Notes under the pieces: model-generated
Seen by the model: the letters and a program-made list of their open reading frames with translations, nothing else
Database searches by the model: none
What the model was told of the DNA's origin: nothing
IMG/VR virus record: IMGVR_UViG_3300042549_004702
Span: 1-60,420 of that record
Source of the DNA: a virus
Taxonomy: Duplodnaviria; Caudoviricetes
DNA length: 60,420 bases
Reading direction: 5' to 3' (one strand)
Part shown: one piece after another, positions 1 to 60,420 of the stretch
Numbering within the stretch: the stretch's first letter is position 1
Layout: each line of letters starts with the position of its first letter
Position numbers and translations under genes: made by a program

Positions 1-138
1 AGCGGCTGCTGTGTGGTGATCGTTTCCGGCCGATAGACGCACACCGGCCCTCCGGGTGCATCGAATGACTGGGCGTGGGCGGGAATAGCCAGTGCGACTA
101 TCCCAAGTATCGTTGCGAGTATTGCTTTCATAGTCCTC
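1..138. repeat. Terminal overlap, copy 1 (circular assembly)
   Basis: 1-138 matches 60283-60420 except at positions 9 and 12. Confidence 0.95.
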
Positions 139-151
139 CTGTTGTGGCCAT

Positions 152-235
152 CTACCAGATAGCCAGAAAATAGACGAGCAGCGCAAGTCCTGTGCAAAAA
201 AGGAAAATCGGGAATGGGTGTTCCTGTTTGGTCAC
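152..235 (-). CDS. 27-aa membrane micropeptide
   Basis: GTG overlaps the upstream stop; hydrophobic FPIFLFCTGLALLVYFLAIW. Confidence 0.4.
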   Translation of the reverse strand: MTKQEHPFPIFLFCTGLALLVYFLAIW

Positions 236-390
236 GCGCCACCTCCGAATCTGACCCAGCCCAGCCAACCGATGAGGGCCATCGTGACGAGCGCAAACAG
301 CTTCCAGCCTGTGGTTTCGCTTTTCCGTGTTAGGATGAATATCCCCATCGGAAACGTCGTTGCCAGTAGGTATATGATCACGTAATCCAT
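232..390 (-). CDS. Small two-TM membrane protein
   Basis: ATG in TAATG overlap with the upstream stop; two hydrophobic segments (MDYVIIYLL..., LFALVTMALIGWLGWV). Confidence 0.55.
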   Translation of the reverse strand: MDYVIIYLLATTFPMGIFILTRKSETTGWKLFALVTMALIGWLGWVRFGGGA

Positions 391-533
391 TAGCGCACAC
401 CTCCAAGCGTGGCAAGAATCGTCTGACCTGCGATGATGCCAATGATTACCGCAATCCAAATCAGCGTGCGCATCTGTATTCGGATCACGCGCTCTGGTTT
501 CTGGTTGTTGTTGTCTTGGTCGTTGTTCTGCAT
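390..533 (-). CDS. 47-aa single-TM protein (not in ORF track)
   Basis: AAGGAG RBS; translated by hand MQNNDQDNNQKPERVIRIQMRTLIWIAVIIGIIAGQTILATLGGVR. Confidence 0.55.
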   Translation of the reverse strand: MQNNDQDNNNQKPERVIRIQMRTLIWIAVIIGIIAGQTILATLGGVR

Positions 534-548
534 AATACTCCTTTGTTG

Positions 549-863
549 TTATGGCTTTCGAGCCTTGTTGATCTTGTCCGCCTCGACCTTAGCGTCGATA
601 TGCGTTGGCTTGACGCCACGCTGCTTCAGATCGGCGGCGCGCTCTCGTGAGTATCCCATCAGCATCTCACGGACGCTGCACGATGACTCCGGTTTCGATG
701 CGTCAAATGGCTTGCGCTCGCTGGCCATCTTGCGACGGCACCAATTTACCGCGCCGTCGCGGACTGTCGGTGTCACGTCGTCAAGCGAACTGGGCACGTA
801 ATCCTGAGCGGTCACGATTGTTGACGCGACCAGTACCAGTGCGGGTAGTATTGTGGCTTTCAT
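549..863 (-). CDS. Secreted hypothetical protein
   Basis: GGAGGA RBS; signal peptide MKATILPALVLVASTIVTA-Q. Confidence 0.65.
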   Translation of the reverse strand: MKATILPALVLVASTIVTAQDYVPSSLDDVTPTVRDGAVNWCRRKMASERKPFDASKPESSCSVREMLMGYSRERAADLKQRGVKPTHIDAKVEADKINKARKP

Positions 864-910
864 CGTTCCTCCTGATTTTGTGGAGCCTGAAAAGCGTTTC
901 AAACTCCGTT

Positions 911-966
911 AATTAAACACGAAATGAAACACGGAATTAGACACGAAATTGCGAGCGTGTTTAATT
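911..966. promoter_or_regulatory. Operator-like array: three 12-bp direct repeats plus an inverted copy
   Basis: TAAACACGAAAT/GAAACACGGAAT/TAGACACGAAAT at 914, 926, 938; CGTGTTTAATT at 956 is the reverse complement of 911-921. Confidence 0.55.
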
Positions 967-975
967 GCGCGCGAA

Positions 976-1251
976 TCACTCCCCCTCCGCCGCTGCGATC
1001 GCGGCAACTATGCGTTCCGTCACATCAGCCTCTGGCACGATACAGAATTGCCGTGATACCTCGATAATATAGTCATACGCCTTACGTAAGGCGCTATTAA
1101 GCAATGGCACAGCAGCCATTTGTCGGGCGTCCTCTTCCCAGAAATGCACAGATACCGTTTCATAGGATTCATCGTATACCGCATATCGCAACTGAGTTTC
1201 TGGAAACTCGTTTGACGCCAGCTCTCGTATTTCCCACTTCTCACCCATCAC
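976..1251 (-). CDS. Hypothetical phage protein, paralog of 1248-1523
   Basis: Coupled ORF; shares the KWE N-terminus and IAAAEGE C-terminus. Confidence 0.7.
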   Translation of the reverse strand: MMGEKWEIRELASNEFPETQLRYAVYDESYETVSVHFWEEDARQMAAVPLLNSALRKAYDYIIEVSRQFCIVPEADVTERIVAAIAAAEGE

Positions 1252-1523
1252 TCCCCCTCCGCCGCTGCGATTGCGTTACGTGCTTGGTCAAATGCCTCTT
1301 GCACCGCGGCTTTATTGGCGACGATTGGCGTCAGTCCAATCACAGCCGTCAGCGTCTCCAACGCTTCCAGCATCAGCGGCGCAGCTGCGATTAACTTTGC
1401 ATCTTTACGGCTGGTGACGTTGGCTACCAGCTCTTTGCCATTTTTCGCAAAGACGCCATATTCAACGGTGCGCACTATTTCGCGCTCAAACGGTTGTTTC
1501 ACCACTTCCCACTTTTTAGCCAT
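1248..1523 (-). CDS. Hypothetical phage protein (A-x-LIAAAP family)
   Basis: DAKLIAAAPLMLEAL motif typical of small phage early proteins. Confidence 0.7.
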   Translation of the reverse strand: MAKKWEVVKQPFEREIVRTVEYGVFAKNGKELVANVTSRKDAKLIAAAPLMLEALETLTAVIGLTPIVANKAAVQEAFDQARNAIAAAEGE

Positions 1524-1531
1524 CGCTCCCC

Positions 1532-2131
1532 CTATAATCTCGCGGTGACAATGCCTTGCTGATCTTGGTATTTGCCCTGACGGTCACCGTAAGTGACAGC
1601 AGGACGCTCGTCGAGTGCGAGCATAAGCAGCTGGCCGATGCCTTCGTGCGCGTAAACACGCATCGGTAGAGGCGTGGCGTTGGAAAGCTCAAGCACAAGC
1701 TGGCCCGTCCACCCCGGCTCAAGTGGTGTCGTGTTGAGGATGAGTCCACACCGCGCGTAGGTCGATTTGCCAATCACGAGCCCGATGTGATTATCCGGCA
1801 TCGTGATCCGCTCGTGGGTCACGCCCAGCGCGTACGAGTGCGGCGGCAGTGTGTAGTAGGTATCAGGGCTGTTACGATAGTCATACTCGGCATCGAGCGT
1901 GATCAGGCATCGCTCATCGAAACGCTTCGGATCAATGACTGCATCGTTGACCCGTCCATGGACAGCCGTAAACAGCTGCATCCCAGACGCACTCAGCGAC
2001 AGGTCATACCCTGCCGACGACGTGCCAAAGCTGATAACGCGATCGCCGTGGTACTGGCGCACCTGCCCAGCGTGAAAGACATCGAGTATCTCCGGCCCGT
2101 ACTTCTGCCACCATTTGTCACTGCGGATCAT
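1532..2131 (-). CDS. dcd: dCTP deaminase
   Basis: ISFGTSSAGYDL, GKSTYARCG, TPLEPGWTGQLVLE, GKYQDQQG motifs. Confidence 0.95.
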   Translation of the reverse strand: MIRSDKWWQKYGPEILDVFHAGQVRQYHGDRVISFGTSSAGYDLSLSASGMQLFTAVHGRVNDAVIDPKRFDERCLITLDAEYDYRNSPDTYYTLPPHSYALGVTHERITMPDNHIGLVIGKSTYARCGLILNTTPLEPGWTGQLVLELSNATPLPMRVYAHEGIGQLLMLALDERPAVTYGDRQGKYQDQQGIVTARL

Positions 2132-2472
2132 CGCGCCTCCTTCGTGATGGCGACCAACTCGGTCACGATGTCAGGAGCCAACGCTATATATGCGTGACTG
2201 TACATGCTGATGGCATCCAGCGTGTCCACTACGACGTAACCAGGATTCTCACTGGCCAAGATCGCGCGCGCAATCACCAGCAGTGCGCGATCACACTCCA
2301 GCTGCGCCTGATTTACCGCTCCAAGGAGCTCGTAGTATTTGGCAAGCTCAGCGTCTTGGTCGGTGACGAGGGCGTCCTGTACAGTCTGCGATTGCCGGTT
2401 GCCTGCGCGAGTCAATGCCTCAAGGATAAGGCGACACTGCGCGTACTGAGTGAAAGCTGTTACGTCAATCAT
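2128..2472 (-). CDS. Hypothetical protein
   Basis: AAAGGA RBS; stop overlaps the dcd start. Confidence 0.65.
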   Translation of the reverse strand: MIDVTAFTQYAQCRLILEALTRAGNRQSQTVQDALVTDQDAELAKYYELLGAVNQAQLECDRALLVIARAILASENPGYVVVDTLDAISMYSHAYIALAPDIVTELVAITKEAR

Positions 2473-2517
2473 TTTTGTCCTTTCGGGGAGGGCGCCCTCC
2501 CCTGATAGCGTGGTTAG

Positions 2518-2778
2518 TTAATCGGTCACGTCTTCTGCGCGAACGCGAACCGCGCGTCCATCGTGAGCCACGAGCCATGTCAGGTAATATGGCCCCATGT
2601 TGCCGGTTTTTGTGATGATCGAATCGCACTCCATCAGTCCATTGTGATCAGCTACGATATAGAGTCGTTCATCTTCGATGACATCCTGTATCGACCTGCC
2701 AGCGGTCAATGGCAGCTGGATTGCGCGTCCATTGGCAATGTGCCGGGCAAAGATGACATGAGCTTGTTTGTCAGTCAT
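2518..2778 (-). CDS. Hypothetical protein
   Basis: ORF overlapping the bet stop in the same operon. Confidence 0.6.
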   Translation of the reverse strand: MTDKQAHVIFARHIANGRAIQLPLTAGRSIQDVIEDERLYIVADHNGLMECDSIITKTGNMGPYYLTWLVAHDGRAVRVRAEDVTD

Positions 2779-3817
2779 ACATCATGTCATCCACATCATT
2801 AGAATTTGCAGATGCGTAGTGCGGCTGTATTTTCGCACGAGCTGGAGTCGGACTAATATCTGATTCAGAGAATGCCTGACGGTCAGGCTGACCATCGCGC
2901 TCTGCATCGAGCTGATTGAGGCGCGTGCCGTAGCGCGTTATCAGCTTCTCCAGCTCCTCCGGCGACAGCAGCGCAAGTGAATGGTCGAAGAGGTCGGGCA
3001 ATTGCTGGCCGGTCATATTCGCGATGCCTTGCAGGATCAGCGCGTCGGCGACTCCGAATCCTGACAGCCCGTCGAGGATCTGCGAAAGCTGCTCGACCAG
3101 TCCGGTATCAGCTGCGGTCACAATAGGCGCAGGAGCCTCAGAAATGGCGCGTGGTGCTTTTTTGGGTGCGGGTGCTGGTGTTGCAGGAACTGCGACGGCT
3201 GAGGGCGTTACGTCGATGACGTTCGACGCCTGACCCATTTCCTCGCTGGTATAAATGCCGCTCATCTCAGCCGGAAACGCTTTGCGAAGCGAGAGAGCCT
3301 CGGCGCATTTTGCCAGCTGCGCGGCAGGCATACGCGCCCACATCGGATTCGGCCTGACCTGACCAGACGACTTATCCTTGTACGTCTGGCAGTACTCGCT
3401 AAAAAGCGCGACGCCCCAAAATGGCTCACGGCATCCAGCGCGCCATACTCCTACTTTGGCTGCGCGTGGCGGCTCGGTCGCCAGCCACACATCGACCCAC
3501 TGGCCATCTGCGCCACACCAGAACGGGCCAGACTGGCCCTCATAACGTCCGGTCCGATCGGCGATGAGGCGATAGCCATCGATGCCGGTCTGGATCTCGC
3601 ATACCTCACGCTGGGCTTTTGCGTCCCAGCGTTTCACCAAGTGGATCTGGCGGGACAGGATGTCGAGACCCTTTTTCTGCGCTACGGCAAGAAACAATTG
3701 AAACTCGCTCTCGCTGGCCCCTTTGGCGAATGTGTCCCGGATTAATTTTACCTGATCCTGAGAGTACGACTCGGCCATCTGGCCGGGTGTCGTGATCGTA
3801 ATTGCTGTGCTGCTCAT
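2771..3817 (-). CDS. bet: Single-strand annealing protein (Redbeta/RecT family)
   Basis: QTGIDGYRLIADRTG, W-x-x-MP-x-x-QLAKCAEALSLRKAFP, GIYTSEEM. Confidence 0.9.
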   Translation of the reverse strand: MSSTAITITTPGQMAESYSQDQVKLIRDTFAKGASESEFQLFLAVAQKKGLDILSRQIHLVKRWDAKAQREVCEIQTGIDGYRLIADRTGRYEGQSGPFWCGADGQWVDVWLATEPPRAAKVGVWRAGCREPFWGVALFSEYCQTYKDKSSGQVRPNPMWARMPAAQLAKCAEALSLRKAFPAEMSGIYTSEEMGQASNVIDVTPSAVAVPATPAPAPKKAPRAISEAPAPIVTAADTGLVEQLSQILDGLSGFGVADALILQGIANMTGQQLPDLFDHSLALLSPEELEKLITRYGTRLNQLDAERDGQPDRQAFSESDISPTPARAKIQPHYASANSNDVDDMMYD

Positions 3818-3825
3818 ATGTCCTC

Positions 3826-3978
3826 CTACCAGGTGCTGCGGCTGCGTCGCAGCCAGTCGTTGATTGAATCGGCATTGTCGCGCCGAAGCGTATCGTCCGG
3901 TGCGCGTTCGTCGTGCTCGTCGTCGCAGTCGTCACGATCAAGGTCGTAGTCGTCGTCTCGTCGATTGTCGTCGATCAT
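3826..3978 (-). CDS. 50-aa very acidic protein (not in ORF track)
   Basis: GGAGG RBS; MIDDNRRDDDYDLDRDDCDDEHDERAPDDTLRRDNADSINDWLRRSRSTW. Confidence 0.6.
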   Translation of the reverse strand: MIDDNRRDDDYDLDRDDCDDEHDERAPDDTLRRDNADSINDWLRRSRSTW

Positions 3979-3994
3979 TGCTAATCCTCCACGC

Positions 3995-4028
3995 AAGAAA
4001 AGCCACTCCGATGTAGATCAGAGTGGCT
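3995..4028 (-). terminator. Intrinsic terminator
   Basis: Minus strand AGCCACTCTGAT-CTAC-ATCGGAGTGGCT followed by TTTCTT. Confidence 0.65.
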
Positions 4029-4034
4029 CGAAAT

Positions 4035-4763
4035 TTAGAAACGGTACACGATGCCGTTCAGCAAAACGGCAGAGATCTCGGCAGTCTTGCCGATGCTGAG
4101 GTATCCCTCAGCAGACCAACTGCCTACCAGCCCATCCGCCGACAGCTCAAGATTATAAGCGTCGTCGGACGCCGCCATCTTATCGAAAAGCGCGGTGACG
4201 CTCTCCGCCGTGGTTTTGTGCATTGATCGCCACTCGTCGGTGGCGAAAGCAACGGTCTCGATCAGCTGGGCAGCGCGGCCCACTGGCAACTCCTCGATCG
4301 TCTCAGGTTCGTCCTCCTCGCAGCCGACGAAACCAGCGTGCCGGAACACGGCAACCTTGCGGACGCTGCCGTCCGGCTGCGTCTGATCAACGCTCTCCCG
4401 GACGCTGAAAGCGTACATAGGCGTGATCCCGTGCGCACGAAGGGCGGACTCGAGTGGGGCCATCAGGTACGGCGCGCCGCCGATCATGGCGTATTCGAAG
4501 CAGTTAGCCTCAGTGTGGAGCGGCTCTCCGGCCCACTCCTGGGCGTACGGCAACGCCGATTTTTCGCGCCAAATCGCGCAGCTCGCTATCTTGGCGATCT
4601 GCTGTGCCCTTTGCGCAACCTCGCTTGAGCTGGGCAGAGTCTCAAATGTCAGTAGTGAGCGAATTTCCATGATCTGCTCTGGGGATAGCTCCCCTGAGGT
4701 CACTCCGGCGGCGATCTGCTCAGTAGTGGCGGTGTGCTGGGTAAGGTTGAGTATTCGGTTCAT
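4035..4763 (-). CDS. Csx20/Csx15-like Rossmann-fold protein (putative cOA ring nuclease) with C-terminal extension
   Basis: ILNLTQH...EQI, AMIGG, GITPMYAFSVRES...DGSVRKVAVFRHAGF resembles my recollection of the Csx20 consensus. Confidence 0.55.
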   Translation of the reverse strand: MNRILNLTQHTATTEQIAAGVTSGELSPEQIMEIRSLLTFETLPSSSEVAQRAQQIAKIASCAIWREKSALPYAQEWAGEPLHTEANCFEYAMIGGAPYLMAPLESALRAHGITPMYAFSVRESVDQTQPDGSVRKVAVFRHAGFVGCEEDEPETIEELPVGRAAQLIETVAFATDEWRSMHKTTAESVTALFDKMAASDDAYNLELSADGLVGSWSAEGYLSIGKTAEISAVLLNGIVYRF

Positions 4764-4802
4764 TGTTTCTCCTGTTGTGGGGCCGTGCCCCTGATAGCTG
4801 CG

Positions 4803-4964
4803 TTAGAAAGGGATAGTCTCGTCACCCTCAGCATCGGCGTCAGTGACGATTGGTATCATGCAGAGTCCGCACGGGACACCGTGCCACTCAGGAGAGCCAT
4901 CGCTGGCCATATACGGCCCAGTGACGATGACTCCGTTTTCGCATCGTGGGTCAATGCAGGTCAT
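4803..4964 (-). CDS. 53-aa Cys-rich protein ending DETIPF (not in ORF track)
   Basis: ATGA overlap with the upstream stop; CIDPRC...CGLC; acidic IPF tail. Confidence 0.6.
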   Translation of the reverse strand: MTCIDPRCENGVIVTGPYMASDGSPEWHGVPCGLCMIPIVTDADAEGDETIPF

Positions 4965-5191
4965 CGGCTCACGCGCCAGTTCTTGGCCGTCCGCGCACTG
5001 ATGACGAACTCAACGACGCGAGGCATACCAAATGCCGAAGTACCAGCTGACTCGTCCCACGTCAGCTCGAGAATGCGGCCATCGGCCAATCGATACTCCT
5101 CGCGGCAGCGAGGACCAGCGACGCGCCCCGACTCTGAGTTGACGATGGTTGCGGTGCGCACTAAGGACGCAATTTCGGTCTGGTTGATCAT
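4961..5191 (-). CDS. Hypothetical early protein
   Basis: AGGAG RBS inside the repeated leader; starts MINQTEIA. Confidence 0.65.
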   Translation of the reverse strand: MINQTEIASLVRTATIVNSESGRVAGPRCREEYRLADGRILELTWDESAGTSAFGMPRVVEFVISARTAKNWRVSR

Positions 5192-5255
5192 TGTCGTTTC
5201 TCCTGTTAGCTGCGTTTGCGTCTCCGAGAGCCTCACTGCCCCCGTCGACGATGCG

Positions 5256-5284
5256 AATATATCGCGAGTAATAGTTATTGTCAA
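5256..5284 (-). promoter_or_regulatory. Sigma70-type early promoter
   Basis: TTGACA-17 bp-TATATT on the minus strand. Confidence 0.8.
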
Positions 5285-5847
5285 CAGTTATTTTGCAAGT
5301 CGTTTACTTTTTTCTCGTCCACGACTGGATCATCCCAAACGCGCACTCCGTGAGACTCCGACCTGACGTGAAGCCCGATCTCTACCGCCAGCTCGTGCGC
5401 AGTCCGTGAGCACACGTCGATCGAGCCGCGCGTTGTCGCCGAGAAGCGAATGTACACGCGCTGAGTAGCTGGCACGTCCGTCAAACCGCGCACCAGGCAC
5501 AGCGTACACGTCCCGACGGATCGCACGTCGTAATTGACGTCGTCGATGCGCGGCCACACCTCGACGATAGCGATAGGCTCGAAGGAATACCCAGCGGTGA
5601 TAGCAGCGACCGCCTCTGTGCGTGTCTCCCAGCACTCCGGAGAGCGTCGGGGGAACTGCCCCCCCTGCTCTATGCGCCATCCATCAGCGGCGCGCACGAC
5701 GCGCTGAGCCGTGCTGGCTGCTGCTTCTCTCGCCGCTAGACGCGCATCTAGCGCGCGGTCATTGCGCTTCTTCAGCTGTGTCGGAGTCGCCGACACGCTC
5801 GACGACAGCGACATTGGCCGCAGTCTATTTTCGATTTTGGGCTTCAC
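5281..5847 (-). CDS. Hypothetical protein
   Basis: GTG after AGGAG; long ORF in the early operon. Confidence 0.5.
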   Translation of the reverse strand: MKPKIENRLRPMSLSSSVSATPTQLKKRNDRALDARLAAREAAASTAQRVVRAADGWRIEQGGQFPRRSPECWETRTEAVAAITAGYSFEPIAIVEVWPRIDDVNYDVRSVGTCTLCLVRGLTDVPATQRVYIRFSATTRGSIDVCSRTAHELAVEIGLHVRSESHGVRVWDDPVVDEKKVNDLQNNC

Positions 5848-5854
5848 ATTGCTC

Positions 5855-6064
5855 CTAAATGTCAATCGCCCCTGATCGGGGCGTATCGGTGGGTTGCGGC
5901 TTGCGAAGCTGACTAGTCTCCCGCTCTCGCAATAGGTCGCAATGAATGCACCGGCGACCGAGTGATTGCCGGTGCGTAAAATGCGTTACCGGGGCGCATA
6001 TCGCGCATACCGGATAGTCGCCGAGGTGATCGTCACCGCACCTCTGGCAGATGGCGTCGTTCAC
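5855..6064 (-). CDS. Small Zn-finger-like protein
   Basis: Three CxxC pairs; GTGA overlap with a 35-aa upstream ORF. Confidence 0.45.
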   Translation of the reverse strand: MNDAICQRCGDDHLGDYPVCAICAPVTHFTHRQSLGRRCIHCDLLRERETSQLRKPQPTDTPRSGAIDI

Positions 6065-6167
6065 AATGGCATCTCCCATCCGCGCCACGGGCGAACAACA
6101 GAGTCCGGCGTAAAGCCGGACTCGTAGTGCAGATGGCATAGTGCCGCGACGAGTGTGTCTCTTTTCA

Positions 6168-6815
6168 TTATGCCACCTCCAGCTTAGTCCGCCGAAACGG
6201 CGTGACCATTGATGCGCCGGTTGTCCGACCGCAAGATGCCTCGTAGATGAGGCCAAATGACGTCCATGGGCCGATAGGCTCATCATTCGTAATCTCCATC
6301 GGCAGGTGTGGCTCACCCGCCCACTGACCGGAGGGATAACGCTTAATCGGCCACGAGAAATTTAGCCACCGCCAAATAAACGGATCAGCTGTTTGTAGCT
6401 GAGACTCGACCCGCAAAGCGGAAGTCCCCGCCATATCAAGCACTCGCGGCAAAGCCATCGCCGCCGCTAACTCTGACCAGACGGTGCCCTCAAATAGCCC
6501 GTCGTCACCCTGATGGGTGGCTGCGTAGAGCGCGCGCCAGTGGCTGCGCTCCGAGTAGGATCGGGGCTCAAATGTCTCCGTAAACGTCAGCGTGTCGCCC
6601 TCAAGCGCAAGCGTCGCGCGTCGGTAAAGCTGGGGACGCTCATGAGAGCTCCACTCGAAAGTGCAAGTATGCTCGATGCGACGAATTCTCATTGACGTTT
6701 CGTTGTTGGTCAGAGTCTGGAATAAATCCATACTCTCCGGGACATTGGCGGCAAATCCGCCGTATCCGAGGTGCTTCAAAATTGCGATGATGTGCTTGCT
6801 GTCGATCTGGTTCAT
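6168..6815 (-). CDS. Hypothetical protein
   Basis: AGGAG RBS in the repeat; 215 aa ORF. Confidence 0.7.
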   Translation of the reverse strand: MNQIDSKHIIAILKHLGYGGFAANVPESMDLFQTLTNNETSMRIRRIEHTCTFEWSSHERPQLYRRATLALEGDTLTFTETFEPRSYSERSHWRALYAATHQGDDGLFEGTVWSELAAAMALPRVLDMAGTSALRVESQLQTADPFIWRWLNFSWPIKRYPSGQWAGEPHLPMEITNDEPIGPWTSFGLIYEASCGRTTGASMVTPFRRTKLEVA

Positions 6816-6866
6816 GTCGTCTCCTGTGGTTGCGCGGCCCGATCACGAGCCGCTGATAGTTGATAG

Positions 6867-7085
6867 TTATTTTGTAAAAATCCACGCGCGCTTATCGGTA
6901 AGGTCTGCGTCCGACATATCCCCACCGCCGAAGCAATCCTCGCTATTGGCGCAGCCCGTGTGATATGCGACGTACTGACCGTCGGCAGGGATCGGCTCAG
7001 ACTGGGGGTGAATATCGTTGAGGTTGACTGCGTACCCGCAAACTGCGCACCGTTGCGGGGCGTTGATCTGGTTCATTTTACTCAT
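6867..7085 (-). CDS. Small Zn-binding hypothetical protein
   Basis: CAVC...HTGC; lies between two repeat copies. Confidence 0.65.
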   Translation of the reverse strand: MSKMNQINAPQRCAVCGYAVNLNDIHPQSEPIPADGQYVAYHTGCANSEDCFGGGDMSDADLTDKRAWIFTK

Positions 7086-7139
7086 TGTTTCTCCTGTGGT
7101 TGCGCGGCCCGATCACGAGCCGCTGGTTGTGGTGAATGG

Positions 7140-7337
7140 TTAGGCTGCGTCTTCGAGATCCTCGATAGTGAGACTTTCGAGTGCCGGCGACCAGTCGTCG
7201 CCATACTCAAGGCCCATATCGTGAGCCGTGTCCACGACGAGAGCGACAGCGGCTTCGAAGGTCGCCGGTGTGACTTCATTTTGAAAGCAGCCGTCAACCC
7301 AGTTTTGGACATCTCGTCTACTATTCATCTTACGCAT
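7140..7337 (-). CDS. Small acidic hypothetical protein
   Basis: Starts MRKMNSRR after the repeat RBS; acidic C-terminus. Confidence 0.65.
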   Translation of the reverse strand: MRKMNSRRDVQNWVDGCFQNEVTPATFEAAVALVVDTAHDMGLEYGDDWSPALESLTIEDLEDAA

Positions 7338-7395
7338 TGTTTCTCCTGTGGTTGTGCGGCTCGTCGCAGGACAAGCCGCTGATTGTGGTGGGTGA

Positions 7396-7632
7396 TTAGC
7401 GAGAGACTCGCACGGCCCAGGCGTTGCGGCGGCTGCCGTCACCGCCGACGAGTACGACGCGACCCTGAGCGTCACGGCACTCAATCAGGCCGTCGCCGTG
7501 ATCGGCCACCACGGTCAGCCCTGCTTCCGCGATCTCGTCAGTGACGAGCGCGTTCTCGCTGCCCGTGAGCGCGAATCCGCGCCCGTCGTTGTTCAAAGCT
7601 GAGTAAAGGTTGCGTGCTTCTGTGCTGGTCAT
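7396..7632 (-). CDS. First gene of the leftward early operon, hypothetical
   Basis: AGGAG RBS; starts MTSTEARN. Confidence 0.65.
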   Translation of the reverse strand: MTSTEARNLYSALNNDGRGFALTGSENALVTDEIAEAGLTVVADHGDGLIECRDAQGRVVLVGGDGSRRNAWAVRVSR

Positions 7633-7695
7633 TGCGTTTCTCCTGTTAGCTGCGTTTGCGTCTTCGGAAGCCTCATTGCCCCCGTCGATAAATGC

Positions 7696-7725
7696 ACTAT
7701 ACCGGAGACCGTGAATTATTGTCAA
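7696..7725 (-). promoter_or_regulatory. Sigma70-type leftward early promoter
   Basis: TTGACA-18 bp-TATAGT; flanks duplicated at 5189-5299. Confidence 0.8.
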
Positions 7726-7770
7726 CAGTTATTTTGCAAATAAATTATTAAAATTCGTTTACTTTTATTC

Positions 7771-7799
7771 TTGACAAGTCGGCGCGTTCGTTCGAATGT
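7771..7799 (+). promoter_or_regulatory. Divergent rightward promoter
   Basis: Perfect TTGACA at 7771 after an AT-rich tract; the -10 element is weak. Confidence 0.45.
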
Positions 7800-7806
7800 C
7801 CTCTTC

Positions 7807-8052
7807 GTGAACGAAATTGATCTTTTGACAATCCGACAGGCCGCCGAGCTCAAGCGCGTCGCAATCAGCACTATCTATCACTGGTTGCGCTCTGGCCGTC
7901 TCACTCCCTACTCTCTGTCTACTGTGACTGGTAGCTATCGTGCCGTCAGTCGGGCAGAGGTCGAGCAGACGCAGATACTCAAGCGCGGCCGGCCTGCAAG
8001 AATATCGTCGATACCAGATCTGACACCAGATCTGACTATCGACCAGGTGTAG
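7807..8052 (+). CDS. Xis/MerR-like HTH DNA-binding protein
   Basis: LLTIRQAAELKRVAISTIYHWLRSGRL. Confidence 0.8.
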   Translation: MNEIDLLTIRQAAELKRVAISTIYHWLRSGRLTPYSLSTVTGSYRAVSRAEVEQTQILKRGRPARISSIPDLTPDLTIDQV

Positions 8053-8413
8053 GTGGACTGATCACCCGCAGGCGCGATCTAACGATCGCTTACCACCGAT
8101 TACCCGGTATGGCTCCGGGTCAGGTGGAGAGATACTTCCCACGCTCTCCACCTCCTACCAAGTTATTACGGGTTTCCGCTGCCTCTCCTGTCGGCGGAAT
8201 GTGGGGATGGGTCGCTATCGCATTGACGGCCCTTCCCCGCTGCGTTTTTTGAAGTTTTGCTCGTTGTTCTTTGTGCAAGGAAGGTCTTGATAGATTCGAA
8301 GCTGGGGCATCGAACGCAACTACTACCAAGGCCCGATCTGGAAATCAGCACCAAATCGTAGCGATCCTACGTCGAGCAAATAGCCGGTCAGTGGCAGAGA
8401 TTGACCGGCATCT

Positions 8414-8481
8414 GGGATGGATAGGTAGCGCAAAGGTCTGGCCCGATCTGACGCGCACGGGTTCGATTCCCGGCCATCCCC
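8414..8481 (+). ncRNA. tRNA-like RNA 1 (acceptor and T arm, no normal D or anticodon arm)
   Basis: GGGATGG/CCATCCC 7-bp stem; CGGG-TTCGATT-CCCG T arm. Confidence 0.55.
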
Positions 8482-8571
8482 TTACTGGCAGTCGTAGCCA
8501 GAGATCACGCGATCTGAAGCCACGGGGCATCGACACCGGTTCATGTTATTTTCTCCAATAGCTGGTTATTC

Positions 8572-8598
8572 GGGAGTGCCCGCGACTCCCACTTTTTT
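8572..8598 (+). terminator. Intrinsic terminator-like hairpin
   Basis: GGGAGT-GCCCGCG-ACTCCC followed by ACTTTTTT. Confidence 0.55.
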
Positions 8599-8683
8599 GT
8601 GGGCGTGGTCTAACTGGTCACGACGGTCAGAGGAAGCGCGCAAGTATCTCTGACAAACGCTGGTTCGAAGCCAGCCGCCTGCA
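8599..8683 (+). ncRNA. tRNA-like RNA 2 (cloverleaf with enlarged anticodon arm)
   Basis: GTGGGCG/CGCCTGC acceptor, GTC/GAC D arm with GG, GTCAGAG/CTCTGAC stem with 15-nt loop, GCTGG-TTCGAAG-CCAGC T arm. Confidence 0.65.
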
Positions 8684-8692
8684 TTGCTAGTG

Positions 8693-8864
8693 TGGTATAA
8701 TGTATCTGGCCGCTGGGGTGACGCTCAGTAGTAGCAGGCCGAAATGGGAAACTGGGATAACTACAACATCAATGAGCCTTTTGAGAAGGCGGGTCAGGCA
8801 ACCGATAGGCCGTCAACCTATCACCAGTTTCCCACCTGCCCGTTTTCTCAAAGGGCTTTTTGTT
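8693..8864 (+). promoter_or_regulatory. Extended -10 promoter and attenuator-like leader
   Basis: TGgTATAAT at 8693; long stem 8774-8793/8839-8858 followed by a T tract. Confidence 0.55.
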
Positions 8865-8923
8865 CGTCAATTCAGCTATAACAACAGAACGTAAATCACG
8901 AATCACAGAGGAGCACATTAACG

Positions 8924-10318
8924 ATGAACCAATTTGAGACAAGCGACTACACTGAGTTTCTATGGAAAAAAACTCAGCTTAACGACGGTGACGGATTTGA
9001 TCCGTTATGGATGCCTGAGTTTTTGTTCGACTTTCAATCTCACCTTGTAGACTGGGCTATCCGTCGCGGTCGTGCTGCGATCTTTGCCGATTGCGGTATG
9101 GGCAAGACACCGATGCAGTTAGTGTGGGCAGAGAATGTCCACAGGCACACAAACAAACCAGTGTTGATACTCACACCATTGGCCGTCTCGACTCAGACGG
9201 TGGAAGAGGCTCAGAAGTTCGGGATCGAAGCGAAGGTCAGCAGGGATGGATCAATCGACTCACCTATCATCGTCACCAATTACGAGCGGCTGCACCATTT
9301 CAATTCGTCAGACTTCGGCGGGGTTGTGTGCGACGAATCGAGCGCGATCAAGTCGTTTAATGGTAGTACCCGGATAGCTGTTACCGAATTTATGCGCAAG
9401 CATCGTTACCGACTTCTGTGCACGGCCACGGCTGCCCCTAATGACTATATCGAACTGGGCACCTCAAGCGAAGCTCTCGGCGAAATGGGAGCGCGGGATA
9501 TGCTGTCACAATTTTTCAAGAACGATCAGAATACGGGCGCGGCTGATGCTGGTCGAAGAGCCTGGTCAGGTCATGGAGCTACGATAAAATGGAGATTCAA
9601 AGGTCACGCTGAGGTTCCATTCTGGCGGTGGGTGTCATCCTGGGCGAGGGCAATCCGCAAGCCATCGGACTTCGGATTCAATGATGATCGATTCAAGTTG
9701 CCAAAACTGACAGAGTCTGAGCATTTGGTAAAAGCCGCCACACTTCCCGATGGATGTTTGTTCGAGATGACCGCTCAAGGGTTGACAATGATCAGAGAAG
9801 AGCAGCGACGTACGATTAACGAGCGTTGTGAAAAACTAGCAGAGCTTTGCCAGACTGATCAGCCTGTTGTCGTCTGGTGCAATCTCAACGATGAGGGCTC
9901 GTTGCTGTCAAAGCTATTGCCTGACTTTGTTGAGGTGTCTGGCAGTAGCTCTCCGGAGTTTAAGGAAGAAGCGTTTAACGGATTCCGTCACGGGCAACTT
10001 CGCGGACTGATCACGAAGAGCAAGATTGGCGCGTGGGGTATGAACTGGCAACACTGCGCGCATACAGTTCTTTTTCCGTCTTACTCATATGAGCAGTATT
10101 ACCAGCTGGTTAGACGTTTCTGGCGATTTGGTCAGGAGCGTAACGTTCAGGTCGATATAGTAACGACAGAAAGTGGTCACGACATTATGGAAGCCTTGAA
10201 ACGCAAGGCTGATCAAACTGACCGAATGTTTTCCTCACTGGTTGAGCATATGAACCAGTCACGGAAGATGACAATAACAACGAAATCAACAAATATGGAG
10301 TTACCAACATGGCTGTAA
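8924..10318 (+). CDS. SNF2-like SF2 helicase
   Basis: ADCGMGKT, CDES, TATAAPN, QLVRRFWRFGQ. Confidence 0.9.
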   Translation: MNQFETSDYTEFLWKKTQLNDGDGFDPLWMPEFLFDFQSHLVDWAIRRGRAAIFADCGMGKTPMQLVWAENVHRHTNKPVLILTPLAVSTQTVEEAQKFGIEAKVSRDGSIDSPIIVTNYERLHHFNSSDFGGVVCDESSAIKSFNGSTRIAVTEFMRKHRYRLLCTATAAPNDYIELGTSSEALGEMGARDMLSQFFKNDQNTGAADAGRRAWSGHGATIKWRFKGHAEVPFWRWVSSWARAIRKPSDFGFNDDRFKLPKLTESEHLVKAATLPDGCLFEMTAQGLTMIREEQRRTINERCEKLAELCQTDQPVVVWCNLNDEGSLLSKLLPDFVEVSGSSSPEFKEEAFNGFRHGQLRGLITKSKIGAWGMNWQHCAHTVLFPSYSYEQYYQLVRRFWRFGQERNVQVDIVTTESGHDIMEALKRKADQTDRMFSSLVEHMNQSRKMTITTKSTNMELPTWL

Positions 10319-11265
10319 GCAATCAGGTTATCACTAATGATTATGCGATTTATAACGGCGACTGCATCGAAGTGATGCGAGCTATGCCAGCTCAGTCTAT
10401 ACACCTTTCAGTATACTCACCGCCATTTGGCGGTCTATACAACTATTCAAGCAACGAGCGCGACCTCAGCAATTGCATTTCGTATGATCAGTTTTTTGAG
10501 CATTACGATTTTGTAGTCAAAGAACTTCATCGGATTACCTTGCCAGGTAGAATGACGGCTGTTCATTGCACTGATATCACATCTGGTAATACTGGGTGCG
10601 ATTCGTATTACGACTTTTCAGGCGACATCATCCGCCAGCATCAACGGCTTGGATTTGATTACGTTGCGCGTTATTGCGTATGGAAGGAACCACTGGCCGT
10701 GCGTAATCGCACAATGATGAAATCGCTGGCTCACAAGTCGATCGTTGAGGATTCGTCAAGATGCAGCAATGCAATGGCGGATTACCTTCTGATCTTTCGT
10801 CGTCGTGGTGAGAACAAGATACCGATTGCTCACCCTAATGGATTGTTTGAGTACTACGGCGAGCGGTCAATGCCTGCGGATCTTTTGCCCTATCGAGGTT
10901 GGAAGGGTAACCAGATCGAGAACAAATACTCTCACTGGATCTGGCGTCAGTATGCGTCAGCCTTTTGGGATGACGTTAGGGTTGATCGCGTTTTGCCGTA
11001 TAGGGAAGCGCGCGGTGAGGATGACGAGAAACACGTTCACCCGTTACAGCTTGATGTAATCGACCGGTGCTTGACCTTGTGGTCAAATCCGAATGAAACA
11101 GTATTCACGCCGTTTATGGGCGTAGGCAGTGAGGTATACGCTTCAGTTGTTCAGGGTAGGCGAGGTATTGGTGCGGAGCTGAAAGAGACGTACTTTAATC
11201 AGGCAGTCAGAAATCTGGAAGACGCTTTAACCAAAAAGCCAAACCAGACACAGCTTTTCGAGTAG
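10309..11265 (+). CDS. DNA amino-methyltransferase (beta class, probably N4-C)
   Basis: SPPF catalytic motif precedes the PFMGVGS SAM-binding motif. Confidence 0.88.
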   Translation: MAVSNQVITNDYAIYNGDCIEVMRAMPAQSIHLSVYSPPFGGLYNYSSNERDLSNCISYDQFFEHYDFVVKELHRITLPGRMTAVHCTDITSGNTGCDSYYDFSGDIIRQHQRLGFDYVARYCVWKEPLAVRNRTMMKSLAHKSIVEDSSRCSNAMADYLLIFRRRGENKIPIAHPNGLFEYYGERSMPADLLPYRGWKGNQIENKYSHWIWRQYASAFWDDVRVDRVLPYREARGEDDEKHVHPLQLDVIDRCLTLWSNPNETVFTPFMGVGSEVYASVVQGRRGIGAELKETYFNQAVRNLEDALTKKPNQTQLFE

Positions 11266-11344
11266 GTATTCATAACAGGTATATGACGAGCTGAACACCT
11301 TGTCATATACCTGTTTCTCAAAGGGCTTTTTGTTTGGAGATGCA

Positions 11345-11662
11345 ATGATGAAATTGACAGAAATTGATCCTCTGATGATAGCGCGTCCGACTGTTGCGGT
11401 AGTAGATGGCAATTTGAATCAAGCATATCTTCTTAGTCAATTAATTTGGACGGTAAACGATCGTTCAGAAGATGCTGAATGGCATAATTTTGACGCTGAA
11501 GACTTTGCCAATCAAATCGGGATGTCTTATGAGTGGCTTCGTTCTCAGGCACAAGATTTAGCCAGGTATGTGTTTTTTGGTTGGCGTACTTGGAATAGGC
11601 CACGACCGATAATTCAGTTTAATTTGCACTTATTCTATCAGTCCCTTGAGGAGAGCAAATGA
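11345..11662 (+). CDS. Initiator-like N-terminal wHTH protein
   Basis: Similar to the N-terminus of the next gene (MKLT..., LLSQLIW versus MLSQAVYW). Confidence 0.55.
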   Translation: MMKLTEIDPLMIARPTVAVVDGNLNQAYLLSQLIWTVNDRSEDAEWHNFDAEDFANQIGMSYEWLRSQAQDLARYVFFGWRTWNRPRPIIQFNLHLFYQSLEESK

Positions 11663-12534
11663 AGCTAACCAAGATCCTTAGCAGTCCGATTGCTTTTCAT
11701 CGATGCCTTGCAGAGTTGGCCGGGTCGGTGACATCTGGCTTGATGCTCAGTCAGGCCGTGTATTGGATGGGAAAGACCAAAGATCCGGATGGATGGTTCT
11801 GGAAGACTCAGGACGACTGGTTGGAAGAGACGATGCTCAGTCGAAAAGAGCAGGAATCTGCTCGTCGTCGGCTGAGAGAGATCACTTTTGAGGGGGAATC
11901 TTTGTGGTGTGAGCAGCTGCGTGGCGTACCGGCAAAGCTTTATTATCGAGTCGATATGGACATACTAGAACGCCTCTTAACGGCAGACCAGTATGCCCAA
12001 AAGGAGCAATCCAGTATGCCCAAAAGGGGCATACTAGAAAGCCCAAAAGGGGCATACAAGAACGCCCAAAAGGGGCATACATTCTTATTAGCAGAGACTA
12101 CTACAGAGACTACATCAGAGAGTACGGCAGAGAGTACGACAGAAACCACGGAACCGGCGCGCGCGCCGAGACCTCTTCACGTAGTCGAGAGTGCAGACAT
12201 TGACAGCTTAGGCGACGCATTCGACGAAGCCTACCCTGGCATGTTCAATCAGTGGGGAAAGCTGAAAGACATGCGTGAGCTTGTCAAACGCCTGAATGCG
12301 AATGCATCGCACGTACGAGAGTTTCCATCATGGCTCAAAAGAGCCTACCCCCTAAAAGCGAACAATCACTTTGCGTTCATGGATCTCTTCCCCGAGTTCG
12401 TGAAGCAGTCACCAAAGAAAGCGACTAAGCCTGTCTCCACTTGCGGCAAGTGTGATGCCGGGTACGTCGTCAACGATCAGGGGCTTGCGGCTAAATGCCC
12501 TTGCCAGTCACCACGTCAGGCCAAAGCAGTCTGA
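11659..12534 (+). CDS. Phage replication initiator (lambda O-like)
   Basis: LSQAVYW...WFWKTQDDWLEET wHTH; internal iterons; directly upstream of dnaB. Confidence 0.85.
   Translation: MKLTKILSSPIAFHRCLAELAGSVTSGLMLSQAVYWMGKTKDPDGWFWKTQDDWLEETMLSRKEQESARRRLREITFEGESLWCEQLRGVPAKLYYRVDMDILERLLTADQYAQKEQSSMPKRGILESPKGAYKNAQKGHTFLLAETTTETTSESTAESTTETTEPARAPRPLHVVESADIDSLGDAFDEAYPGMFNQWGKLKDMRELVKRLNANASHVREFPSWLKRAYPLKANNHFAFMDLFPEFVKQSPKKATKPVSTCGKCDAGYVVNDQGLAAKCPCQSPRQAKAV
11991..12080. repeat. Four 23-bp-period iterons, probable replication origin
   Basis: GCCCAAAAGG(G/A)GCA at 11995, 12018, 12041, 12064 inside the initiator gene. Confidence 0.85.
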
Positions 12535-12567
12535 CACGGTAAAATATAACCACTACGAGGAATAACG

Positions 12568-13929
12568 ATGAACGACGACGAACTAATCCAAACACCACGC
12601 GATAACTCAGCAGAGCGTCTCATCCTGGGATGCTTGCTCTTTAATGGCGACCTCGCTTCAGAGCTTGTCAGCGATCTTTCATCCGACGACTTTTTCCACC
12701 CGACTCACAAGCAGATATGGCGCGCTATCCGTCATCTCGAATCACAGCGTCAGACTATCGACTTGCTCACTGTTCCCCGCACTATCCAGTCATTCAACGA
12801 AGCTGCAGATATCGCTTACATCTGCGCTCTCGTTGACAGCATTCCCCGATACTCCCGCGCTTCTTACCTCTCAACTCACGTCAAGCTGGTCAAGTCAGCG
12901 GCTGCACGTCGCGATCTGCTCAAGGTCAGCTCGTGGATGATGGCCAATGCAAACGCCAACGACACCACTATCGACGACTTGCTTGCCGAGTCGATCCGCA
13001 AGCTGCAGTCAATCGAGCTGCTGAGCGAAACGAAGGATGAGCTGATCCACTCGTCAGACGCAGTGACGCGCACGTTTCAGGATCTCGAGGAACGATGGGC
13101 GCGTGGCGATAAGATGCTCGGACTATCGACAGGACTAAGCCAGCTTGATGACGTCACCGGCGGATTGCGTGGCGGTCGCTACTACGTCATCGCAGCCGGC
13201 ACGGGAATGGGTAAGACCACACTGGCCTTGAACTTCGTCAACTCGATTATGACTCACCGTCGCGCCGAGAATGCGCGATGTGCCGGACTTGTCATATCCC
13301 TCGAGATGTCCGTTCCTGAACTTACTGTCAAGATGCTTGGCATCAATACGCGCATCGACACCTGGCGGATTGAGACTGGACGACTCGACAACGATGAGCG
13401 ACGCAAGCTCATCATTGCCGGTGACGTGCTCTCAGGTCTGGACATCGAATACTGCGAGGGCTTCTCACAGGTCACGCCTGCCAGCCTTCAGTCGATGGTT
13501 GAGCGCGTTAAAACCCGTCGCGGCCAGATCGACTTTCTCGTTATCGACTACCTCCAGCTTGTGGACAGCAACGGCAAGAACCGCAACGAGAGCGAGCACC
13601 AGAAGATCAGCGAAGTCAGCCGCGAGCTGAAGCGGATTGCGATCAGATACAATATCCCTGTAATTGCTCTCAGCCAGCTCAACCGCAAGTCCGCCGATCG
13701 AACGACGCGCGACTACCAGCTATCCGACCTTCGCGGATCCGGATCAATCGAGCAGGACGCCGACTGCGTGTTCTTCCTCCAGCCGGACGACTGGAACGAT
13801 GAAACGAACATGAAGCGCAAATTCCGAATTGCCAAGCATCGCGCCGGCAAAAAGGACGTCACCGTAGAGCTTATGTTTTTCCCGGCACATTCGCGATTCG
13901 CACAGTTCGCGGATGTCAACGAGTACTAA
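12568..13929 (+). CDS. dnaB: Replicative helicase
   Basis: AGTGMGKT, SLEM, IDYLQL, LSQLNR, DLRGSGSIEQDAD, KHR. Confidence 0.96.
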   Translation: MNDDELIQTPRDNSAERLILGCLLFNGDLASELVSDLSSDDFFHPTHKQIWRAIRHLESQRQTIDLLTVPRTIQSFNEAADIAYICALVDSIPRYSRASYLSTHVKLVKSAAARRDLLKVSSWMMANANANDTTIDDLLAESIRKLQSIELLSETKDELIHSSDAVTRTFQDLEERWARGDKMLGLSTGLSQLDDVTGGLRGGRYYVIAAGTGMGKTTLALNFVNSIMTHRRAENARCAGLVISLEMSVPELTVKMLGINTRIDTWRIETGRLDNDERRKLIIAGDVLSGLDIEYCEGFSQVTPASLQSMVERVKTRRGQIDFLVIDYLQLVDSNGKNRNESEHQKISEVSRELKRIAIRYNIPVIALSQLNRKSADRTTRDYQLSDLRGSGSIEQDADCVFFLQPDDWNDETNMKRKFRIAKHRAGKKDVTVELMFFPAHSRFAQFADVNEY

Positions 13930-13959
13930 CCACACCATCACAGAAAGGGACTATCGCAA

Positions 13960-14202
13960 ATGCGAAACCATCACCGCCAGTACACGGCCATCCTCGAGGA
14001 TAGCCATCAGACGCTCGACTTGCTGAAGAAGACAATTCAGATCGACATCGAGAAGTGCGCACACACTGATCCGCCAATGGCCGATCAGCTTGTGCTTCTC
14101 AAATTGACCATTGCTAGATTTCAGCGTGACATGTTGCACCAGATTGCCCTACAACGAGACGAAGCGTTCAAGGTAGGGCAAAGTATAGGGGGTGCAGCTT
14201 GA
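13960..14202 (+). CDS. Hypothetical protein
   Basis: RBS present; coupled to the next gene. Confidence 0.6.
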   Translation: MRNHHRQYTAILEDSHQTLDLLKKTIQIDIEKCAHTDPPMADQLVLLKLTIARFQRDMLHQIALQRDEAFKVGQSIGGAA

Positions 14203-14564
14203 AGGGCCTTAGAAGCCTTCCTGTGGCTCGTGGGCGCACCGTCAGACGCCAGTCAGGACAGATGAACCTGACCGAAGCGCGCTACGAAGCCGAAATGCTC
14301 AGACCGCGACTGATGGCTGGCGACTACTGCGCCATCTGGTTTGAGCGATTCACTTTTCGCGTCGCCGATGATTGCCGGTACACACCCGACTTTGTCGTGC
14401 AGCTGGCGAATGGCGAACTCGAGGTGCACGAGGTCAAAGGATTCTGGGAAGATGACGCACTGGTCAAAATCAAGGTCGCTGCCGACCTCTTCCCTTTTCG
14501 ATTTGTCGCAGTACAAGCCATCCCGAAGAAAAGCGGCGGTGGCTGGAAGGAGCGTGAATTTTGA
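14199..14564 (+). CDS. PD-(D/E)XK endonuclease (DUF1064-like)
   Basis: YTPDF...HEVKG. Confidence 0.8.
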   Translation: MKGLRSLPVARGRTVRRQSGQMNLTEARYEAEMLRPRLMAGDYCAIWFERFTFRVADDCRYTPDFVVQLANGELEVHEVKGFWEDDALVKIKVAADLFPFRFVAVQAIPKKSGGGWKEREF

Positions 14565-14755
14565 GATTTGCCGAAATACTACAGGGCATCTTTTTTCTGA
14601 CTATCAGCTTGTTGATTCTGATGGTCGTATCGTTTCGACTAAACTATGTGTCGTGGGAAGAGCTTCAGCTTCCCGTTATCGCGGTGACAGTAGTGGCACT
14701 GGTCGCGGGTGCGGTCGCTGCTATCTCAGACGCAATCACCGGACGGCGCAATTAA
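14561..14755 (+). CDS. Small two-TM protein
   Basis: Two hydrophobic helices; TTGA overlap. Confidence 0.55.
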   Translation: MRFAEILQGIFFLTISLLILMVVSFRLNYVSWEELQLPVIAVTVVALVAGAVAAISDAITGRRN

Positions 14756-14782
14756 CCACACAGCACGAAAGGGATAATCACA

Positions 14783-15613
14783 ATGGGACTTTTTGACCTA
14801 AACAAACTTCTCGACAAGGACGACAAGACCAGAGGCGAATCGTTGATGGAAGAGGCGCGATCCTTCGATCTTGCCGGCACTGGCGGCTTCCTGGCAATCG
14901 TCAAGTATTTGATCTTCGCGATTCTGGCCAGTCTCAACTTTCATCTGTTCTACTCGCACGTGCCTGGCATCTGGGGAGTAGCACTCGGGTCTGTCGCGCT
15001 TCTCTTTGAGGCGTGCTGCGTCTACTTCTGGAACAAACAGAACAAGAGCGCAGGTGCGCACAAGATTGCGCTGCAGTCATTCGCGGTGCTGTTCACGACG
15101 ATCAGCTTCGTTCACGGATGCGCGGCACTCTACCAGATCAGCGGCGTCGGGCCGACGCTCGAGAACACGATCTACAACTATTCCAAGTACGTTGCCTTCC
15201 CGCTTCTCTTTGGCCTGATGGTTCTTGCCGTTTGCGTTCTCCACGCTTTCCACTGGTCAACGGCGATCAGCGAATCACGCGCGGATTCTCTTCTCGCGGC
15301 TGAACGTGGACGTGCCCAACTTGTGACTCAGGCTTTGGAGCTTGAGCACCAGTCGGAAATCGAGAATTCGCGGTTGGCCTACTTTGAGCACAAGTCCGTG
15401 CTCGAGGAAAAACTCGTGGGCGCAATGGAGAATTACATCCAGATCAAAGAGCGGTCACGACGTGCAATGGACTCTGTGAGCGATCCAGAGCTTCGTCAGT
15501 CGCTCCTGAATGCGATGGGCAGGACTAGCACGTCCGCACCTACCCAGCGACGAATCAACCCGCTTCCGGCGGCGGCACAGGCGTCAGACCCAAAAGACAA
15601 TCCCCCGAGTTAG
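14783..15613 (+). CDS. Four-TM membrane protein with C-terminal coiled coil
   Basis: Hydrophobic segments in aa 30-160, then a charged helical tail. Confidence 0.75.
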   Translation: MGLFDLNKLLDKDDKTRGESLMEEARSFDLAGTGGFLAIVKYLIFAILASLNFHLFYSHVPGIWGVALGSVALLFEACCVYFWNKQNKSAGAHKIALQSFAVLFTTISFVHGCAALYQISGVGPTLENTIYNYSKYVAFPLLFGLMVLAVCVLHAFHWSTAISESRADSLLAAERGRAQLVTQALELEHQSEIENSRLAYFEHKSVLEEKLVGAMENYIQIKERSRRAMDSVSDPELRQSLLNAMGRTSTSAPTQRRINPLPAAAQASDPKDNPPS

Positions 15614-15630
15614 ATCGGGGGGATGCCGAG

Positions 15631-16218
15631 ATGGTGCGCGTGATTCGCGATCAGGATATCGACGATCCGACCATCGAAGAATACGTGCACTTCCCAACGC
15701 CCGGACGCCTCGCGCCGTCTGTGCCAGTAGTGGCACAAGATCAGTCACAACCAGTGGCACAGTCAGTGGCACAAGCTCAGAATATCGAGTCTGTGCCCGT
15801 GACTGACTCGGTGGCACAAGGCCAAAATTCCGACCGTGTGACCAGCCCGTCACCGGTGGCACAATCGCCAATAATGCCGCCTGTGCCCGTGACACAACCA
15901 GTGGCACAGATACGTGTGTCACTAGTGGCACAACGGCCAAATCGGAGGTCATGTGCCACTAGTGGCACATTGGCGTTAAGGTCTGCTAAAATCAACAACT
16001 TACCGAAAGGCAAGTCTCACACTGTGCCACCACCAAAAATAGCGGGGCACGAGTGGCGACAAGCCGGTGCGGGATGGTCACTCTGGCGACGTGTGCCCAC
16101 AATTTCGGCGACAGGCAAGCGCACTTCTGAGCGCAAATATGTGCGATACATTACTCAGTCTGCAATCGAAAGGATCTACAATCGGAATGGAAAATCGAAA
16201 CCACAAACCAAGTCTTGA
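15631..16218 (+). CDS. Hypothetical protein with VAQ repeats and a basic C-terminal domain
   Basis: RBS present; the repeats coincide with a DNA 8-mer cluster. Confidence 0.6.
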   Translation: MVRVIRDQDIDDPTIEEYVHFPTPGRLAPSVPVVAQDQSQPVAQSVAQAQNIESVPVTDSVAQGQNSDRVTSPSPVAQSPIMPPVPVTQPVAQIRVSLVAQRPNRRSCATSGTLALRSAKINNLPKGKSHTVPPPKIAGHEWRQAGAGWSLWRRVPTISATGKRTSERKYVRYITQSAIERIYNRNGKSKPQTKS

Positions 16219-16412
16219 GGAGGTGCAAAGTTGGCCTGTGCCACTTCAGCAGCTCGAACTTGCAATGCTCTGTGACTCGCCCGTGCCACTAGTGGCACAG
16301 CAGGCACAAGATCACCTATTCGTGGAAATCTCCATCGACACACCACAGCTCATATGCCAATTATGGGAGGAACAAGAGAGAGCTCAGGCCGTCATTTGAC
16401 GGCCCGTGCCAC
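15720..16412. repeat. GTGGCACA/TGTGCCAC cluster with 18-bp palindromes
   Basis: 9 forward and 3 reverse exact copies; perfect TGTGCCACTAGTGGCACA at 15952-15969. Confidence 0.85.
16187..16399 (+). CDS. Hypothetical protein
   Basis: ATG in the 16067 frame; fills the gap in the operon. Confidence 0.4.
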   Translation: MENRNHKPSLEEVQSWPVPLQQLELAMLCDSPVPLVAQQAQDHLFVEISIDTPQLICQLWEEQERAQAVI

Positions 16413-16430
16413 AACAAAAGGACAATCACT

Positions 16431-17357
16431 TTGAGCGAAAACGGATTGATTCAGAAAGACTCAGCATCTAGTCAGATCGACTGGATGTACGCCATCGACG
16501 GATCTGCAGACCAAATTGTGCACAGCCTGCCATCGCGCACAGACGAGGAGGTATCAGAGATCCGCAACTCAGCGCGCGCACTCGGAAGGGCAGCGTGGAG
16601 AATCGAGGCGGCTTGTGATGCGGTCATCCTCGACCGTGTCAAGCTTCGCGGCGGACGTGGGCAGAAGGACATCGAAGGCGTAGGCGTCGATGCCGCTGTG
16701 CGCCAGGTAGCACACGACCTCAACGTCACGCCCCGAACGATCTACCAGAACGCAGCCATTCACAAAACATTCTTTGCCGAACAACCAGGCGAAGACGGAA
16801 CGTCTGAACGCGCGATCAGTAGTTTTGATCACCTCGAAGAGAAGGAGTTCTTCAAGGCTGCATTACGGTCACCTGACCCACACGAGACGATCGAGCTGCT
16901 GGCACGAAAGAAAGCCGAAGACCCAAACTTCTCGACGCGCGATGCGTGGCAGCTGGTCAAGCCGCGTCACGTGCCAGACCTGACAGCGATACTCCCGGCA
17001 ATTACTCTCGACGACGACGGCCAGCGCATATGGTCGAATATCTGGGAGCACGTGAAAGCGTTTGCCACGAAGTATCCGGCAACGCGCCAGACACTCTTCG
17101 ACGCGCTCGATGAGGTCAAATACATCGTAGAGATCCCCGCTCAAGCCGTTCAGGAAAGGATCATCAATGTCATTCAGAATCTGGGCATCAACGAACTTGA
17201 TCCGATTGCTGACTTTCTGCGAGAAGATCGCGAGGTGGTGCGGGTATGGCTGAGCAGGATGATTGATGACGACGTGCTCACATCGCGCATTCAGACAATG
17301 GAAGAGCGCGTACCAGGCGCACGAGGCCCGGCGCGCACTTACTACGACATCGCCTAA
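16431..17357 (+). CDS. HTH DNA-binding protein (ParB/KorB-like central HTH, C-terminal winged helix)
   Basis: VRQVAHDLNVTPRTIYQ; LDPIADFLREDREVVRVWLSRM...GPARTYY. Confidence 0.6.
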   Translation: MSENGLIQKDSASSQIDWMYAIDGSADQIVHSLPSRTDEEVSEIRNSARALGRAAWRIEAACDAVILDRVKLRGGRGQKDIEGVGVDAAVRQVAHDLNVTPRTIYQNAAIHKTFFAEQPGEDGTSERAISSFDHLEEKEFFKAALRSPDPHETIELLARKKAEDPNFSTRDAWQLVKPRHVPDLTAILPAITLDDDGQRIWSNIWEHVKAFATKYPATRQTLFDALDEVKYIVEIPAQAVQERIINVIQNLGINELDPIADFLREDREVVRVWLSRMIDDDVLTSRIQTMEERVPGARGPARTYYDIA

Positions 17358-17376
17358 TCACGGAAGGGGACAACGA

Positions 17377-18180
17377 ATGGAAAGCAAAAGCACAACAACT
17401 ATCAAGAGTTACGGATCGGCAAAAATGGTCGAAAGTTGGGGAGACGATTACTCGATTGCCAAGATTGCCAGAGTATCGACGGGATCAGAGAACAAAGGCA
17501 AAGCCGCCAATCGCCGACTGATCAAGACTCTACTCGAGCACGACCACGGATCGCCGCTTGAGTTTGGTGGGATGATATTTCGGATGCATATGCCGCTATA
17601 CCTTGTGGCACAACTGCAACGTCACCGGATGGCCAGCTACTCTCAGCGATCCGGCCGATACGTCGAAATGGATCTGACATTCCACAAGCCGTCCGGATGG
17701 CGGCGACAATCGCTTGTAAACCGTCAGATGTCCGACACCCTTATCACCGACCAGCAAGCGGCTGAAAATGCTTACCTGGGGGCAATAGAAGCGTCTGTGA
17801 CGGCATATCAGAAGCTGCTGTCACTTGGCGTGAGCAGGGAGCAGGCGCGAACGGTGCTACCAGTATGCACGGAGACCGAACTGTACGCGCAGTTCAATAT
17901 CCGATCACTGATGAACTTCTTGCGACTACGAAAGGCGCACGACGCACAAGGCGAGATACAGCTATACGCGCAGGAAATGGAGGATCACTTTGTGCGCCAA
18001 TTCCCGCTTATCGGCGAGCTGCATCAGATATTGTGTGAGGTTGAGTCGGATCTTGCGTCGCAACGTAAGCAGCTCTGGCAGCGCAAGGTAGACGACCTTA
18101 CCGAGTTTGAGGTCAAACGACTCGAGCATTGGACAGAGCAGGCAAGGACGAACGAAGGCGTCGATCCGGAAGAGTACTAA
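17377..18180 (+). CDS. thyX: FAD-dependent thymidylate synthase
   Basis: HGSPLEF, QLQRHRMASYSQRSGRY, EQARTVLP, AQGEI. Confidence 0.95.
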   Translation: MESKSTTTIKSYGSAKMVESWGDDYSIAKIARVSTGSENKGKAANRRLIKTLLEHDHGSPLEFGGMIFRMHMPLYLVAQLQRHRMASYSQRSGRYVEMDLTFHKPSGWRRQSLVNRQMSDTLITDQQAAENAYLGAIEASVTAYQKLLSLGVSREQARTVLPVCTETELYAQFNIRSLMNFLRLRKAHDAQGEIQLYAQEMEDHFVRQFPLIGELHQILCEVESDLASQRKQLWQRKVDDLTEFEVKRLEHWTEQARTNEGVDPEEY

Positions 18181-18515
18181 GCTCGATCCGCATTCTCTTC
18201 ACGCCTCAATATGCGCGTAGCCCAACGTAAGCCAGCATCCCCGCCCCAAAGATCCCACGCAACACGACCAGCCGAAGGAAAGCCTGTCTCACCCTGACGT
18301 GCTCCTTCGGCTTTGAGGTCTACTGCGTGACGCGCAAAGTAACTGACCATTCGCTTGATTGTCTCGATCGGTATTCCCTTCCCGTTGCTGAGATCTCGTG
18401 CACGTGCTACTCCGATCTCAGTACCTCCACGTCCATACTCTCGACGCCATTCAAGGGCGCGTTTTGCTGTCGATTGAACGTCTATTGGCGGAACTGCTGG
18501 CATTGGCATAATCAA
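18177..18515 (-). CDS. Conserved phage domain protein (AWDLWGGDAG)
   Basis: RMVSYFARH...AWDLWGGDAG, a motif I recall from head-module fusion proteins. Confidence 0.7.
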   Translation of the reverse strand: MIMPMPAVPPIDVQSTAKRALEWRREYGRGGTEIGVARARDLSNGKGIPIETIKRMVSYFARHAVDLKAEGARQGETGFPSAGRVAWDLWGGDAGLRWATRILRREENADRA

Positions 18516-18583
18516 CCCTCCAATAAAATATTTGCACTCGAGACTATATCTTTGGGCGATTTAGAAAAAATTCAGCGAGGTGA

Positions 18584-19147
18584 TTGATGATTACGATAGG
18601 AATATTACGAGCAGTCTTTCCACGAGTTGAGGCGCACAAGCTGCAGCTATTTGCTATCTGGTTTGGTCGTTATTGCGATGAGTACCAGATCAACGACAAC
18701 AAGCGTCAGGCGGCATTCTTTGCGCAGATCGGACACGAGAGCGGCGACCTTCGATGGATGGCTGAGATATGGGGGCCAACGGCGCAACAGCTGCGCTACG
18801 AGCGACCGACCACGCTTGCAGCGTCTCTCGGCAATACAGAAGCTGGCGATGGGTCACGCTTTCGTGGTCGCGGGCTGATCCAGATCACTGGACGCGCCAA
18901 TTACACAGAGGCCAGCATTGCGCTATCAGTGGACTTTGTGGGACAGCCGGCACTTCTGCAGCGACCACAATACGCGGTGCAGTCTGCTTGCTGGTGGTGG
19001 AAGAATCGCGGACTAAACGAGATTGCTGATATCGACACTGAAGACTCATTCAAGGCAATGACCAAGAAAATCAACGGCGGACTGAATGGATACCCTGACC
19101 GATTGGCTCGATGGATGAGATTGCGCGAAGTGTTCAAACTCGACTAA
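18584..19147 (+). CDS. Endolysin, glycoside hydrolase family 19
   Basis: FFAQIGHES, FRGRGLIQITGRANY, TKKINGG. Confidence 0.93.
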   Translation: MMITIGILRAVFPRVEAHKLQLFAIWFGRYCDEYQINDNKRQAAFFAQIGHESGDLRWMAEIWGPTAQQLRYERPTTLAASLGNTEAGDGSRFRGRGLIQITGRANYTEASIALSVDFVGQPALLQRPQYAVQSACWWWKNRGLNEIADIDTEDSFKAMTKKINGGLNGYPDRLARWMRLREVFKLD

Positions 19148-19287
19148 CAGAAAAGCCGAATGAAAAATTTTTCAAAATTTCGCGGCATAATCGAGACTCT
19201 CGACAACCATATGTTGCGAGGCTTTATGTCAGGTGGTCAGAGTACGTGACTCTGGTTACTTTCAGATCTGAAACAATTGGAGGATCG

Positions 19288-20100
19288 ATGCAGAAAATAA
19301 TCTCAATTCTTGGCGTGATCAGCTCGGTAACATTTGCCGTAGCTCCACAGTTTACCTCTCTTCAGCCCAAGACGGCGGCGTGGCTTGTGCTTATCGGCAC
19401 GACTGTTACTTCGGCTTCAGGGGCATTGATGAAGTTTGGCGAAGATAACAAGGTCATTACAGCTATCGGCGTTGCCGTTGCGGTGTTGACGGTTCTTGCC
19501 GGAGCTGCGGATCTGTTGCCTACCAATGCAGTTTTTATTCTGACCGTGGCCGGCACCGCGCTTGCTGCAGTAGGTAAGTCGCTGTTCAACTTTTCGAGTA
19601 ACGACGACGACTTTCCCGGCAATGGTGGCAAGGGTTTTATCATTCTCCTGATGCTTGTCGCTGGTGTCGGGAGTCTGACAGCTTGCGAGAAGGATAAAGA
19701 GTACGCAAAGACGCTTGATCGCGTCTCCGGATACGTCAACGCTGGCATCCAGCTTGTCGATCGTCAGACCGGAACGGGCGAGATGTCGAAAGATACCGGC
19801 ATCGTCATCACGACGTCGCTTGTACAGATCAACGAGCTAAATCGACAGTTGATCACCGTGTCTCAGTCGTACATATCGAAGGACGGTCAGCGTCTCGAAC
19901 TGACGGGAGACGGCAAGACTAAGATCCTGTCAATCCTGATCAGCTCGCGAACGATCGCCAATGAGCTGGTAAACAATCCCGTATTCAAGGCCATTCCCGA
20001 CGCGAAACGACGTCAGTACACAATCCTGATTGATGACCTGGTTGGCACGATCGCGTCAATCACAGAGCTTGTCACAGTCGCAAAAGAGGTGAAAAAGTAA
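19288..20100 (+). CDS. Multi-TM lysis protein with internal lipobox (holin/spanin-like)
   Basis: GGAGG RBS; four N-terminal TMs; LLMLVAGVGSLTA-C. Confidence 0.55.
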   Translation: MQKIISILGVISSVTFAVAPQFTSLQPKTAAWLVLIGTTVTSASGALMKFGEDNKVITAIGVAVAVLTVLAGAADLLPTNAVFILTVAGTALAAVGKSLFNFSSNDDDFPGNGGKGFIILLMLVAGVGSLTACEKDKEYAKTLDRVSGYVNAGIQLVDRQTGTGEMSKDTGIVITTSLVQINELNRQLITVSQSYISKDGQRLELTGDGKTKILSILISSRTIANELVNNPVFKAIPDAKRRQYTILIDDLVGTIASITELVTVAKEVKK

Positions 20101-20303
20101 TGAACAATCAGATCATTCAGAACCCGGTAACGGGATATCTCAACTTTATTTCGTATGCCGCGCTTGCCATCCTGAAAGAGATTCTTGCCGAATCTGCACG
20201 GTCTGGCAAAAGCGTGGAAGAGCTTCTCGACGCTGCTATGATTCAGACAAACACCAACGCTGATCAGGCTGCTGCGCTCTTGGCACGGCTGAAGGGAGAG
20301 TGA
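20100..20303 (+). CDS. Small lysis-module protein
   Basis: TAATG coupling. Confidence 0.6.
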   Translation: MNNQIIQNPVTGYLNFISYAALAILKEILAESARSGKSVEELLDAAMIQTNTNADQAAALLARLKGE

Positions 20304-20403
20304 TCCATCATCTACCGTGCGCCATTGCCATCATCGAGGCCGACCATCTAACAGGCTCGAAGATACCGGCAATGGCGCACATATCAGCCCCACGAGGAAC
20401 GCT

Positions 20404-20709
20404 ATGAACGAAATAATGAATCAGGCCATAGGAACGATCGTAGTATCAGTAGTTAGTGTCCTTGTCGGGTGGATGATGAGTGCACTCAAAATGACATCGC
20501 GCGTCGAATTTACGCGGCGAATCAGTGAGATCAATGAGCGACTTAAGCAGATCGAGACCGAACAGAAGACCTTTGTGACGCACGCGGAATTTCGAAACAC
20601 AATGCAGGACTTAAAGGAGTCACTCGAGAAGCAGCACGATCAACTTCGTGATCAGCTCAATCAAATCAATGCCACGCTGCTCTCCCGGCGAGGCCCAACG
20701 CAGGGGTAA
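20404..20709 (+). CDS. Single-TM coiled-coil protein (holin-like)
   Basis: N-terminal TM followed by a heptad-rich helix. Confidence 0.55.
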   Translation: MNEIMNQAIGTIVVSVVSVLVGWMMSALKMTSRVEFTRRISEINERLKQIETEQKTFVTHAEFRNTMQDLKESLEKQHDQLRDQLNQINATLLSRRGPTQG

Positions 20710-20711
20710 TT

Positions 20712-22460
20712 ATGGCAATTGGAGTTGTGAATTTTCCTACAACGCTTGACACGCTCGACACGCTCATCAAAGCCACTGACAACGCAACTACCACGCTCAC
20801 CAGTGCGGTCAACAGTACAACTGATGTGATTACCGTGGCGTCAACAGCCACGTTTGCCTCAAGTGGACTACTGGCAATCGATAACGAGCTGATCACGTAC
20901 ACGGGCAAGACAAGCCTGACCTTCACCGGATGCGTTCGCGGCTTTAATGGCACGACTGGCGCATCCCACGGCAACAGCTCACTCGTTGAGAATGTCGATT
21001 CATCGGCATATCACAACACTCTGGCCGCGGCCTTAGTTGCGACGCAGACCAAGCTGGGAGCCGGTGCTACAACCAATCGCGCTATCGTCTCTGATGGATC
21101 GGGCAACTATACGGCATCAGCGATGACCTTCAACTCGACCGATACAGCCTTCGGCAACGTCGGCGCGATCGATTTTGATACTACGCCTGCCGGAACCGTC
21201 ACGACTGCTCGATACATATGGGACGATATCGATGGCACGGTCAATCTTGGGTTAAAAGGCGGAAACGTCACACTGCACGTCGGCCAGCAAAACATCACGC
21301 GAGTTGTCAATAAGACTGGAGCACAACTCACCAAAGCTGCATACAAGATAGTCAGAGCGGGCGGAGCGCAGGGACAGCGATTGTCAGCACTGCTGGCGCA
21401 GGGAAACAGCGAGATTAACTCAACTGACATCCTTGGGCTGGTGGCTGAGACAATCGACAACAATCAGGAAGGATTCGTTGTACAGCTCGGACTTGTCGAA
21501 GGCATCAATACTACGGGAAGCTTGCAGAGTGAGACGTGGGCCGACGGAGACGTGATATACCTGTCGCCAACGGTTGCAGGCGGACTCACAAAGGTCAAGC
21601 CGGTCGCACCGAATCACTTAGTCATCGTAGGATACGTGGTATACGCTCACGCCAACAACGGCAAGATCTTTGTCCATCACGCCTCAAGCTGGGAGCTTGA
21701 CGAGCTTCACAGCGTGCTGATCAGCTCTCCAACTAACGGTCAGTCGCTGGTGTACGAATCAGCTACTGGTCTGTGGAAGAATCAGGCAGTGGTCGCGACA
21801 CCTGCCGGCACGTCAGGCAGCTACCAGTACAACAACGCTGGAGCACTTGGCGGGGGAAGCCTAAGCGAAGGCTCAAGCCTCGTCACCAGCTCAGTCAACT
21901 TTCGAGTGCCAACTGGTGGATCTGCGTCATCGACGACATTGCAATTAGGTTCTGCCAATACAGGCTTCTACCTGTTGTCCGGATCCGTTGCGGTATCAAG
22001 CCAAAACGCAGCAATGATGCTGTGGAATGGATCGAATGGCCATGTCACAATTCCCGCAGGGTATCAGTACTCATTCGGTTCATCGGGATTATCATCGCCG
22101 GATCTTGGGATGATTCGTCACGCTGCCGGAGTACTACGCATTACCAATGCCGATGGATCGTCGGGTCAGTTGCTGATCGGCGCAAGCGGCGCAACTGCCG
22201 GTGGACAGGCTCACGTCATATCAAGTGCCGCAGGTACAACCGGACTGCGTGTAGATTCAGCAGCGTCGCCAACGTCACCCATTCTTGACGTGCGCGTCAA
22301 TGGCACAGCCGATAGCGGCATCAAGGTTGACGCCTCAACGACAACGGGTGACACTCGATTCTTTCTATACGACGCCACGGCCGGCACGATCAAGCGAGTG
22401 CTAGTTGGTGCAGCCGATTCAGGTGGCTCAGGCTTCAAGGTGCTTCGAGTCGCTAACTAA
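20712..22460 (+). CDS. Virion fibre or decoration-like protein
   Basis: T/G/S-rich beta repeats; shares a domain with the 46864 tail protein. Confidence 0.65.
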   Translation: MAIGVVNFPTTLDTLDTLIKATDNATTTLTSAVNSTTDVITVASTATFASSGLLAIDNELITYTGKTSLTFTGCVRGFNGTTGASHGNSSLVENVDSSAYHNTLAAALVATQTKLGAGATTNRAIVSDGSGNYTASAMTFNSTDTAFGNVGAIDFDTTPAGTVTTARYIWDDIDGTVNLGLKGGNVTLHVGQQNITRVVNKTGAQLTKAAYKIVRAGGAQGQRLSALLAQGNSEINSTDILGLVAETIDNNQEGFVVQLGLVEGINTTGSLQSETWADGDVIYLSPTVAGGLTKVKPVAPNHLVIVGYVVYAHANNGKIFVHHASSWELDELHSVLISSPTNGQSLVYESATGLWKNQAVVATPAGTSGSYQYNNAGALGGGSLSEGSSLVTSSVNFRVPTGGSASSTTLQLGSANTGFYLLSGSVAVSSQNAAMMLWNGSNGHVTIPAGYQYSFGSSGLSSPDLGMIRHAAGVLRITNADGSSGQLLIGASGATAGGQAHVISSAAGTTGLRVDSAASPTSPILDVRVNGTADSGIKVDASTTTGDTRFFLYDATAGTIKRVLVGAADSGGSGFKVLRVAN

Positions 22461-22475
22461 ACAGAAAAGGGAACA

Positions 22476-23081
22476 ATGAAACTTGCCACAATCACATTTT
22501 TGATCGTCACTGCTTGTCCGGTTATGTCAGCCGGACAAAGCATTACCAGTATATATGCGCGGATCGCTCCGCCTTCGCCGTCATCCGGCAACTCTGCGCA
22601 AATTGGCGCAGGTGTGGATGGAATCTACTCACTTGGTGGTGGAATTTACGCAGACATTGACCTGAGTGCCGTTCAGGAGACCAAGACGTATGTTGGTAAC
22701 GGTTGGAGCCTTCGAGGCCAGTCAGAAGCCTTGTATCGCGTAAATCGGGCATTCCTGATTGGTGGCGGAATCACAGCAGCCCGTCACACTAATAGCCAGT
22801 ACACGAAGTACCAGTATCAGCCCATAGCTACAGGCCACTATCGACGATCAGCGGCAACCGATGTTTACGCCAGCTACCTATTCAAGGCTTCCGGCAACGA
22901 TAACCAGTTGCACGGATACCGCCTCGGATATCGCGGGACATATGCCGCAACCAATAGTCCACGCACTGGACTATTCTTTCAGGTAGAATATACACACTTT
23001 CGATTCCTGACCGCCTTTCGGGAGCAGAGATCGGGCGGCGTCGTTGTTCTTGGCGTCGGAATCAGTCGCATAGGCAAGTAA
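22476..23081 (+). CDS. Signal-peptide protein, outer-membrane beta-barrel-like
   Basis: Signal peptide; alternating aromatic/Gly strands; ends VVLGVGIS. Confidence 0.5.
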   Translation: MKLATITFLIVTACPVMSAGQSITSIYARIAPPSPSSGNSAQIGAGVDGIYSLGGGIYADIDLSAVQETKTYVGNGWSLRGQSEALYRVNRAFLIGGGITAARHTNSQYTKYQYQPIATGHYRRSAATDVYASYLFKASGNDNQLHGYRLGYRGTYAATNSPRTGLFFQVEYTHFRFLTAFREQRSGGVVVLGVGISRIGK

Positions 23082-23102
23082 TATTTACACAGAGGATCAA
23101 CC

Positions 23103-23486
23103 ATGAAAATCAAATTGCACCAATTGTTCACAAGCTGGGCCATACTCAAAAAAGTCTCTCAGTTCGAGATCGAAGCAAGTCAGGCCATTCGCCTCAATCG
23201 CTTTATGCAGTCAGCCGAGAAGGAGCACGCGCTCATCGAAACGCAGCGACTCCGCCTTGTTCAGCAATTCGGCGAAGAGTCGAAGGACTTACTAGGTGAG
23301 TCGGTGTGGTCAGTGCCAAAAGAAAAAGAGTCCGAGTTCTGGGCGGCATTCTCGCCGATACTCGCCGAAGAGATCGAGATATACAATCCCGCATTATCCG
23401 CCGATACTCTGGCCGGTCAGAAGATATCAGCAATCGACTTCTTTGCTATTGCGTTTCTATTCAAGAACGAAAGCGAGTCTGAATAA
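23103..23486 (+). CDS. Hypothetical phage protein
   Basis: GAGG RBS; coupled to the next gene. Confidence 0.65.
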   Translation: MKIKLHQLFTSWAILKKVSQFEIEASQAIRLNRFMQSAEKEHALIETQRLRLVQQFGEESKDLLGESVWSVPKEKESEFWAAFSPILAEEIEIYNPALSADTLAGQKISAIDFFAIAFLFKNESESE

Positions 23487-23917
23487 TGGCCGTGTGGGGC
23501 GAGTTCAAATGGGGAGTGCGTCGATTCTGGGAGCAGTACTCGCCGATCTTTGGCGCAACCGTTACCATCTCGACATCACAAGTCACCGTCGCCACAATCT
23601 CACATATCATCGAAGGTGGATCTACTATGCCAGAATATGTCGTCGGTAACGTCCTCAAGCTTGCGGCCAATTTCAAGAACGGATCTACCGATGTCGATCC
23701 CGGATCGATCGTACTCAAGATCAAGTCGCCACTCGGTACTATCCAGACATACACCTACGGAGACGATGCCGACCTGGTGAAAGACTCGACAGGTGACTAT
23801 AGCTTCAACTACTCGCCCGCATACGAAGGGCGATACTCTTTCCGGTGGGCAGGACTCGGCACGAACGCCAGCGCGGCTGAATCGTCGTTTGTCGTCACCG
23901 AAAGCCAGTTCAACTAA
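23486..23917 (+). CDS. Ig-like virion protein
   Basis: DSTGDYSFNY...GRYSFRW beta-sandwich pattern. Confidence 0.55.
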   Translation: MAVWGEFKWGVRRFWEQYSPIFGATVTISTSQVTVATISHIIEGGSTMPEYVVGNVLKLAANFKNGSTDVDPGSIVLKIKSPLGTIQTYTYGDDADLVKDSTGDYSFNYSPAYEGRYSFRWAGLGTNASAAESSFVVTESQFN

Positions 23918-23994
23918 GTCGCCAGATAGCCAAGATACGCGCACAGTTGACCGCTGACGCGTTTTTCTGCTTCAGGTGCTAGATAGGGTAGGGT

Positions 23995-25092
23995 ATGCCG
24001 CCAAAACCGACTACAAGCCAAATTGCCGCAATGGCCGAACAGTTCAAGGAAGACTTGCTCAACCTCGAACGTCAGTCAGCGTCACGTCTTGTCCGGCATT
24101 ACGGGGCGGCCTACAAGCGTATGCAGTCACGCATTCGCGCCCTTACCAATCAGATCGAGCGCGCGCGAACCACCGGCACTCGCATCAGTCCCGCATGGCT
24201 TTTCCAGATCGAGCGGTATCAGGAGCTAATGCGCCAGGTCGAAGCCGAAACGTCACGCTTTGCCGGCATTGTTGAGTCCACAATCAAAACCAATCAACGC
24301 AAAGCCGGACTATCAGGTATCGCTAACGCGCAAGCCATCGGCACGGCCAGCATCGAAGCGGCTGATCTCTCCGTCAGCTTCTCGACACTCAATCCATCAG
24401 CCGTCGAATCAATGGTCGGATATCTGGCCGACGGTTCCCCGCTCACGCGCATACTCAGCCGACTGCCCGCAATGGCCGCTCAGTCCGTCACAGACGCACT
24501 CGTTGAAGGTGTGACGCTTGGCTACAACCCCGAGAAGACGGCACGACTTGTTCGTAATGCACTGGGCGGCGACCTGAACCGCGCACTAACAATCACTCGC
24601 ACCGAAACACTGCGCGCATATCGTGAGGCTACATACCAAACCAACCTCAAGAACTCATCGATCGGCTCAAGCTGGGTGTGGATCGCCAGCTACAGTCGCC
24701 GCACGTGCGCAAGCTGTCTCGCACTTGCCGGATCCGTTCACCCACTGTCCGAACGGATGGAGTCACACCCACGATGCCGATGTACTCAGATGTTTCTCGT
24801 CAACGGGCTACCCAATCGCGTGGAACCCGGCAACGAATGGTTCGCCAAACAGGACGAGCCAACGCAAAGAGCCATCATTGGCACAAACGCAGGTTACGAG
24901 GCATACCAGCAAGGCAACCTCAAGTTGACCGACCTTGTAGGCCGAAAGAATGATCCCCAATGGGGCAATCAATACCATCAGCTATCCGTCAGGAAAGCAT
25001 TGCAACAGCAAGGCCAATTTCCCGGATACAATCGCCAGCAGCAGGACGCTGTCGGCGACTTACTGACAAGGCTCGGCGGGATGCCTGAGTAA
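23995..25092 (+). CDS. MuF/SPP1 gp7-like minor head protein
   Basis: TITRTETLRAY, RTCASC, HPRCRC. Confidence 0.9.
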   Translation: MPPKPTTSQIAAMAEQFKEDLLNLERQSASRLVRHYGAAYKRMQSRIRALTNQIERARTTGTRISPAWLFQIERYQELMRQVEAETSRFAGIVESTIKTNQRKAGLSGIANAQAIGTASIEAADLSVSFSTLNPSAVESMVGYLADGSPLTRILSRLPAMAAQSVTDALVEGVTLGYNPEKTARLVRNALGGDLNRALTITRTETLRAYREATYQTNLKNSSIGSSWVWIASYSRRTCASCLALAGSVHPLSERMESHPRCRCTQMFLVNGLPNRVEPGNEWFAKQDEPTQRAIIGTNAGYEAYQQGNLKLTDLVGRKNDPQWGNQYHQLSVRKALQQQGQFPGYNRQQQDAVGDLLTRLGGMPE

Positions 25093-25706
25093 TGACGAAA
25101 GGTAATCAACAAATGAAAAAGAAATCAGGCAAGGATACTGGTGCGTGGAAGAATCGAATAGTCTCCCACGGTGAGCAGCCAGCAAACCAATTTTTAGCTC
25201 ACGAACTGAACGCCCGACGTCATCCAAGCAAGCAACGCAATGCTCTGCGTGGATCATTGAACGATGTGGGATGGATTGCGCCTGTAATTGTATCTGCTAA
25301 AACTGGTAAAATTCTTGATGGTCACGCCAGAGTAGAAGAATCGTTATCTCAAGATGAAAATTCGCTCGTGCCATTTATAGAAGTGGATGTCAGCGAAAAT
25401 GAAGAGCGAACCATTCTTGCCACATTTGATCCAATTACCGGGTTAGCAATATACGAGCGAGAGTCTCTTGATGCATTATTACAAGAAGTGAATACTAGCG
25501 AAATGGCGCTTCAAGAATTGCTAGCCGATCTTGCTCAAAAAGAAGGTATTATTATACCTGATGATGTTAATGTTCCGGATGTATCGTCTCAGATACAAGG
25601 ATTAGAATATCGCGTTATTGTGATTTGTGATTCTGAGTCTCATCAATCTCAATTATTAGAACAATTCGAATCGGAGGGTCTGCAATGTCAAGCATTGATA
25701 TCGTAG
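25092..25706 (+). CDS. ParB/Srx N-terminal domain protein
   Basis: NARRH...GWIAPVIV...ILDGHAR. Confidence 0.8.
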   Translation: MTKGNQQMKKKSGKDTGAWKNRIVSHGEQPANQFLAHELNARRHPSKQRNALRGSLNDVGWIAPVIVSAKTGKILDGHARVEESLSQDENSLVPFIEVDVSENEERTILATFDPITGLAIYERESLDALLQEVNTSEMALQELLADLAQKEGIIIPDDVNVPDVSSQIQGLEYRVIVICDSESHQSQLLEQFESEGLQCQALIS

Positions 25707-26797
25707 TAAAGTCAGATATATCAAATTCGTCACGAGTAAAGCAATTAAGCGCAATGTTCGATGTTCCCCCTCAAGAAGTTTCAACTTTACGGTGGCAAGG
25801 CGAATTTAAATACAACGATCAACCGTGGAATGTTGGGTTAATTGTTGGACCATCTGGATGCGGTAAAAGTACCATTGCGCAAAAAGTATTTGGGAAAATG
25901 CCAGATCTGAAATGGCGAGGTAAAAGCGTAATTGATGATTTTGCATCATCTCTTTCGATCTCAGAGATTTCAGAGATGTGTCAAAGCGTAGGGTTTAATA
26001 CAATTCCTGCATGGATGAGACCTTATGCAGTATTGAGCAACGGCGAAAAGTTCAGAGTTGAAATGGCTCGTCGATTGCTTGAGCTGTCTGATCCTGTCTT
26101 TGTCGATGAGTTTACGAGCGTAGTAGATCGACAAGTGGCGCAAATAGGATCGTACGCTATTCAAAAATACGTGAGAAAAAATGGGCGGAAGTTTGTCGCT
26201 GCGAGTTGTCATTATGACATCATTGACTGGTTACAACCCGATTGGATATTCGAGCCAGCCACGATGACATTGACTAGGAGGTTACTTCAACGACGCCCAA
26301 ACTTACAGATTGAAATTTCAAGAGTTCCATATGAAACGTGGAAAATCTTTGCCTCCTATCACTATTTAAGTGCAAATTTGCATAAAGCTGCTCGATGTTT
26401 TGGGTTGTTTGTAAATGGTCAATTAGCTAGCTTTGCTGGGGTATTGCATCGCCCACATCCTAAAGTTCGCGATATAGTAGGCATTTCTCGAAACGTAACT
26501 CTTCCTGATTGGCAAGGTTTAGGATTAGCTATGATTTTAAGCGATAATTTAGGATCGGCTTATAAAGCAATCGGAAAACGACTTCATCATTATCCCGCGC
26601 ATCCTGGATTTATTCGGTCATTCGATAAATCGAAAAACTGGAAAATGGAGAAGCGTCCCGGTATGTTTTCATCGTTAGACGGGAAGACATCAAGTCTAAA
26701 GAATGTTAGTAAATCTCGTCCTTGCGCAGTATTTAGCTATCAAGGACCGTCGATTGATTATTCAATTGCCAATACGTTTATAAATAGCAATGTCTAA
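25685..26797 (+). CDS. ABC-type ATPase fused to a GNAT acetyltransferase
   Basis: GPSGCGKS, LSNGE, VDEFTS; ISRNVTLPDWQGLGL acetyl-CoA motif. Confidence 0.85.
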   Translation: MSSIDIVVKSDISNSSRVKQLSAMFDVPPQEVSTLRWQGEFKYNDQPWNVGLIVGPSGCGKSTIAQKVFGKMPDLKWRGKSVIDDFASSLSISEISEMCQSVGFNTIPAWMRPYAVLSNGEKFRVEMARRLLELSDPVFVDEFTSVVDRQVAQIGSYAIQKYVRKNGRKFVAASCHYDIIDWLQPDWIFEPATMTLTRRLLQRRPNLQIEISRVPYETWKIFASYHYLSANLHKAARCFGLFVNGQLASFAGVLHRPHPKVRDIVGISRNVTLPDWQGLGLAMILSDNLGSAYKAIGKRLHHYPAHPGFIRSFDKSKNWKMEKRPGMFSSLDGKTSSLKNVSKSRPCAVFSYQGPSIDYSIANTFINSNV

Positions 26798-27218
26798 AAA
26801 GAAAGCTACAAAAGCAACGCCTAAAAAAGCAAAAGAAGCTCCGTGGCAAGATAGATTCTTGGAACTATTTGCTATCTCTTTAAACGTGGCTCTTTCTGCT
26901 CAAGGTGCTGGCGTAAATCGAACTACAGTTTATCGTGAAGCTGAACGCAACAACGATTTTGCTGATAAGTGGAACGAAGCTAAACAGTCAGCAATTGAAC
27001 GCCTTGAGGCCTCGGCTTATGATCGAGCGCATAAAACATCAGATACTCTCTTGATTTTTCTTCTCAAGTCTCACAAGCCGGGAATTTATCGAGAGACTCA
27101 TCACATACAGACAACTCAACTAAACATCAACTACGCAGACCTGACACAGCCGCAACTTGAGAGGCTCGCCAATGGTGAAGACCCAGCAACAGTCATATCA
27201 ACAAAACGCGATAGCTGA
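26790..27218 (+). CDS. terS: Terminase small subunit
   Basis: HTH GVNRTTVY, SDTLLIFLLK; directly upstream of terL. Confidence 0.8.
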   Translation: MSKKKATKATPKKAKEAPWQDRFLELFAISLNVALSAQGAGVNRTTVYREAERNNDFADKWNEAKQSAIERLEASAYDRAHKTSDTLLIFLLKSHKPGIYRETHHIQTTQLNINYADLTQPQLERLANGEDPATVISTKRDS

Positions 27219-28599
27219 GTTGGCGCGGCGCGAGTTGCTGAGGCGTGGTCGAGACGAAAGCTTCATCGATTTTGTCAACCGGATCAATCGTCGTTACGTG
27301 TGGTACAAGCACTGTCAGGTAATCGCAAACGTAGTCGAGCGCGTCGAGCGTGGCGATATTAAGCGGCTGATGCTATTCGTTCCGCCACGTCACAGCAAAA
27401 GCGAGACAATCAGCCGACTATTCACGGCATACTACCTGCGCAAACATCCGGATCAGTGGGTTGGCCTGACAAGCTATTCGGCCGATCTGGCATACGTTCT
27501 CAGCAAGGCGTCTCAAGAAAACTTCGTCGAGTCTGGCGGTGTACTCGATAGTCGGGCCGGAGCGGTGAAGCACTGGCAGACAAGCGCAGGCGGCGGACTG
27601 TGGGCGACTGGTATAGGTGGGCCTATCACCGGCAAAGGCGCAAATCTTGCGCTTATCGATGACCCACTCAAGAACGCTGAAGACGCCTCAAGCGAGGTCA
27701 TCCGCGAGAAGCAGAAGGAATGGTACAACTCCACGCTATACTCCCGACTTGAGCCAGGTGGCGCGGTAATCGTCATTCAAACTCGCTGGCATGAGTCGGA
27801 CATCAGCGGCTGGTTGCTCGATCAGGAAAGCGAAAGCCCGGAACACTGGCACGTTGTGAACCTGCCGGCCATCGCTGAGGAGCCGCGCCTATTGCCTGAT
27901 ACGTGCACGTCTGAGCCGGACTGGCGCAACATTGGCGAGGCTCTATGTCCTGAGCGATACCCGCTTCACCGACTCGAGCAGATACGCTCACAGATCGGCG
28001 GATACTTCTTTGATGCGCTATACCAGCAGAGGCCAAGCGCGAAAGAGGGTAGTCATTTCAAGGTAGGTCAGCTGCAGATTGAAGACGCTCATCCGGTGCT
28101 ACTACGCGAATGCCGAGCGTGGGATCTGGCCGCGAGTGCCGGCAAAGGTGACTACACGGCAGGCGTCAGACTTGGTGTTGATGCTGATGGCGTCTGGCAT
28201 ATCGTTGACGTGCGGCGCGGTCAGTGGGCACCTGATGAACGCGACAACGAGATGCGGCAAGCGTCACAGCTCGACGGGCCAAAGGTGCGCATCAGGCTTG
28301 CTCAGGATCCGGGGCAAGCTGGCGTCGATCAGTCACAGCGATTAACACGTATGCTCTCAGGCTTCCCAGTGCGGTCAGAGCGCGTCAGTGGCGACAAGTC
28401 TACACGTGCATCAGGCTTGGCATCTCAGATCAATGCAGGCAACGTAAAGCTCGTAAAGGGTGCGTGGAATGCGGCATTTATCGAAGAGTTCCGCCAGTTC
28501 CCACACGGCAAGAATGATGATCTTGTCGATTCTACTGCAGACGCATTCAACGAACTATCGCTGGCGAATCAGTTCTCACAAGGCAAGCTGCTTCGATAG
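27172..28599 (+). CDS. terL: Terminase large subunit
   Basis: PPRHSKS Walker A, LIDDP, QTRWH, WDLA, NDDLVD nuclease motifs. Confidence 0.95.
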   Translation: MVKTQQQSYQQNAIAELARRELLRRGRDESFIDFVNRINRRYVWYKHCQVIANVVERVERGDIKRLMLFVPPRHSKSETISRLFTAYYLRKHPDQWVGLTSYSADLAYVLSKASQENFVESGGVLDSRAGAVKHWQTSAGGGLWATGIGGPITGKGANLALIDDPLKNAEDASSEVIREKQKEWYNSTLYSRLEPGGAVIVIQTRWHESDISGWLLDQESESPEHWHVVNLPAIAEEPRLLPDTCTSEPDWRNIGEALCPERYPLHRLEQIRSQIGGYFFDALYQQRPSAKEGSHFKVGQLQIEDAHPVLLRECRAWDLAASAGKGDYTAGVRLGVDADGVWHIVDVRRGQWAPDERDNEMRQASQLDGPKVRIRLAQDPGQAGVDQSQRLTRMLSGFPVRSERVSGDKSTRASGLASQINAGNVKLVKGAWNAAFIEEFRQFPHGKNDDLVDSTADAFNELSLANQFSQGKLLR

Positions 28600-28676
28600 T
28601 TAATAGCTGATTGTCGAAAAGTTTCGATGTGCTATGATGCATCATCTGGTCGTGGTTCGTTGTTCCTTTCTGTGCG

Positions 28677-28710
28677 GCGGGGGTCTATGGAGACTCCCGC
28701 TTTTCCTTTT
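28677..28710 (+). terminator. Intrinsic terminator
   Basis: GCGGGGGTCT-ATGG-AGACTCCCGC followed by TTTTCCTTTT. Confidence 0.75.
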
Positions 28711-28806
28711 GGTACTTGCTTATCCGGCAACCTCATACTTATTGTAAATAAATAAACCGTCGAATAACTGATACTTGCCAAGCCCTGTCGGAAAAGAAAG
28801 GAGCTT

Positions 28807-30084
28807 ATGGCGTATCCAAGTTTTTCAGACGAGAAGATTGCGCGAATCATCGAGTGTTACCTGCGCAATAATCGAAACATTCAAAACACCAGCATCCAGC
28901 TTGAGGTGGGCTACAATGCAGTATCAAAGTATGTCCGCAAATGGCAAATGGGCCAGCTGTCCCACATCCAACTCCCACCATATTCAGACGCGCCGGTAGA
29001 AGTACGAGCGCAAATCGAGAACGTCGAGAGCATCAGCACTGGCGATATGCGACGGCAAATTGTATCGCTTCGAAAAGAACGTGATGATCTGATGCGAGAG
29101 CGTGAACAGCTGCAGAAGGTTGCAGCCTTCTTTGAGTTCGTCAAGGAAGCAAGGATGGTTGTGCCTGAGTGGGTGAGCAAGCGACCATCACGAGGCAGCA
29201 AATCGGCAATACCAACGGCTCTATTCTCAGACGTGCATCTTGATGAGGTAGTGAAGCCGGAGCAGGTCAACTTTGTCAACGCATACAATCGAGCCATCGC
29301 CGAAGAGCGCGTGAAGCTGTTCTTCGATAACACGCTTGAACTATCAAAAGACTACTTGCAAGGCTTCAAGTACGAAGGCTTCGTAATGCCACTTGGCGGC
29401 GATCTCTTCAGCGGCATCATTCACGAAGAGCTTGCAGAGACCAATGCAGCCACGATCTTTGAGAGCTTGCTTTACTGGGCGGAACCGATAGCATCAGGCA
29501 TTCGCAAACTTCGCGATACCTTCGGGCGAGTCTTCCTGCCCTGCGTGGTCGGCAATCACGGACGACGCAAGCACAAGCCGCACGCAAAGAATCGCGCGCA
29601 GGACAACTTTGATTACTTCTTTTGCCACCTGCTGAACAAGTTGCTTGCCAACGAAAAGGGCATTACTTTTGCCATATCAGAAGCCAGCGATCAGCCGTAC
29701 AATGTCTTCGATACTCGATACCTTCTCACGCACGGCGACCAGTTCAGAGGCGGCAGTGGCATTGCCGGAATGCTGTCACCGCTGATGATTGGTGACGCGC
29801 GTAAACGAGAGCGTGAAAGCGCAGTCCAGCGGCCTTACGACTACCTGGTGATGGGACACTGGCATCAGCTGGCATTCCTTCGCGGACTCATCGTCAACGG
29901 ATCGGTCAAGGGATATTGCGAGTACGCCTTTCAGTCGAACTTTCGATATGAGCCACCACGTCAGGCATTCTGGATCACTGACGCCCACCACGGTGTAACG
30001 ATTCAGGCACCGATTCACGTTGCCGCCAAGAACGAAAAGTACTCAGCCAGCACCGGCAATCAAGCGATAGTCTCTATGGGGTGA
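28807..30084 (+). CDS. Calcineurin-like metallophosphoesterase with N-terminal HTH and coiled coil
   Basis: SDVH, GGD, GNHG, THGD, GHWH. Confidence 0.85.
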   Translation: MAYPSFSDEKIARIIECYLRNNRNIQNTSIQLEVGYNAVSKYVRKWQMGQLSHIQLPPYSDAPVEVRAQIENVESISTGDMRRQIVSLRKERDDLMREREQLQKVAAFFEFVKEARMVVPEWVSKRPSRGSKSAIPTALFSDVHLDEVVKPEQVNFVNAYNRAIAEERVKLFFDNTLELSKDYLQGFKYEGFVMPLGGDLFSGIIHEELAETNAATIFESLLYWAEPIASGIRKLRDTFGRVFLPCVVGNHGRRKHKPHAKNRAQDNFDYFFCHLLNKLLANEKGITFAISEASDQPYNVFDTRYLLTHGDQFRGGSGIAGMLSPLMIGDARKRERESAVQRPYDYLVMGHWHQLAFLRGLIVNGSVKGYCEYAFQSNFRYEPPRQAFWITDAHHGVTIQAPIHVAAKNEKYSASTGNQAIVSMG

Positions 30085-30527
30085 AAATGACATCGAGGAG
30101 CAAAATTACAACCATCGAATCCGACGATCTCTTGACGTTTCGCGTATATCCAGAAAACAAGCGACTACACTTCGATGTATTTGTGTGGCCAAGTAGACGC
30201 AGGATGCGCGAGTACCTGAGAGAAGCAAGTCCTGGACTAAGCGTCTACCAGATACTGGCTTGTGTGCTATGGCCAACCAACGAAGCAGACCGTGCACGGA
30301 AGACTCAGCTTGGCGAGATCCATTTCAATAGACAGGACCTGGGGTCGGACACGATCTGTCACGAGGCTACCCACGCAGCCTTGAGATGGGCACGATATAT
30401 CGGCATTGATGTTGGCGAAGCAGGGGATGGCTCATCGGCTCCTGACTCCGAAGAGCTTGTCGCATACGCAGTCGGTACGATCGCGCACCAACTCGAGACT
30501 GTACTTGTCGATAAAAAGTACAAGTAA
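30081..30527 (+). CDS. HExxH metalloprotein
   Basis: CHEATH...EELVAY. Confidence 0.65.
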   Translation: MKMTSRSKITTIESDDLLTFRVYPENKRLHFDVFVWPSRRRMREYLREASPGLSVYQILACVLWPTNEADRARKTQLGEIHFNRQDLGSDTICHEATHAALRWARYIGIDVGEAGDGSSAPDSEELVAYAVGTIAHQLETVLVDKKYK

Positions 30528-30605
30528 CTTGTGGATTTTTATCAACGATGTCCTTGTGATGTAGTAATATCACAGAGCCTCATATGTTGAGGCGGAAAGG
30601 ACAAA

Positions 30606-31286
30606 ATGGAACTGACCACGTCACGACTGATATACCCAGACGCGCCTTCGGGATTGCTGTCTGGGTATTGTTCTATTTGCGGCCAGTACGACATCACGCA
30701 CTTCCACCGCAACGACCTACTGACTCCCACCTCGGCCAACCTCACGGCCATCTTCGACTTTCACCACGAGCACGTTTGCCGCTTCTGTTCCGCTATATGG
30801 CGAGAACCGAAGAAGTATCACCGTGCAATTTACGCCGATCACGAATCGGTGCTATTCCCCGTGATATCTGCGGAGACCGCATCATCGGAGCGTCCGTTAT
30901 GGGCCGACGTTATCCGGCAAATGCCGACAGACCGAGAGCGCGTTATCGTGCTCACCACAGATCCTAAGAAGCGAGTGTGGCCATTTGCGCGCATCAGCTC
31001 CGGTAATGTGGCGTGCATATACCTTCACGATCCATCGCGTGGAGTGTCGGGCAATACCTGGGTAGAGATAGCACGGCTGAGAGAATGCCTTGTGATCATC
31101 GAAGAGGCTTACGAGCTTGGATTTTCGAAGCCAGCGATCGAGGAGTCGCTATTCACGTCCTACAATCAACTACAGGCCGTAGGATTGGCCACAACAACAC
31201 GAATGGAGAAAGCCATATCATCGTATAGGGCCACTCCTGAATTCCTGCCTGCGCTCATTGTGGCGCAAAGAAAGGTAACACTATGA
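30606..31286 (+). CDS. csf1: Type IV Cas8-like large subunit
   Basis: Zn finger CSIC...CRFC, KKRVWP motif; first gene of the csf operon. Confidence 0.72.
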   Translation: MELTTSRLIYPDAPSGLLSGYCSICGQYDITHFHRNDLLTPTSANLTAIFDFHHEHVCRFCSAIWREPKKYHRAIYADHESVLFPVISAETASSERPLWADVIRQMPTDRERVIVLTTDPKKRVWPFARISSGNVACIYLHDPSRGVSGNTWVEIARLRECLVIIEEAYELGFSKPAIEESLFTSYNQLQAVGLATTTRMEKAISSYRATPEFLPALIVAQRKVTL

Positions 31287-32719
31287 CCACATCAAACACT
31301 GGGATAATCGCGCCGTACCGATTCACGGCAAAGGCCACATCCACGGTTGCCCACGGAGAAGCCGGAGCCAACTCGACCGGGGCCAATAACACGACACTCT
31401 TTGCCCGGGAGTTGACATTGCTTCAGCGTGACCAGCTCTCGTACAGCAGCGACAAGGCGCAAGCGGCGATTGAATCACTGATGAACGTGATGCCGATCAC
31501 CGAGTCGTCTGTCGAGTTCCTTCGAACGCTATCAGGCGGCGAATTGATCGCGACACTATTTGCTGCTCAATTTCCGATCATTTATCGCGGCGAAGGAGAA
31601 GGACTATTCGCCGGACTCGAGCGTTACCAGTACCTGACAACGCGCCTGACTGACTCAGCCGTAGCTTGCACTACGCTTGCAACTGCGTGGGCGTACGTCT
31701 CGCGAAAGCTGAATCTGACCGCGCCATCAGCCTCGGCGCATATGCCGTTGATGGCACTCTTTGCACTGCCGAAGCCGATACAGGCGGCTGCGCTTGCGTC
31801 AGTCCTGAAAGCTCCTGAGATGGTCGTTATGGGCGCGCGAATGCTAGCCGAAGGACTCAAGGCCACTAACTGGAAATACGCAGAAGCCGCAGATCGAGAG
31901 ACCGAAGAGAAGGCTCAGTACAACGTGACATCTACGCAGCTTCTCGAGTTGTCGGCGAATAGGGGCAGCGTGCTAGCCGTGCGAATCCCTGCGATATCGG
32001 GCAACTCGCTTCGCCACAACATACTACGCGCACCAGGTGCGACGCGCCTTTTGTCGCATCTTGGACTTGGGCCGAATCAAACAATGGTACCGATCGCCGT
32101 TGAGCGGTTCCTGTACTCTGGCGGCAACACCGTCAAGGGCGCGAAGGCTCCGGGGGCGGCGGATCTACTAGAAGCAAAGGTGCGTAGTCACTATCCGATC
32201 GTTGACGCACTTGGCGGATCGTTCGATATGTTCCTGCTCACTCGGTCGCAGGTCAGCGTAAATAGCTGGATAGTATGCCGGGAGAATAACTGGATCACGG
32301 AGCGTAAGACAGAGGGAAGCATCGGATCCGATGTATCGATCTTCGATCTTATCAGCGAGGTGACACGTACTCGGTCAGGCATTGGCGGCAAGGACAAGGA
32401 GTCGGGACAGATGATCTTTGCCTACGAAGCTTTGGCCGCTCAGACAGAGATACTTGTAGAGGTCAGCTTCCAGCCATACACGCAGTTTGTCACGATTGGC
32501 GCGGTGATGCAGGCGTTGACGGACTGGAACACGGAAGGCGCGTTTCTTGGCGCGAAGTCGGCGCAGGGGCACTCGCAGTGGTTGCCAGACTTCCCGGATG
32601 ATGATCGATGGGCACTTGCTGCCGACTACATCGCACACCTCGACAAGAACCGAGAGACGTTGCGCGATGGACTCATCAAGGCCACATTCGGAACGGAGGT
32701 GCAGCTTTGTGGAGCGTAA
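31283..32719 (+). CDS. csf2: Type IV Cas7 backbone with a ~180-aa insertion
   Basis: STVAHG...NTTLFARE, IPAISGNSLRH, LYSGG, TRTR, QMIFAYE, LGAKSAQGH. Confidence 0.88.
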   Translation: MTTSNTGIIAPYRFTAKATSTVAHGEAGANSTGANNTTLFARELTLLQRDQLSYSSDKAQAAIESLMNVMPITESSVEFLRTLSGGELIATLFAAQFPIIYRGEGEGLFAGLERYQYLTTRLTDSAVACTTLATAWAYVSRKLNLTAPSASAHMPLMALFALPKPIQAAALASVLKAPEMVVMGARMLAEGLKATNWKYAEAADRETEEKAQYNVTSTQLLELSANRGSVLAVRIPAISGNSLRHNILRAPGATRLLSHLGLGPNQTMVPIAVERFLYSGGNTVKGAKAPGAADLLEAKVRSHYPIVDALGGSFDMFLLTRSQVSVNSWIVCRENNWITERKTEGSIGSDVSIFDLISEVTRTRSGIGGKDKESGQMIFAYEALAAQTEILVEVSFQPYTQFVTIGAVMQALTDWNTEGAFLGAKSAQGHSQWLPDFPDDDRWALAADYIAHLDKNRETLRDGLIKATFGTEVQLCGA

Positions 32720-33447
32720 TGCACATTCCAGAGCTTGACGAGTATGGCGATCGTATAGCGGCTCTCGAGTATGAGCCGCTCAAGGTCACGGTGACGACGG
32801 ACTCGCCCGTCAGCTGCAATGATCCGATATCGCTTGACGGAGTGTTGGCATACGCAATGGTCACGGATGCACTCAAGGGACGGCCTTTTCCGCAAGGAAA
32901 GGGCCCATACTGGCAGCCGCTTCCGCTCCATTGCGCAAAGCTGATTGAGGGTTTGCCGCTATGGTCAAGTACCGACTTTGTACCGACCAACCTTCACAAG
33001 CGAATGACTCACATCCACAGACGGACGGCGGATAACCCGTACGCAATGATCGGCCTGATGCGATCTGCCTACGACAAGCGACCGCGCCGCTTCCCGTCTT
33101 CGGCCGCGGGGCCGTATATGGACTATCGAGTACCAGAGCGTCGTTACGTCGCGGAGTCGTGGTCGGCATTGTGTCTCGGCAATCTTGAAGAGGTGCGACG
33201 ACTTCTCACGCTTGTTGCGACTTTTGGCAAAGGCGGCAAGCGTGGGTCGGGATACGTTCGGCAATGGACGGTTGAGCCGGTCGCAGACTTTTCATTCTAC
33301 ACGCACGATGGCCGCGCTTTGCGCCCAGTGCCTATTGGTGCCACTGAAACAGCGTGGGCAGGGGTAAGGCAAGGGTGGACTCCTCCCTACTGGCTCAAGG
33401 AAACGTGGCTGCTTTGTCAGCCGTCAGATGTGGCATCGATATTATGA
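32719..33447 (+). CDS. csf3: Type IV Cas5
   Basis: LDGVLAYA, PLPL, Gly-rich FGKGGKRGSGYV, RPVP, PPYW. Confidence 0.85.
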   Translation: MHIPELDEYGDRIAALEYEPLKVTVTTDSPVSCNDPISLDGVLAYAMVTDALKGRPFPQGKGPYWQPLPLHCAKLIEGLPLWSSTDFVPTNLHKRMTHIHRRTADNPYAMIGLMRSAYDKRPRRFPSSAAGPYMDYRVPERRYVAESWSALCLGNLEEVRRLLTLVATFGKGGKRGSGYVRQWTVEPVADFSFYTHDGRALRPVPIGATETAWAGVRQGWTPPYWLKETWLLCQPSDVASIL

Positions 33448-34247
33448 GCATTGTGAGCTGGGCCGATTACGGAATTACGGGTGAGGTCACGGTTGGACGA
33501 CCGGCAGCGGCAGCACCCTACAAGCGTCAGATTCAGCGACGCATCGACAAGGCATTGTCGGACATTGACCGCTTGGCCGTCTCCACAGACGGCCATTTTT
33601 ACTCGGCAATATCATTCGGTGCTGATTCGCTGGTCGCTGATCATCTGATGCGCCGCTACTATCCCGATCATCCGGCAATGTGGGTCAATCAAGGGCCGCT
33701 TGCTGAATGGCCTGACTGCCTGGCACTCAAGGATCAGATGGTAGCCAACGGTCTGCCGCTGGTCGAGTTGACACCGGACGTCACGCTCTACGATTGGTAT
33801 CGATTACACGGCATCCCGACGTCTTCGGCAATGGATAGCAAGGACGACAAGGAGCTGAACGAAGCGTTGATGTACGCGCCTATCCGGCGATACCAGGAGT
33901 CATCGGCGGCGCGTGGCTACTTGTGGGGGCTGAGGTATGATGGCGAAGGCAACCATCGTCGGATACTGATCCAAAGTCGAGGCACGCTATATCATCGAAA
34001 GACCGATGGTCAGTATGTGTGCTCTCCCGTCGGTCACTGGAGCAAGCACGAGATATGGGCATACATCGACCTGTTTGCGCTGCCCTACGCGAAGATGTAC
34101 GACATTGACCGACTCGAGATCCGCAACGGGCCGCCAATCGGCACAAGCGCGTTGAATATGGGGCGAATCGTGAAGCTGAAGCACAACTTCCCGCATATTT
34201 GGCGAGTAGCTGTCAGTGAGTTTCCCGAGTTGCAGAGGTACACGTGA
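33444..34247 (+). CDS. cysH: CysH/PAPS-reductase-like protein (type IV-B signature)
   Basis: SFGADS PP-loop variant, WGLR, SPVGHWSKHEIWAYI, LPYAKMYD. Confidence 0.85.
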   Translation: MSIVSWADYGITGEVTVGRPAAAAPYKRQIQRRIDKALSDIDRLAVSTDGHFYSAISFGADSLVADHLMRRYYPDHPAMWVNQGPLAEWPDCLALKDQMVANGLPLVELTPDVTLYDWYRLHGIPTSSAMDSKDDKELNEALMYAPIRRYQESSAARGYLWGLRYDGEGNHRRILIQSRGTLYHRKTDGQYVCSPVGHWSKHEIWAYIDLFALPYAKMYDIDRLEIRNGPPIGTSALNMGRIVKLKHNFPHIWRVAVSEFPELQRYT

Positions 34248-34813
34248 CGCCACCGTACAAAATCATAATGCGATCGCATCCGGATAGAGATGACCTTGTT
34301 GAGCAGATAAAGCCGCTACTGCCTGAAGATTCGATGTATAGCAGAGATTCCGCTCGTGAAGGTGGACGAGTAAACTTCATCCGCGCTATGACTATGGCTG
34401 AGGGTGACGCTTGCTTGCATCTTGAGGACGATATCATCCTTTGCCATGACTTCATCGACAACGTGAACCGTGTAGTAGAGTATCGCCCAGGTACGGTGAT
34501 TCAGTTCTTTTCGCGAAGATCGGCAGACATTGACATAGGGTCGCGATACGAATCAGGACGCACCTTTTTAGGCGCGCTTTGCTTTTTCTTGCCGTGTGGA
34601 ATGTCACGCGATTTGTTGAACCATTGGCCAGCGTGGAAGGACAAGGACAAACACTTCGACGCGGTCGATTTATTCGTTGCCGACTACCTGAAAAACCAAA
34701 AGCTCAAGTACTGGATCGAGATTCCTTGCTTGGTTCAGCATCGACAGGTCGTGTCAGTCGTCGATAGTCGTCGATCCAAGTACCGCCAGACATCTACCTT
34801 TCTTGGCGAATAG
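34244..34813 (+). CDS. GT-A fold glycosyltransferase-like protein
   Basis: CLHLEDD, PCLVQH; GTGA overlap with the cysH stop. Confidence 0.7.
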   Translation: MTPPYKIIMRSHPDRDDLVEQIKPLLPEDSMYSRDSAREGGRVNFIRAMTMAEGDACLHLEDDIILCHDFIDNVNRVVEYRPGTVIQFFSRRSADIDIGSRYESGRTFLGALCFFLPCGMSRDLLNHWPAWKDKDKHFDAVDLFVADYLKNQKLKYWIEIPCLVQHRQVVSVVDSRRSKYRQTSTFLGE

Positions 34814-34863
34814 CTCACCACTCGCCCGAAAAATTATTCTCGCGACTATCGCAATCTTGCGAT

Positions 34864-36294
34864 ATGAACAGCGAGAGCAACAAAAATTCACCCGCCTATC
34901 ACAACGAAGCTCACGACGAGATGGAGCGTCGGTGGGACATCATCGAAGCCGTATCAGGTGGTACGCTTGAGTTACGCGATGGTGGCGCAAAGTGGCTACC
35001 GCTCGAGCCTGCCGAAGACCAGCGCGATTACGCTATCCGGCTTCGTCGGGCAATATTCTTCAACGCCTTCGAGCGCACGTTGCACGGACTTGTTGGACTC
35101 GTGTTTCGCAAAGATCCCGAGCTTGCCGATGATAATCCCGATCGAATCAAAGAGCTCTGGGAGAACATCGACAATGCCGGAACACACGGCGCAGTCTTTG
35201 CCAAGGAAGCGTTCACGATTGCGTGTAAGTACGGTCATTCGCTGATCTATGTCGATATGCCGCCAGCACTGCCGGAAGGCGCAACGCTTGCCGATGAGCG
35301 CGCCGCCAATCGTCGCCCTTACTGGGTGATGTATGAGCCGGATCAGATCGTCAACTGGCGCGTCGAGTCAGTCAACGGGCAGTCAATGGTGACACTGCTT
35401 GTGCTAGAGGAAGAGACAAACGAGCCTGACGGTCTGTACGGTGAAGAGGAAGTGACGCGGTACCGAGTACTTAGACCGGGATACTGGGAGCTGTTCCGCG
35501 AAGTCAAGAATGATCTGACAGGGGCTACAGAGTACTTGCTCGAGGCTACTGGCGCGTCAAGCCTGCCGTATATCCCCGTCTCAGTGATCTATGCTCGAAA
35601 GACTGGCACACTGACCAGCACCCCGCCATTGCTTGATCTGGCACTGATCAATCTCGCGCATTACCAGAAATACTCAGACTACTCAACGTACCTGCATATC
35701 AGTAGTCGTCCGATCCTATGGTTTCGTGGACGCGATATCAGCAAGGGAGTTGAGGCCATCGGCCCGTACACGTTCTTTGACGTTGACGGCACCAACGGCA
35801 ACGTCGGATTCGCAGAGACCAGCGGCGCGGCACTTGGCGCAGCTAAGGCGGACATTGACCATCTTGAGAAGCAGATGGCAATGCTTGGATTGACGCTACT
35901 TGCCGGCAACAAACCAGTACAGCAAACAGCTACTGAAGCATTGCTCGACTCAGTCAAGGAAGAGTCGGACTTGGCAACCGCTGCCAGATCGCTACAGGAC
36001 GCGCTAGAACTGGCTTTGCATTGCACGGCAGCCTATGAGGGCATCGAGTCCGGCAGCGTGGCTCTTGGCTCAACTATGACCGATTTGACGCTATCGCCTG
36101 AAGAGATGCGAGTGTGGATTGACAGCGCAGACAAGGTGTTCTCGAAGAACACGATCTACGAGGTATTCAAGCAGGCCGGTAAGTTGCCTGATGGCTTCAA
36201 CGCAGATCAGGAACGGATTGCTATTGAAGCGGATGCCTCAACGATGGGCGATCAGCTACTCGCAGCTTTCGACCAAGGTAAACCGATAGCGTAG
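34864..36294 (+). CDS. Portal protein (DUF4055 type)
   Basis: WLPLEPAE...Y-x-x-RL-x-RA, PPLLDLALINLAHYQ; position before the scaffold gene. Confidence 0.9.
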   Translation: MNSESNKNSPAYHNEAHDEMERRWDIIEAVSGGTLELRDGGAKWLPLEPAEDQRDYAIRLRRAIFFNAFERTLHGLVGLVFRKDPELADDNPDRIKELWENIDNAGTHGAVFAKEAFTIACKYGHSLIYVDMPPALPEGATLADERAANRRPYWVMYEPDQIVNWRVESVNGQSMVTLLVLEEETNEPDGLYGEEEVTRYRVLRPGYWELFREVKNDLTGATEYLLEATGASSLPYIPVSVIYARKTGTLTSTPPLLDLALINLAHYQKYSDYSTYLHISSRPILWFRGRDISKGVEAIGPYTFFDVDGTNGNVGFAETSGAALGAAKADIDHLEKQMAMLGLTLLAGNKPVQQTATEALLDSVKEESDLATAARSLQDALELALHCTAAYEGIESGSVALGSTMTDLTLSPEEMRVWIDSADKVFSKNTIYEVFKQAGKLPDGFNADQERIAIEADASTMGDQLLAAFDQGKPIA

Positions 36295-36386
36295 AAAAGT
36301 TATCGACCTGACGTGACGTAACCTTCAACCCATAACCCACGAAGCGGGATGCTTCGTAATCACTCATCCGGGAGGGATGATTCCAA

Positions 36387-37172
36387 ATGCCAATAGAACA
36401 GATATTTGATACTCGCGATGATGCGCCGGAGTTTCTCAGAGGATCTTTGCTCGAGACCGAAGACGGGAAGTTCAAGTTTCAGGCAGAGCTACCACAAGAG
36501 GTCGGCGGACTGAAGAAGGCACTCGACGCAGAGCGCAAAGCACGCGCCGAATTCGAAGGCAAGCTGAAGCAGTATGACGGCGTAGACGTTGAAAAGTACC
36601 AGTCGATACTCAAGCAGCAGGAAGAGGCCAAGGCGCAGCAGGCGCGATCTGCCGGAGACTGGGAGACGCGAGAGACACAGCTAAAAGCGCAGCTCGAAGC
36701 GGATCTACGCAAACGAGAAGCGCACTACACATCAGAGTTAACTGGACGTGACGCGAAGATTACGTTGATGCAGTCAGCCCTTGAGAAGTCGCTGATCGAA
36801 GCGCAGGCAACATCCGCGATCTCGGCGGCCAAGGGAACACCAGAGTTGCTGCTGCCTCACGTAATGCAGCGAGTCAGGATTGTTGAGGAGGACGGCGATT
36901 ATCAGGTGCGAGTGATCGATCAGAACGGTCAGCCGCGCATCGCCGACATAAAAGGCACTCCATTCACGATCAAGCATTTGATCGAAGAGATGAAGGCCGA
37001 TGCGATTTATGGACGGGCTTTTGAGGCGTCCGGAGCGGGAGGCTCTGGTGCGTATAACAGTAACAAAGCGGGCGGCAACGCCAAGACAATGAGCCGTGGA
37101 GCTTTTGACGCACTCTCACCAGAAACTAAAATGGAGTTCATCAAAGCAAAGGGGCAAATTTCAGATCAGTAG
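36387..37172 (+). CDS. Capsid scaffolding protein
   Basis: GLKKALDAER coiled coil, GAGGSG tail; precedes the capsid gene. Confidence 0.8.
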   Translation: MPIEQIFDTRDDAPEFLRGSLLETEDGKFKFQAELPQEVGGLKKALDAERKARAEFEGKLKQYDGVDVEKYQSILKQQEEAKAQQARSAGDWETRETQLKAQLEADLRKREAHYTSELTGRDAKITLMQSALEKSLIEAQATSAISAAKGTPELLLPHVMQRVRIVEEDGDYQVRVIDQNGQPRIADIKGTPFTIKHLIEEMKADAIYGRAFEASGAGGSGAYNSNKAGGNAKTMSRGAFDALSPETKMEFIKAKGQISDQ

Positions 37173-37187
37173 GATCGAAGGAGATCA

Positions 37188-38351
37188 ATGGCTAACACCC
37201 TTTCCTCAGTTCTGCCGGTGATCTACGAGGCGGCGGATGTCGTTTCGCGAGAGTTGACCGGTTTCATTCCAGCATCGTTTCGTAACTCGACCGCAGAGCG
37301 TGCGGCGAAGGATCAGACAGTCACTTACCCGATCGTCCCGACGATGGCTGCGGCGGATATTGCGCCTGGTGCCACGTCTTCGACTGGCACGGATATGACC
37401 GTGGGGTCAGGCTCTATGACCATCTCAAAGAGCCGCAAGGTCAGTTTCAATTGGACTGGTGAGGAGCAGACGGCACTCAGCAATGGCGATCGCCCGCAGC
37501 TTACCAACATTCTTCGTGATCAGTTCGCTCAGGCGATGCGCACGTTGTGCAACGAGATCGAGGCCGATCTGTGGGCGGCTGCTTACAAGGGATCGTCTCG
37601 CGCTTATGGTACGGCTGCTACTGCGCCGTTCGGCACTGCTGGCGACCTCAGCGACTTTGCGGGCGTTCGGCAGATCCTTGACGACAACGGCGCGCCACAG
37701 ACGGATCTTCACCTTGTGCTTGGGTCGGCTGCTATGGCCAACCTTCGCGGCAAGCAGTCGGTGCTCTTCAAGGTCAACGAGGCGGGCACGTCGGACTTCC
37801 TGCGACGTGGTGTTATCGGTGACGTAATGGGGCTGATGCTGCATAACAGCTACCCTGTCACCGTCCACACCAAAGGCGGCGGTTCCGCCTACGCGCTCAA
37901 CCTTGTGGCTGGGTATCCTGTGGGTTCGACAACTTTTGCCGTCGATACTGGATCAGGCACCATCCTTGCGGGCGACATCCTGACCAACTCGCAGAGTGGT
38001 CGCGATGCCAACAAGTATGTCGTCAATACTGCGCTTGCTGGTGGTTCACTGTCGATCGGCGCGCCGGGTAACCGTGTGGCGTGGGTCGATAACGATACGG
38101 TGGCGGTCGGCAACAGCTACACTCCGAACGTCGCGTTCCATCGTAACGCGCTGCACCTGATTACGCGCTCACCTGCTATGCCGGCGGGCGGTGACAGTGC
38201 GGTTGACGTTACTGAGGTCGTCGATCCGACGAGCGGATTGGCCTTCCAGGTTGCGCTCTACCGTCAGTATCGCCAGATCTCTTACGAGGTCGGTATGGCG
38301 TGGGGCGTCAAGGCTGTCAAGCCTGCTCACATAGCTACTCTGATCGGATAG
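37188..38351 (+). CDS. Major capsid protein (P22 coat-like)
   Basis: DVVSRELTGFIP, AFHRNA, YRQYRQ...AWGVKAVKP. Confidence 0.88.
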   Translation: MANTLSSVLPVIYEAADVVSRELTGFIPASFRNSTAERAAKDQTVTYPIVPTMAAADIAPGATSSTGTDMTVGSGSMTISKSRKVSFNWTGEEQTALSNGDRPQLTNILRDQFAQAMRTLCNEIEADLWAAAYKGSSRAYGTAATAPFGTAGDLSDFAGVRQILDDNGAPQTDLHLVLGSAAMANLRGKQSVLFKVNEAGTSDFLRRGVIGDVMGLMLHNSYPVTVHTKGGGSAYALNLVAGYPVGSTTFAVDTGSGTILAGDILTNSQSGRDANKYVVNTALAGGSLSIGAPGNRVAWVDNDTVAVGNSYTPNVAFHRNALHLITRSPAMPAGGDSAVDVTEVVDPTSGLAFQVALYRQYRQISYEVGMAWGVKAVKPAHIATLIG

Positions 38352-38491
38352 TGATTACGCACGGTGGCGGGTCAGATGTAACGGCTCGCCACTGTGCGGT
38401 AAATCTTGAAAGGGTGCTAACCCTTAGGCAAGCGGCCAAAAATGCAGCACAGGGCAAGCCACGCATCGAGAATAATCACAAGGATCAGCAA

Positions 38492-38698
38492 ATGAAGTCG
38501 GAAAGCACGGTAGCAATGTATCGAGAAGACCTGGGGGCAAATGGTGGGCCGACAACGGCAGACGTCCACGTCAACGAGGTCGAGATGATGCAGTCATTCG
38601 GATGGCGCATCGCTGACGCCAAAGACACGGCACCATTCCCGAAAGAGGAGGAGTCCGAGATGGGATATAGCAAACCAAAGCCAAAACCGAAGAAGTAA
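38492..38698 (+). CDS. Small head-associated protein
   Basis: AAGGA RBS; ADVHVNEV motif. Confidence 0.55.
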   Translation: MKSESTVAMYREDLGANGGPTTADVHVNEVEMMQSFGWRIADAKDTAPFPKEEESEMGYSKPKPKPKK

Positions 38699-38725
38699 CG
38701 CACACGTGACGGGATGTGATCTGAT

Positions 38726-39283
38726 ATGGCAATCGACGCAAACAGCCTGATAACCACGATCGGCGATTCAACCAGCAACTCATATGTGACGCTGGAAGAG
38801 TTCGCCGATTATCGCGATTTGAACAGAATCAACGCTGATGCTTTTGACGGCGCGACGGCTGATAACAAGGTACGCGCGCTGATTATGGCTGCGCGTCGGC
38901 TGAGTAGGCTTAACTGGCGAGGCGGCAAGGTCAGCGGCAATCAGGCTCTGTCGTGGCCACGCATTGAGGTGCCGGTACGAGACTCGAGCCTTGATGGTAT
39001 ATCGCTTTACGGCACGATGTCTGAGAGTCGCTACAGAGGCGGCTTCTATGGTGACTACTACGAAAGCACGATCATTCCCGAGATTATCAAGAATGCACAG
39101 TGCGAGCTTGCCATAGCGTACCTTGAAGGATTCGAGCAAAGCGAAGGACAACAGATCAAGTCGTTCTCGGCCGACGGTGTCCGCATCGATTACGTAACCA
39201 GTTCGAAGGGGGGCGCGCTACCTGCGACGGTACAGCAGATGATCAGCGGATTATTGACGGGCGAAAGGTTGGTGCGAGGGTGA
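38726..39283 (+). CDS. Head-tail adaptor (DnaT-like family)
   Basis: NSYVTL, QALSWPR, IKNAQCELA. Confidence 0.8.
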   Translation: MAIDANSLITTIGDSTSNSYVTLEEFADYRDLNRINADAFDGATADNKVRALIMAARRLSRLNWRGGKVSGNQALSWPRIEVPVRDSSLDGISLYGTMSESRYRGGFYGDYYESTIIPEIIKNAQCELAIAYLEGFEQSEGQQIKSFSADGVRIDYVTSSKGGALPATVQQMISGLLTGERLVRG

Positions 39284-39657
39284 ACAACCTACTATCGGCC
39301 AAAGCTCTCAACACGCTTCGTCGGTCACTCTATGGCGGATCCGCGTCATTGACCTTCTACAAGATGACTCCGGCAGATGGTGAGGTCGAGATTCACACGA
39401 CTACATCAGGCTGGCACATCCAACGCGATAACAGCGATATCGATAGAACGGGACTGGTCAACATTTGGATGTCATCAGAGAGCGTACCGTGGAAGCTTGA
39501 TAGCAAGTTGCATACTGGCAGCAAGATCAAAGTGACCACGAATAACAGATCTCAGTCGTACCGCATATCATCGATACGTCCAATGCAGCAACTCGGCAGT
39601 GGTTGGTATTTCAAATGCGATCCAATCGAGAACAGCACGGAGCCTGACAATGGCTAA
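39280..39657 (+). CDS. Probable head closure protein
   Basis: Position and size in the neck module. Confidence 0.5.
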   Translation: MNNLLSAKALNTLRRSLYGGSASLTFYKMTPADGEVEIHTTTSGWHIQRDNSDIDRTGLVNIWMSSESVPWKLDSKLHTGSKIKVTTNNRSQSYRISSIRPMQQLGSGWYFKCDPIENSTEPDNG

Positions 39658-40060
39658 TAACCTTCTCACGATAGACGTAAAGGTGATGCCCGACGTTGTG
39701 CCAGGACTGACCGATCAGGCAAGCAGGATCATCAATCAGGTCGGCAATGGCATCGTTGCGGAGATGAAGCGAATAATGGCACTCCCGAAGACTGGGCGCA
39801 CCTATCGCAAAAAAGGCGGTGTGCTTCACGTCGCATCGTCTCCGGGTCAGCCTCCGGCAATGGACACAGGCAACCTGACAAACTCTATCAACATGCAGAT
39901 GATCGGCCCACTTCAGGGAAGGGTAAGTATCAACGCAGAGTACGCGGCATATCTCGAGTATGGAACCGTGCGAATGGCAGCTCGTCCGTACCTGCAGCCA
40001 GCGATTGATCAGACGCGTCAGGACTTTCTTGCAGCTGGCATACTGAGGTCTGCTCGATGA
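39650..40060 (+). CDS. HK97 gp10-like tail completion protein
   Basis: DTGNLTNSI, YAAYLEYGT, RPYLQPA. Confidence 0.88.
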   Translation: MANNLLTIDVKVMPDVVPGLTDQASRIINQVGNGIVAEMKRIMALPKTGRTYRKKGGVLHVASSPGQPPAMDTGNLTNSINMQMIGPLQGRVSINAEYAAYLEYGTVRMAARPYLQPAIDQTRQDFLAAGILRSAR

Positions 40061-40512
40061 CGTATACCGAATCAAACGTAAGATCAGCTATTGAGAGCCT
40101 GATACATACAGCAGCCCCGAACGCTGTAGTCTTCCCTTGGTGGGTGCTTGGATATCAACGCGACGTGTGGCCGGGACTGCTTCGAAGCGATGCCGACGGC
40201 GGCAAGGTTCACGGATACGTGATCACGCGATCGATGAGTGACGGCACAGAAACCGGAATGCGATGTGTGCGTCGTTACTGGTCATACGAGATCTGGGCCT
40301 TCCACTACTACGCGACCGGCAACAAAACATCGAATACTGATCTGACCTTTAACGCGGAGTTGGACGCGATTACCACGGCTTTTGACGACGTATCAACGCT
40401 GGCTGCATCACTGCAGCGCAGGCAACCGCCTAAGTGGAATGTGGATCTTGGCGTATATGGCGGCGAACTGCTTCATTTCGCTGTCGGGACAATAACGATT
40501 GAGGCCTGTTAA
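40057..40512 (+). CDS. Probable tail terminator
   Basis: Position before the tail tube gene; size. Confidence 0.6.
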   Translation: MTYTESNVRSAIESLIHTAAPNAVVFPWWVLGYQRDVWPGLLRSDADGGKVHGYVITRSMSDGTETGMRCVRRYWSYEIWAFHYYATGNKTSNTDLTFNAELDAITTAFDDVSTLAASLQRRQPPKWNVDLGVYGGELLHFAVGTITIEAC

Positions 40513-40523
40513 GGAGACAGACA

Positions 40524-41600
40524 ATGGCAACATTTTTGACAAACGACGTCGCCCTATACGTCAGCAAAACTAGGGAAAGCGCGTACAACACGGATGAGAC
40601 GACCGGCACGAACTACCTGAAGGTGCGAACGCAGCAGCCCGGATATGTGTTACCGCAGGTCGAGTTCATCAACGATGCGGGAGTGCCAGGTAACGGTCAC
40701 GAGTTCGCGACCGAGTGGTGCGCTACGTATATCGCGCATCCGGCGATCACGTTTACCGACGACATCAACTTTGGTGTGGCTGGTCGGCTGGCCTTGCGCG
40801 CGCTCGGTGGCGCAGTGACGACCGCTCAGCTTGGGTCTACGACGGCATACAAGCATTCGTGTTCGATGCTGCCTATTGCCAGTGGTCGCCAGCTTCCATC
40901 GACGACTATTGCTGCGTTACTTGGCGGTGCAAGCTTCAGGATGGCGGGAATGGTTGTCGATCGTTACCGCATTTCGCAGAACAGAGCCGATCGTCCGCAG
41001 TATTCGTGCGATATGGTAGGGTCTGGTGACTTCACGACTCCGCACGGACTGACCAGCTTGCCATCTACGGTAGACACGGCTGCGTGCCTGAACGGCAACT
41101 CAACGTCGGTATACTGGACGGATGCTGATGGTACTACGACGTTCTCTGGTGCAACGTGTACGCTTCGTTCGTGGTTTGTCGAAGTGGCAAACAGTCTCAG
41201 GCTGAATGACCGATGTCCGGGAGACTCGACCAAAACTCTCACGTACGATTCGACGACGACTAATCCGGCATTTGCTGGCAAGCTGCTTCGCGGATCGCGC
41301 GCGGTGACGGCTCAGATCGTGATATTGCTTGACTCGACCATCGTACCGTGGGAACGCTTCGTTACTGGTCAGGAGTTGACCGACGTTACTTTCAAGGCGC
41401 AGTCGGGCACGGAAGCCGGAACCGGACACAAGTTCACGGTCAACTACATCATCCCGAAGGCGCGCATCACGTCAGTAGAGCCGACCGACAATGACGGCGA
41501 CGCGGCACTTACTATCAACCTGGTTGGGATGTATGACTCAACGTCGGGCGGTGCGCTCAATTGCGAAGTGATCAATGCGGAGACTAGCGCGTATGTCTAA
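40524..41600 (+). CDS. Major tail tube protein
   Basis: Strong RBS; beta-rich; no sheath gene nearby. Confidence 0.75.
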   Translation: MATFLTNDVALYVSKTRESAYNTDETTGTNYLKVRTQQPGYVLPQVEFINDAGVPGNGHEFATEWCATYIAHPAITFTDDINFGVAGRLALRALGGAVTTAQLGSTTAYKHSCSMLPIASGRQLPSTTIAALLGGASFRMAGMVVDRYRISQNRADRPQYSCDMVGSGDFTTPHGLTSLPSTVDTAACLNGNSTSVYWTDADGTTTFSGATCTLRSWFVEVANSLRLNDRCPGDSTKTLTYDSTTTNPAFAGKLLRGSRAVTAQIVILLDSTIVPWERFVTGQELTDVTFKAQSGTEAGTGHKFTVNYIIPKARITSVEPTDNDGDAALTINLVGMYDSTSGGALNCEVINAETSAYV

Positions 41601-41853
41601 ATACAAGCGTGATTTTACTGACGATGTGACGATCGAAGAGGCTCCAACCGTGGAGTCCTTCGACTTCACCGTTGATGAGTCTGTGATGCCAGCACGTACA
41701 CGTCTGGCATACTACAGGCTGCGACGTGCGGCATTGACTCGCAATGATCCGTCGGCCTTCCCTGAAGGCAAGACGATGACGCTCGACGAGGTTGAGTCGT
41801 TGCTTGGCTTCGAACTTGGGGATGCCGAAGGGCCGCGTCAATGTTGCGTATAA
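41593..41853 (+). CDS. Hypothetical protein
   Basis: ATG overlaps the tail tube end. Confidence 0.5.
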   Translation: MSKYKRDFTDDVTIEEAPTVESFDFTVDESVMPARTRLAYYRLRRAALTRNDPSAFPEGKTMTLDEVESLLGFELGDAEGPRQCCV

Positions 41854-42071
41854 TCAAGTTTATTCGAGTACTGTGGTCATTCTTCGTGTACGGCGATGTG
41901 AAGCTGAACGTCTACAACGCGAGGTTTACACGATGCGAAGGATGCCCACAGATTCGAGTTACCAAGCGTGGTCTGTTTTGTGACGCTTGCGGATGCCCGG
42001 AAACGTCACTATCAGATCTTCGAACAAAAGCACGGATGAGGCTTTCAGCCTGTCCAAAGGAACAATGGTAA
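41841..42071 (+). CDS. Small Cys-rich protein
   Basis: CEGCP...CDACGC...CPKEQW. Confidence 0.6.
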   Translation: MLRIIKFIRVLWSFFVYGDVKLNVYNARFTRCEGCPQIRVTKRGLFCDACGCPETSLSDLRTKARMRLSACPKEQW

Positions 42072-42082
42072 GAGGAACAATT

Positions 42083-42832
42083 ATGACTGAGAGTAATCTT
42101 TACCCATTCGACGCTGCCGAAGTTGCAGTGTCATTTAATGCGCGACCGGGAGCGGACAATCCGGTGATCGTCTCGCACAAGCTACGCAAGCCAACGCTGA
42201 TGGAGCTGGTAGCACGCGATCGAGACGTCAATCTTGAGATCGTTGAGATATCACCACGAGAAGAGCAGATCGTCACCGACGATGAAGCAGCTAATGCACG
42301 CCTTTGGGACAAGCTGATACTCGGCGTCAAGGGCTATGCCGGTAATGCTCAGTGGGCTGAGATTCCCGACGGTGACAAGGCCGGAGTACGCACGGGACAC
42401 AAGACGACCGCAATCAAGGCTATGTATATTGGCGATTGCAGTATCGTCGGAGACATTGATTCAGAGGTCAGCCTGACGTCTGATACCTGGGTGATACGCC
42501 AGTCGATTGGCGATGTGGACAATCCGCAGTTCGTGATCGATCACACGTTGCGAGAGCCTACGGAATCGGAGCGCATTCAGTTCAAGCGATCTGCTAGCAA
42601 AGTGTCGTTTATTCGCGGCGGCAAGAAAACGCGTACGCGCATCGGTCAGGATCTGACAGCCTTCGTGAAGATGTACGACTTGCTGGTAGAGAGCATCATT
42701 GGCGGATCAGTCAATAGCGCAGAGTACACGTCATCGAACCGTCAGGCGTTTCTTGCGGCCATTGATCCGACGTGGAAGCGATTGATCGTGCAGACGCTGA
42801 TGAACGCAATTGAGGCGGCATTGCTGGACTGA
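42083..42832 (+). CDS. Tail assembly chaperone (G-like)
   Basis: GAGG RBS; lies between tail tube and tape measure genes. Confidence 0.7.
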   Translation: MTESNLYPFDAAEVAVSFNARPGADNPVIVSHKLRKPTLMELVARDRDVNLEIVEISPREEQIVTDDEAANARLWDKLILGVKGYAGNAQWAEIPDGDKAGVRTGHKTTAIKAMYIGDCSIVGDIDSEVSLTSDTWVIRQSIGDVDNPQFVIDHTLREPTESERIQFKRSASKVSFIRGGKKTRTRIGQDLTAFVKMYDLLVESIIGGSVNSAEYTSSNRQAFLAAIDPTWKRLIVQTLMNAIEAALLD

Positions 42833-43230
42833 GTAACGCTCTGGAGGCTTACTTTGATCGACAGATCCAAGCGTCAAAGCGAGTTGGTACGCAGCCCTGC
42901 CCGGGTGAAGAGGTCTGTCAGGTCATCGGCCCATTGGCACAACATCCTAACGAGCCAGTGGAAGCGGTCTGCGGAGCTTGCGCCAAGCGTGAGACGAAGC
43001 CGGGAATGCAGCCGCGAAACATTGCGGACGCGATCGGCGAGGCGTTGCAGTTGGACGAGCTACACGCACTCGGGGCCACGTTCCCGTATCCGGCAAGCCT
43101 GACCACGTACCAGTGGACTTGCTTACGAGCGTTGGAACGAGCCAGACAGAAAGAGCGTGATCGAGTACAGGTGCAGCAAACGCAGCACGCTGAAACAGAG
43201 CGAATGAAGGCAAGACTCGGAAGGGGGTAA
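42814..43230 (+). CDS. Tail assembly chaperone T-like frame, start unresolved
   Basis: The -1 frame is open from 42814 with no ATG near its start; ends 1 bp before the tape measure gene. Confidence 0.55.
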   Translation, partial: GGIAGLSNALEAYFDRQIQASKRVGTQPCPGEEVCQVIGPLAQHPNEPVEAVCGACAKRETKPGMQPRNIADAIGEALQLDELHALGATFPYPASLTTYQWTCLRALERARQKERDRVQVQQTQHAETERMKARLGRG

Positions 43231-43231
43231 G

Positions 43232-46200
43232 ATGGCAGGAACTCTTGAGCTAAACTTGGTCATCAACACATCGCAGATCGACGGCGCGGCAAACGATGCT
43301 GCTCGTAAGATCAAGAGTGCTCTTGATAGTACTGCCGTCAATGCTCAGGCGTCAGGACGTCGCATTGGTGATGCGCTATCGTCGAGCTTCACCGATGCGG
43401 CACGGCGCATATCGTCAACGCTATCAGATGTCGGGACTAAGCTGTCAGTGGGATTGACCGTACCGCTTGCAGGGCTAGCGGCAGCGTCAATCAAAGCGGC
43501 GGCTGATGTGGATAAGACGCGGCAGACGCTTGTTGCCCTCACTGGGAGCGTAGGCGCGGCAAATGCCAAGCTGTCAGAGCTGCGCAAGCTGGCGGCAACT
43601 TCACCTGGCGTTACCACGTCGTTTGCCTCGTCACTATTCGGCCAGTTCAAGGCACTCGGTACGGTGGCGGATGAGTCGATCAATCGGATTATCAAGAGCA
43701 TCGGGCGTCTTAATGCGGTATTCACGCTACCAGATCCGAATCAGTTTGCACGTAATCTTCAGCAGATCTTCACTCAGGGATTTGAGCGCGCCGACATCAA
43801 AGAAGCCATTGGGCAGGTGCCGATCTTTGAACAGATACTTGAGCAAGCTTTTGGCACCAAAGATGCAGCTAAACTTCGAAAACTCAAGGATACTGGCAAG
43901 CTCACTATATCGACTTTTCTCGATGGCATATCAAACGCTGTCGATACTGACCAGCGATTCGCCAACGTGCAAGAGTCGATAGCATCGAAGTTCGCGAAGA
44001 CCAAAGATCAGATACTCGTGGCACTTGCCCCACTGGGTGAGAGCTTGCTGCGAACACTGACGCCAGCGTTGGAGCGAATCATACCAAAGATCATCGAGCT
44101 TCTTGACGCATTCGCGAAGCTTCCGGCGGGAGTGCAAGAGGCGATCGTCATCTTCGGATTGCTGAATATCGCGCTCGGTCCAGTATTGAAAGGATTTGCT
44201 TCGCTGCTGTCACTGGTGACGTCTATATCCGGCGCTGTGGCTGGAGCTGGTGGTATAACCGCAGCCATCGCGGGGCTGAATCCCGTGGTGCTCGCGATAG
44301 GTGGCATACTAACAGCCGGCGCGATTGGATGGTACGCGTATCGGAAAGCGGTACAGGACGGCACGGACGCAATAGATCAGGCACTTGCAAAGGTAGAAAG
44401 AAGTCAGGGCATATTCACCGATCTTCAAGGCAACAAGGTCAATAGACTCGGTGGCAAGGTGCTTACACCTGAACAGCAAGCAGCGTTGTCAGGATTGCAG
44501 TCAGGCGGCGGGGGGGTGGTCAGTGGTCAGTCTGTGAATATAAATGCAGCCACAGGCAAGCCTGACGCTTCTGCGCCTATCGTGGGAGCGTTAGCAGCAA
44601 CTGCGACCGGATCAAGCGCGGCTCTCAACAATGCCAGAAAGCTGAAAGAGGCTCTCGTGTCTTTGGAGCGTGAACGAGTCGAGCAGACCAACCGAATATT
44701 GAAAGCCGAAGGTGACGCGCGATCAGCCGCTCTCACACGTCAATTTGACGCGGGGCTGATATCCTATCGCGAGTACAACGACGCAAGATTCAAGATTCAG
44801 GAAGAGAGCATCAAGCGTGAGATTGCGCTATCGCAGACCGAAGCGGCGCAACTTGAGACAGCGAGAAGCACGGCCAAAGGCGCGGAGAAGATCAAGATCG
44901 AAGATCAGCTTCTCAAGCTGTACGCTGATCAGAAGATCAAGATTATCGACCTGACCAGCGCACTCGAAGAGAACTTTGACGAGTACAAGAAGCGCAATGC
45001 ATTGCCGAATCTGGATCTTCAGAGACAGTCGCAGGAGCAGGTTGTATCAGTAGTCGAAGATCCGCGAGTTGTAGCGGCGCGTAAGAAGATGCAATCCGAG
45101 AAGGACGCTATCATCGCGCAAGATATCAAGCTCATAGATATTCGTCGTCAGCAGCTCGAAGTCGAGAACGCTATTGAGCTTGGCGTTATCAGTCAGGCTG
45201 ATGGACGACAAGCCATCAATGCGCTGTTACGCGAAGAGCGAGACCTGAGAACGGCGGCACTTGAGGCGGAGAAGTTGACCGAAGGCATATCGGCAAAGCG
45301 TGTAGCAGAGATCAACGCAGAGATTGCGTCGATCCGTAACCTGGGCGTCGAGCTTACTGCTACCCAGCGTTTTATGCGTGGCTTTAACTCGGCGATCGAG
45401 ACCACTGGCGACGCCTTCGAGCGACTCGGTCAGGGCATCAGTCAGTCATTCGGCAAGGTCGGCGGATTGCTGTCAAACCTCAAGAACGCGTTTAAGCAGT
45501 TCTTTAACGATCTTCTCGGACTCGGCATTCAGCGAATATTCCAGCAGCTATTCGGCGGCATAACAGCGGCGATCGGTGGCGGTGCGACAGGTGGTCGAGC
45601 TGGTGGCGGCGGCATTGCTGGCGGCATCGGTGGAGCTATCACGAACATTGCCGGCGGTGGCAGGTCTGGCGGTAGTGGCGGTGGTGGCTTGCTGGGTAAC
45701 ATCTTCGGTGGTGGCGGTGGTGGCGGTGGATTCATCACTCCGGGATTTGGTGGCGGGTTTGCCGGGTTTGGCGGAGTAGAAGGCCCATCGTCAGCCGGTC
45801 CTCCCGGCGGAGTGCCAGCTGTCGGACAGTTTGGCGGATTAAGTGGACTTTCGAACATATTCAAGGGTGCCGGCGGACTGTTCAAGGGCATAGGCTTTGG
45901 ACTCAAACCGGGGTCAGGTACAGGCGCACTCGCCGCAGCTGCGCCATTACTCGGGTTATCGCTTGGCGCGAGTGCTGGCGGCTCATCGAGCTTCGGCAAG
46001 ATACTAGGCGGCGCAGGTGGAGCGCTTCTCGGTATCGGACTGACAGCAGCTCCTGCCGCACTGCTTGCCGGTGGCTCACTGGCGTCACTCGGTAGTCTGG
46101 CCGCACTATTCAGCAATCCGATTACCGCTGGCGTTGGTGCGGCATTGCTTGTTGGCGCGGTTCTGCTAGGTCGAAGTAAGCAGCGAAAATCAGACGAAGA

Positions 46201-46864
46201 GCAAGCTGGTATATGGCTTCAGGATGCGGTCAACCAGATTGCTGATCTCAAGTCGCAAGCATCGCAAGGCCAGGTAACGGTCGATCAGGCGCGCGCGATC
46301 TTCGAAGGTCAGATACTGACATCGTTTACTTCGCAGATCAGTACACTCAAAACCAAAAGCGTCAGGGACTCGCGACTGACGAATCAGGTACGTGACCTTC
46401 GCAACCTCTTCGAGACGACTGTCATACCAGCGGCTCAAGGCGCGGCAAAGAGAACGACTGCATCGCGCGACATCATCCCCGAATTTGCCACTGGCGGAAT
46501 CGTAATGGGCCGCGATCGTGGCTACGACTCGGTGCTTGCAATGGTGCGACCTGGTGAGATGGTTCTTACTCGCCAGCATCAGGACGCGATTGCTCAGATC
46601 GCAGGGCCGAACGTCTTTTCGCGGGTCGGAGTACCTGACGCGCCTCAATCGACGGTCAATGGTATGCCAGCATTTGCGGCAGGGGGCGTTGTCCCGATGC
46701 GTGGCGGCAATCCTGATCAGCCGCTCGAAGTCAATCTCGTTGTAGACCTTCGAATGGGCACGAGTGCCGCTACTCAGATCTTTGCGGCTGGTGGGTCAAC
46801 CAATGCTGGTCGGCGAGTAGTTGTAGGCAACGTGCGCAGGGCGCGCATTGATGGAGACTTGTAA
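43232..46864 (+). CDS. Tape measure protein
   Basis: 1210 aa; Ala-rich helical, TM and Gly-rich segments; FATGG motifs. Confidence 0.92.
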   Translation: MAGTLELNLVINTSQIDGAANDAARKIKSALDSTAVNAQASGRRIGDALSSSFTDAARRISSTLSDVGTKLSVGLTVPLAGLAAASIKAAADVDKTRQTLVALTGSVGAANAKLSELRKLAATSPGVTTSFASSLFGQFKALGTVADESINRIIKSIGRLNAVFTLPDPNQFARNLQQIFTQGFERADIKEAIGQVPIFEQILEQAFGTKDAAKLRKLKDTGKLTISTFLDGISNAVDTDQRFANVQESIASKFAKTKDQILVALAPLGESLLRTLTPALERIIPKIIELLDAFAKLPAGVQEAIVIFGLLNIALGPVLKGFASLLSLVTSISGAVAGAGGITAAIAGLNPVVLAIGGILTAGAIGWYAYRKAVQDGTDAIDQALAKVERSQGIFTDLQGNKVNRLGGKVLTPEQQAALSGLQSGGGGVVSGQSVNINAATGKPDASAPIVGALAATATGSSAALNNARKLKEALVSLERERVEQTNRILKAEGDARSAALTRQFDAGLISYREYNDARFKIQEESIKREIALSQTEAAQLETARSTAKGAEKIKIEDQLLKLYADQKIKIIDLTSALEENFDEYKKRNALPNLDLQRQSQEQVVSVVEDPRVVAARKKMQSEKDAIIAQDIKLIDIRRQQLEVENAIELGVISQADGRQAINALLREERDLRTAALEAEKLTEGISAKRVAEINAEIASIRNLGVELTATQRFMRGFNSAIETTGDAFERLGQGISQSFGKVGGLLSNLKNAFKQFFNDLLGLGIQRIFQQLFGGITAAIGGGATGGRAGGGGIAGGIGGAITNIAGGGRSGGSGGGGLLGNIFGGGGGGGGFITPGFGGGFAGFGGVEGPSSAGPPGGVPAVGQFGGLSGLSNIFKGAGGLFKGIGFGLKPGSGTGALAAAAPLLGLSLGASAGGSSSFGKILGGAGGALLGIGLTAAPAALLAGGSLASLGSLAALFSNPITAGVGAALLVGAVLLGRSKQRKSDEEQAGIWLQDAVNQIADLKSQASQGQVTVDQARAIFEGQILTSFTSQISTLKTKSVRDSRLTNQVRDLRNLFETTVIPAAQGAAKRTTASRDIIPEFATGGIVMGRDRGYDSVLAMVRPGEMVLTRQHQDAIAQIAGPNVFSRVGVPDAPQSTVNGMPAFAAGGVVPMRGGNPDQPLEVNLVVDLRMGTSAATQIFAAGGSTNAGRRVVVGNVRRARIDGDL

Positions 46865-49341
46865 TGTCACGTGGTGGAATTGAGGACGATTACAATATTC
46901 TGGTGGGACTGCCTGACGAGTTCCCGAATACCATACTTGCGGCCCAGATCCTTAAGCCTGAGCGACCGGATACACCGACAAGGAATGTGTATTACGCTAC
47001 TCAATCGATTACGCACCTGACCAGGGCATACGAAAACAGGCTCAAGCGTGCTACGCCAATATCAGCAAAGCTCGATGATGGGCTGTCATCCGTCACGATC
47101 ACGATTATCAACGCAGACCTCGATCAGCGATCGGAGGTCTACCCGTATCCAGACCGTTACATCGGATCATTCCTGACGCTGTATCACATCCTTGAAGCTG
47201 AAGATCAGGGCGGATACCTGACTATCTTTGAGGGAATATGCGTTGCTATTCGATACTCGGAGATGTCGATTGATCTTGATTTTGTCGCGGAGACGAATCG
47301 ATCAAAGAATCTCACGTTGCGCACGGTTGGGCACAAATGCCCGTGGGAGTTCAAGGGCGCAGAATGCGGATATAGCGGCGCAGAGACGGTCTGCAACAAG
47401 CTCTACACTGATGCTGGCGGATGTTCCGGCCGAAGCAATCAGCATCGGTTTGGGGGCTTTCCGGGGCGGCCTGACGTAGCAGCGATTGGCAAGTACTCGG
47501 GGCTGGGCGCGTCACCGTCTTACCAGTTGCTTCAGTCCGGAGACAGCATCGTTACGCAGCGAGTGACAACGTCGTTCGACGACACATTCAGCGTTGCCGA
47601 CGACTCCGCCAACAATCGCACGGTAGTTAGCTCGATTACGCCTGACTGGGTCAACGTGCGCGCGCCAAAGTACAAGGCTGCGGCGAGTCTGACCACGACG
47701 ACAGGTACGATAGCGTCAGGGTCGTCTTCGCTTGTTGTCGCAAATGCAAGCGGATGGGAAGTCGGTCACGGTGTGCGCGTGATTGGTGCGGGTACTGTAG
47801 CAGGTACGTCAACGCTTAACGGCGCGATCAATTCGAGCGTTACGACGATCACGCTTGCCAGTACCGCCAACTTTGACGAATACGGAATGGCCAGAATAGG
47901 CAGTGAGATTGTCTACTACTACGGGAAGACATCGACTCAGCTTCAGAACGTGAGCAGAGCATACGAGGGGACATCAGCCGCAAGCCACTTGAACGGCGCG
48001 ACCGTCACACCTTACGAAGATCTGGTCACGACGGTCACGGCGATCAGTGGCACGACATTGACGCTTGCGGCGGCGGCTGGCACAACGGCGACAGGACGCA
48101 CGGTTTACCACGATGATACCTACGCCATAGGGGAAGCACTTAACGACGCTCTGACGGGCATCAGGCCGCTTTATTTGGGGTCTGGCTCATACTACTCAGG
48201 GCCGATTATCATTGATGGCGAAGATCCGGTGACGATTCTTGGCGACGGGCCGGGACGATCAACTATCTACTCGATCCATCCTACTCCGGCAATCATCGTA
48301 GACACCGCGACAGGATCAAGCGGCACGATCCTTTTTCAGGATCTCGGCTTTTACGGTGCTGGCGGTGGAGCTGTCAATCACGGTCTGCGATTTCGCGATA
48401 CCGGAGCGAATGGTATCTACGGTGTGACGCTGCGTAATTTGAAGCTTGAGAACTTTGGCGGAAGTGGCGTAAAGATGGAGTCTGGCACATATGCCACGTC
48501 TACGATACTGATAGAGTCGGTCGATGTTGATCAATCAGTGTATGCGATTGGCGACGCCTTCGATCTCTGGGGCGCGAAAGATCTGACGCTTCTTCGATGC
48601 CAGGTGCGATTCGTACCTGATGGCAAGTCGGGGTATCGAGTGCGATCCGGATCGCCTGTATTCATTGGGTGCACCGGCATATCAAGCGGCACTGATACGC
48701 GATGGGCCACGCTTGGGAACAACGTCACCGATGATGGCGTTGCCAGTTACGTGAAGGCATCGCTCATCGGATGCAGCGTCGCTGAGTTCTCCGGAATTGG
48801 CGTACACTGCAAGTCGGAGTCGGTCGCGAGCTTCTACTCGACGACGATATCCCCGTCTACGACGGGCACGTTGCGCGCGCTCAAGTTTGATTACGTCACC
48901 GCTGATCAGGCCGGCATCTTTGACGCTCAGAGCACTATAGACACTGGTGGTCGCACGTTCACCAATAGTCAGCCAATACACTCGTATAATGCGCCCTTTG
49001 TTCAGATCGGCCATCGCGAGTTTACCCAGTACTACGACACGAATGTGAGCACGGCTGTCAGCTTCCCGGCGATCCGCACCACATCCATCGGATCAGGTGC
49101 AACGATTCAGCAAGCTACCACGCTTGCCGGATATAGCAGGGTCAGCGGCCATACCCTCTACGACGAGCAATCAACACCAGGCACCCCGCCAAGTAATACC
49201 GGATACCTTTACGCAAAAGACATTGGCGGTGTGACGGGGTTATACTGGAAGGCTGATGGAGTTGCGGAACGTCGAATTGACACCCAGACATCGTCAGGCT
49301 CGGCGTCAGGCGATAGAGCCTATGCGTGGTTTATCAGTTAG
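46864..49341 (+). CDS. Tail tip protein (lambda gpL-like Cys domain) fused to a beta-helix tailspike
   Basis: CPWEFKGAECGY...CNK...GC...RFGGFPG; DDTYAI...LYLGSGSY pectin-lyase-like start. Confidence 0.75.
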   Translation: MSRGGIEDDYNILVGLPDEFPNTILAAQILKPERPDTPTRNVYYATQSITHLTRAYENRLKRATPISAKLDDGLSSVTITIINADLDQRSEVYPYPDRYIGSFLTLYHILEAEDQGGYLTIFEGICVAIRYSEMSIDLDFVAETNRSKNLTLRTVGHKCPWEFKGAECGYSGAETVCNKLYTDAGGCSGRSNQHRFGGFPGRPDVAAIGKYSGLGASPSYQLLQSGDSIVTQRVTTSFDDTFSVADDSANNRTVVSSITPDWVNVRAPKYKAAASLTTTTGTIASGSSSLVVANASGWEVGHGVRVIGAGTVAGTSTLNGAINSSVTTITLASTANFDEYGMARIGSEIVYYYGKTSTQLQNVSRAYEGTSAASHLNGATVTPYEDLVTTVTAISGTTLTLAAAAGTTATGRTVYHDDTYAIGEALNDALTGIRPLYLGSGSYYSGPIIIDGEDPVTILGDGPGRSTIYSIHPTPAIIVDTATGSSGTILFQDLGFYGAGGGAVNHGLRFRDTGANGIYGVTLRNLKLENFGGSGVKMESGTYATSTILIESVDVDQSVYAIGDAFDLWGAKDLTLLRCQVRFVPDGKSGYRVRSGSPVFIGCTGISSGTDTRWATLGNNVTDDGVASYVKASLIGCSVAEFSGIGVHCKSESVASFYSTTISPSTTGTLRALKFDYVTADQAGIFDAQSTIDTGGRTFTNSQPIHSYNAPFVQIGHREFTQYYDTNVSTAVSFPAIRTTSIGSGATIQQATTLAGYSRVSGHTLYDEQSTPGTPPSNTGYLYAKDIGGVTGLYWKADGVAERRIDTQTSSGSASGDRAYAWFIS

Positions 49342-49353
49342 GAGTCCTTCAAT

Positions 49354-52300
49354 ATGCTTATCGTCCTTGATTCTACTACTCGAAAACTTCAAGCCAAGAT
49401 GTCTATGGCTGCGATGGATCTTAATTGCTCAGTGACGTGCACGTATGGCGACAGCACATCAAGCACGTTCGTTGAAGGCATCTATCCGTCAACCTTAAAT
49501 GGAACAACACTGGTAGACATCCTGCCGGCTCCTGCTGCGTCTACTCGGCGAGTCGTCAAGTCGATTATTCTGTTCAACGACGATACTGACACGCACACTA
49601 TTACTTTGTATCTCGCAGATGGCGCAGCAAGTTACCCTATCACGAAGGTAACTTTAGCTCCGGGTGCAAGTTGGGCCAGCGATGATCAGAGTGGCATAAA
49701 TATTGGCGGAGCAGTCACCGACGGAAGCAAGGGCGATATCAATGTCAGCGGCGGTGGTACGACATGGACGATTGCAACTGGTGCTGTCAGTACCAGTAAG
49801 ATGGGCGGCGACATTACCGCGGCGGGTAAAGCGTTACTCGATGATGCTAATGCGTCGGCTCAACGAACGACGCTAGGGTTGGGGTCTATTGCAACTCAGA
49901 ATTCGAGCAGTGTTAGTATTACGGGTGGCTCGATTGCAGGTATCACCGATCTTGCCATTGCTGATGGTGGCACGGGACAATCGACGCGACAATCCGCAAT
50001 GGATGCGTTGGCCGGATCTGTCACTAATGGTCAATTTTTGCGGGGCGATGGTGCTAATGTCTTAATGGCCGCAATCAAAGCGTCAGACGTCCCCACGCTT
50101 AATCAGAACACGACAGGTACGGCATCGAACGTAACAGGTACGGTCGCAGTTGTGAATGGTGGCACAGGCGCAACGACTGCGAGCGATGCGAGAACGAACT
50201 TGGGACTTGGCACTATCGCAACTCAGAGTTCGGCGAGTGTCAGCATCACAGGCGGATCGATTGCCGGTATTACGGATCTCGCAGTGGCCGACGGTGGAAC
50301 GGGCGCATCTACAGCCGCCAACGCTTTGACCAATCTTGGGGCATATCCGGCAAGCAATCCAAGCGGATATACCAGTAATACGGGAACCGTCACGTCAGTA
50401 GGTGGCACGGGAACGGTCAACGGCATTACCTTGACTGGCTCAGTTACCACATCGGGCAACCTGACGCTTGGCGGGACATTGAGCAATGTGAGCTTAACAT
50501 CGCAAGTAACAGGTACTCTACCGATCGCTAATGGTGGCACGGGGCTAACTGCTACGCCAACAAATGGTCAAATCGATATCGGCAATGGAACCGGTTTTGC
50601 GCGAACAACCTTAACAGCTGGATCAAATATTACGATCACCAATGGCGCAGGCACTATTACTATTGCCTCGACGTCATCAGGAGTGACAGATACTGATAAG
50701 GGCGACATTGTTGTTAGCGGTGGTGGTACCGTTTGGACAATCGACTCGGCTGTAGTGTCGAATGCAAAACTTGCCACGATGAACGCAAATACGATTAAAG
50801 CTCGTGTTGCTGGATCTACAGGCGCACCTGAAGACGCGACGCTAACTCAGGTACTTGATCTTACGGGCGGATCTGCTCAGGGTAGTATTCTATATCGAGG
50901 TGCTAGTACGTGGACGACTTTGGCACCTGGCACCACTGGTCAGTTTCTGAGAACGAACGGATTTGCGGGTAACCCTGAATGGAATACTATTCCCACATAC
51001 GACGTTACAGGCACAAATACTGGCGATCAGAATGTATTCAGCGTCGTTGCCGTTGCTGGTCAATCTAATATTGTCGCCGACACTACGTCGGATACACTGA
51101 CTATTGCAGCTGGTAGTAACATTACAATTACGACAAACGCGACATCGGATACGCTCACTATTGCTTCGACAGCCGCAGGCGTCACGAATGGCGATAAGGG
51201 CGACATTGTAGTATCAGGTAGCGGTGATGTTTGGACGATTGATTCTGGCGTAGTGTCGAATGCAAAACTAGCTACTATGAATGCGAGCACGATCAAAGCT
51301 CGAATCACCGGTTCAACGGGCGCACCTGAAGATGCAACAATGACGCAAGTACTTGATCTTACCGGCGGATCGGCGCAGGGTAGTATTTTGTATCGAGGGG
51401 CTAGTACGTGGACAGCCTTAGCCCCTGGTACTTCTGGTCAGTTACTGCAAACTCAAGGAGCAGGCGCGAATCCTGCGTGGGCTGGCTTAACTGTCGGAAC
51501 ATCGGCAATATCTAATGGTAGTTCAGGTCGCGTACTATACAATAATAGTGGAGTGCTTGGAGAGTTGGGCACAACGGGTAGCGGTAACGTAGTGCTTGCA
51601 ACTGGGGCAAATGTTGTAAACTTGGTACTATCAGGCACATTGTCAGCGAGTGGTGGAATCGGCACAAGCGGTCAGGTATTGCAAAGTACAGGCTCTGGTG
51701 TTCAGTGGGCGGCTGGCGGTGGCGGTGGTGTTAGTGCTAATTTTTTAATCAATGCTGACTTTGCTGTTAGTCAACGTGGAACCTCTTTTACCAACTCGAC
51801 AACTAATAACGCAACCCCCAATACTGATGGCAACTATTTATTAGATCGCTGGGTGTTGTTGAGTAATGGTAATAATATTGTCAATGTGACCCAAGGTTCC
51901 GCGTCAACCAATACACTAAATATTGCTACGGATGTCACCTTCACGGCGGTATCAGCTCAAAAATTTGGTTTCTTTCAGCCTATTGAAAACATCAATTGCC
52001 GTAGTTTGCGAAGCACGACGGTTACCTTTAGTTTTTATGCACAGGTATCCAATACCCGAATGGGTAATATTAAAGCGGCTATTGTGCAATGGACTGGTAC
52101 GACTGATAGTATTACTCGCGATATTGTTTCAGCATGGGATACAGAAGGCACTAATCCTACGTTAGTTACATCTTGGTCATATGTAAACTCTTCGCCAACT
52201 GATTTAGGTGTTACCACTTCATGGGTAAGGTATTCAGTGACGGGTACTATCAGCGCGTCTGCAAATAATATTGGCGTGTTTATTTGGTGCGATGATACCA

Positions 52301-52773
52301 CGTTTGACGCAAGTGATACCCTAACCATAGCTGCGGCAAAATTGGAAACAGGCACTACACCAACCTCTTTTGAGGCGTTGGATTATGCAAGCAATATAGC
52401 TCAGTGTCAGCGATATTACTATCGACGGGTAGCTGATAGAATAGATGACGTTATCTGCATGATTACAATTTATAGTATAACTTCAGGCGGTGTATGGGGC
52501 ACACTAGTAAATATGCCAGTTGAGTTGCGCATAGGTAATCCCACCTGTAGATATTCCTCGGTCACACATATGTCGATTGTGTCAATTACCGGTACGGCGA
52601 GGTTTGCCATTACCTCTGGCGGCAGTCTTAGCGGCAGTAAAAGGTCACTTACCGCCTTTGGTGGTTTAACGTCATCGTCATTTATTAACGCGGCTAATTA
52701 CGCAAACGGTATGGCCTTATTTATTGTTTTTAATACAGCTAGTGGATGGTTTGATGCTGCGGCTGAATTATGA
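49354..52773 (+). CDS. Long tail fibre
   Basis: Repeated LAIADGGTG and KGDIVVSG...WTID units; C-terminal NFLINADF...CQRYY domain. Confidence 0.85.
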   Translation: MLIVLDSTTRKLQAKMSMAAMDLNCSVTCTYGDSTSSTFVEGIYPSTLNGTTLVDILPAPAASTRRVVKSIILFNDDTDTHTITLYLADGAASYPITKVTLAPGASWASDDQSGINIGGAVTDGSKGDINVSGGGTTWTIATGAVSTSKMGGDITAAGKALLDDANASAQRTTLGLGSIATQNSSSVSITGGSIAGITDLAIADGGTGQSTRQSAMDALAGSVTNGQFLRGDGANVLMAAIKASDVPTLNQNTTGTASNVTGTVAVVNGGTGATTASDARTNLGLGTIATQSSASVSITGGSIAGITDLAVADGGTGASTAANALTNLGAYPASNPSGYTSNTGTVTSVGGTGTVNGITLTGSVTTSGNLTLGGTLSNVSLTSQVTGTLPIANGGTGLTATPTNGQIDIGNGTGFARTTLTAGSNITITNGAGTITIASTSSGVTDTDKGDIVVSGGGTVWTIDSAVVSNAKLATMNANTIKARVAGSTGAPEDATLTQVLDLTGGSAQGSILYRGASTWTTLAPGTTGQFLRTNGFAGNPEWNTIPTYDVTGTNTGDQNVFSVVAVAGQSNIVADTTSDTLTIAAGSNITITTNATSDTLTIASTAAGVTNGDKGDIVVSGSGDVWTIDSGVVSNAKLATMNASTIKARITGSTGAPEDATMTQVLDLTGGSAQGSILYRGASTWTALAPGTSGQLLQTQGAGANPAWAGLTVGTSAISNGSSGRVLYNNSGVLGELGTTGSGNVVLATGANVVNLVLSGTLSASGGIGTSGQVLQSTGSGVQWAAGGGGGVSANFLINADFAVSQRGTSFTNSTTNNATPNTDGNYLLDRWVLLSNGNNIVNVTQGSASTNTLNIATDVTFTAVSAQKFGFFQPIENINCRSLRSTTVTFSFYAQVSNTRMGNIKAAIVQWTGTTDSITRDIVSAWDTEGTNPTLVTSWSYVNSSPTDLGVTTSWVRYSVTGTISASANNIGVFIWCDDTTFDASDTLTIAAAKLETGTTPTSFEALDYASNIAQCQRYYYRRVADRIDDVICMITIYSITSGGVWGTLVNMPVELRIGNPTCRYSSVTHMSIVSITGTARFAITSGGSLSGSKRSLTAFGGLTSSSFINAANYANGMALFIVFNTASGWFDAAAEL

Positions 52774-52779
52774 GGAGCC

Positions 52780-53022
52780 ATGATGTACCAATACACAGAA
52801 TCAGATACAATAATAAAACGACTTACAGATAACGCCTATATTCCATGCAACTTAGAGAATCCTGACTATCGTCTTTTTTTGTTGTGGCTAGATGAGGGTA
52901 ATATACCAACTCCGGCTCCCGTAGTTGCTCCTGAGATTGCCGCACCCTCAATCAACGAACGCCTTGAAGCCGCAGAACTGATGATTGACCTAATGCTCGA
53001 CACTCAACAGGGAGGCGCGTAA
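52780..53022 (+). CDS. Tail fibre-associated small protein
   Basis: AYIP...NPDY...WL-x-EGN-x-P motif common after fibre genes. Confidence 0.7.
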   Translation: MMYQYTESDTIIKRLTDNAYIPCNLENPDYRLFLLWLDEGNIPTPAPVVAPEIAAPSINERLEAAELMIDLMLDTQQGGA

Positions 53023-53267
53023 TGGCAGAGATAGCGATCACCCCGCAGTATCGATTGATACTGAATCGCTGGACGGCTGGCACTATCACGATTCGACAAG
53101 TAGAGTTGTTCGTAAAAACAAAATGGCTGACGCGCGAACAGGCTGACGACATATACACGCACGATCGAGCGCAGACACCGCTTGTGATTGCCGATCCGTA
53201 CAGCCCCGAGACCGTCACCACGTACCGCATAGCTTTTGACGATAATCTGATCCATAGTGAGGTATAG
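53022..53267 (+). CDS. XkdX-like small protein
   Basis: FVKTKWLTREQADDI. Confidence 0.55.
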   Translation: MAEIAITPQYRLILNRWTAGTITIRQVELFVKTKWLTREQADDIYTHDRAQTPLVIADPYSPETVTTYRIAFDDNLIHSEV

Positions 53268-53315
53268 GTCGCGACCTAAAAACGCGCTACAGGTCAATTG
53301 TGGGGCTTGATTTTT

Positions 53316-54728
53316 ATGTTTGATAGCACCAATCTGTACTACGATCCGTCTGATCCGAATCAACCATACGATCCATCACTTCCGCCTGGCGGTGGAGGCT
53401 CAGGCAGTGGTGGGCCGCCGTCACCTGTACCACCATCACCAGACAAGACCCTGACCGAACTGCAGATCGACGAGAATGCCACGCTTGCTCTTGCCTATGG
53501 CCAGCACGTGGTAGCGGGTAACCTTGTCGAGTATGAGCACACGTCCGGCCCTCCGCCTTCGTGCAAGTTTATCGTTGCGCTTGGTAATGGCCCGTGGAAC
53601 GCGATATCACGCGCCTGGTATGCGGGCGAGTCGATTTCAGCGTCTGCAAGCTCGACTACTCCGGGATACAAGTTTCATCCTGGCACGTTGTCCACAGGTA
53701 CGGGAGACGCTGTGCAAGGATTGCCGATGTTCTTTCCGTCGTCACCGACGTACTCGCGCACGGCATATTCTGAGGTACTGCTGTCAACGGATCAGTCAGT
53801 AGAGGAGCGGCCAGATAAGTTCCGCGCTGTGTGCGAATGCCTAAAGGTTGCGGATTATGACAGCGTTGGTAACCTCGTTGATGCCGGATCCTACTCGACG
53901 AATCCGGCGCGTATTGCGGCTGATCTGCTTCAGCGTGCGGGGCTTCTGACTCGCGTTGACTGGGCAAGCTGGACGACGTGGAAGAACTATTGCGACGTGC
54001 TTATTGCGTGGGGTGGATCGACCATCAAGCGGTTTGAGTCGAACCTTGTGCTAACTCAGTCGATGTCGATACTGAATGCGTTGACGATTGTATGTCAGTC
54101 AAGCTGCACGTATTGGCAGGACAACGGCCAGTCGATCGAGTTCTTGCCGGTACTGAGTTCGTCGAATGTCGTGCTTGAAACTCACGCCTTCACCGAGTCG
54201 AATTGCCGAAGTGTGAGTCTGTACGTGGCGGATCAGCGAAGCCTTCCGACTGGGTACAAGGCGACGTTTCGTGATGTGGATACCGAGTACCTTGAAGAGG
54301 TGTCGGTCGAGTATTTCGATGCTGATCTTGAGGAGTACACGAGCGGCCAGAATCGCGTAGAGATACAGCTACCGCCGATGAAGCGATCGCAGGCAGAGCG
54401 CATTTGCTATTGGCGCACGCAGCTTGACGGAGTGTGTAATGCTGGCATCGAGCTGATAGCGTTTGGCGATGCTTACGCCTTGCTTCCGGGTGACTTGATT
54501 ACGATCGCGCACGAGTTACTGCTGCCGTCGAATGCAGTAGAAAGCTCGTTGTTCGGATCTCACGTGTTTGGGTCAACTCGCTTTTGGGAGAGGTCAAGTC
54601 CGATCTATCGCGCAATGGTGACAGAGACTGAGGAGCTTGAGGAAGGGCCGCAGCTCAAGCGCATTCGGGCAAAGATCCTAGTAACTACTCCATACTCAGA
54701 CACCGCGCACTCAGTACCTGTGCCATAA
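53316..54728 (+). CDS. Tail tip/hub protein (gpJ-like core)
   Basis: LAYGQH, YSTNPA, YCD, LLPGDLITI. Confidence 0.75.
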   Translation: MFDSTNLYYDPSDPNQPYDPSLPPGGGGSGSGGPPSPVPPSPDKTLTELQIDENATLALAYGQHVVAGNLVEYEHTSGPPPSCKFIVALGNGPWNAISRAWYAGESISASASSTTPGYKFHPGTLSTGTGDAVQGLPMFFPSSPTYSRTAYSEVLLSTDQSVEERPDKFRAVCECLKVADYDSVGNLVDAGSYSTNPARIAADLLQRAGLLTRVDWASWTTWKNYCDVLIAWGGSTIKRFESNLVLTQSMSILNALTIVCQSSCTYWQDNGQSIEFLPVLSSSNVVLETHAFTESNCRSVSLYVADQRSLPTGYKATFRDVDTEYLEEVSVEYFDADLEEYTSGQNRVEIQLPPMKRSQAERICYWRTQLDGVCNAGIELIAFGDAYALLPGDLITIAHELLLPSNAVESSLFGSHVFGSTRFWERSSPIYRAMVTETEELEEGPQLKRIRAKILVTTPYSDTAHSVPVP

Positions 54729-54740
54729 GGAGACTTGATT

Positions 54741-55073
54741 ATGCCGACATTGCCATATCAGCCCAGCTACGTGATATCAGGACGACAACTTCAGAATGCC
54801 GTTGTGGACTACTCCGATGATCGTACTCGATTCGGCCGCACGAAGGCGGGACGATACTTTGAGTACGACTTGGAATTCAAGAATCGCCAGCTTGACGAGT
54901 TCCAGGCATTCCAGACCTTCTACAACCAGAACTTTCCGGCGACCGCCTTTGACTGGCTTGAGCCATATCAGAACGTGACGCATACTGGCTACTTCATTTC
55001 AGCGTTAGAGTATCAGATCAATTTCGACAATTCGATTGATTACAAGGTGCGAATTCAGACGACGACTACTTGA
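54741..55073 (+). CDS. Distal tail/gpM-like minor tail protein
   Basis: 110 aa; F-x-x-FY...AFDW-x-x-P pattern. Confidence 0.6.
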   Translation: MPTLPYQPSYVISGRQLQNAVVDYSDDRTRFGRTKAGRYFEYDLEFKNRQLDEFQAFQTFYNQNFPATAFDWLEPYQNVTHTGYFISALEYQINFDNSIDYKVRIQTTTT

Positions 55074-55204
55074 CGAGGATGTTGGTTCTTGGTATCCTTT
55101 ACTCGAAATTTGAGGCTATCAAGTTTTGGGACTATCCCTGAGAACATGTAACTTTTGCCAAGACGCATGTTCTCAGGGTACTAAAATTCTCCCTGGCAAA
55201 AACG

Positions 55205-55237
55205 AAAAGGCCGCGCCATTATTGACGCGGCCTTTTT
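55205..55237. terminator. Bidirectional intrinsic terminator
   Basis: AAAAGGCCGCG-N10-CGCGGCCTTTTT between the convergent arms. Confidence 0.85.
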
Positions 55238-55262
55238 GCTTTGTTGGTCGATAGCTACTATC

Positions 55263-56360
55263 TCAGATCCTCATCGGCATCACGATATACTGGTAATCGT
55301 AGTCACCGTCATCTGTGGGTCTCATCACGATCTGTGACGCACTGTCCTTGTAGTCGATGGTCATATTTACAGCATTGCAAGCGGTGAAGAAGTCGGCCAC
55401 GTACCCAGACTTCAGCCCTATCGACTGACCTATCAACGCTTCCGGGACGTTTGACGGCACATCCTCGCCAGCGTCTCCCACGTCCTGAGATGCAGCCGAT
55501 ATACTCACGAGGTCGCGATTCATCGTCAGCTTGACCGACGATGACTGAGCGTCTGCAACCAACGCAACTCGACGTAACGCAGACGCAAACTCTTGAGCGT
55601 TGACTGCGATCCGCTCAGGATGATTCGCCATCACAAGCCGATAGTTAGGGAACTGACCAGCAAGTACACGGCTGGCAATGACGCGCTTGCCGACCTCAAA
55701 GAACACCGTAGTGTCTTCGTATCCGATCGATATAGTGTCCGATGACGACGCCAGTTTTGACACAAGGTCGAGTGTCTTGGCGGGAATCAGCACGTCAATA
55801 GGCGCGCCTTCGTAGTACACGTCACGCTCGATGTATGCCATTCGGTGACTGTCTGTGGCGACCATTCGCGCCTTGCCTTCGGCCAGTTCAAACTTGACGC
55901 CATTGAGCGCGTATCGCGATTCTTCCTTCGATGCGGCGAACTGTACGCGATCAATCATTGTGCTGAGAATCGATGCAGATATCGGTAGCAGGGAAGAAGG
56001 AGCAGTGCGCCTGTCGGGATATCCGTCAGGGTGAGTTGTCGAAAGCCTAAATCGGCTGCGCTGGCACTTGATCACGGCTTCGGTGTCGTTCGTGGTAATC
56101 GTGATCTCAGCGTCTGGCAGTGCCTTTACGATGTCGTGAAAACGCTTTGCGGGAATGCACGCTGATCCTTCGCTATCGATCGTCGCATCAGCGAAGGTCG
56201 CGATATGCACGTCAAGGTCTGTAGCTCGAAGATTCAATCCCCCACTCGTTGAGGATATATGCACATTTTGGAGTATCGGAATTGAGGACTTGCGCTCAAC
56301 TGCGCCTTGCAGGAATGCGAGTTCTTTGAGGAGTGATGATTTGCCTATTCTGAAGTTCAT
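55263..56360 (-). CDS. dnaN: DNA polymerase III beta sliding clamp
   Basis: IPIL, ATDLD, SRYALNG, ATDSHR, GQFPNY, IVMPMRI. Confidence 0.96.
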   Translation of the reverse strand: MNFRIGKSSLLKELAFLQGAVERKSSIPILQNVHISSTSGGLNLRATDLDVHIATFADATIDSEGSACIPAKRFHDIVKALPDAEITITTNDTEAVIKCQRSRFRLSTTHPDGYPDRRTAPSSLLPISASILSTMIDRVQFAASKEESRYALNGVKFELAEGKARMVATDSHRMAYIERDVYYEGAPIDVLIPAKTLDLVSKLASSSDTISIGYEDTTVFFEVGKRVIASRVLAGQFPNYRLVMANHPERIAVNAQEFASALRRVALVADAQSSSVKLTMNRDLVSISAASQDVGDAGEDVPSNVPEALIGQSIGLKSGYVADFFTACNAVNMTIDYKDSASQIVMRPTDDGDYDYQYIVMPMRI

Positions 56361-56587
56361 TTGTTGTCGTTTCCTTTTGTGTTGTTGAGGTTGTCGGTGT
56401 CGAGTGAGTCCGGCCAGTCGGTATCAGATATCTCGATACCTGGCATTGTCGATATGTTGACCGCCGGTTCGGACTCGTTGTAGGTCTGAGTGATCGTCAC
56501 TCCGTTGCCCTTGCCGTGATTGATCAGTAGCCCCGTGATTACGCCCATTGCGTAAATAAAGATCAGGGCTGCGGTAGTTGTGTCCAT
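56357..56587 (-). CDS. Small single-TM protein with acidic tail
   Basis: MDTTTAALIFIYAMGVITGLLI; stop overlaps the dnaN start. Confidence 0.55.
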   Translation of the reverse strand: MDTTTAALIFIYAMGVITGLLINHGKGNGVTITQTYNESEPAVNISTMPGIEISDTDWPDSLDTDNLNNTKGNDNK

Positions 56588-56616
56588 AGTGAATAGCCTT
56601 TCGTGTAGTGGCCGTT

Positions 56617-57291
56617 TTAGACCAGCAGCAGCCCGTAGCCAAACGCTTTGCCCGTGCCTATACCATCGCATAGGGCAAGCCTGAAGTCGTCAGCGTTGGT
56701 GACGCGAAGTGTTCCGGCAAAGTCGATGCTGGTGAAGGTCATTCGACGGTCGCCATATCCGCTGAGGCTCGATGCGGTCACGAGCTGGCGACCGATCTTG
56801 TGTTCAGGCTGTCCGCACTTGCTGAGATGGAGAACCTCAAAGCCTGACTGTTCAGACTTGCGCTTGAGCCAGTCGTGCCAGCCGGACTCGTCTCTGATGG
56901 CGACTCGCTTTCCGTTGATGCCGTTCTTGCTGGATAGTCGCTTGGTGGGATTGCCGCGAAGGAGGAAGGGCATTACCTCGTCAGTGGTGATAGCGTCGTA
57001 CCTGGAAGCGATGCTGGCGCACGACGACTCTTCGATATTGTCGAAGTAGTCGAACGGTATACCATTGGCAGACCAGTCAGGCAGGATGCGTGACTGGACG
57101 ATGATCCGCGGGCGGTGGAGAGTGTCGTCGGTCTCGAGTCGATAGAGGACTCCGAAGTGGCGGCGTGACTCTTCGATGTTCGGCATCTCCGGGAAGGCGC
57201 GCATCAGTCGCCGATGAAGCGCGTGACAGTCTTCAAGCTCCATCTGTACGATGCGCCGTGTGTGGTTTGGGTATAAAACCGAGACGAACAA
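56617..57291 (-). CDS. cas6e: Type I-E-like Cas6 (Cse3/CasE) endoribonuclease
   Basis: HALHRRLMRAFP, VLYRLE, VQS-x-x-x-PDW, LRGNPTKR, WLKRK, G-loop GIGTGKAFGYGLL. Confidence 0.92.
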   Translation of the reverse strand: MFVSVLYPNHTRRIVQMELEDCHALHRRLMRAFPEMPNIEESRRHFGVLYRLETDDTLHRPRIIVQSRILPDWSANGIPFDYFDNIEESSCASIASRYDAITTDEVMPFLLRGNPTKRLSSKNGINGKRVAIRDESGWHDWLKRKSEQSGFEVLHLSKCGQPEHKIGRQLVTASSLSGYGDRRMTFTSIDFAGTLRVTNADDFRLALCDGIGTGKAFGYGLLLV

Positions 57292-57355
57292 TGTGGTGAT
57301 CCTTTCTGTGTGAGAGGCTGGAAGTCCTGATTTTACTGCATTATTGTCATTTCCC

Positions 57356-57434
57356 TATTTACTAAATAGTGGTTTAGTAATACTAGGTTGTTTTGGTTTA
57401 GATATGGCTTAGTAAAGTCATTTAGTAAAGTCAT
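57356..57434. promoter_or_regulatory. 11-6-11 inverted repeat plus a 13-bp tandem repeat (recombination site or operator)
   Basis: TATTTACTAAA-TAGTGG-TTTAGTAATAC; TTAGTAAAGTCAT twice at 57409 and 57422. Confidence 0.55.
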
Positions 57435-57720
57435 CCCGCGACACATTGGATCTGCTCAGCACCTCACGGGCCTTGCTTATCCAGATCTCATCTTTGATGG
57501 CTTTGCTTACTAATGCCTCAGCCAGCAAACAGTGAAGATCGTACGACGACGCAAAGAGTGTCGCGTTCTCCAAGTGTGGCACGCTTCCACTCCTAGAGCT
57601 GAAGTTGTCGCCGCACCATCCAATCGGCTCTCCCTTCGGCCCTTCGATAGCAGTGCCCCAACCTCTAGGTCGAACAACGTATGGGCCAGTCGTGCACGGT
57701 CTTTTTGTTTTCTTTGCCAT
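57418..57720 (-). CDS. Hypothetical phage protein
   Basis: GAGG RBS; TTGPY...ENATLFASSYDL. Confidence 0.6.
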   Translation of the reverse strand: MAKKTKRPCTTGPYVVRPRGWGTAIEGPKGEPIGWCGDNFSSRSGSVPHLENATLFASSYDLHCLLAEALVSKAIKDEIWISKAREVLSRSNVSRDDFTK

Positions 57721-57721
57721 A

Positions 57722-57919
57722 CTACCTCGTCCTTTCGTTTTCATACTCAATCGGCCAGTTCGTAAGCTCTCGCTCCAACTCGGCAATCCGCGACTTCAAC
57801 GATGCGATCTCTGCCGCTTGCATCTCAACCACGCTTTCAAGATAGTCAATCGCCATCCACGGGTTGAGCTTCTTGGCTAGTGCCATTCGCTTTGCCGCTT
57901 CCTCTTCGATCGTTGCCAT
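57722..57919 (-). CDS. Small coiled-coil protein
   Basis: GGAG RBS; EIASLKSRIAELE. Confidence 0.6.
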   Translation of the reverse strand: MATIEEEAAKRMALAKKLNPWMAIDYLESVVEMQAAEIASLKSRIAELERELTNWPIEYENERTR

Positions 57920-57946
57920 TGCGTCACGTCTCCCGACTCGGTAAGT

Positions 57947-58834
57947 CTAGCCAACTTTGAGAAAATCACCGGACGACTCGTCCGGCCTATTGTGCAAGTA
58001 TCGATCGGTGATTGAGATCGACGAATGACCCAGCGTTGAGCTGACTAGCTTCAGCGGCGCGCCGTGGTCGAGTGAGTGTGTGGCGTGGCTATGCCTGAAC
58101 CAGTGCGGCGAGAGCTTGTCCGTGATGCCTGCGCGCTTCGCCGTAGCCTTGACGATACTCCACGCCCTCTGACGGGTGATCGGAAAGATACGCTCGCTAT
58201 TCTCTGCCCCGTCACGAATATCCTGCAACGCTGACACAAGCGTTAGCGGTATCTGTACCACTCGCGTCTTGCCGCCTTTGCCGAATAGCGTGACTTGGCC
58301 TTGCTCCGGCTTGACGACCAGATCCGCCCAGGTGATCGTTACCACTTCCGATATGCGGCCTGCCGTGCGATACATCATACGGATGAGTGCCTTGTCGCGA
58401 GGACTCCAAGCCGCCATCGTAAGCCTCAGTACCTCCTCTTCGGTCAGGATGCGTTCGTTGAGGGTATCCTTGCTTTGAGGTGCTCTCAGCAAAGCTGCCA
58501 CGTTGACGCGCACATATCCGATCTTGTGGCAGAAGCTGTACAACGACTTGACCGACGCTATCCGCTGCGCCTGAGTTGCCGGACGCATCGACGAGAGCGA
58601 CTCGGTGAAAATCAGCAGGTCATTCAGCGTCATCTCGCAGATCTGGCGACCAGTCACTTCGAAGAGGCGACGCACTGATAACTGGTACTGGTACACGGTC
58701 TTTGCGTTGCGCTTCGTCGCCAGCCATAGCGCGATGACCTGATCGTCATTCGCGGCATCAGCTACGGACATATCACCTGCATTGCGGATGAGCTGCCGTG
58801 GCTGTTCTGGTTCGTATCTCTGGATATTCGACAT
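57947..58834 (-). CDS. Tyrosine recombinase (XerC/D-like size)
   Basis: GRISE, GKGGK, HWFRH, LGH, TDRY catalytic residues. Confidence 0.93.
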   Translation of the reverse strand: MSNIQRYEPEQPRQLIRNAGDMSVADAANDDQVIALWLATKRNAKTVYQYQLSVRRLFEVTGRQICEMTLNDLLIFTESLSSMRPATQAQRIASVKSLYSFCHKIGYVRVNVAALLRAPQSKDTLNERILTEEEVLRLTMAAWSPRDKALIRMMYRTAGRISEVVTITWADLVVKPEQGQVTLFGKGGKTRVVQIPLTLVSALQDIRDGAENSERIFPITRQRAWSIVKATAKRAGITDKLSPHWFRHSHATHSLDHGAPLKLVSSTLGHSSISITDRYLHNRPDESSGDFLKVG

Positions 58835-58837
58835 AGC

Positions 58838-59461
58838 TCAGTTCCCTTTTCCCAAGATATCCGTAACTGTCTTCTCGACATCCGCATAGACAACGTCGTA
58901 TGGTCGATCGGCATCGATGAACATCAGTTCGCCTGTCCACGAATGCGTATACTTCGCCGGATCGCGTCGAATAGCTTCGTACGCTCCCCACGCTCGAAAC
59001 AGTTCTTCACGTTCACGATCCGTCATTGATCGCTTCTCGCGATCCTCAATGCGTCTGCATATCGTGTCAAAAGGCGCGTAGAATATGATCGTAGCTGACA
59101 CTGATACGCTGTTCATCGCCACGTCGTTCAGTTCGATCAGCCAGTCAAGATCGACGTTGCCAGACTTGCCCTTCGCGCTTCCCTGGTAGACCATCGTTGA
59201 CAGCGGCCCACGGTCGCAGATGATGTGGTCGTCTTCGAGCCATTCGCGGACCTCCGCCATATGCAGACGGCGATCAGCGCAATAGAGCATCGTCTGCGTC
59301 GTCACGTCAGCGTGTCGCGAGGTGGCCAGATCGCGTATTGAGCCGTCAAATGGCTCACTTGTTGTTTCCACATCTAGCGCGATGTAGACAGCACCGATAA
59401 CGCTCGACTTGCCGATGCCATCCGGCCCTTCAAAGAATATGAGTTTATGCTTCTGGTTCAT
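58838..59461 (-). CDS. tmk: Thymidylate kinase
   Basis: FEGPDGIGKS, LYCADR, ICDRGPLSTMVYQG. Confidence 0.9.
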   Translation of the reverse strand: MNQKHKLIFFEGPDGIGKSSVIGAVYIALDVETTSEPFDGSIRDLATSRHADVTTQTMLYCADRRLHMAEVREWLEDDHIICDRGPLSTMVYQGSAKGKSGNVDLDWLIELNDVAMNSVSVSATIIFYAPFDTICRRIEDREKRSMTDREREELFRAWGAYEAIRRDPAKYTHSWTGELMFIDADRPYDVVYADVEKTVTDILGKGN

Positions 59462-59768
59462 TGCGATCCTTTCTTGCTTGTGAGCGTTCGATTGCCTTGG
59501 TGAGCAAGATACGCGTATCGTCGTCTGTTGCGTCAACAGGCATTTTGTGACCATCGAGAAGTCTGACGATTTGCGCCACGTCTCGATCTTCATTGAGGTC
59601 GTAAAGACCTGCGTAGAATGACGGAATAGTAACGGTCACTGAAGAGCTTGAGTCAGTGTCTGGCGACACCGCGAAGTGAAATCGAAGTTCGTATGCAGTG
59701 CCGGATTCGGTCAGATCGCGCACCGGATCAAGCGTGTAAGTTGTGGTTGTTTGCATTGTGATAGTCAT
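59445..59768 (-). CDS. Hypothetical protein
   Basis: AGGA RBS; overlaps the tmk start. Confidence 0.6.
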   Translation of the reverse strand: MTITMQTTTTYTLDPVRDLTESGTAYELRFHFAVSPDTDSSSSVTVTIPSFYAGLYDLNEDRDVAQIVRLLDGHKMPVDATDDDTRILLTKAIERSQARKDRNEPEA

Positions 59769-59868
59769 TGTGCTTCCTGTTTTCTCGTCGTCAGGATGGC
59801 CTACAATCGATTATTGCAAGCCATCCCAGTGGTTAGTATGAGCGGCCAAACTGGCCACGCGCTCAACC

Positions 59869-59952
59869 TCAGTATCCTCCACCGTCGCTGCCGTCATCTC
59901 TCGTCCACCACATCCACAGAAGCGCAACGATAAATCCACCGATGATGATCAT
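59869..59952 (-). CDS. 27-aa membrane micropeptide (not in ORF track)
   Basis: ATGA overlap; MIIIGGFIVALLWMWWTRDDGSDGGGY. Confidence 0.4.
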   Translation of the reverse strand: MIIIGGFIVALLWMWWTRDDGSDGGGY

Positions 59953-60413
59953 CTTGCACCTCCGTTGCAGCCGTCGTTAAATGCCGACTCGACGACGCGC
60001 ACCAACCACATCCCAAAGTACGCGCGCTGATGAGGATTGCCGCTGATCGAGTACGCGCGCACGAGTCCAGCCAACGTCATATTCGGGGCTTCGTCGTGCC
60101 ACGCTGCCAACCTGATGTCACCGATGATCGATGATCCGGCAATCGAGTACTGCACCGCAGCCGATGCGGACTCGTGGACGAAAAACGCATCACGCGATCC
60201 GCCGACGACGCGCAGGTATTGCACAGCGTCTACCGGCTGGAGGTATCCGTATGCTCTGCCCTGGACGATCACAGATCGGCGAAGCGGCTGATGCGTGGTG
60301 ATCGTTTCCGGCCGATAGACGCACACCGGCCCTCCGGGTGCATCGAATGACTGGGCGTGGGCGGGAATAGCCAGTGCGACTATCCCAAGTATCGTTGCGA
60401 GTATTGCTTTCAT
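59949..60413 (-). CDS. Secreted hypothetical protein
   Basis: Signal peptide MKAILATILGIVALAIPAHA-Q; GAGG RBS. Confidence 0.7.
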   Translation of the reverse strand: MKAILATILGIVALAIPAHAQSFDAPGGPVCVYRPETITTHQPLRRSVIVQGRAYGYLQPVDAVQYLRVVGGSRDAFFVHESASAAVQYSIAGSSIIGDIRLAAWHDEAPNMTLAGLVRAYSISGNPHQRAYFGMWLVRVVESAFNDGCNGGAR

Positions 60414-60420
60414 AGTCCTC
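60283..60420. repeat. Terminal overlap, copy 2
   Basis: Matches 1-138. Confidence 0.95.

Follow-up and report, generated by a model that had tools for sequence, protein, structure and literature searches.

Groups of early genes in the DNA of an uncultured 60-kb phage, which carries an integrase and a P22-type coat protein and is not a T4-like myovirus, are set apart by a repeated joint in which a stop codon is followed by a GC hairpin and then by a ribosome-binding site (RBS). The window, i.e., the whole stretch of DNA that we analysed (60,420 nucleotides), holds five such joints, which share one anatomy, lie on a single strand, belong to a 12.8-kb leftward operon enriched in hairpins of this kind and coincide with boundaries of mosaicism between related phages. 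We give a probability of roughly 0.5 to the reading that these repeats serve as promoter-less expression joints between the cistrons of the early polycistronic mRNA, doubling as recombination landmarks. Besides the five joints, the operon contains a promoter-leader-hairpin-RBS module in two duplicate copies, and three junctions of a looser hairpin-RBS type.

Anatomy of the joints

An earlier note had described five hairpin-RBS copies on the minus strand, and we recovered every one of them where it had been placed:

7335..7398, minus strand: joint A, with the TAA of a 78-aa gene, a 16-nt CA-rich spacer, the hairpin, the linker and the ATG of a 65-aa gene
7379-7356, minus strand: joint A hairpin, GCGGCTTGTC-CTGC-GACGAGCCGC, 10 bp including one G-U pair, then an 18-nt linker, ACAACCACAGGAGAAACA; ATG at 7337
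7083..7142, minus strand: joint B, with TAA, a 16-nt spacer, the hairpin, an 18-nt linker and the ATG of a 72-aa gene
7123-7104, minus strand: joint B hairpin, GCGGCTCG-TGAT-CGGGCCGC, 8 bp including one G-U pair; ATG at 7085
6813..6869, minus strand: joint C, with TAA, a 13-nt spacer, the hairpin, the linker and the ATG of a 215-aa gene
6853-6834, minus strand: joint C hairpin, 8 bp, sequence as in B; ATG at 6815
4761..4805, minus strand: joint D, with TAA, an 11-nt spacer, the hairpin, a 15-nt linker and the ATG of a 242-aa gene
4791-4779, minus strand: joint D hairpin, GGGGC-ACG-GCCCC, 5 bp; ATG at 4763
2470..2520, minus strand: joint E, with TAA, a 15-nt spacer, the hairpin, a 12-nt linker, GAAAGGACAAAA, and the ATG of a 114-aa gene
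2502-2485, minus strand: joint E hairpin, GGGGAGG-GCGC-CCTCCCC, 7 bp; ATG at 2472

All five copies have the same build: the TAA of the upstream gene, a spacer of 11-16 nt, CA, the GC hairpin, an A/C-rich linker with AGGA, and an ATG lying 12-18 nt from the hairpin end. The CAG at the 5' edge of the hairpin is invariant in all nine aligned copies, and the stems themselves are of at least four different sequences, the 5' arm being the G-rich one. Two further claims of the earlier note held: B and C share an identical 36-bp stretch that runs from CAGCGG to GGAGA, and the starts of the adjacent ORFs are related, with MNQIDS, MSKMNQIN and MRKMNS now joined by MINQTE and MNRILN.

The five joints contain no sigma-70-like site and no T tail, and none was listed by the promoter/terminator scan. 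Promoters, looser junctions and a terminator-like hairpin were found elsewhere in the operon, together with a recombinase gene:

7632..7739, minus strand: promoter module P1, TTGACA-18-TATAGT (7725-7696), leader hairpin 7684-7665, CA-rich RBS, ATG at 7632
5191..5298, minus strand: promoter module P2, TTGACA-17-TATATT (5284-5256), leader hairpin 5244-5225, RBS, ATG at 5191
5845..5883, minus strand: looser hairpin-RBS junction F, CGCCCC-GATCA-GGGGCG, followed by AGGAG and a GTG that starts a 188-aa gene
129..165, minus strand: looser hairpin-RBS junction G, a 9-bp hairpin (165-145), with CAACAGGAGGACT and the start ATG of a 154-aa gene behind it
3815..3855, minus strand: looser hairpin-RBS junction H, preceding the RecT gene
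4002..4029, minus strand: terminator-like hairpin as read from the sequence, 12 bp then TTTCTT, behind the 242-aa gene
2771..3817, minus strand: gene of a RecT-family single-strand annealing protein

P2 duplicates P1: around the -35 box the two share 24 identical nt, and over 54 nt their leaders agree at 93%. The modules also share sequence with the joints: the spacer of joint C resembles the region upstream of the -35 box in both promoters (75% over 24 nt), and the flanks of joint D (ACGCAGCTA ... ACAGGAGAAAC) have a match in the 3' portion of the promoter leaders. The hairpin of junction F sits within the 3' end of a 69-aa gene.

Enrichment and folding

We searched the window for a joint motif in which CA precedes a stem of at least 5 bp starting G[CG]GG with a loop of 3-8, and in which AGGA or GGAG occurs within 14 nt and is followed by a start codon. 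The motif matched five times, always on the minus strand and within 2478-7381; 200 dinucleotide shuffles gave a mean of 0.145 matches and a maximum of 2, with at least one match in 26 of them, a comparison that is not a clean p-value since the motif was written after the copies had been seen. An untuned rule, namely a GC hairpin ending at most 16 nt from a Shine-Dalgarno sequence and the start codon of an ORF of at least 40 codons, gave 11 matches on the coding strand of the leftward operon (12.8 kb) and none on the opposite strand. It matched four times on the coding strand of the remaining 47.5 kb, and 35 times in 203 kb of unrelated viral loci, where both strands were counted.

Folding predicted the hairpin in all five copies. 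The fold energies of the joint stretches (75-81 nt) were modestly better than those of shuffles (z = -2.43, -1.09, -1.85, +0.33 and -2.14 for A to E), D alone being no better than chance, and the minimum-energy folds predicted for A and B show weak pairing of some of the Shine-Dalgarno sequence with the upstream spacer. Every internal non-Watson-Crick pair of the stems is a G-U on the coding strand (one each in A, B/C and G, two in each of the P1 and P2 leaders), where the opposite strand would have A-C mismatches; the hairpin finder accepted G-U and not A-C, which biases this strand argument, and the wobbles are nonetheless internal to otherwise perfect stems. Between the P1 and P2 leader hairpins, G-U and G-C are exchanged between neighbouring pairs. 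The upper stems of A, B/C and the first copy in a close relative (L018) vary in sequence and length while pairing is kept on a constant GCGGC/GCCGC base, though two-sided changes are few and the support comes mostly from one-sided G-U/G-C and U-A/U-G exchanges.

Joints at mosaic boundaries

We compared the window with L018, the only close relative in the collections searched, and with three more distant phages (L002, L003 and L004). The earlier note had suggested that gene cassettes vary at the repeats, and the comparison supports this, the joints being homology islands flanked by unrelated genes. From P1 to joint D, two of nine window proteins have a match in L018; from D onward, 10 of 12 do, and a block of 94% identity begins ~35 nt ahead of hairpin D. 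A single L018 joint aligns with both A and C, the similarity ending just past the ATG. In the L018 counterparts of D and E all stem bases are kept (10/10 and 14/14) and the loops differ; junctions G and H and the terminator-like hairpin are present there as well. A second L018 copy has lost two stem pairs, leaving 4 bp, so the structure of the joint is not strictly maintained. Among the more distant phages, a hairpin-RBS island of 47-48 nt precedes three different genes in L002, L003 and L004, and L003 differs from L002 by a 1.0-kb hairpin-RBS-gene insert whose end is 12 nt short of the next hairpin. The window and these four relatives have the GCGGC/GCCGC stem base in common.

Six of 22 blastn block ends lie no more than 40 nt from a joint or from the hairpin of a leader, compared with ~1 expected from our estimate that such zones make up ~5% of the 15.3-kb query; the other 16 lie away from joints, some inside genes (RecT and the 242-aa gene), and since conserved islands alone create block ends and gene swaps must end between genes, recombination at the joints is unproven by these counts. 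The recombinase that the earlier note had put to work at such homology sites was Bet; the enzyme is of the RecT family instead, and it is indeed encoded in the same operon as the joints, at which it may act.

An array of promoter-less genes with imperfect palindromes between them, in a genome with a tyrosine recombinase, also recalls integron attC sites. Unlike in integrons, the recombinase scores as Xer-like (71 bits, far short of the integron-integrase cut-off of 265), and the joint stems, 13-24 nt in all, differ from attC sites; on inspection by eye, no attC-type core sites were seen flanking them.

A proposed role for the joints

We propose that each joint marks where a single gene or a few overlapping genes begin, and would work through four parts. 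The TAA and a brief CA-rich spacer come first; a stable GC hairpin follows, and then a linker, rich in A and C and poor in U, with a strong Shine-Dalgarno sequence at a fixed spacing before the ATG. By locking up the GC-rich sequence, the hairpin may leave the RBS open whatever gene lies upstream, and it could also shield the mRNA segments on both sides from exonucleases and end-dependent decay. An equivalent hairpin lies in both promoter leaders, near the predicted 5' end of the transcript. Because a joint of 45-65 nt recurs within the genome and among related phages, we infer that it would also be a place of gene exchange, where homologous or short-homology events could swap, add or truncate early genes, possibly catalysed by the phage's RecT.

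The joints are probably best read, by analogy, as cousins of the promoter-early stem-loops (PeSLs) of T4-type phages, cassettes that mediate modular shuffling (PMC2839356, Arbiol et al. 2010; PMC4122927, Comeau et al. 2014) and that are described as a strong sigma-70 promoter with a stem-loop that is an effective terminator (PMC2839356). Going by these descriptions, both are short repeated stem-loop regulatory cassettes between small, mostly unknown early genes of a hypervariable region, at which related phages differ by insertions, deletions and replacements, and modules P1 and P2 come close to the PeSL design. Unlike PeSLs as so described, joints A-E have neither a promoter-like site nor a T tail, include the RBS and first codons, and occur in a phage that is no T4-like myovirus.

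Alternative explanations

Instead, a host endoribonuclease (RNase III or RNase E) may recognize the hairpins and divide the early polycistronic transcript into individual messages; in favour are the location of the hairpins between cistrons, their recurrence in an early operon and their folding on the sense strand. The early polycistronic RNA of T7 is split at RNase III sites, and these sites, like the intercistronic and 5'-terminal stabiliser hairpins of bacterial mRNAs, decide message ends and lifetime; the joints resemble both as structured signals between cistrons. RNase III needs about two helical turns, however, and the joint stems (5-10 bp) are much shorter than its substrates; RNase E prefers A/U-rich single strands, unlike the A/C-rich, U-poor flanks seen here. 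We consider this reading unlikely.

Quite unlikely, in our estimate, is a regulatory role in which a phage or host protein would bind the hairpin and its conserved CA-G 5' edge to repress translation of the downstream genes or set its timing. The invariance of that edge, the shared stem base and the adjoining RBS are in its favour, but the stems are of at least four kinds, and the early genes, most of which had no match in Pfam and PHROGs, yielded no candidate for such an RNA-binding protein.

We judge it equally doubtful that the copies are functionless scars of a duplication or recombination that copied the junction along with the first codons of a gene. Similarity does extend into the first 4-8 codons (ATGAACCAGATC and related), the stem of the second L018 copy has decayed, and B and C are near-identical, as if recently duplicated. 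Scars would hardly keep pairing across differing stems, with wobble pairs that fit the sense strand only, nor the same spacing to stop and start in 5/5 copies, and analogous hairpins stand before unrelated genes in several related phages.

That the hairpins are weak terminators or pause sites grading transcription of the operon, perhaps overridden by a phage antiterminator, is very unlikely, even though GC hairpins stand in series downstream of two strong promoters and PeSL stem-loops, as described, terminate effectively (PMC2839356). A T run follows the stem in 0/5 joints, while a U-tailed, terminator-like hairpin does exist at 4029-4002, the only one within the stretch (itself not listed by the simple terminator scan); moreover, the position just before the Shine-Dalgarno sequence and the conserved linker point to translation and not termination.

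The phage Cas6e

The earlier note had proposed that the phage's own Cas6e cleaves the joints, and the operon does encode this enzyme:

56617..57291, minus strand: gene of a solo Cas6e, in the leftward operon of the joints and at its far end

The gene looks intact (PF08798, E = 1.6e-41, positions 1-221 of 223; TIGR01907, 79.8 bits against a cut-off of 45.2), and it keeps the His aligned with His26 of the Thermus enzyme, invariant in 18/18 aligned sequences. The genome contains no CRISPR array and no I-E-like repeat, leaving Cas6e without an obvious substrate of its own. The joint hairpins, with 3-4-nt loops, fall within the size range of CRISPR repeat hairpins, and a cut at the 3' base of the stem would yield translatable single-gene mRNAs with a 12-18-nt leader; the other product would be an upstream fragment ending in a hairpin still held by Cas6e.

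Like type I-E repeats, the joints are small GC hairpins with a short loop that recur along one transcript. However, the 44 distinct I-E repeats from arrays beside the closest cellular homologues of the phage Cas6e (30-41% identity) have a single consensus, GTnGTCCCCACGCnCGTGGGGGTGAACCG, with a CCCCAC/GTGGGG stem and a GTGAACCG tail, and the joints have neither, nor any constant repeat; their spacing is irregular (256, 270, 2058 and 2290 nt). A covariance model of the 44 repeats, run on the whole window with filters off, had a best E of 1.7, and on 2400-7450 alone it gave 13 noise matches that included 0/5 joints. L018 has joints of the A/B/C, D, E and G types and no Cas6e in its 20-kb record (54% complete), its leftward operon ending soon after the 154-aa gene; L008 has an integrase, a dCTP deaminase and DnaN without Cas6e between them; and Cas6e is carried by 0/5 relatives' records, all incomplete (31-83%), relatives whose joints are the same or similar being among them. 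We found no evidence tying Cas6e to the joints, and with stems that vary and a G-rich arm on the 5' side, their being its substrates is highly improbable.

Viral solitary repeat units (Racrs, RNA anti-CRISPRs) are described as closely mimicking the host CRISPR repeat and usually having their own promoter (PMC10651486). The joints differ from Racrs so described in matching no Rfam CRISPR-DR family and no I-E repeat model, and resemble them as hairpin-forming units carried singly in phage genomes, which in the case of Racrs are tied to Cas6 enzymes (PMC10651486).

Genome organization and the leftward operon

Bases 1-138 recur at 60283-60420 of the window, which points to a phage genome of ~60.3 kb with a terminal overlap. 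Minus-strand genes run from a strong promoter at ~7725 to base 1 and on via 60282 to ~55263, forming a leftward operon with a long T-tailed hairpin (55236-55205) at its end. Apart from RecT and Cas6e, this operon codes for a dCTP deaminase-like protein, a thymidylate kinase, a Xer-like tyrosine recombinase, a DnaN clamp and many small proteins without a family match, and the plus strand codes for a helicase, a methylase, DnaB, a terminase, a portal and a P22-type coat protein. Judging by its sigma-70-type promoters and its gene content, the leftward operon is probably the early one. We also observed a PAPS-reductase-like gene among the plus-strand late genes (33354-34247) and two plus-strand repeat fields, namely four iteron-like 23-bp tandem repeats (11958-12077) within ORF 11659-12534, and a 45-bp repeat field with GTGGCAC/GTGCCAC palindromes (15720-16304) in and after ORF 15631-16218, both being candidate replication origins or protein-binding arrays.

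Features of the leftward operon
7725-7696, minus strand: promoter of module P1 (7632-7739), near-consensus TTGACA-18-TATAGT
7379-7356, minus strand: hairpin of joint A
7123-7104, minus strand: hairpin of joint B
6853-6834, minus strand: hairpin of joint C
5883-5867, minus strand: additional hairpin-RBS junction, before the 188-aa gene
5284-5256, minus strand: promoter of module P2 (5191-5298), near-consensus TTGACA-17-TATATT
4791-4779, minus strand: hairpin of joint D
3855-3839, minus strand: additional hairpin-RBS junction, before RecT
2771-3817, minus strand: RecT
2502-2485, minus strand: hairpin of joint E
165-145, minus strand: additional hairpin-RBS junction, before the 154-aa gene
56617-57291, minus strand: Cas6e

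Anatomy and enrichment of the hairpin-RBS joints

Five minus-strand copies of a hairpin followed by a ribosome-binding site and a start codon had been described from the sequence in the earlier note, and all five were found where it had placed them, with the stems as it wrote them, with copies B and C identical over 36 bp and with a genuine kinship among the first codons that follow; the description is accurate and the feature is real. All five joints share one order, that is, an upstream TAA, a spacer of 11-16 nt that ends in CA, a hairpin that begins with G, an A/C-rich linker of 12-18 nt containing AGGA, and an ATG. The stems are of at least four different sequences, and successive joints lie 256, 270, 2058 and 2290 nt apart. 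A similar joint (GCCTCA-TATGT-TGAGGC, then GGAAAGGACAAAATG) stands at the start of a late-operon gene on the plus strand (30577-30608), its linker being nearly that of joint E.

A motif drawn from the copies matched five times in the window, always on the minus strand and within the same stretch, and in 200 shuffles it matched 0.145 times on average and twice at most, the motif having been defined post hoc. We therefore also applied an untuned rule, which accepted any GC hairpin ending at most 16 nt from a start with a Shine-Dalgarno sequence (SD) that opens at least 40 codons. This rule matched 11 times on the coding strand of the leftward operon (12.8 kb), 4 times on that of the remaining 47.5 kb and 35 times in 203 kb of unrelated viral DNA with both strands counted, the unrelated background coming from a looser pattern for joint types D and E that matched at least 119 stretches of viral contigs, treated as noise. 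The counts of 11 and 4 make the joints part of a roughly ten-fold enrichment of hairpins before ribosome-binding sites in the leftward operon. The fold energies of the individual joint stretches were unimpressive (z from -2.43 to +0.33, with D at the level of its shuffles), and the case for the joints rests on their repeated architecture, not on thermodynamics.

Our scan of 1-9000 found strong minus-strand promoter-like sites only at 7725-7696 and 5284-5256, each with 11/12 matches. These belong to the duplicate modules P1 and P2, which are identical over 24 nt around the -35 box and have leaders that agree by 93% over 54 nt. In each leader a 7-bp stem-loop is expected to form within a few bases of the predicted start of transcription, ahead of an A/C-rich ribosome-binding site like that of the joints. 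Both leaders match, in their 3' part, the sequences flanking joint D (ACGCAGCTA ... ACAGGAGAAAC), which indicates that joints and leaders vary a single design in which an open ribosome-binding site comes after a hairpin.

The joints lie at mosaic boundaries among related phages

A search with RecT yielded 20 viral loci, and the joints themselves were shared by only one of these, a close relative (L018) represented by a 20-kb record with an estimated completeness of 54%. The 242-aa and 114-aa proteins likewise found L018 alone, each time, in the viral contigs, and the DNA pattern of joints A/B/C found nothing there beyond that record. The same pattern matched five stretches in metagenome contigs, none with blastn similarity to the window, and blastn of 2300-7600 against a phage database at distant settings gave no match. 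With no copies elsewhere in the collections searched, MITE- or REP-type insertions were rejected.

L018 carries two A/B/C-type joints, orthologues of D and E in which the stems are kept and the loops altered, two promoters of the P1/P2 type, the junctions before RecT and the 154-aa gene, and the window's terminator-like hairpin at 4029-4002. Between P1 and joint D, 2 of 9 window proteins had a tblastn match in L018, and between joint D and the 154-aa gene 10 of the 12 tested did. The second L018 joint aligns with A as well as with C; in the alignment with A, similarity sets in at the stop codon that ends an unrelated gene upstream, and in either alignment it stops just past the ATG. A block 94% identical between the two phages starts ~35 nt before hairpin D, and the stretch preceding it barely aligns. 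Behind joint B, the 72-aa gene of the window is equivalent to the C-terminal half of a gene that in L018 encodes 147 aa, so that here a joint is fused to the middle of a gene.

Three more distant relatives (L002, L003 and L004) share an island of 47-48 nt, consisting of a GCGGC-AATGGA-GCCGC hairpin and a ribosome-binding site, which is their sole similarity amid differing DNA and stands before a different gene in each. L003 has a 1.0-kb unit of hairpin, ribosome-binding site and gene that is absent from L002 and ends 12 nt before the next hairpin, and the window's 53-, 65-, 69-, 78-, 91-, 154- and 188-aa genes occur in differing orders in these relatives. These comparisons, made over few pairs of phages, largely bear out the proposal that cassettes vary at the repeats. 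In blastn of the window against L018, 16 of 22 block ends fell away from the joints, some of them inside RecT and the 242-aa gene. Since conserved islands create block ends by themselves, and gene swaps must in any case end between genes, the joints can be taken only to mark mosaic boundaries and need not be the sites of recombination.

The RecT genes are themselves mosaic: the identity with L018 (9998-11425) is ~39% over the N-terminal two thirds of the window protein and ~79% over part of its C-terminal region, and its final 35 residues match, at 94%, the end of another, separate L018 ORF of 160 aa, indicating that exchange occurs inside genes too. In L002 (~9660-9725), L003 (9921-9949) and L004 (~9740-9796), the promoter before the RecT module overlaps an 11-bp palindrome (TGATCTGATAG ... 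CTATCAGATCA) that looks like an operator. Its half CTATCAG also stands, perhaps by chance, at the 5' edge of window joints C, D and E.

A proposed promoter-less hairpin-RBS joint and its rivals

We give about even odds to the reading that the joints are promoter-less hairpin-RBS joints and landmarks of recombination. Its starting points are the observed anatomy, strand bias, enrichment and tie to mosaic boundaries, from which we infer every RNA-level step and the role of RecT. The hairpin would fold GC-rich sequence on itself and thereby leave the A/C-rich linker and the SD open whatever lies upstream. It would also protect the neighbouring stretches of mRNA against exonucleases and end-dependent decay, and the leader hairpins of P1 and P2 would do so at the 5' ends of the primary transcripts. 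At the DNA level, the repeated joints would supply short homologies for the exchange of early genes, with RecT as a plausible catalyst.

The closest published system appears to be that of the PeSLs of T4-type phages, described in excerpts of two papers as small cassettes of promoter and stem-loop in hyperplastic regions that mediate modular shuffling (PMC2839356, PMC4122927). Modules P1 and P2 fit the promoter-plus-stem-loop design, including the strong sigma-70-like promoter of each cassette, which the scan of 1-9000 did not find at joints A-E. The joints further differ in adding a ribosome-binding site and in that their hairpin, as far as can be told from the sequence, lacks the T run of a stem-loop terminator. 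As in the PeSL regions, the repeats stand between small genes of a hypervariable region (five joints and two promoter modules among nine small genes), and indels and replacements between relatives occur at the cassettes, in few pairs and with other breakpoints inside genes. The joints are thus a promoter-less variant of a known phage regulatory joint and involve no new principle. If this reading holds, the variable early region of this phage group is assembled from plug-in units: a gene with no promoter of its own would be translated wherever it came to lie behind a hairpin-RBS joint, and recombinases would find short homologies in the joints. The PeSL idea would then reach beyond T4-type phages to a temperate lineage of 60-kb phages and to a promoter-less form, and synthetic operons would gain compact natural insulator parts.

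Among the other readings, processing signals for a host RNase are unlikely, as the stems are short and their flanks poor in U, and an RNase III substrate was set aside, the stems being too short for one. Sites bound by a translational regulator are a doubtful proposition: the CAG edge is invariant in 9/9 copies, which speaks for them, and the varied stems and the lack of a candidate protein speak against them. It is equally doubtful that the joints are functionless scars of duplication, and on this question the structure itself is informative. The stems have internal wobble pairs, one in A, one in B/C, one in the hairpin at 165-145 and two in either leader hairpin; read on the coding strand, every one of them is G-U, which would become an A-C mismatch on the opposite strand, an argument subject to the caveat that the hairpin finder accepted G-U and not A-C. 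Between the leader hairpins of P1 and P2, G-U and G-C are exchanged between neighbouring pairs. In A, B/C and the first L018 copy the upper part of the stem varies in sequence and length and still pairs, above an invariant GCGGC/GCCGC base. Wobbles and pairing kept in varied stems favour a structure that is read on the mRNA; it speaks against this that in one L018 copy two stem pairs have been lost.

That the joints act as weak terminators is very unlikely, given the lack of T tails; the predicted hairpins of joints A-E do not figure in the list from our terminator scan, and intrinsic (rho-independent) termination was rejected since the GC stem has no U run. Lambda-type nut sites were dismissed because there are five or more copies, each directly at a ribosome-binding site. 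An integron attC array was rejected as well, the recombinase at 57947-58834 scoring 141.9 bits with XerD-type models and, in its 60 C-terminal residues, 71.3 bits with the integron-integrase model, whose cut-off is 265.

A solitary Cas6e and its possible targets

The phage does carry a Cas6e, as had been claimed: over its full length the protein matches PF08798 (E = 1.6e-41), and with TIGR01907 it scores 79.8 bits against a cut-off of 45.2. Its His26, invariant in 18/18 aligned sequences, aligns with His26 of the Thermus enzyme, which we take to be catalytic. The gene looks intact, has a TTG start and lies between the Xer-like integrase and DnaN; upstream of it, an AT-rich region (57292-57420) contains direct and inverted TTACTAAA repeats. 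The window holds no other cas gene and no CRISPR array, and Rfam at E up to 5 gave six weak matches, none of them at the joints and none to a CRISPR-DR family. No relative of the protein was found in viral contigs, nor was Cas6e present in any of five relatives' records (31-83% complete). A 96%-identical Cas6e (P0001) clusters with 28 metagenome sequences. In L018 the leftward operon ends soon after the 154-aa gene and is followed by genes on the opposite strand, and another relative (L008), whose record has genes for integrase, dCTP deaminase and DnaN, carries no Cas6e between these.

To infer the target of the enzyme, we collected 80 genomic loci around its nearest cellular homologues (30-41% identical; Chloroflexota, Acidobacteriota, Burkholderiales and others). 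A k-mer scan detected arrays in 52 of them, and a stricter repeat pattern gave 44 distinct type I-E repeats with the single consensus GTnGTCCCCACGCnCGTGGGGGTGAACCG (90% mean column identity), that is, a CCCCAC-4 nt-GTGGGG stem with a GTGAACCG tail. A covariance model of these 44 repeats (R1), run across the whole window with filters off, gave three hits, all in plus-strand late genes, with a best E of 1.7; restricted to 2400-7450 it gave 13 noise hits, none of the five joints among them. The joints moreover lack the constant repeat, at a regular spacing of ~60 nt, of a CRISPR array, having varied stems, a G-rich 5' arm and spacings of 256-2290 nt, and they do not belong with the Racr-type solitary repeats either. 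An excerpt of PMC10651486 reports that in the related Cas6f one changed base pair at the stem's base abolishes binding.

Of the interpretation first put forward, cassette variation at the repeats stands and Cas6e cleavage at the hairpins lacks support. A Cas6e of shifted specificity that cuts the phage's own early mRNA at non-CRISPR hairpins is left a little room by the protein's identity of only 38-41% to its nearest cellular relatives and by a genome devoid of a cognate repeat; the evidence speaks against it, and we consider it highly improbable. Engineered Cas6-type operon insulators exist, and such an enzyme, if real, would be their natural counterpart, a CRISPR enzyme reused as an operon-processing nuclease. 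As a solitary gene, with a null result from R1 and absent from the relatives' incomplete records, Cas6e looks like one more cassette of the mosaic operon and less like a partner of the joints, and our guess is that it acts on type I-E transcripts of the host. Literature searches on phage-encoded, viral or solitary Cas6(e) returned no solitary phage Cas6e among the matches listed. It is the more unusual item of the window and merits a study of its own.

A lone 7-8-bp hairpin on the plus strand (15601-15622, TCCCCCGA-GTTAGA-TCGGGGGG) lies over the stop codon of 14783-15613, just before the next gene; by eye it has the C-rich 5' arm and G-rich 3' arm of a type I-E repeat, an assignment that was rejected since model R1 gave no match here. 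The protein of 242 aa encoded behind joint D (4035-4763, minus strand) weakly matches the Csx20 model NF040559, near full-length (E = 1.7e-6, 28.4 bits against a cut-off of 70, residues 23-145), and L018 keeps only this N-terminal part of it, at 94% identity. Together with Cas6e, this weak match would make two CRISPR-associated families in one phage operon.

Follow-up and report, generated by a model that had tools for sequence, protein, structure and literature searches.

A viral sister family of Csx20 and a phage member proposed as a ring nuclease against type III CRISPR signalling

What would a relative of the CRISPR-associated protein Csx20 do in a phage? The question is raised by a gene in the window, by which we mean the whole stretch of DNA that was analysed. 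It is a virus record from IMG/VR, 60,420 bp long, with a CheckV completeness of 94% and a 138-nt direct repeat shared by its ends. The window carries genes for the large terminase subunit, the portal, the major head protein and the tape measure, and also for a DnaB-like helicase, an O-like replication initiator, a SNF2-type helicase, a methyltransferase and a thymidylate synthase, and is a near-complete siphovirus genome. Among the matches listed, three other Cas-derived genes were counted in it (Cas6e-like, Csf1-like and Csf2-like), so the Csx20-like gene would be the fourth Cas-derived component and not the third, as an earlier note on this DNA had counted. No CRISPR array was found in the window, and neither was Cas10, a result that counts against the reading we favour. 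The gene and the parts of its product are as follows.

4035..4763, minus strand: Csx20-like ORF of 242 aa plus stop (P0001), ATG start
4323..4763, minus strand: N-terminal Csx20-like, putatively CARF-derived domain, residues 1-147 (NF040559, hhalign, conservation and AlphaFold2)
4494..4574, minus strand: residues 64-90 (IWREKSALPYAQEWAGEPLHTEAN...), a lineage-specific loop insertion of low model confidence
4038..4310, minus strand: C-terminal orphan domain, residues 152-242, preceded by an acidic linker (folded alone)

The motifs that the earlier note had quoted from the N-terminal ~147 aa are all present in the 242-aa translation, as ILNLTQHTATTEQIAAG (residues 3-19), EYAMIGGAPYLM (residues 90-101) and GITPMYAFSVRESVDQTQPDGSVRKVAVFRHAGFVG (residues 112-147). 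The conserved motifs of this domain are NLTQH (6-10), Q16, MIGGAP (93-98) and YAFSxR (117-122), followed in its C-terminal part by DG (131-132), K136 and FRHxGF (140-145), while the loop insertion at residues 64-90 is a stretch that only the nearest relatives carry in our 41-member alignment (A1). The Csx20 motifs with which the note had compared them were also correct, as 25 genuine Csx20 domains share that consensus (LIFSHxLTxxQ, VLVQGDFGAT, IP(V/I)Y(S/A)TTxR, DG(S/T)V and FKHxRF). Residues 148-242 are acidic, with 18 D/E against 6 K/R and a linker reading CEEDEPETIEE.

P0001 matched the NCBIfam profile CAS_Csx20 (NF040559) at an E-value of 1.7e-6, with residues 23-145 aligned to positions 6-121 of the 124 in the profile, although its score of 28.4 bits lies under the curated cut-off of 70 bits and in this respect speaks against our main reading. 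Two PADLOC models for Csx20 were matched as well, at 1.7e-6 and 7.6e-5. When 107 diverse relatives were scanned singly, 106 matched NF040559 at E<=0.01 and no other NCBIfam family was matched by any of the 107, the best Csx20 E-value (2e-10) being still sub-threshold. A set of genuine Csx20 was taken from one bacterial class, in which 26 of 40 genomes exceeded the cut-off at 142-171 bits, and 25 domains were aligned; the profile comparison proposed in the earlier note, performed with hhalign between the window's family and these 25 domains, gave a probability of 95.2% and an E-value of 2.9e-8 over 106 columns. Scans of P0001 against Pfam and PHROGs found nothing, and searches of PDB chains by sequence, with the single sequence and with the family profile, gave no match. 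The statement that the protein does not resemble AcrIII-1 (DUF1874) also stands, because P0001 matches no Pfam family whatever at E<=1.

Ten of the 20 columns that are invariant in the 25 Csx20 domains are identical in P0001, where 'invariant' overstates the conservation because the domains were drawn from a single bacterial class. In the order Csx20/P0001 these are H7/H10, Q13/Q16, G75/G96, A76/A97, P91/P115, Y93/Y117, R98/R122, F116/F140, H118/H142 and F121/F145, and T96 of Csx20 was aligned with S120 of P0001. Nine of the ten are conserved at >=90% in a 107-member alignment (A2), and Y117 is invariant in A1 only. The other ten columns are lost, including the QGD of QGDFGAT, W37 and N61, which counts against the main reading; the QGDFGAT loop of Csx20 corresponds to IGGAPYLM in P0001. 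A quick maximum-likelihood tree of 133 domains contained a branch with 100% SH-aLRT support that splits the 25 Csx20 rows from the 107 relatives. In one genome (G005) a true Csx20 (157 bits) is encoded alongside a protein of the window's family (36 bits), and the A2 profile, with which members score 150-180 bits, missed that true Csx20 at E<=1e-5. Judged by these profile and residue comparisons, the resemblance goes far past what chance would give; residues 1-147 are genuinely, though distantly, homologous to Csx20, and P0001 is best assigned to a sister family and not to Csx20 itself, because it fails the equivalog cut-off (28 vs 70 bits) and falls in a separate clade. The label 'Csx20-like' thus holds for homology at the profile level (NF040559, PADLOC and hhalign) but not for membership of the Csx20 equivalog.

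Because its N-terminal domain is a distant relative of the ring nuclease Csx20, it is probable that P0001 acts by destroying the alarm molecule on which type III systems depend. The full proposal, that it is a dimeric ring nuclease for cyclic tetra-adenylate (cA4) which the phage uses in counter-defence against type III CRISPR signalling, has in our judgement about an even chance of being correct. The earlier note had described Csx20 as proposed to degrade cyclic oligoadenylate (cOA), a wording that is now outdated, as Hoikkala et al. (PMC12409355) report that Csx20 cleaves cA4 in vitro.

To describe the family to which P0001 belongs, a word-indexed protein search was performed, in which 724 of 2476 candidates were homologous at E<=1e-3; the closest relative, P0002, shares 82% identity with P0001 along the whole protein. 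When 1.84 billion cluster representatives were scanned exhaustively with HMMER, 1706 matched at E<=1e-3 and 1238 of them also at E<=1e-10, the 1706 family clusters being those of a clustering at 50% identity; the protein database labels the family PF27247.1. The typical member is a stand-alone domain of 125-145 aa, and the hallmarks of this viral Csx20-like family (NLTQH, MIGGAP(Y/F)(L/F)M, YAFSxRE, DGSV and FRHxGF, in a domain of ~135 aa) are present in P0001 and conserved in both A1 and A2. Natural tandem duplications of the domain were found in P0049, P0072, P0096, P0123, P0125, P0126, P0128 and P0142, and Pfam scans of ten long forms of the family gave DUF4116 in one protein and nothing else. 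Relatives are encoded by 201 of 226 pattern-matched contigs of IMG/VR and, with one genome per species (185,579 species), in 57 of 60 matches, whereas the 50,697 cultured-phage records gave two matches, Rhodothermus phage RM378 (Rm378p002) and Pasteurella phage Pm86. One copy is placed after Gam in a Mu-like prophage, which agrees with the main reading; many others fall in Saccharibacteria or Paceibacterota assemblies, which does not. The family is therefore very large, mainly viral and distinct from Csx20.

The neighbourhoods were surveyed with 859 ORFs from 123 of 137 loci, the remaining 14 having been dropped for want of an ORF over the match. The largest cluster of neighbours, a TrmB-like HTH protein, was present in 8 loci only, followed by the terminase large subunit (7), the terminase small subunit (5) and SNF2 (4). 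A fixed operon partner was rejected on this basis, as no neighbour cluster exceeds 8 loci across the 123, and this lack of a conserved neighbour counts against the main reading.

A link to type III systems was found in a Synergistaceae assembly (L018), in which a 580-aa ORF (P0266) joins a WYL domain (E 6e-26) to a C-terminal domain of the window's family. This ORF lies directly downstream of Cas10 and four III-D-type Csm3/Cas7 genes on the same strand, in agreement with the main reading, and its Csx20-like domain groups in the tree with the window's family and not with Csx20. A search for fused forms among longer proteins gave one match, P0267, which is 91% identical to P0266, so that the fusion represents a single lineage and weighs against the main reading to that extent. 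A Csm1-type Cas10 above the cut-off was found in 4 of 50 family-holding genomes and on the same contig in one of them, L018, which likewise counts against it. As for CRISPR arrays, a k-mer script flagged adjacency in 5 of 138 sequences, of which one (L044) alone was convincing; it was rejected as a CRISPR link, since the gene there is part of a Mu-like prophage that has inserted close by.

A second link concerns anti-CRISPR operons. The copy in phage Pm86 is an unannotated ORF that covers the C-terminal half only, with 50% identity over residues 81-146, and directly after it comes a 71-aa ORF with weak CopG (RHH) similarity (E 0.03). A csx20-aca14 operon of Pasteurella multocida is described in PMC13551039, where Aca14 is a 66-residue RHH repressor and the operon next to csx20-aca14 encodes AcrIF6 and Cas5-IF homologues; its authors suggest that csx20, a cas gene, was co-opted for counter-defence. 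The layout in Pm86 matches the published operon, and we infer that the two are the same from the organism, the gene order and the 66-aa length. The window copy resembles this arrangement in the gene itself, unlike in its surroundings, where no RHH or HTH gene was found beside it.

These observations also bear on a different explanation, in which the protein sequesters the messenger uncleaved, as a sponge, or degrades CBASS-type or other cyclic oligonucleotides; its role would still be counter-defence, although not one specific to type III, and we regard this as possible, if somewhat unlikely. Cas10 missing from incomplete assemblies is weak evidence, but the 46 of 50 family-holding genomes without a Csm1-type Cas10 over the cut-off point in this direction, together with the many copies in assemblies of Saccharibacteria or Paceibacterota. 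The glycine-loop motif of Csx20 is partly lost, which also speaks for this explanation, while both histidines, the arginine and the serine/threonine of active Csx20 are retained. The SAVED domains of the CBASS proteins Cap14 and Cap5 score equal to CARF domains in the fold search given below; the sole cellular fusion, however, lies in a type III locus and not in a CBASS locus. For Csx15, a sponge role is raised by Hoikkala et al. (PMC12409355), and an October 2026 preprint describes this protein as a ring nuclease of broad specificity that links CRISPR with CBASS.

The gene is part of a leftward block with the following features.

7696-7725, leftward: promoter cassette P1, near-identical to P2, with TTGACA and 11 of 12 consensus positions
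5256..5284, minus strand: promoter P2, sigma-70-like (TTGACA, 17 nt spacer, TATATT), 11 of 12 consensus matches
5192..5248, minus strand: conserved leader of ~55 nt with Shine-Dalgarno sequence AGGAGAAAC, common to P1 and P2 (repeat D5)
4964..5191, minus strand: ORF of 76 aa that opens the P2 unit, ATG at 5191, its start set by leader, Shine-Dalgarno sequence and ATG
4803..4964, minus strand: second small ORF, 53 aa, Cys-rich, no Pfam or PHROG family match
4750..4789, minus strand: repeated ribosome-binding cassette overlapping the start codon of the Csx20-like gene (repeat family D4)
3826-3996: 56-aa ORF
2771..3817, minus strand: RecT-family annealing protein, the next large gene downstream (Pfam RecT 4.8e-29, phrog_2780 1.3e-64)
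1532..2131, leftward block: dCTP deaminase (Pfam/PHROGs)

P2 lies ~490 nt upstream of the start of the Csx20-like gene. By number, the promoter-like sites of the region (4, against a shuffled mean of 2.2 with sd 1.5) are not above controls, and P1 and P2 are credible because they are duplicated, with repeat D5 at 93% identity over 54 nt. Repeat family D4 has four copies in the leftward gene block. P2 would drive the 76-aa ORF, the 53-aa ORF, the Csx20-like gene and then RecT; a longer, 107-aa reading of the first of these had no significant Pfam or PHROG match. The phage setting and the likely early transcription unit agree with the view in the earlier note that this is an early gene, where the genome and the promoter-like cassettes are what was observed and early timing is what we infer from them. 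An adjacent HTH or RHH gene of the Aca type was not found with Pfam and PHROGs among the flanking ORFs scanned (107/76-aa, 53-aa and RecT), and its absence there counts against the main reading.

The C-terminal part of P0001 had been described as an unrelated acidic extension of ~95 aa, of which the acidic character was confirmed while a mere extension was not, since the model is that of a folded domain (pLDDT >90). Folded alone with 34 rows, it reached a pLDDT of 92.4 and a pTM of 0.82, with three helices and a four-stranded sheet. None of its structural matches was informative (best VIA Z 4.6, best BFVD Foldseek E-value 0.13), no DNA-binding or enzymatic protein was matched in VIA or BFVD, and an atlas feature search gave no usable match, with all structure rows at TM <0.4. 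Among proteins of 133-424 aa the domain occurs in 24, always fused to the Csx20-like N-terminal domain. With tblastn it was absent from every one of the 137 loci, and within the window neither domain was found a second time. In a syntenic sibling phage (L095) the N-terminal domain, of 156 aa, is 94% identical and the C-terminal domain is absent, and the DNA match between this phage and the window skips 4046-4308, which is exactly this domain. Other relatives (P0031 and P0053) bear different extensions. Taken together, these models and comparisons describe the C-terminal domain as a confidently folded, optional and orphan add-on.

An extra folded domain could also mean that a nucleotide is sensed by the Csx20-like part of the protein and the signal relayed by its C-terminal domain, for example to control phage recombination, nucleotide-metabolism genes or the Cas-derived proteins. 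In support of such a sensor or regulator, the only cellular fusion partner of the family is a WYL-type regulator, the window gene adjoins RecT and is near the dCTP deaminase gene, and the phage has Cas6e-, Csf1- and Csf2-like genes. Most members are, however, stand-alone proteins of 125-145 aa without an output domain, no conserved neighbour is present to be regulated, and the C-terminal domain is dispensable in the sibling phage and has no DNA-binding or enzymatic match, for which reasons we consider this explanation distinctly improbable.

To return to the proposed nuclease, the structure of P0001 was predicted with AlphaFold2 from the 107-row alignment (mean pLDDT 90.9, pTM 0.67). The N-terminal domain was modelled as an alpha/beta fold with a long beta-hairpin and a pLDDT mostly >90, the loop at about residues 70-90 had low confidence (58 and 63 in the pLDDT blocks for 71-90), and the residues from about 152-160 to 242 formed a separate domain. 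The Foldseek comparison suggested by the earlier note gave no PDB match at E<=0.001, a result that goes against the main reading. With VIA-align the best Z was 6.4, for an aspartate racemase C-domain (88 aligned, rmsd 2.6), and CARF or SAVED chains covered residues 1-150 at Z 4.0-5.6. These included Cam1 with cA6 (Z 5.6, 111 aligned, rmsd 3.1), Csm6 (5.1), Crn1/Sso2081 (4.0) and Can2 (4.0) among CARF proteins, and Cap14 (5.5) and Cap5 (5.5 and 5.1) among SAVED proteins. All Z values are below 8, the range that VIA-align itself calls common, and those of CARF and SAVED chains are not above those of unrelated Rossmann-like proteins, which also counts against the main reading; the fold search is thus compatible with a CARF-like fold without establishing one. 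That P0001 shares only a small Rossmann-like fold with Csx20 and acts in something unrelated, such as the metabolism of nucleotides or cofactors, is nevertheless very improbable: although aspartate racemase C-domains and pantothenate kinase are the top structural rows with Z at or above that of any CARF protein, and every Z is <8, the profile evidence points specifically to Csx20, reproducibly so in 106 of 107 members, and no NCBIfam family competes with it, the matching residues are invariant polar ones, beyond the hydrophobic core, and the same domain is found inside a type III-D operon.

For the dimer, two copies of residues 1-150 were modelled together with two AMP, and an ipSAE of 0.71 was obtained against 0.00 for the best control, a mark that 20 of 30 solved pairs reach as compared with 1 of 23 solved single chains, counts that hold roughly here. 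At least 97% of the contacts agree between runs and the pLDDT of the partner is at least 84. The predicted interface is symmetric and comprises residues 40-49, 94-106, 117-121 and 143-149. The dimer model that the earlier note had envisaged with cA4 was therefore obtained in part, as a symmetric dimer with two AMP. The N-terminal domain is predicted to form a symmetric homodimer, and the tandem duplications seen in other members fit a dimeric unit.

On the reading as a cA4 ring nuclease, host RNA polymerase would transcribe the gene from the strong sigma-70-like promoter in the leftward, probably early, block, and the Csx20-like domain would pair into the symmetric homodimer. The NLTQH loop, after strand 1, and the MIGGAP loop, after the central strand, may help to build a CARF-type pocket, to which S120, R122, K136 and H142, polar residues of the long hairpin, could also contribute. 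Its ligand would be cA4 or a close cyclic oligoadenylate, and the ring would be cut to linear products, as it is by Csx20. Removal of the second messenger made by the host Cas10 would then keep CARF and SAVED effectors off, with the C-terminal domain as a putative optional add-on to the N-terminal enzyme.

In domain size (~125-145 aa) and motif order the window protein is like Csx20, with which it has ten invariant residues in common, including two His, an Arg, a Tyr and a Gln, and a homodimer is predicted for it as one has been modelled for Csx20. Both also occur as stand-alone and C-terminal-fusion forms, Csx20 on Csx1-like proteins (L078 and L088) and the sister family on the WYL protein. 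In contrast, the window protein scores 28 bits where Csx20 scores 142-171 and lies in a separate clade with 100% SH-aLRT support; its family is overwhelmingly viral, while Csx20 is encoded in cas loci; its gene is in a phage genome and not in or beside a type III locus; and it has the loop insertion and a 91-aa C-terminal domain. With the CARF domains of Crn1 (Sso2081), Cam1, Csm6 and Can2, the model has in common a Rossmann-like alpha/beta architecture over residues 1-150 and a predicted dimer-forming helix after a glycine-rich loop, but there is no sequence match to any PDB chain, and Z remains in the common range.

AcrIII-1 (Crn2, DUF1874) is a proven viral ring nuclease and anti-CRISPR, and AcrIII-2 is described as a viral SAVED ring nuclease with the same anti-CRISPR role. 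The logic proposed for P0001 is that of both, a viral enzyme that would destroy cA4 to blind type III effectors, although its fold and family are unrelated to DUF1874 and the similarity to SAVED domains is at the level of the fold only (Z ~5).

Phage csx20 homologues and the idea of counter-defence are already in print, in passing (PMC12409355 and PMC13551039), and the role suggested here fits these published remarks; in a literature search, no paper came up in which a phage Csx20-like protein or any member of the sister family had been assayed. New here are the large viral sister family as now defined, its type III-linked fusion and the optional orphan domain. Csx20 was reported in 4 of 28,114 phage genomes (five in the preprint) in PMC12409355, whose authors used absolutely conserved residues to remove false positives. 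If members of the sister family are active, signal degradation would be far commoner in phages than this count from cultured phage genomes suggests, as a response to type III CRISPR or, more generally, to cOA signalling, and the family would offer compact off-switches for cA4-based tools.

A broader view, which we consider improbable as a whole, is that the family is the most abundant one of bacteriophage cyclic-oligonucleotide nucleases, sharing its origin with Csx20 but evolving mostly in viruses, and acting broadly against type III CRISPR and CBASS. In this clade the C-terminal domain would then bring a further function, for instance by docking onto the Cas10 complex or onto an effector of the host, and the protein would form a multi-layer anti-CRISPR kit with the array-less Cas6e-, Csf1- and Csf2-like proteins. 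The clean presence or absence of the C-terminal domain between the two sibling phages provides a simple handle on its contribution.

Besides the Csx20-like gene, the Cas-derived genes of the phage were a Cas6e-like gene on the minus strand and, on the plus strand, a pair of genes resembling type IV components:

56617–57291 (−), Cas6e-like protein (E 5.9e-41)
30606–31286 (+), type IV Csf1/Cas8-like protein (E 1e-10)
31283–32719 (+), 478-aa protein with a Csf2/Cas7-like region in its C-terminal half (E 1.3e-27)

The Csf1- and Csf2-like gene pair has an exonuclease gene on one side and the portal gene on the other, and neither a CRISPR array nor Cas10 was found when these were looked for in the window. 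Since L095, a sibling phage contig syntenic with the window, matches both flanks of 53225–59793 and has no match inside that interval, the block carrying the Cas6e-like gene is an accessory region missing from L095.

Two near-identical cassettes, each composed of a promoter, a 55-nt leader, a Shine–Dalgarno sequence (SD) and an ATG, stand at the head of one leftward transcription unit each, and a shorter repeated cassette precedes four leftward genes, including the Csx20-like gene:

7620–7740 (−), promoter, leader, SD and ATG, copy 1
5190–5300 (−), promoter, leader, SD and ATG, copy 2
4750–4789, 6802–6841, 7072–7111 and 7324–7363, four copies of the ~40-nt cassette, which contains CGGGCCGCGCAACCACAGGAGAAACAATG (minus strand)

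Translation of ORFs 7396..7725 and 4961..5284 probably begins in each case at the ATG 3′ of the common leader, so that the two ORFs would encode 79 and 76 aa, respectively.

Members of the same family as the Csx20-like gene were located in a Mu-like prophage (locus L044) and in Pasteurella phage Pm86 (locus L093):

L044:2565–9764, Mu-like prophage with a CI-type repressor, an rve/Mu transposase, a TniB-like ATPase and Gam
L093:309–699, Csx20-like family ORF followed by an RHH-like ORF

In the prophage the family gene is placed shortly 3′ of Gam, ~9 kb from a CRISPR array of 10 repeats at the start of the locus. The Pm86 gene is reduced to an unannotated 66-aa ORF spanning the C-terminal half only, and the RHH-like ORF 3′ of it likewise lacks annotation.

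Genuine Csx20, in two genomes of the class Thermoanaerobacteria, forms the C-terminus of a ~585-aa open frame:

L078:1489–3249 (−), open frame ending in the Csx20 domain
L088:145–1890 (+), open frame ending in the Csx20 domain

One PADLOC model is named CARF2--CARF_HEPN_CSX20.

Further repeats were observed within genes and at the genome ends:

11959–12073, four overlapping copies of a repeat containing CCAGTATGCCCAAAAGG, spaced by 23 nt, within the O-like replication initiator gene
15766–15974, three 45-nt tandem units with GTGGCACA at both ends of the unit, within ORF 15631–16218
50659–50958 and 51157–51456, 300-nt internal repeat (76% identical) within the 1139-aa gene 49354–52773
1–138 and 60283–60420, 138-nt direct terminal repeat (99% identical)

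The CCAGTATGCCCAAAAGG repeats look like origin iterons, and a pair of TGTG(T/C)CACTAGTGGCACA sites is found near the 45-nt units in the same ORF. IMG/VR lists the record as linear, yet the terminal repeat suggests that the window is a complete genome that is terminally redundant or was assembled as a circle.

What the first reader, a model, noticed from the sequence alone, without database searches (positions are those of the whole stretch)
30606..34813. Array-less type IV-B-like Cas operon with an added glycosyltransferase, inside the phage packaging module
Seen: five ORFs joined by overlapping stop/start codons (ATGA, TAATG, ATGA, GTGA) with Csf1, Csf2, Csf3, CysH-like and GT-A motifs. They lie between terL and portal and are co-oriented with the late genes. 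I found no cas1/cas2, no DinG, no interference nuclease and no array. Known: type IV-B (csf1, cas11, csf2, csf3, cysH-like) occurs on mobile elements, usually lacks arrays and Cas6, and has no established function. Inference: this is a phage-domesticated Cascade-like RNP. It may act as a crRNA sponge, or it may deliver two modifying enzymes (a PP-loop nucleotidyl-transfer fold and a glycosyltransferase) to a nucleic-acid target late in infection or in the virion.
Basis: partly seen in the sequence, partly recalled or inferred. Interest (0 to 1): 0.92.

Follow-up and report, generated by a model that had tools for sequence, protein, structure and literature searches.

The report
Phage type IV-B Cas operon with glycosyltransferase
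A freshwater phage carries a guide-less CRISPR-like protein complex whose backbone and small subunits are fused into one protein, together with an ATP-using enzyme and a sugar-transferase, which gives a testable clue to a CRISPR subtype whose job is still unknown.

Summary
Five overlapping + strand ORFs (30606-34813) encode Csf1, Csf2, Csf3, a CysH-like PP-loop enzyme and a small glycosyltransferase (GT), between terL and portal of a near-complete 60.4-kb phage genome. The genome has no cas1, cas2, DinG-type helicase or array.

Two corrections:
- Cas11 is not missing. It is a ~180-aa insertion inside Csf2 (VIA Z 9.4 to the IV-B Cas11 chain 7jhy_h, next best 4.7).
- The genome does encode a Cas6e, 22 kb away. 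None was found in 5 related records.

The GT link is real but not universal. Relatives at 67-69% Csf2 identity show no GT homologue. GTs sit beside cysH in five csf lineages. In 72 of 78 other viral loci this GT family lies by a PAPS-reductase-family gene, usually with ParB-like genes near terL.

Best reading: a IV-B variant acting as the nucleic-acid-binding scaffold of a two-enzyme modification pathway. The chemistry is inferred, not shown.

Phage-borne IV-B is in print. This scan has also noted IV-B with GT or IbrAB genes on other DNA. I class it as a new variant of a known kind.

The parts
30606..31286 (+). csf1 (type IV large subunit, 226 aa); two CxxC pairs seen by eye
   Evidence: PADLOC Csf1_0_IV, E 7.1e-10, over residues 19-220. 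Homologues lie directly upstream of csf2 in 25 of 48 loci by my HMM survey.
31283..32719 (+). csf2 (Cas7 backbone, 478 aa) carrying an internal Cas11 domain
   Evidence: PADLOC typeIV_Cas7, 2.1e-26, residues 232-464. Family profile against PDB: IV-B Csf2 7jhy_e, 2.3e-9. AF2 pLDDT 85.5. Foldseek top hits are type IV-A Cas7 chains, 8.5e-8.
31418..31972 (+). Cas11-like helical insertion inside csf2 (about residues 46-230; structural match covers about residues 61-197)
   Evidence: Insert-only profile: the top PDB hit is the IV-B Cas11 chain 7jhy_h, E 0.0053. Insert-only AF2 model, pLDDT 83.6. VIA-align over 48,161 chains: 7jhy_h Z 9.4, rmsd 3.2, 125 of 143 residues; next best Z 4.7. Foldseek on the same model found nothing at E <= 0.001.
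32719..33447 (+). csf3 (Cas5, 242 aa)
   Evidence: PADLOC Csf3_0_IV, 3.6e-28. TIGR03116, 2.6e-12, full length but below the curated cut-off.
33444..34247 (+). cysH-like PP-loop ATP pyrophosphatase (CasCysH, 267 aa)
   Evidence: PF01507, 1.7e-9. It is the only PF01507 match in the genome. The PP-loop residues S57, G59, D61, S62 and also G162, R164, E168, R172 are invariant in 27 csf-linked homologues. No conserved C-terminal Cys.
34244..34813 (+). small GT-A-type glycosyltransferase (189 aa, GT25-like)
   Evidence: phrog_854, 5.4e-10. E61, D62, D63 and H166 are invariant in 23 homologues. The L025 homologue scores 3e-4 against PF01755, below its cut-off. dN/dS 0.08-0.12 against L001/L003.
27157..30527 (+). 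upstream phage backbone: terL, a metallophosphoesterase 'exonuclease' (28807-30084) and a 148-aa protein (30081-30527). This is context, not part of the module.
   Evidence: PF17289/PF03237 and phrog_38; phrog_284, 3.9e-40; phrog_1365. These genes keep the backbone orientation in L015, where the module is inverted.
34864..36294 (+). portal protein (context)
   Evidence: PF13264, 1.3e-32; phrog_145, 3.7e-115.
56617..57291 (-). unlinked Cas6e endoribonuclease. A possible RNA-processing partner in this phage only.
   Evidence: PF08798, 1.6e-41. PADLOC Cas6e, 1.8e-40. 0 of 5 related csf-carrying virus records have a PF08798 match.

Best explanation
This is a working, array-less subtype IV-B-type Csf module. 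It sits as a cassette in the variable slot between the packaging genes (terL, phosphoesterase, p148) and the portal gene of a freshwater tailed phage.

Shown: the proteins are Csf1, a Cas7 (Csf2) that carries the Cas11 small subunit as an internal domain, Csf3 (Cas5), a CysH-like PP-loop ATP pyrophosphatase without the sulfonucleotide-reductase cysteine, and a metal-dependent GT-A-type glycosyltransferase.

Inferred:
- Csf1, Csf3 and several Csf2 copies assemble on RNA into a Cascade-like filament, as the solved IV-B complex does. The fusion fixes Cas7:Cas11 at 1:1.
- The filament serves as the nucleic-acid-binding scaffold or targeting part for two enzymes.
- CasCysH spends ATP to adenylate (activate) a group on the bound substrate or on a precursor.
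- The GT then transfers a sugar from a nucleotide-sugar.

The module would thus be the CRISPR-derived counterpart of the widespread phage cassette 'ParB-like + IbrA-like PAPS reductase + the same GT family' that lies next to terminase genes. In that comparison Csf stands in for the ParB-like DNA binder and CasCysH for IbrA.

The most likely product is a modified nucleic acid, most plausibly phage DNA made late, before packaging. The target and the chemistry are not shown.
For: Identity:
- Profile and fold matches for all five proteins.

Functionality:
- dN/dS 0.02-0.16 for all five genes against L001/L003.
- The PP-loop and the DxD-type motif are invariant.
- Contigs 95-99% alike cover the whole operon in 4 runs of 4 studies. 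One contig spans csf2 through portal, and no joint skips the GT.

Family:
- 59 protein clusters of the long Csf2.
- 41 IMG/VR loci and 6 MAG loci.
- csf3 beside csf2 in 47 of 48 loci, and a cysH-like gene in 42 of 48.

Enzyme coupling:
- A GT directly follows cysH with overlapping codons here and in L025 (BLASTP 2e-15).
- A GT2-family enzyme sits between cysH and csf3 in L029 (PF00535, 2.5e-8).
- GTs sit in the csf modules of L054 and L066.
- Of 78 other viral loci with this GT family, 72 have a same-strand PAPS-reductase-family ORF, 70 of them within 1.6 kb.
- The typical order is ParB_N, GT, PAPS_reduct+DUF3440, ParB_N, terL (L113).
- In this genome CasCysH is the only PF01507 gene and there is no ParB_N gene.

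Same slot, same guild:
- In L002/L015 the genes that overlap the end of cysH are IbrA-like (PF01507+DUF3440) and ParB-like.
- In L007/L017 ParB_N, IbrA-like and GNAT genes lie beside the module.
- Three of the four loci that lack cysH despite room have a related protein instead, which in L024 is a B12-binding radical-SAM enzyme by Pfam.

Precedent:
- ParB-like proteins activate post-replicative phage DNA base modification. Such pathways co-occur with GTs (31%), ParBs (27%) and terminases (19%) (PMC13229309, passages).
Against: - No biochemical or expression data. No RNA run holds the locus.
- The GT is missing from the 67-69% relatives L002/L015 and L007/L017, so it is an optional add-on.
- The window's GT reaches no Pfam family. 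Its only source name is 'GR25 family glycosyltransferase' of LOS biosynthesis. A cell-surface or virion-protein acceptor is therefore possible.
- The solved IV-B complex binds heterogeneous RNA and no target is known (PMC7937560 abstract; PMC8175902 passages).
- Nothing here shows that CasCysH or the GT touch the Csf proteins.
- Subtype placement by Cas7 alone is ambiguous. The best PADLOC profiles and Foldseek hits are labelled IV-A.
- A Cas6e in this genome and a Cas6 in the L018 operon hint that some members use processed RNAs. This does not fit a purely guide-less scaffold.
- An earlier scan note on a related idea (Csf with DpdA) was later marked down for the guided form.
Confidence: 0.45

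Rival explanations
1. Four-gene unit plus an unrelated moron. csf1-csf2-csf3-cysH is the functional module. The GT is an independent cargo gene (for example virion-protein or LPS/LOS glycosylation) that happened to land in the variable terL-portal slot.
For: No GT homologue was found in L002/L015 and L007/L017 (67-69% Csf2 identity). The slot holds different cargo in relatives. The only source name for the GT family is an LOS-biosynthesis GT. The Atlas lead is PF01755 in 17% of one cluster.
Against: The GT overlaps cysH (GTGA) with no intergenic space. GTs lie next to cysH inside csf operons in four further lineages, and in L025 and L029 between cysH and csf3. The GT family is paired with PAPS-reductase-family genes in 72 of 78 other loci. 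CasCysH is the only such gene in this genome.
Confidence: 0.2
2. Anti-CRISPR sponge. The phage Csf proteins, helped here by the phage Cas6e, capture host pre-crRNA or crRNA into inert complexes and so disarm host CRISPR immunity.
For: Array-less and phage-borne. A Cas6e is present in this genome and a Cas6 in the L018 operon. The idea was raised for IV-B in print (PMC7038947, passages).
Against: It does not explain the near-universal CysH-like enzyme with an invariant PP-loop, nor the GT, IbrAB and radical-SAM partners. No Cas6e match was found in 5 related records, though only one of them is rated at least 90% complete. The authors who raised the idea judged it unlikely.
Confidence: 0.1
3. 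Self-regulation by processed phage RNA. Cas6e cuts the hairpin-RBS elements of the leftward early transcripts. The late-made Csf complex loads on the resulting 5' ends and masks their ribosome-binding sites or marks them for modification.
For: GC-rich tetraloop hairpins lie directly before SD and start codons. Their stems differ while pairing is kept. The 13-nt motif after the stem occurs 3 times exactly on the - strand. Cas6e lies on the same strand.
Against: Two of the five hairpins fold no better than shuffles. Four of 100 shuffles give as many motif matches. Neither Cas6e nor the motif was found above chance in related csf-carrying records. The hairpins are 250-2000 nt apart, not crRNA-sized. 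No Rfam CRISPR repeat hit. The resemblance to I-E repeats is recalled, not tested.
Confidence: 0.05

Closest known systems
Subtype IV-B CRISPR-Cas, reference Csf complex of Mycobacterium sp. JS623 (PDB 7JHY; PMC7937560 abstract; PMC8175902 and PMC7038947 passages)
   Same: Csf1, Csf2, Csf3, Cas11 and an adjacent cysH-like gene. No array, adaptation genes, helicase or nuclease. Carried on a mobile element. The Csf2 profile hits 7jhy Csf2 (2.3e-9) and the insert matches 7jhy Cas11 (Z 9.4).
   Different: Cas11 is an internal domain of Csf2, not a separate gene. A GT is translationally coupled to cysH. The host element is a tailed phage, with the module in the packaging region. The genome also has an unlinked Cas6e.
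Virus-encoded IV-B of the proposed 'Fuxiviridae' (Bathyarchaeia viruses; PMC10848311, passages)
   Same: A virus-borne IV-B with csf1, csf2, csf3 and a CysH-like protein of the Cas-associated branch.
   Different: That one is an archaeal virus with a separate Cas11 in the authors' analysis and a two-repeat mini-array. No GT is linked to the system: the paper's single mention of a glycosyltransferase concerns another virus.
Fused class 1 effectors: type III-E Cas7-11 (gRAMP), III-D fusions and III-I Cas7-11i (PMC12669027 passages; 10.1101/2022.06.13.496011 seen in a search listing only; the rest recalled)
   Same: Backbone Cas7 and small-subunit Cas11 joined in one polypeptide.
   Different: Those are tandem multi-Cas7 fusions forming a single-protein effector in type III. 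Here one Cas7 carries one Cas11 inserted between its first strands, presumably still multimerises, and belongs to type IV.
ParB-dependent phage DNA base-modification pathways (5mYOX T-dioxygenases with ParB-like activators and GTs; PMC13229309, passages)
   Same: A nucleic-acid-binding partner plus a modifying enzyme plus a GT, encoded near terminase genes in phages.
   Different: No dioxygenase and no ParB here. The binder would be a Csf RNP and the first enzyme a PP-loop ATPase. The analogy is inferred.
IbrA/IbrB-like pairs (PAPS_reduct+DUF3440 with ParB_N) in phages; DndC of DNA phosphorothioation is the PAPS-reductase-family precedent on DNA (PMC8175902, passages)
   Same: PP-loop PAPS-reductase-family enzyme. 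The same GT family as partner. The same genomic neighbourhood.
   Different: The window's enzyme lacks DUF3440 and has no ParB-like neighbour. The function of the IbrAB-GT cassette is itself not established in the papers I could search.

Membership tests
Subtype IV-B CRISPR-Cas | Csf2 (type IV Cas7) | tested here: met
   PADLOC typeIV_Cas7, 2.1e-26. 7jhy_e, 2.3e-9. Foldseek hits to type IV Cas7 chains, 8.5e-8.
Subtype IV-B CRISPR-Cas | Csf3 (Cas5) and Csf1 (large subunit) | tested here: met
   Csf3_0_IV, 3.6e-28; Csf1_0_IV, 7.1e-10. TIGR03116, 2.6e-12, below the curated cut-off.
Subtype IV-B CRISPR-Cas | Cas11 small subunit present | tested here: met
   Present as a domain inside Csf2. 7jhy_h is the top PDB sequence hit (E 0.0053) and the sole strong fold match (Z 9.4 against 4.7).
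Subtype IV-B CRISPR-Cas | cas11 as a separate gene between csf1 and csf2 | tested here: not met
   csf1 overlaps csf2 directly (ATGA). 19 loci with short Csf2 have a separate 143-192-aa ORF there instead.
Subtype IV-B CRISPR-Cas | adjacent cysH-like gene lacking the reductase cysteine | tested here: met
   PF01507, 1.7e-9. No conserved C-terminal Cys among 27 homologues.
Subtype IV-B CRISPR-Cas | no CRISPR array, no cas1/cas2, no DinG helicase | tested here: met
   RecD was not searched for.
Subtype IV-B CRISPR-Cas | no Cas6 | tested here: not met
   Met at the locus, but the genome encodes a Cas6e at 56617-57291 (PF08798, 1.6e-41). Print reports 12 rare IV-B loci with Cas6 (PMC7038947, passages).
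Subtype IV-B CRISPR-Cas | Csf2 falls in the IV-B clade of a reference Cas7 tree | tested here: inconclusive
   No reference set was at hand. The best PDB sequence hit is IV-B. The best PADLOC profiles and Foldseek hits are labelled IV-A. My tree holds only viral and MAG loci.
Bona fide PAPS/APS reductase (CysH) | PP-loop nucleotide-binding motif | tested here: met
   S57, G59, D61 and S62 are invariant.
Bona fide PAPS/APS reductase (CysH) | C-terminal catalytic cysteine; family-level score | tested here: not met
   No conserved Cys in the C-terminal part. TIGR00434 scores 35.6 bits against a cut-off of 165. It has the fold but is not a sulfonucleotide reductase.
GT-A glycosyltransferase, GT25-like | DxD-type metal/nucleotide-sugar motif | tested here: met
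   E61, D62 and D63 invariant, and H166 invariant, in 23 sequences.
GT-A glycosyltransferase, GT25-like | reaches the Pfam PF01755 threshold; GT-A fold | tested here: inconclusive
   The window protein has no Pfam hit at E <= 0.1. The L025 homologue scores 21.2 bits against a cut-off of 24. phrog_854, 5.4e-10.
IbrA/IbrB-type cassette | PAPS_reduct fused to DUF3440, with a ParB_N partner | tested here: not met
   The window CysH matches only PF01507. The genome has no ParB_N match. The cassette is present in relatives L002/L015 and L007/L017.

The most novel reading that the evidence does not exclude
The Csf filament, CasCysH and the GT form one CRISPR-derived machine that writes a sugar-bearing modification on DNA or RNA through an adenylated intermediate. 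In that case type IV-B systems are nucleic-acid 'writers', not interference systems. They would be interchangeable in phages with the ParB-like/IbrA/GT cassette. In this phage the Cas6e-processed hairpin RNAs may even supply defined RNAs to the complex.
Probability: 0.22. Interest if true: 0.85.

Novelty: new variant of a known kind. Interest (0 to 1): 0.6.

Why it matters
As of September 2026 the function of subtype IV-B and the architecture of its complete effector were still described as unclear (PMC13676074, introduction passages).

This locus offers a compact five-gene operon to work with:
- The Cas7 and Cas11 filaments are tied together in one protein, so there are fewer parts to reconstitute.
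- The CysH-like enzyme has a defined downstream partner, the GT.

The comparative pattern narrows the chemistry to an ATP-activated, group-transfer modification. It also suggests that the Csf complex plays the role ParB-like proteins play in other phage modification pathways. The elements of that pattern are:
- GT, IbrA/IbrB, GNAT or radical-SAM genes in the same slot.
- The GT family tied to PP-loop enzymes in 72 of 78 loci.

That turns an open question into direct assays: co-purification, nucleoside mass spectrometry, and ATP-PPase and GT activity.

The Cas7::Cas11 clade is also a clean case of subunit fusion by insertion in a class 1 effector. In my tree it separates from the other Csf2s by a single branch, which is consistent with one origin.

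Tried and rejected
Cultured phages. megablast of 26000-38000 and tblastn of Csf2 against 50,697 phage records found nothing. The GT hit only Microbacterium phage Hendrix (two records, a hypothetical protein). CysH hit only generic PAPS reductases of Bacillus phages.

Arrays. I found no CRISPR-like array in the window or in any of 48 csf loci. Isolated repeat pairs such as L042 3044 were not followed. There was no Rfam CRISPR-DR hit.

Cas11 tests that were weak or blank:
- Foldseek on the Cas11 insert model gave no match at E <= 0.001.
- hhalign of the insert against the separate small ORFs of short-Csf2 loci was weak (E 0.0083, probability 4.8%).
- Those small ORFs gave no meaningful PDB hit (the best four, E 0.5-0.9, are antibody Fab chains). 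Their identity as Cas11 rests on size and position only.

Complex prediction. Complex prediction of CasCysH with the GT returned no verdict (score 0.01, mark 0.32). I count it neither for nor against binding.

Expression. No RNA holder was listed for the locus, so nothing can be said on expression.

Transcription signals. The promoter and terminator scan of 26500-36500 was at shuffle level. Co-transcription with the late genes is inferred only from spacing.

Cas6e as a conserved partner: rejected. 0 of 5 related records have it. However, only one of those records is rated at least 90% complete, and two others have terminal repeats.

Hairpin motif as a conserved partner: rejected. Matches in the relatives are at chance level.

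Literature:
- Searches for IV-B with glycosyltransferase, IbrA/IbrB/ParB/PAPS reductase, DUF3440/ParB/phage, PAPS reductase/ParB/JBP/GT and IV-B/Cas7-Cas11/fusion listed no paper describing a IV-B-GT link, the GT-IbrA-ParB-terL cassette, or a IV-B Cas7-Cas11 fusion.
- These searches cover only the held open-access library. Supplements were not seen, and the supplementary tables of PMC7038947 may list IV-B accessory genes.

Unconfirmed reading. The 245-aa ORF of L007 that I read by eye as a methyltransferase (DPPW motif) has no Pfam hit.

Not tested.

Full report
**What is there**

The window is a whole IMG/VR virus record of 60,420 bases. CheckV rates it 94% complete. Its first 138 bases repeat at the end (family D2).

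Five + strand ORFs lie between 30606 and 34813. Each overlaps the next by one to four bases: ATGA, TAATG, ATGA, GTGA.

Profile searches name all five:
- Csf1: PADLOC, 7.1e-10.
- Csf2: PADLOC typeIV_Cas7, 2.1e-26.
- Csf3: PADLOC, 3.6e-28; TIGR03116, 2.6e-12.
- A PAPS-reductase-fold protein: PF01507, 1.7e-9.
- A small glycosyltransferase: phrog_854, 5.4e-10, with no Pfam hit.

Upstream lie terL, a metallophosphoesterase annotated 'exonuclease' in PHROGs, and a 148-aa protein. Downstream lies a DUF4055 portal.

The genome has no Cas1, Cas2 or DinG-type helicase match. It has no array and no Rfam CRISPR repeat.

**First correction: Cas11 is inside Csf2**

The Cas7 profile matches only residues 232-464 of the 478-aa Csf2.

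Fifty-nine metagenomic protein clusters share this long form. Most are 456-488 aa; three are shorter (372-436 aa). None carries a name other than 'hypothetical protein'.

A profile of 35 of these proteins hits the IV-B Csf2 of PDB 7JHY (2.3e-9). It also hits that entry's Cas11 chain more weakly (0.0083).

I tested the inserted stretch on its own (window 31418-31972 plus 8 homologues):
- Its top PDB sequence hit is again 7jhy_h (E 0.0053).
- Its AlphaFold model has pLDDT 83.6.
- VIA-align against 48,161 chains aligns it to 7jhy_h at Z 9.4, rmsd 3.2 Å, over 125 of 143 residues. The next chain scores Z 4.7.
- Foldseek found nothing for the same model.

The whole-protein model (pLDDT 85.5) matches type IV Cas7 chains.

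Across 47 Csf2 proteins the segment length falls into two groups:
- 166-182 aa in 26.
- 3 aa in 19.
- About 45 aa in two that are cut off by contig ends.

I built a tree of the Cas7 core with the insertion columns removed. It has 41 rows. I left out L003 and L014 as truncated, and L001, L009, L030 and L031 as near-duplicates. The 22 insertion-bearing rows form one side of a branch with 100/100 support. This is consistent with a single origin.

Loci with the short Csf2 have a separate 143-192-aa ORF and a 233-355-aa ORF upstream. That is the canonical csf1-cas11-csf2 order. However, the homology of those small ORFs to the insert is only weakly supported.

**Second correction: a Cas6e elsewhere in the genome**

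A note of this scan on the same window led me to 56617-57291 on the - strand. It is a full Cas6e (PF08798, 1.6e-41; PADLOC, 1.8e-40) and lies next to dnaN.

None of five related csf-carrying virus records has a PF08798 match. One of those records is rated 100% complete and two have terminal repeats. Cas6e is therefore not a conserved partner of the module.

In L018, however, a different Cas6 (PF09559, 4.3e-43) sits between csf3 and cysH. Print mentions 12 rare IV-B loci with Cas6 (PMC7038947, passages).

**Distribution and mobility**

- No cultured phage in the INPHARED copy carries a detectable relative of Csf2.
- IMG/VR holds 41 loci and the species-representative genomes hold 6, all of them MAG contigs.
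- In my HMM survey of 48 loci (duplicates of one contig dropped), csf3 accompanies csf2 in 47 and a cysH-like gene in 42.
- In L009 and L007/L017 (69% Csf2 identity) the module lies downstream of the phosphoesterase and p148 genes, in the same orientation as here. In L007/L017 the portal follows, as in the window.
- In L002/L015 (67%) the module is inverted relative to the portal and those flanking genes. It therefore behaves as a cassette in a variable slot.
- Contigs 95-99% alike from four runs of four studies (lake water, freshwater sediment, soil) cover the operon. One contig runs from csf2 into the portal gene, and no joint skips the GT.
- dN/dS against L001 and L003 is 0.02-0.16 for all five genes.

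**Is the glycosyltransferase part of the unit?**

Evidence against a universal link:
- The GT is present in the ~98% relatives L001 and L003.
- No homologue was found in L002/L015 or L007/L017.
- L009 ends about 260 bases after cysH and cannot tell.

Evidence for a functional link:
1. In L025 (29% Csf2 identity) a homologue (BLASTP 2e-15, full length) lies between cysH and csf3, overlapping cysH.
2. In L029 a GT2-family enzyme (PF00535, 2.5e-8) occupies the same place.
3. Scanning IMG/VR with the GT family found 125 relatives, of which 80 were kept. Two of the 78 new loci (L054, L066) have the GT inside a csf2-csf3 module.
4. In 72 of those 78 loci a PAPS-reductase-family ORF lies on the same strand. 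In 70 it is within 1.6 kb, the median gap is 509 bases, and in 63 it is downstream. At least two of the six exceptions (L111, L118) are cut off within about 700 bases after the GT.
5. The typical cassette, read in L113, is ParB_N, GT, a weak methyltransferase-like ORF, PAPS_reduct+DUF3440, ParB_N, an unknown ORF, then terL.
6. In the window's genome the CysH-like gene is the only PF01507 match, and there is no ParB_N match.

The GT family keeps E61, D62, D63 and H166 invariant. This fits an active metal-dependent GT-A enzyme. I did not model its fold.

**What occupies the same slot in relatives**

- In L002/L015 the genes that overlap the end of cysH are an IbrA-like enzyme (PF01507 plus DUF3440, 8.9e-31) and a ParB-like protein (weak, 0.006).
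- In L007/L017 ParB_N (1.1e-6), IbrA-like and GNAT genes lie on the other strand next to cysH.
- IbrA-like and ParB-like pairs are embedded in the modules of L010, L042 and L044.
- Of the six loci without a cysH hit, L016 and L050 end just after csf3. The other four (L024, L038, L045, L047) have room.
  - L024 has a B12-binding radical-SAM enzyme between csf2 and csf3 (PF04055, 7.6e-12).
  - L038 and L045 have BLASTP homologues of it after csf3.
  - The 493-aa ORF after csf3 in L047 did not cluster with these.
- A small winged-helix ORF recurs in four loci.

The Csf core thus travels with a changing set of group-transfer and activating enzymes. The GT belongs to that set.

**How it most likely works**

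Shown: the parts list, their conservation, and the gene linkages.

Known from print:
- The solved IV-B complex is a Cas7 filament intertwined with a Cas11 filament on heterogeneous RNA (PMC7937560, abstract).
- CasCysH lacks the reductase cysteine and is proposed to hydrolyse ATP at the alpha phosphate (PMC8175902, passages).
- ParB-like proteins activate post-replicative DNA base modification in phages, and such pathways cluster with GTs and terminases (PMC13229309, passages).

Inferred:
- The Csf proteins form an RNA-built filament with fixed 1:1 Cas7:Cas11.
- The filament holds nucleic acid.
- CasCysH adenylates a group.
- The GT adds a sugar.
- Csf and CasCysH would be the counterparts of the ParB-like protein and IbrA in the common cassette.

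The 27 csf-linked CysH-like proteins keep the PP-loop and four further residues invariant.

I put 0.45 on this as a whole. On the separate parts I put about 0.9 on the identity of the parts, about 0.65 on a CysH-GT functional link, and about 0.25 on phage DNA as the target.

**Rivals**

- The GT as an unrelated moron: 0.2.
- A crRNA sponge: 0.1.
- Loading of Cas6e-processed phage RNAs: 0.05.

The last rests on hairpin-RBS elements on the - strand. Three of the five fold better than shuffles (z -2.3 to -4.2), and a 13-nt motif follows the stem three times exactly. These elements are not found in relatives.

**Comparison with what is known, and novelty**

Phage- and virus-borne IV-B is in print (PMC10848311; PMC7038947). 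The crRNA-sponge and epigenetic ideas are also in print. As of September 2026 the function was still called unclear (PMC13676074).

My searches of the held library found no description of a IV-B Cas7-Cas11 insertion fusion, of a IV-B-GT link, or of the GT-IbrA-ParB-terL cassette. I could not see supplements.

This scan has already noted related things on other genomes:
- IV-B with GT.
- IV-B with IbrAB cassettes.
- IV-B with Cas6.
- An oversized Cas7.

Those are unchecked AI notes. I reached the GT and IbrAB linkages from my own loci before reading them.

I file the locus as a new variant of a known kind, with interest 0.6.

Noticed in passing
window 56617-57291 (-), beside dnaN 55263-56360 (-) and a tyrosine recombinase-like ORF 57947-58834 (-): A full-length Cas6e (PF08798, 1.6e-41) with no cas neighbours and no array. 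It was not found in 5 related csf-carrying virus records.
   Followed up: partly
window 2478-2508, 4768-4797, 6820-6860, 7090-7130, 7342-7380 (- strand): GC-rich tetraloop hairpins lie directly before Shine-Dalgarno and start codons of leftward genes. The stems differ in sequence but keep pairing. The motif CAACCACAGGAGA follows the stem three times exactly. Three of the five fold better than shuffles (z -2.3 to -4.2).
   Followed up: partly
L113 7136-12807, and 72 of 78 loci L054-L131: A widespread phage cassette lies next to terL: ParB_N, the small GT family, a weak methyltransferase-like ORF, PAPS_reduct+DUF3440 (IbrA-like) and ParB_N. I found no description of it in the papers searched.
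   Followed up: partly
L024 2075-3361; L038 7227-8576; L045 11810-13261: A B12-binding radical-SAM enzyme (checked by Pfam only for L024) lies in csf modules that lack a cysH-like gene, as if it replaced that gene.
   Followed up: partly
L018 5605-6228: A Cas6 (PF09559, 4.3e-43) sits between csf3 and cysH in a module with the Cas11-bearing Csf2. No array was found in the 14.9 kb held.
   Followed up: partly
L002 7313-12871 (= L015 7160-13006): The csf1-csf2-csf3-cysH-ibrA-ibrB block is on the strand opposite to the portal, p148 and phosphoesterase genes that flank it. The cassette is inverted in the same slot.
   Followed up: yes
L024 1848-2078, L025 11388-11663, L028 11235-11692, L036 476-700: Small ORFs (74-91 aa) lie between csf2 and cysH. 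The L025 one matches winged-helix DNA-binding domains (HTH_IclR, 2.3e-6).
   Followed up: no
window 1-138 and 60283-60420: The two ends of the record are 99% identical over 138 bases. This indicates a complete genome, either circularly closed or with a terminal repeat.
   Followed up: no
window 11982-12080 and 12092-12150: 4.3 tandem copies of a 23-base unit, followed by 12/24-base repeats. They lie inside or beside the 291-aa ORF upstream of the DnaB helicase gene and may be replication-origin iterons.
   Followed up: no
window 15720-16304: A cluster of GTGGCACA-containing repeats, some 45 bases apart, plus palindromes, inside coding sequence (families D5 and D6).
   Followed up: no
L096 6943-8546: In one GT locus without a PAPS-reductase gene, a relative of the window's phosphoesterase 'exonuclease' directly precedes the GT.
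   Followed up: no

Follow-up and report, generated by a model that had tools for sequence, protein, structure and literature searches.

In the phage genome described here, the small subunit Cas11 of a type IV-B CRISPR-Cas effector is found as an internal domain of the backbone protein Cas7 (Csf2), and this arrangement is a conserved variant of subtype IV-B. We put the likelihood of this reading, in which the linked Cas11 domains would also form a minor filament along RNA at a 1:1 ratio to Cas7, at about 80%. The window is the whole stretch of DNA that was analyzed (60,420 nucleotides), and the csf genes, the cysH-like gene, the gene after it, and the parts of csf2 described below lie on its plus strand.

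The Long csf2 Gene

The long csf2 gene (31283-32719) encodes 478 amino acids and is a type IV Cas7: the product has a Cas7/RAMP fold like that of solved Csf2 proteins, it matches type IV Cas7 profiles, and its gene is flanked by csf1 and csf3. The PADLOC model typeIV_Cas7 PDLC01572 matches with an E-value of 2.1e-26, over aa 232-464 only (profile positions 42-275 of 280), and three more PADLOC type IV Cas7 models also match. The sole NCBIfam match is TIGR03115 (cas7_csf2), which lies outside the insert and is below threshold (12.6 bits; cut-off 130). Pfam has no family for the whole 478-aa protein at E≤0.1, and nothing for Csf1 or Csf3. When the full-length AlphaFold model (pLDDT 83.1, pTM 0.64) is compared with the PDB by Foldseek, 29 chains are found at E≤0.001, and the first 27 are type IV-A Csf chains, led by the Csf2 chain 7xg1_F (E 8.6e-8). 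At rank 28 comes 7tr6_J, from a type I-A Cascade; for IV-B, chain 7jhy_a is found at E 1.8e-3.

Translation of the gene places the motif NTTLFARE at aa 36-43, an Ala/Leu-rich string at aa 115-145, and the motif IPAISGNSLRH at aa 235-245. The spacing of the two N-terminal Csf2 motifs is therefore about 190 residues, versus about 10 in ordinary Csf2. The original prediction had pointed to this unusual distance in a protein of this size, and both the translation and an alignment with short Csf2 proteins confirm it: in five short phage Csf2 proteins (280-284 aa) the corresponding motifs are about 11 residues apart, and their alignment with the long protein is collinear before and after a gap of about 180 columns. 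The coordinates given for the insert in that prediction, 31427-31966, correspond exactly to aa 49-228.

Parts of the Cas7 fold lie on either side. The N-terminal segment (31283-31426, aa 1-48) contains strands at residues 12-18 and 40-48 (DSSP on the model), and its residues H24, N36, F40, and R42 are invariant among homologues. It is collinear with the N-termini of short Csf2 proteins and, weakly, with residues 17-51 of the Mycobacterium Csf2 7jhy_e. The rest of the Cas7 fold (31967-32719, aa 229-478) begins with a strand that bears the IPAISGNSLRH motif. Residues 17-51 and 58-136 of 7jhy_e correspond to positions 7-42 and 229-312 of the long Csf2 profile. Fifty-nine homologues align with the protein end to end, 56 of them with a length of 456-488 aa. 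Because these homologues span the protein, and because residues of the insert are invariant, a chance or assembly artefact is excluded.

Sequence Relationship between the Insert and Type IV Cas11

The helical insert (aa 49-228) is made up of a Cas11-derived domain and two linker segments, and the Cas11-homologous core occupies 31496-31906 (aa 72-208; residues 24-160 of the insert in the hhalign alignment). Across 29 sequences with identities down to 28%, ten insert residues are invariant, and the conserved motif G-x-G-L-F-x-G-x-x-R-Y-x-x-L-x-x-R is found at aa 105-121 of the long Csf2. The same motif is invariant in free-standing Cas11 proteins.

A profile built from 19 inserts has the IV-B Cas11 chain 7jhy_h as its top PDB match (E 1.8e-4, 24.1 bits), with insert profile positions 69-156 collinear with residues 69-154 of the 162 in that chain. 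The whole-protein profile also matches 7jhy_h (Csf4/Cas11), at E 0.0048. The PADLOC model typeIV_Cas11 PDLC01695 is matched directly by 9 of the 19 inserts, with a best E-value of 4.2e-9. For the insert of this phage itself, PADLOC gives no Cas11 match at E≤0.1, so that its link to Cas11 runs through family profiles.

Among 1.84 billion representative sequences, the insert profile finds 211 proteins at E≤1e-3, and the best 150 of these comprise 91 long forms, 42 free-standing proteins (117-190 aa), and 17 that are partial or of another kind. Fifteen of the 42 free-standing proteins were aligned, and 12 of the 15 match PADLOC type IV Cas11 models. When compared by hhalign, the inserts and these 15 Cas11-like proteins align over 135 columns with a probability of 100 and an E-value of 4.5e-41. 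The open reading frame of this phage matches the free-standing Cas11 profile at E 3.3e-20 and, at 31583-31918, at E 5.1e-22. The free-standing proteins cover only positions 26-157, approximately, of the 179 in the insert profile, and the insert has extra helices at both ends. Sequence comparison thus supports homology of the 180-aa insert to type IV Cas11, with membership in the Cas11 family assigned at family level by transitive homology. This supports the original proposal that Cas11 sits inside the Cas7 fold.

Fold of the Insert

Modeled alone, the insert forms a 10-helix bundle (pLDDT 90.9, pTM 0.88). Its best Foldseek match in the PDB is again a IV-B Cas11 chain, 7jhy_g, with a TM-score of 0.57 by target length and an rmsd of 3.8 over 125 columns. 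The E-value of 1.4 is not significant by itself, and every other match has a TM-score of at most 0.30; the result does not speak against the Cas11 fold of the original prediction. In the BFVD, the three best fold matches are unnamed or oddly named viral proteins of 137-155 aa (probability at least 0.99, TM-score by target 0.49-0.68, E 0.01-0.26), which are probably phage Cas11 proteins. An ESM Atlas search with the insert gave no usable match. The sequence evidence for the Cas11 identity of the insert is stronger than the fold evidence. How the Cas11 domain is placed against the Cas7 core is predicted with low confidence, because pTM is 0.64 for the whole protein as against 0.88 for the domain.

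The Locus and Its Neighbors

The module csf1 - long csf2 - csf3 - cysH-like sits between the large terminase and portal genes of the tailed phage. Upstream, csf1 (30606-31286) encodes a small Cas8-like large subunit of 226 aa (PADLOC typeIV_Cas8 PDLC01721, E 7.1e-10), and its stop codon overlaps the start of csf2 (ATGA). In all 22 IMG/VR loci that reach that far, csf1 lies directly upstream of the long csf2, with a gap of at most 88 nt; downstream of the long csf2, related loci have csf3 or cysH, in either order. Here csf3 (32719-33447), which encodes Cas5, comes first. It matches PADLOC typeIV_Cas5 PDLC01727 at E 5.7e-28 over aa 54-270 of the long ORF, and NCBIfam cas5_csf3 at E 4e-12, below the cut-off of that family. 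The longest ORF is open from 32608, and homologues align from residue 39 of it; translation probably begins at the ATG at 32719, one base of which is shared with the stop codon of csf2 (TAATG). Judging from the ATGA and TAATG overlaps in the sequence, the module is translationally coupled.

The cysH-like gene (33444-34247; Pfam PAPS_reduct, E 2.4e-9; phrog_424) is of the accessory type characteristic of subtype IV-B. Its ORF is open from 33354 and homologues align from residues 33-36, so that we infer a start at M31. The gene that follows (34244-34813) encodes 189 aa, with a match to the glucosyltransferase-like phrog_854 (E 5.4e-10). It may be an extra accessory gene; a homologue with 24% identity follows cysH in L013 and L054, two entries for one contig.

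Within the ten ORFs between 27157 and 37172 there is no match to a helicase family, DinG/RecD included. CRISPR-like arrays are absent from the window and from 57 sources totaling 635 kb. A Cas6e gene does lie elsewhere in the phage genome, about 23 kb from the module (PADLOC Cas6e, E 1.8e-40); as a conserved partner of the module it was rejected, since none of five related virus records, two of them at least 90% complete, has Cas6e.

A six-frame search of the whole record (94% complete) with the free-standing Cas11 profile gives one match, inside the long csf2. The operon is indeed devoid of a separate cas11, as predicted. Nor does any insert-bearing locus combine the insert with a separate cas11, a combination that would have spoken against the original prediction: none was seen in 33 sources (this window and 32 related loci; 6,260 frames). 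Full-length long csf2 genes are carried by 29 independent loci. The locus thus has the csf1, csf2, csf3, and cysH-like genes of IV-B in a helicase-free module and has no separate cas11; because Cas11 exists only as a domain of csf2, it is a IV-B variant and not a canonical IV-B locus.

Split Relatives and Origin

Loci in which the two halves are separate were found by searching DNA with a degenerate pattern of the shared motif, which gave 23 loci. In six viral loci, a free-standing Cas11 relative directly follows csf1. One of these (L047) ends after cas11, and in the other five (L038, L045, L049, L052, and L053) cas11 is followed by a csf2 encoding 280-284 aa. Four other pattern loci (L033, L037, L039, and L048) match neither Cas11 profile and look like chance occurrences; in L037 the one weak BLAST match is to a neighboring exonuclease-like gene. 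The long-form family is known here solely from metagenomic viral contigs and metagenome-assembled genomes, and tblastn with the protein as query found no match among the phage genomes deposited in INPHARED or the plasmids in PLSDB. The architecture is conserved in a large, mainly phage-borne clade.

In an unrooted tree of the Cas11 domain, built without those 17 partial or other sequences, 47 of the 48 free-standing proteins fall on one side of a single branch (SH-aLRT 97); the exception, P0173, falls among the inserts. In an unrooted tree of the Cas7 core, with the insert removed, a single branch separates 82 long from 10 short forms (SH-aLRT 100). This core tree leaves out long forms outside 440-500 aa and uses 5 of 120 listed short homologues. 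The search for short-Csf2 homologues listed 120 of 352, all of the listed ones 63-100% identical, so that no outgroup was available; because these were close relatives only, the trees stay unrooted. Both trees are consistent with one ancient insertion. As they are unrooted, the case for insertion over fission rests on the other class 1 systems, in which Cas11 has its own gene.

Proposed Model and Alternatives

In the model that we favor, the Cas11 domain is seated in the turn of the N-terminal beta-hairpin of Cas7, between the strands that end around aa 48 and start around aa 230. The Cas7 parts would polymerize along RNA as in the solved IV-B complex, and every protomer would place the Cas11 module that it carries on the belly side, giving a minor filament at a fixed 1:1 ratio with no separately expressed subunit. 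Csf3 and Csf1 would cap the filament, and the CysH-like protein may be the enzymatic partner of the complex. The insertion point would lie a few residues past the loop equivalent to the type III catalytic loop (position from PMC7937560); this loop faces the target strand, the side where Cas11 normally sits. Of the ratio proposed in the original prediction, the 1:1 content of Cas7 and Cas11 stands, because the two are covalently linked; assembly into a filament would follow by analogy with the solved complex.

A bolder idea, to which we give a small chance, is that the tethered Cas11 makes Csf2 a self-sufficient protomer that coats RNA without a CRISPR guide, and that tailed phages use the resulting array-less filament and the CysH-like enzyme for attack or counter-defense. 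If so, host RNAs such as crRNAs or defense transcripts might be captured or marked by the filament, the fusion would signal that IV-B has moved away from guided interference and toward a phage role that needs no guide, and a late-gene placement, suggested by the terminase and portal neighbors, would time the device with packaging.

It is also conceivable, if rather unlikely, that the Cas11-derived domain has been repurposed, as a docking platform for the CysH-like protein or for a phage or host factor, or as a block to target binding, in a complex unlike a double-filament class 1 effector. The uncertain placement of the domain against the Cas7 core and the end helices that free-standing Cas11 proteins lack would suit such a change, as would the solved IV-B complex, which is described as binding heterogeneous RNA in a subtype whose role is not established (PMC7937560). 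However, the long glycine- and arginine-containing motif common to the inserts and free-standing Cas11 argues for retained function, and every insert-bearing locus is without a separate cas11, as expected of a replacement.

The direction of the change could also be reversed, with the long form ancestral and the csf1-cas11-csf2 order of the closest phage relatives a product of fission. The unrooted trees would accommodate a single change either way, but fission needs both an upstream Cas11 gene and a re-joined, intact Cas7, which is more steps than insertion. Moreover, in the sources consulted, IV-B and IV-C systems in general are reported to have a separate Cas11, including the distant Mycobacterium system (PMC7937560, PMC13676074), whose Cas11 still aligns with the insert; we consider fission very improbable. 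As for a helical domain that shares only its composition with Cas11, or a merger of two genes by assembly or gene calling, helical Ala/Leu-rich segments can yield spurious weak profile matches, this phage's insert has no direct PADLOC Cas11 match, and the ESM Atlas search came back empty. Against this, the hhalign alignment covers 135 columns and includes invariant residues common to both groups, 91 of the best 150 clusters at 50% identity and the 29 independent full-length loci show the architecture again, and the strands of the Cas7 N-terminus precede the insert, an order impossible by simple read-through from cas11 into csf2. This last alternative is effectively refuted. Insertion of Cas11 into Csf2, with retention of its role as small subunit, is the reading that we carry forward.

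Significance

In the literature searched (main texts), no description of Cas11 inserted in Csf2 was found, and the only type IV fusion named in the parts of these sources consulted is csf1-csf3 in IV-E (PMC7937560, PMC8175902, PMC7038947, PMC11656645, PMC10848311, PMC10910872, PMC11127173, PMC13676074). Type IV-B is a class 1 CRISPR-Cas subtype whose function is listed as unknown in reviews (PMC11127173, PMC13676074). The retention of the small subunit through so drastic a rearrangement, with its invariant motif intact, suggests that it is indispensable to these complexes, and the position of IV-B modules beside phage packaging genes points to a phage-side function. As a natural construct of fixed stoichiometry, the long Csf2 should make a complete IV-B complex easier to reconstitute and to study by cryo-EM; Csf1 and Csf3 are missing from the solved complex. 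Joining of Cas7 and Cas11 by domain insertion, independent of the end-to-end fusion in type III-E, also bears on how multi-subunit effectors become compact.

Comparison with Known Systems

The canonical IV-B system (Csf1, Cas11/Csf4, Csf2, Csf3, CysH-like; PDB 7JHY) likewise has csf1, csf2, csf3, and a cysH-like gene and no CRISPR array, and its Csf2 and Cas11 are the best or only CRISPR matches of the two parts of the long protein, with an identity so low that it is detectable by profiles only. In the solved complex, from Mycobacterium sp. JS623, six Csf2 are described with five Cas11, which are seated on the Csf2-Csf2 interfaces (PMC7937560). There Cas11 has its own gene, whereas here it is a domain inside Csf2 and the link forces a 1:1 ratio; the Mycobacterium system lies on a megaplasmid, whereas the present module is on a tailed phage, between terminase and portal.

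The five split phage loci with a csf1-cas11-csf2-csf3 order are the nearest relatives of both halves, and a cysH-like gene is seen in two of them (L038 and L053). The insert profile matches the Cas11 proteins of these loci (140-162 aa) with E-values from 1e-28 to 1e-38, and the Csf2 proteins can be aligned with the sequence before and after the insert. They differ in that cas11 stands as its own gene, with csf1 before it and csf2 after it, and in both trees the fused forms are on the opposite side of a single well-supported branch.

Type III-E Cas7-11 (gRAMP) and the fused effectors of type III-D/III-Dv join several Cas7 domains and one Cas11 domain head to tail, and these fused proteins replace the multi-subunit filament. 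By contrast, the long Csf2, at 478 aa and with one Cas7 fold, is a single Cas7 with one Cas11 inside its own fold, and it would still have to polymerize with separate Csf1 and Csf3. The PDB holds type III-E chains, and none is among the four PDB profile matches of the insert profile at E≤10. Since the relatives of the insert are type IV Cas11 proteins, the nearest encoded between csf1 and csf2, the fusion is independent of type III-E, in support of the original prediction. What the systems share is the presence of Cas7 and Cas11 modules in one polypeptide, as described for III-E and III-D (10.1101/2024.02.23.581838, PMC11026444).

The type I-F2 (I-Fv) Cascade is a further parallel, as there too the backbone subunit itself supplies the function of the small subunit. 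Extra domains of Cas7 and Cas5 stand in for it, and to our knowledge these domains are not homologous to Cas11. Both Cas8 and Cas11 are described as absent from that complex (PMC12956352). In the long Csf2, unlike the extra domains of I-F2 as we know them, the inserted domain is a demonstrable Cas11 homologue.

A helical domain inside the Cas7 fold

In the translated long Csf2, the 478-aa Csf2/Cas7 protein encoded at 31283-32719, the motif NTTLFARE occupies aa 36-43 and IPAISGNSLRH occupies aa 235-245. The PADLOC Cas7 profile (E 2.1e-26) covers only aa 232-464, corresponding to profile positions 42-275 of 280, and thus some 190 extra residues lie where the profile has almost none. Profile alignment places residues 17-51 and 58-136 of the solved Mycobacterium Csf2 on the two sides of this gap. 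Five short Csf2 proteins from related viral contigs (280-284 aa) are also collinear with the long form on both sides of the insert, with a hairpin spacer of about 11 residues as against about 180. In the AlphaFold model of the long protein (pLDDT 83.1), strands 12-18 and 40-48 are followed by helices only (56 to 224), a strand at 230-238 and the remaining Cas7 fold; Foldseek matches of the model include type IV-A and IV-B Csf2 chains. Translation, profile, short-Csf2 alignment and model therefore bear out the abnormal motif spacing of about 190 aa noticed in the original prediction, whose coordinates for the insert (aa 49-228, 31427-31966) are exact.

N36, which in a weak alignment corresponds to the putative catalytic Asp42 in the Mycobacterium Csf2, is an invariant Asn in the long family, and short phage Csf2 proteins likewise have Asn there. 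H24, within the segment encoded by 31283-31426, is also invariant.

The insert is a Cas11 homologue

Inserts were excised by coordinates from the window and 18 viral loci and aligned (alignment A2). Against all PDB sequences, the top match of the A2 profile is 7jhy_h, "Csf4 (Cas11)" (E 1.8e-4, positions 69-156 against 69-154 of 162), which the whole-protein profile also reaches (E 0.0048). Against 1.84 billion representative proteins, A2 gives 211 matches at E<=1e-3. The best 150 of these comprise 91 long forms with the internal domain, 42 complete free-standing proteins of 117-190 aa (E 1e-19 to 1e-31), in which the match begins at residue two or three, and 17 partial or other proteins. Fifteen free-standing proteins, aligned as A3, share the invariant insert motif; PADLOC typeIV_Cas11 models match 12 of them, and hhalign of A2 against A3 gives a probability of 100 (E 4.5e-41, 135 columns). 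The same models directly match nine of the 19 inserts (best E 4.2e-9), the window's own insert not being among them. Modeled alone, as the original prediction had proposed, the insert forms ten helices (pLDDT 90.9, pTM 0.88), and its top PDB fold match is the type IV-B Cas11 chain 7jhy_g (TM 0.57 by target, rmsd 3.8 over 125 columns; E 1.4, not significant), all remaining matches having TM <=0.30. This sole fold match fits with the helix arrangement of type IV Cas11, described in PMC7937560 as distinct from that of other small subunits. The 7jhy_h match, the hhalign comparison and the nine direct matches show, at the level of the family, that the insert is a Cas11 homologue.

When viral contigs were searched with a degenerate DNA pattern of the motif common to inserts and free-standing Cas11, 23 loci were returned. 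Twelve carry the long form, many of them on contigs that earlier searches had also yielded, and four match neither Cas11 profile. Six are split loci, in which csf1 is immediately followed by a 140-162-aa Cas11 gene; five of them extend further, with a 280-284-aa csf2 next and then csf3, and a cysH-like gene in two. From this gene order, the insert's nearest free relatives are the true cas11 genes of canonical phage IV-B operons. The remaining locus is ambiguous: a 289-aa ORF (L046, 1776-2642, +) has a C-terminal Cas11 domain (aa 158-275) but does not match Csf1 by BLAST. Either its start has been called too far upstream or it represents another kind of fusion (csf1-cas11?).

Genomic setting and absence of a second cas11

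The window is a complete IMG/VR virus record of 60,420 bases, listed as linear and 94% complete by CheckV. All genes flanking long csf2 are on the + strand: the large terminase (27157-28599, Pfam Terminase_6N/6C), a 425-aa "exonuclease" (phrog_284), a 148-aa HExxH-containing protein, csf1 (30606-31286, PADLOC E 7.1e-10), long csf2, csf3 (Csf3/Cas5, 32719-33447, E 5.7e-28), a cysH-like gene ending at 34247, a 189-aa glucosyltransferase-like gene (34244-34813, phrog_854, E 5.4e-10) and the portal gene (34864-36294, phrog_145, E 3.7e-115). The csf junctions are ATGA and TAATG overlaps. The IV-B-like module lies amid packaging genes (terminase, phrog_284, HExxH, portal) at 27157-36294 here, and in two related loci, at 2895-17232 of L005 and 5822-14723 of L002. 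This placement, found in the window and its closer relatives, is an unusual site for an accessory module. The glucosyltransferase-like gene has a 24%-identical homologue at the corresponding position in one distant relative (L013, 10415-11038) and may represent an interchangeable additional enzyme of csf modules.

The operon was predicted to lack a separate cas11, and it does: a six-frame A3 search of the whole record gives a single match site, 31583-31918, inside long csf2. Running A2 and A3 on every stop-to-stop frame of 40 aa or more (6,260 in total) from the window and 32 related loci (L001-L032) likewise revealed no separate cas11 in these insert-bearing loci, the long csf2 frames being the sole matches at E<=10. 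In all 22 loci reaching csf1, this gene lies next to long csf2, no more than 88 nt away.

No CRISPR-like array is present in the window or in any of 57 sources (635 kb). The window has four 23-nt iteron-like tandem repeats at 11959-12073 and three 45-nt repeats starting GTGGCACA at 15766-15908, neither CRISPR-like. A full-length Cas6e-type endoribonuclease is encoded at 56617-57291 (-; PADLOC Cas6e E 1.8e-40, with weak typeIV_Cas6 matches), the csf module being about 23 kb away. It is ruled out as a conserved partner of the module, because it is missing from all five related virus records searched. A 242-aa protein (4035-4763, -) weakly matches Csx20 over aa 84-146 (PADLOC PDLC01384, E 1.7e-6) and had been read, from sequence alone, as a possible ring nuclease.

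Spread and origin

Insert-bearing Csf2 is a real family and not an accident. A collection of 5.8 billion proteins yielded 59 homologues covering long Csf2 end to end, at identities down to 30%, of which 56 measure 456-488 aa. Across 29 aligned homologues, the invariant insert residues are G105, G107, F109, G111, R114, Y115, L118, R121, L132 and K193. Long csf2 occurs at 26 loci in IMG/VR and six in species-representative genomes, the latter MAGs labeled Proteobacteria, Chloroflexota-type (four) and Microbacterium; deposited phage genomes and plasmids gave no match. In one divergent relative (L050, 4869-7833, +), long csf2 (26% identity) is preceded by the gene for a 533-aa protein that matches Csf3 and may be a Cas8-Cas5 fusion with changed gene order.

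A Cas11-domain tree of 92 inserts and 48 free proteins (17 partial rows excluded) needs two state changes, only one of them forced by well-supported branches. A branch supported at SH-aLRT 97 has 47 of the 48 free proteins, all except P0173, on one side. In a Cas7-core tree with the insert removed, one branch (SH-aLRT 100) splits 82 long from 10 short forms. Both trees are unrooted. We infer that the insert-bearing form is derived, because Cas11 is generally encoded separately in IV-B and IV-C, according to PMC7937560 and PMC13676074.

Proposed working

The solved IV-B complex 7JHY has an RNA-bound backbone of six Csf2 and a belly of five Cas11, each on a Csf2-Csf2 interface, and its Csf2 has an Asp42 loop near the target-strand path (PMC7937560). 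In a weak N-terminal alignment, the counterpart of this loop immediately precedes the T-L-F-x-R strand, after which comes the insertion, so that the tether would emerge from the Cas7 core on the face usually occupied by Cas11. Each Csf2 protomer would then bring its own Cas11 module, and an obligate 1:1 double filament could form. Csf3 and Csf1 would presumably cap its ends, and the CysH-like protein is a putative partner. Since the full-length model has a pTM of 0.64, the placement of the Cas11 domain relative to the Cas7 core is not confidently predicted.

Comparison with known systems

In the literature searched, no description of a Cas11-in-Csf2 architecture was found, and the sole type IV fusion named there is csf1-csf3 of IV-E (PMC8175902, PMC7038947). 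The locus agrees with canonical IV-B except for the separate cas11, and is therefore a IV-B variant rather than a canonical member. In type III-E Cas7-11, Cas11 lies between Cas7 domains, whereas in long Csf2 it lies inside the fold of a single Cas7, and the locus keeps separate Csf1 and Csf3; these differences rule out long Csf2 as a type III-E Cas7-11.
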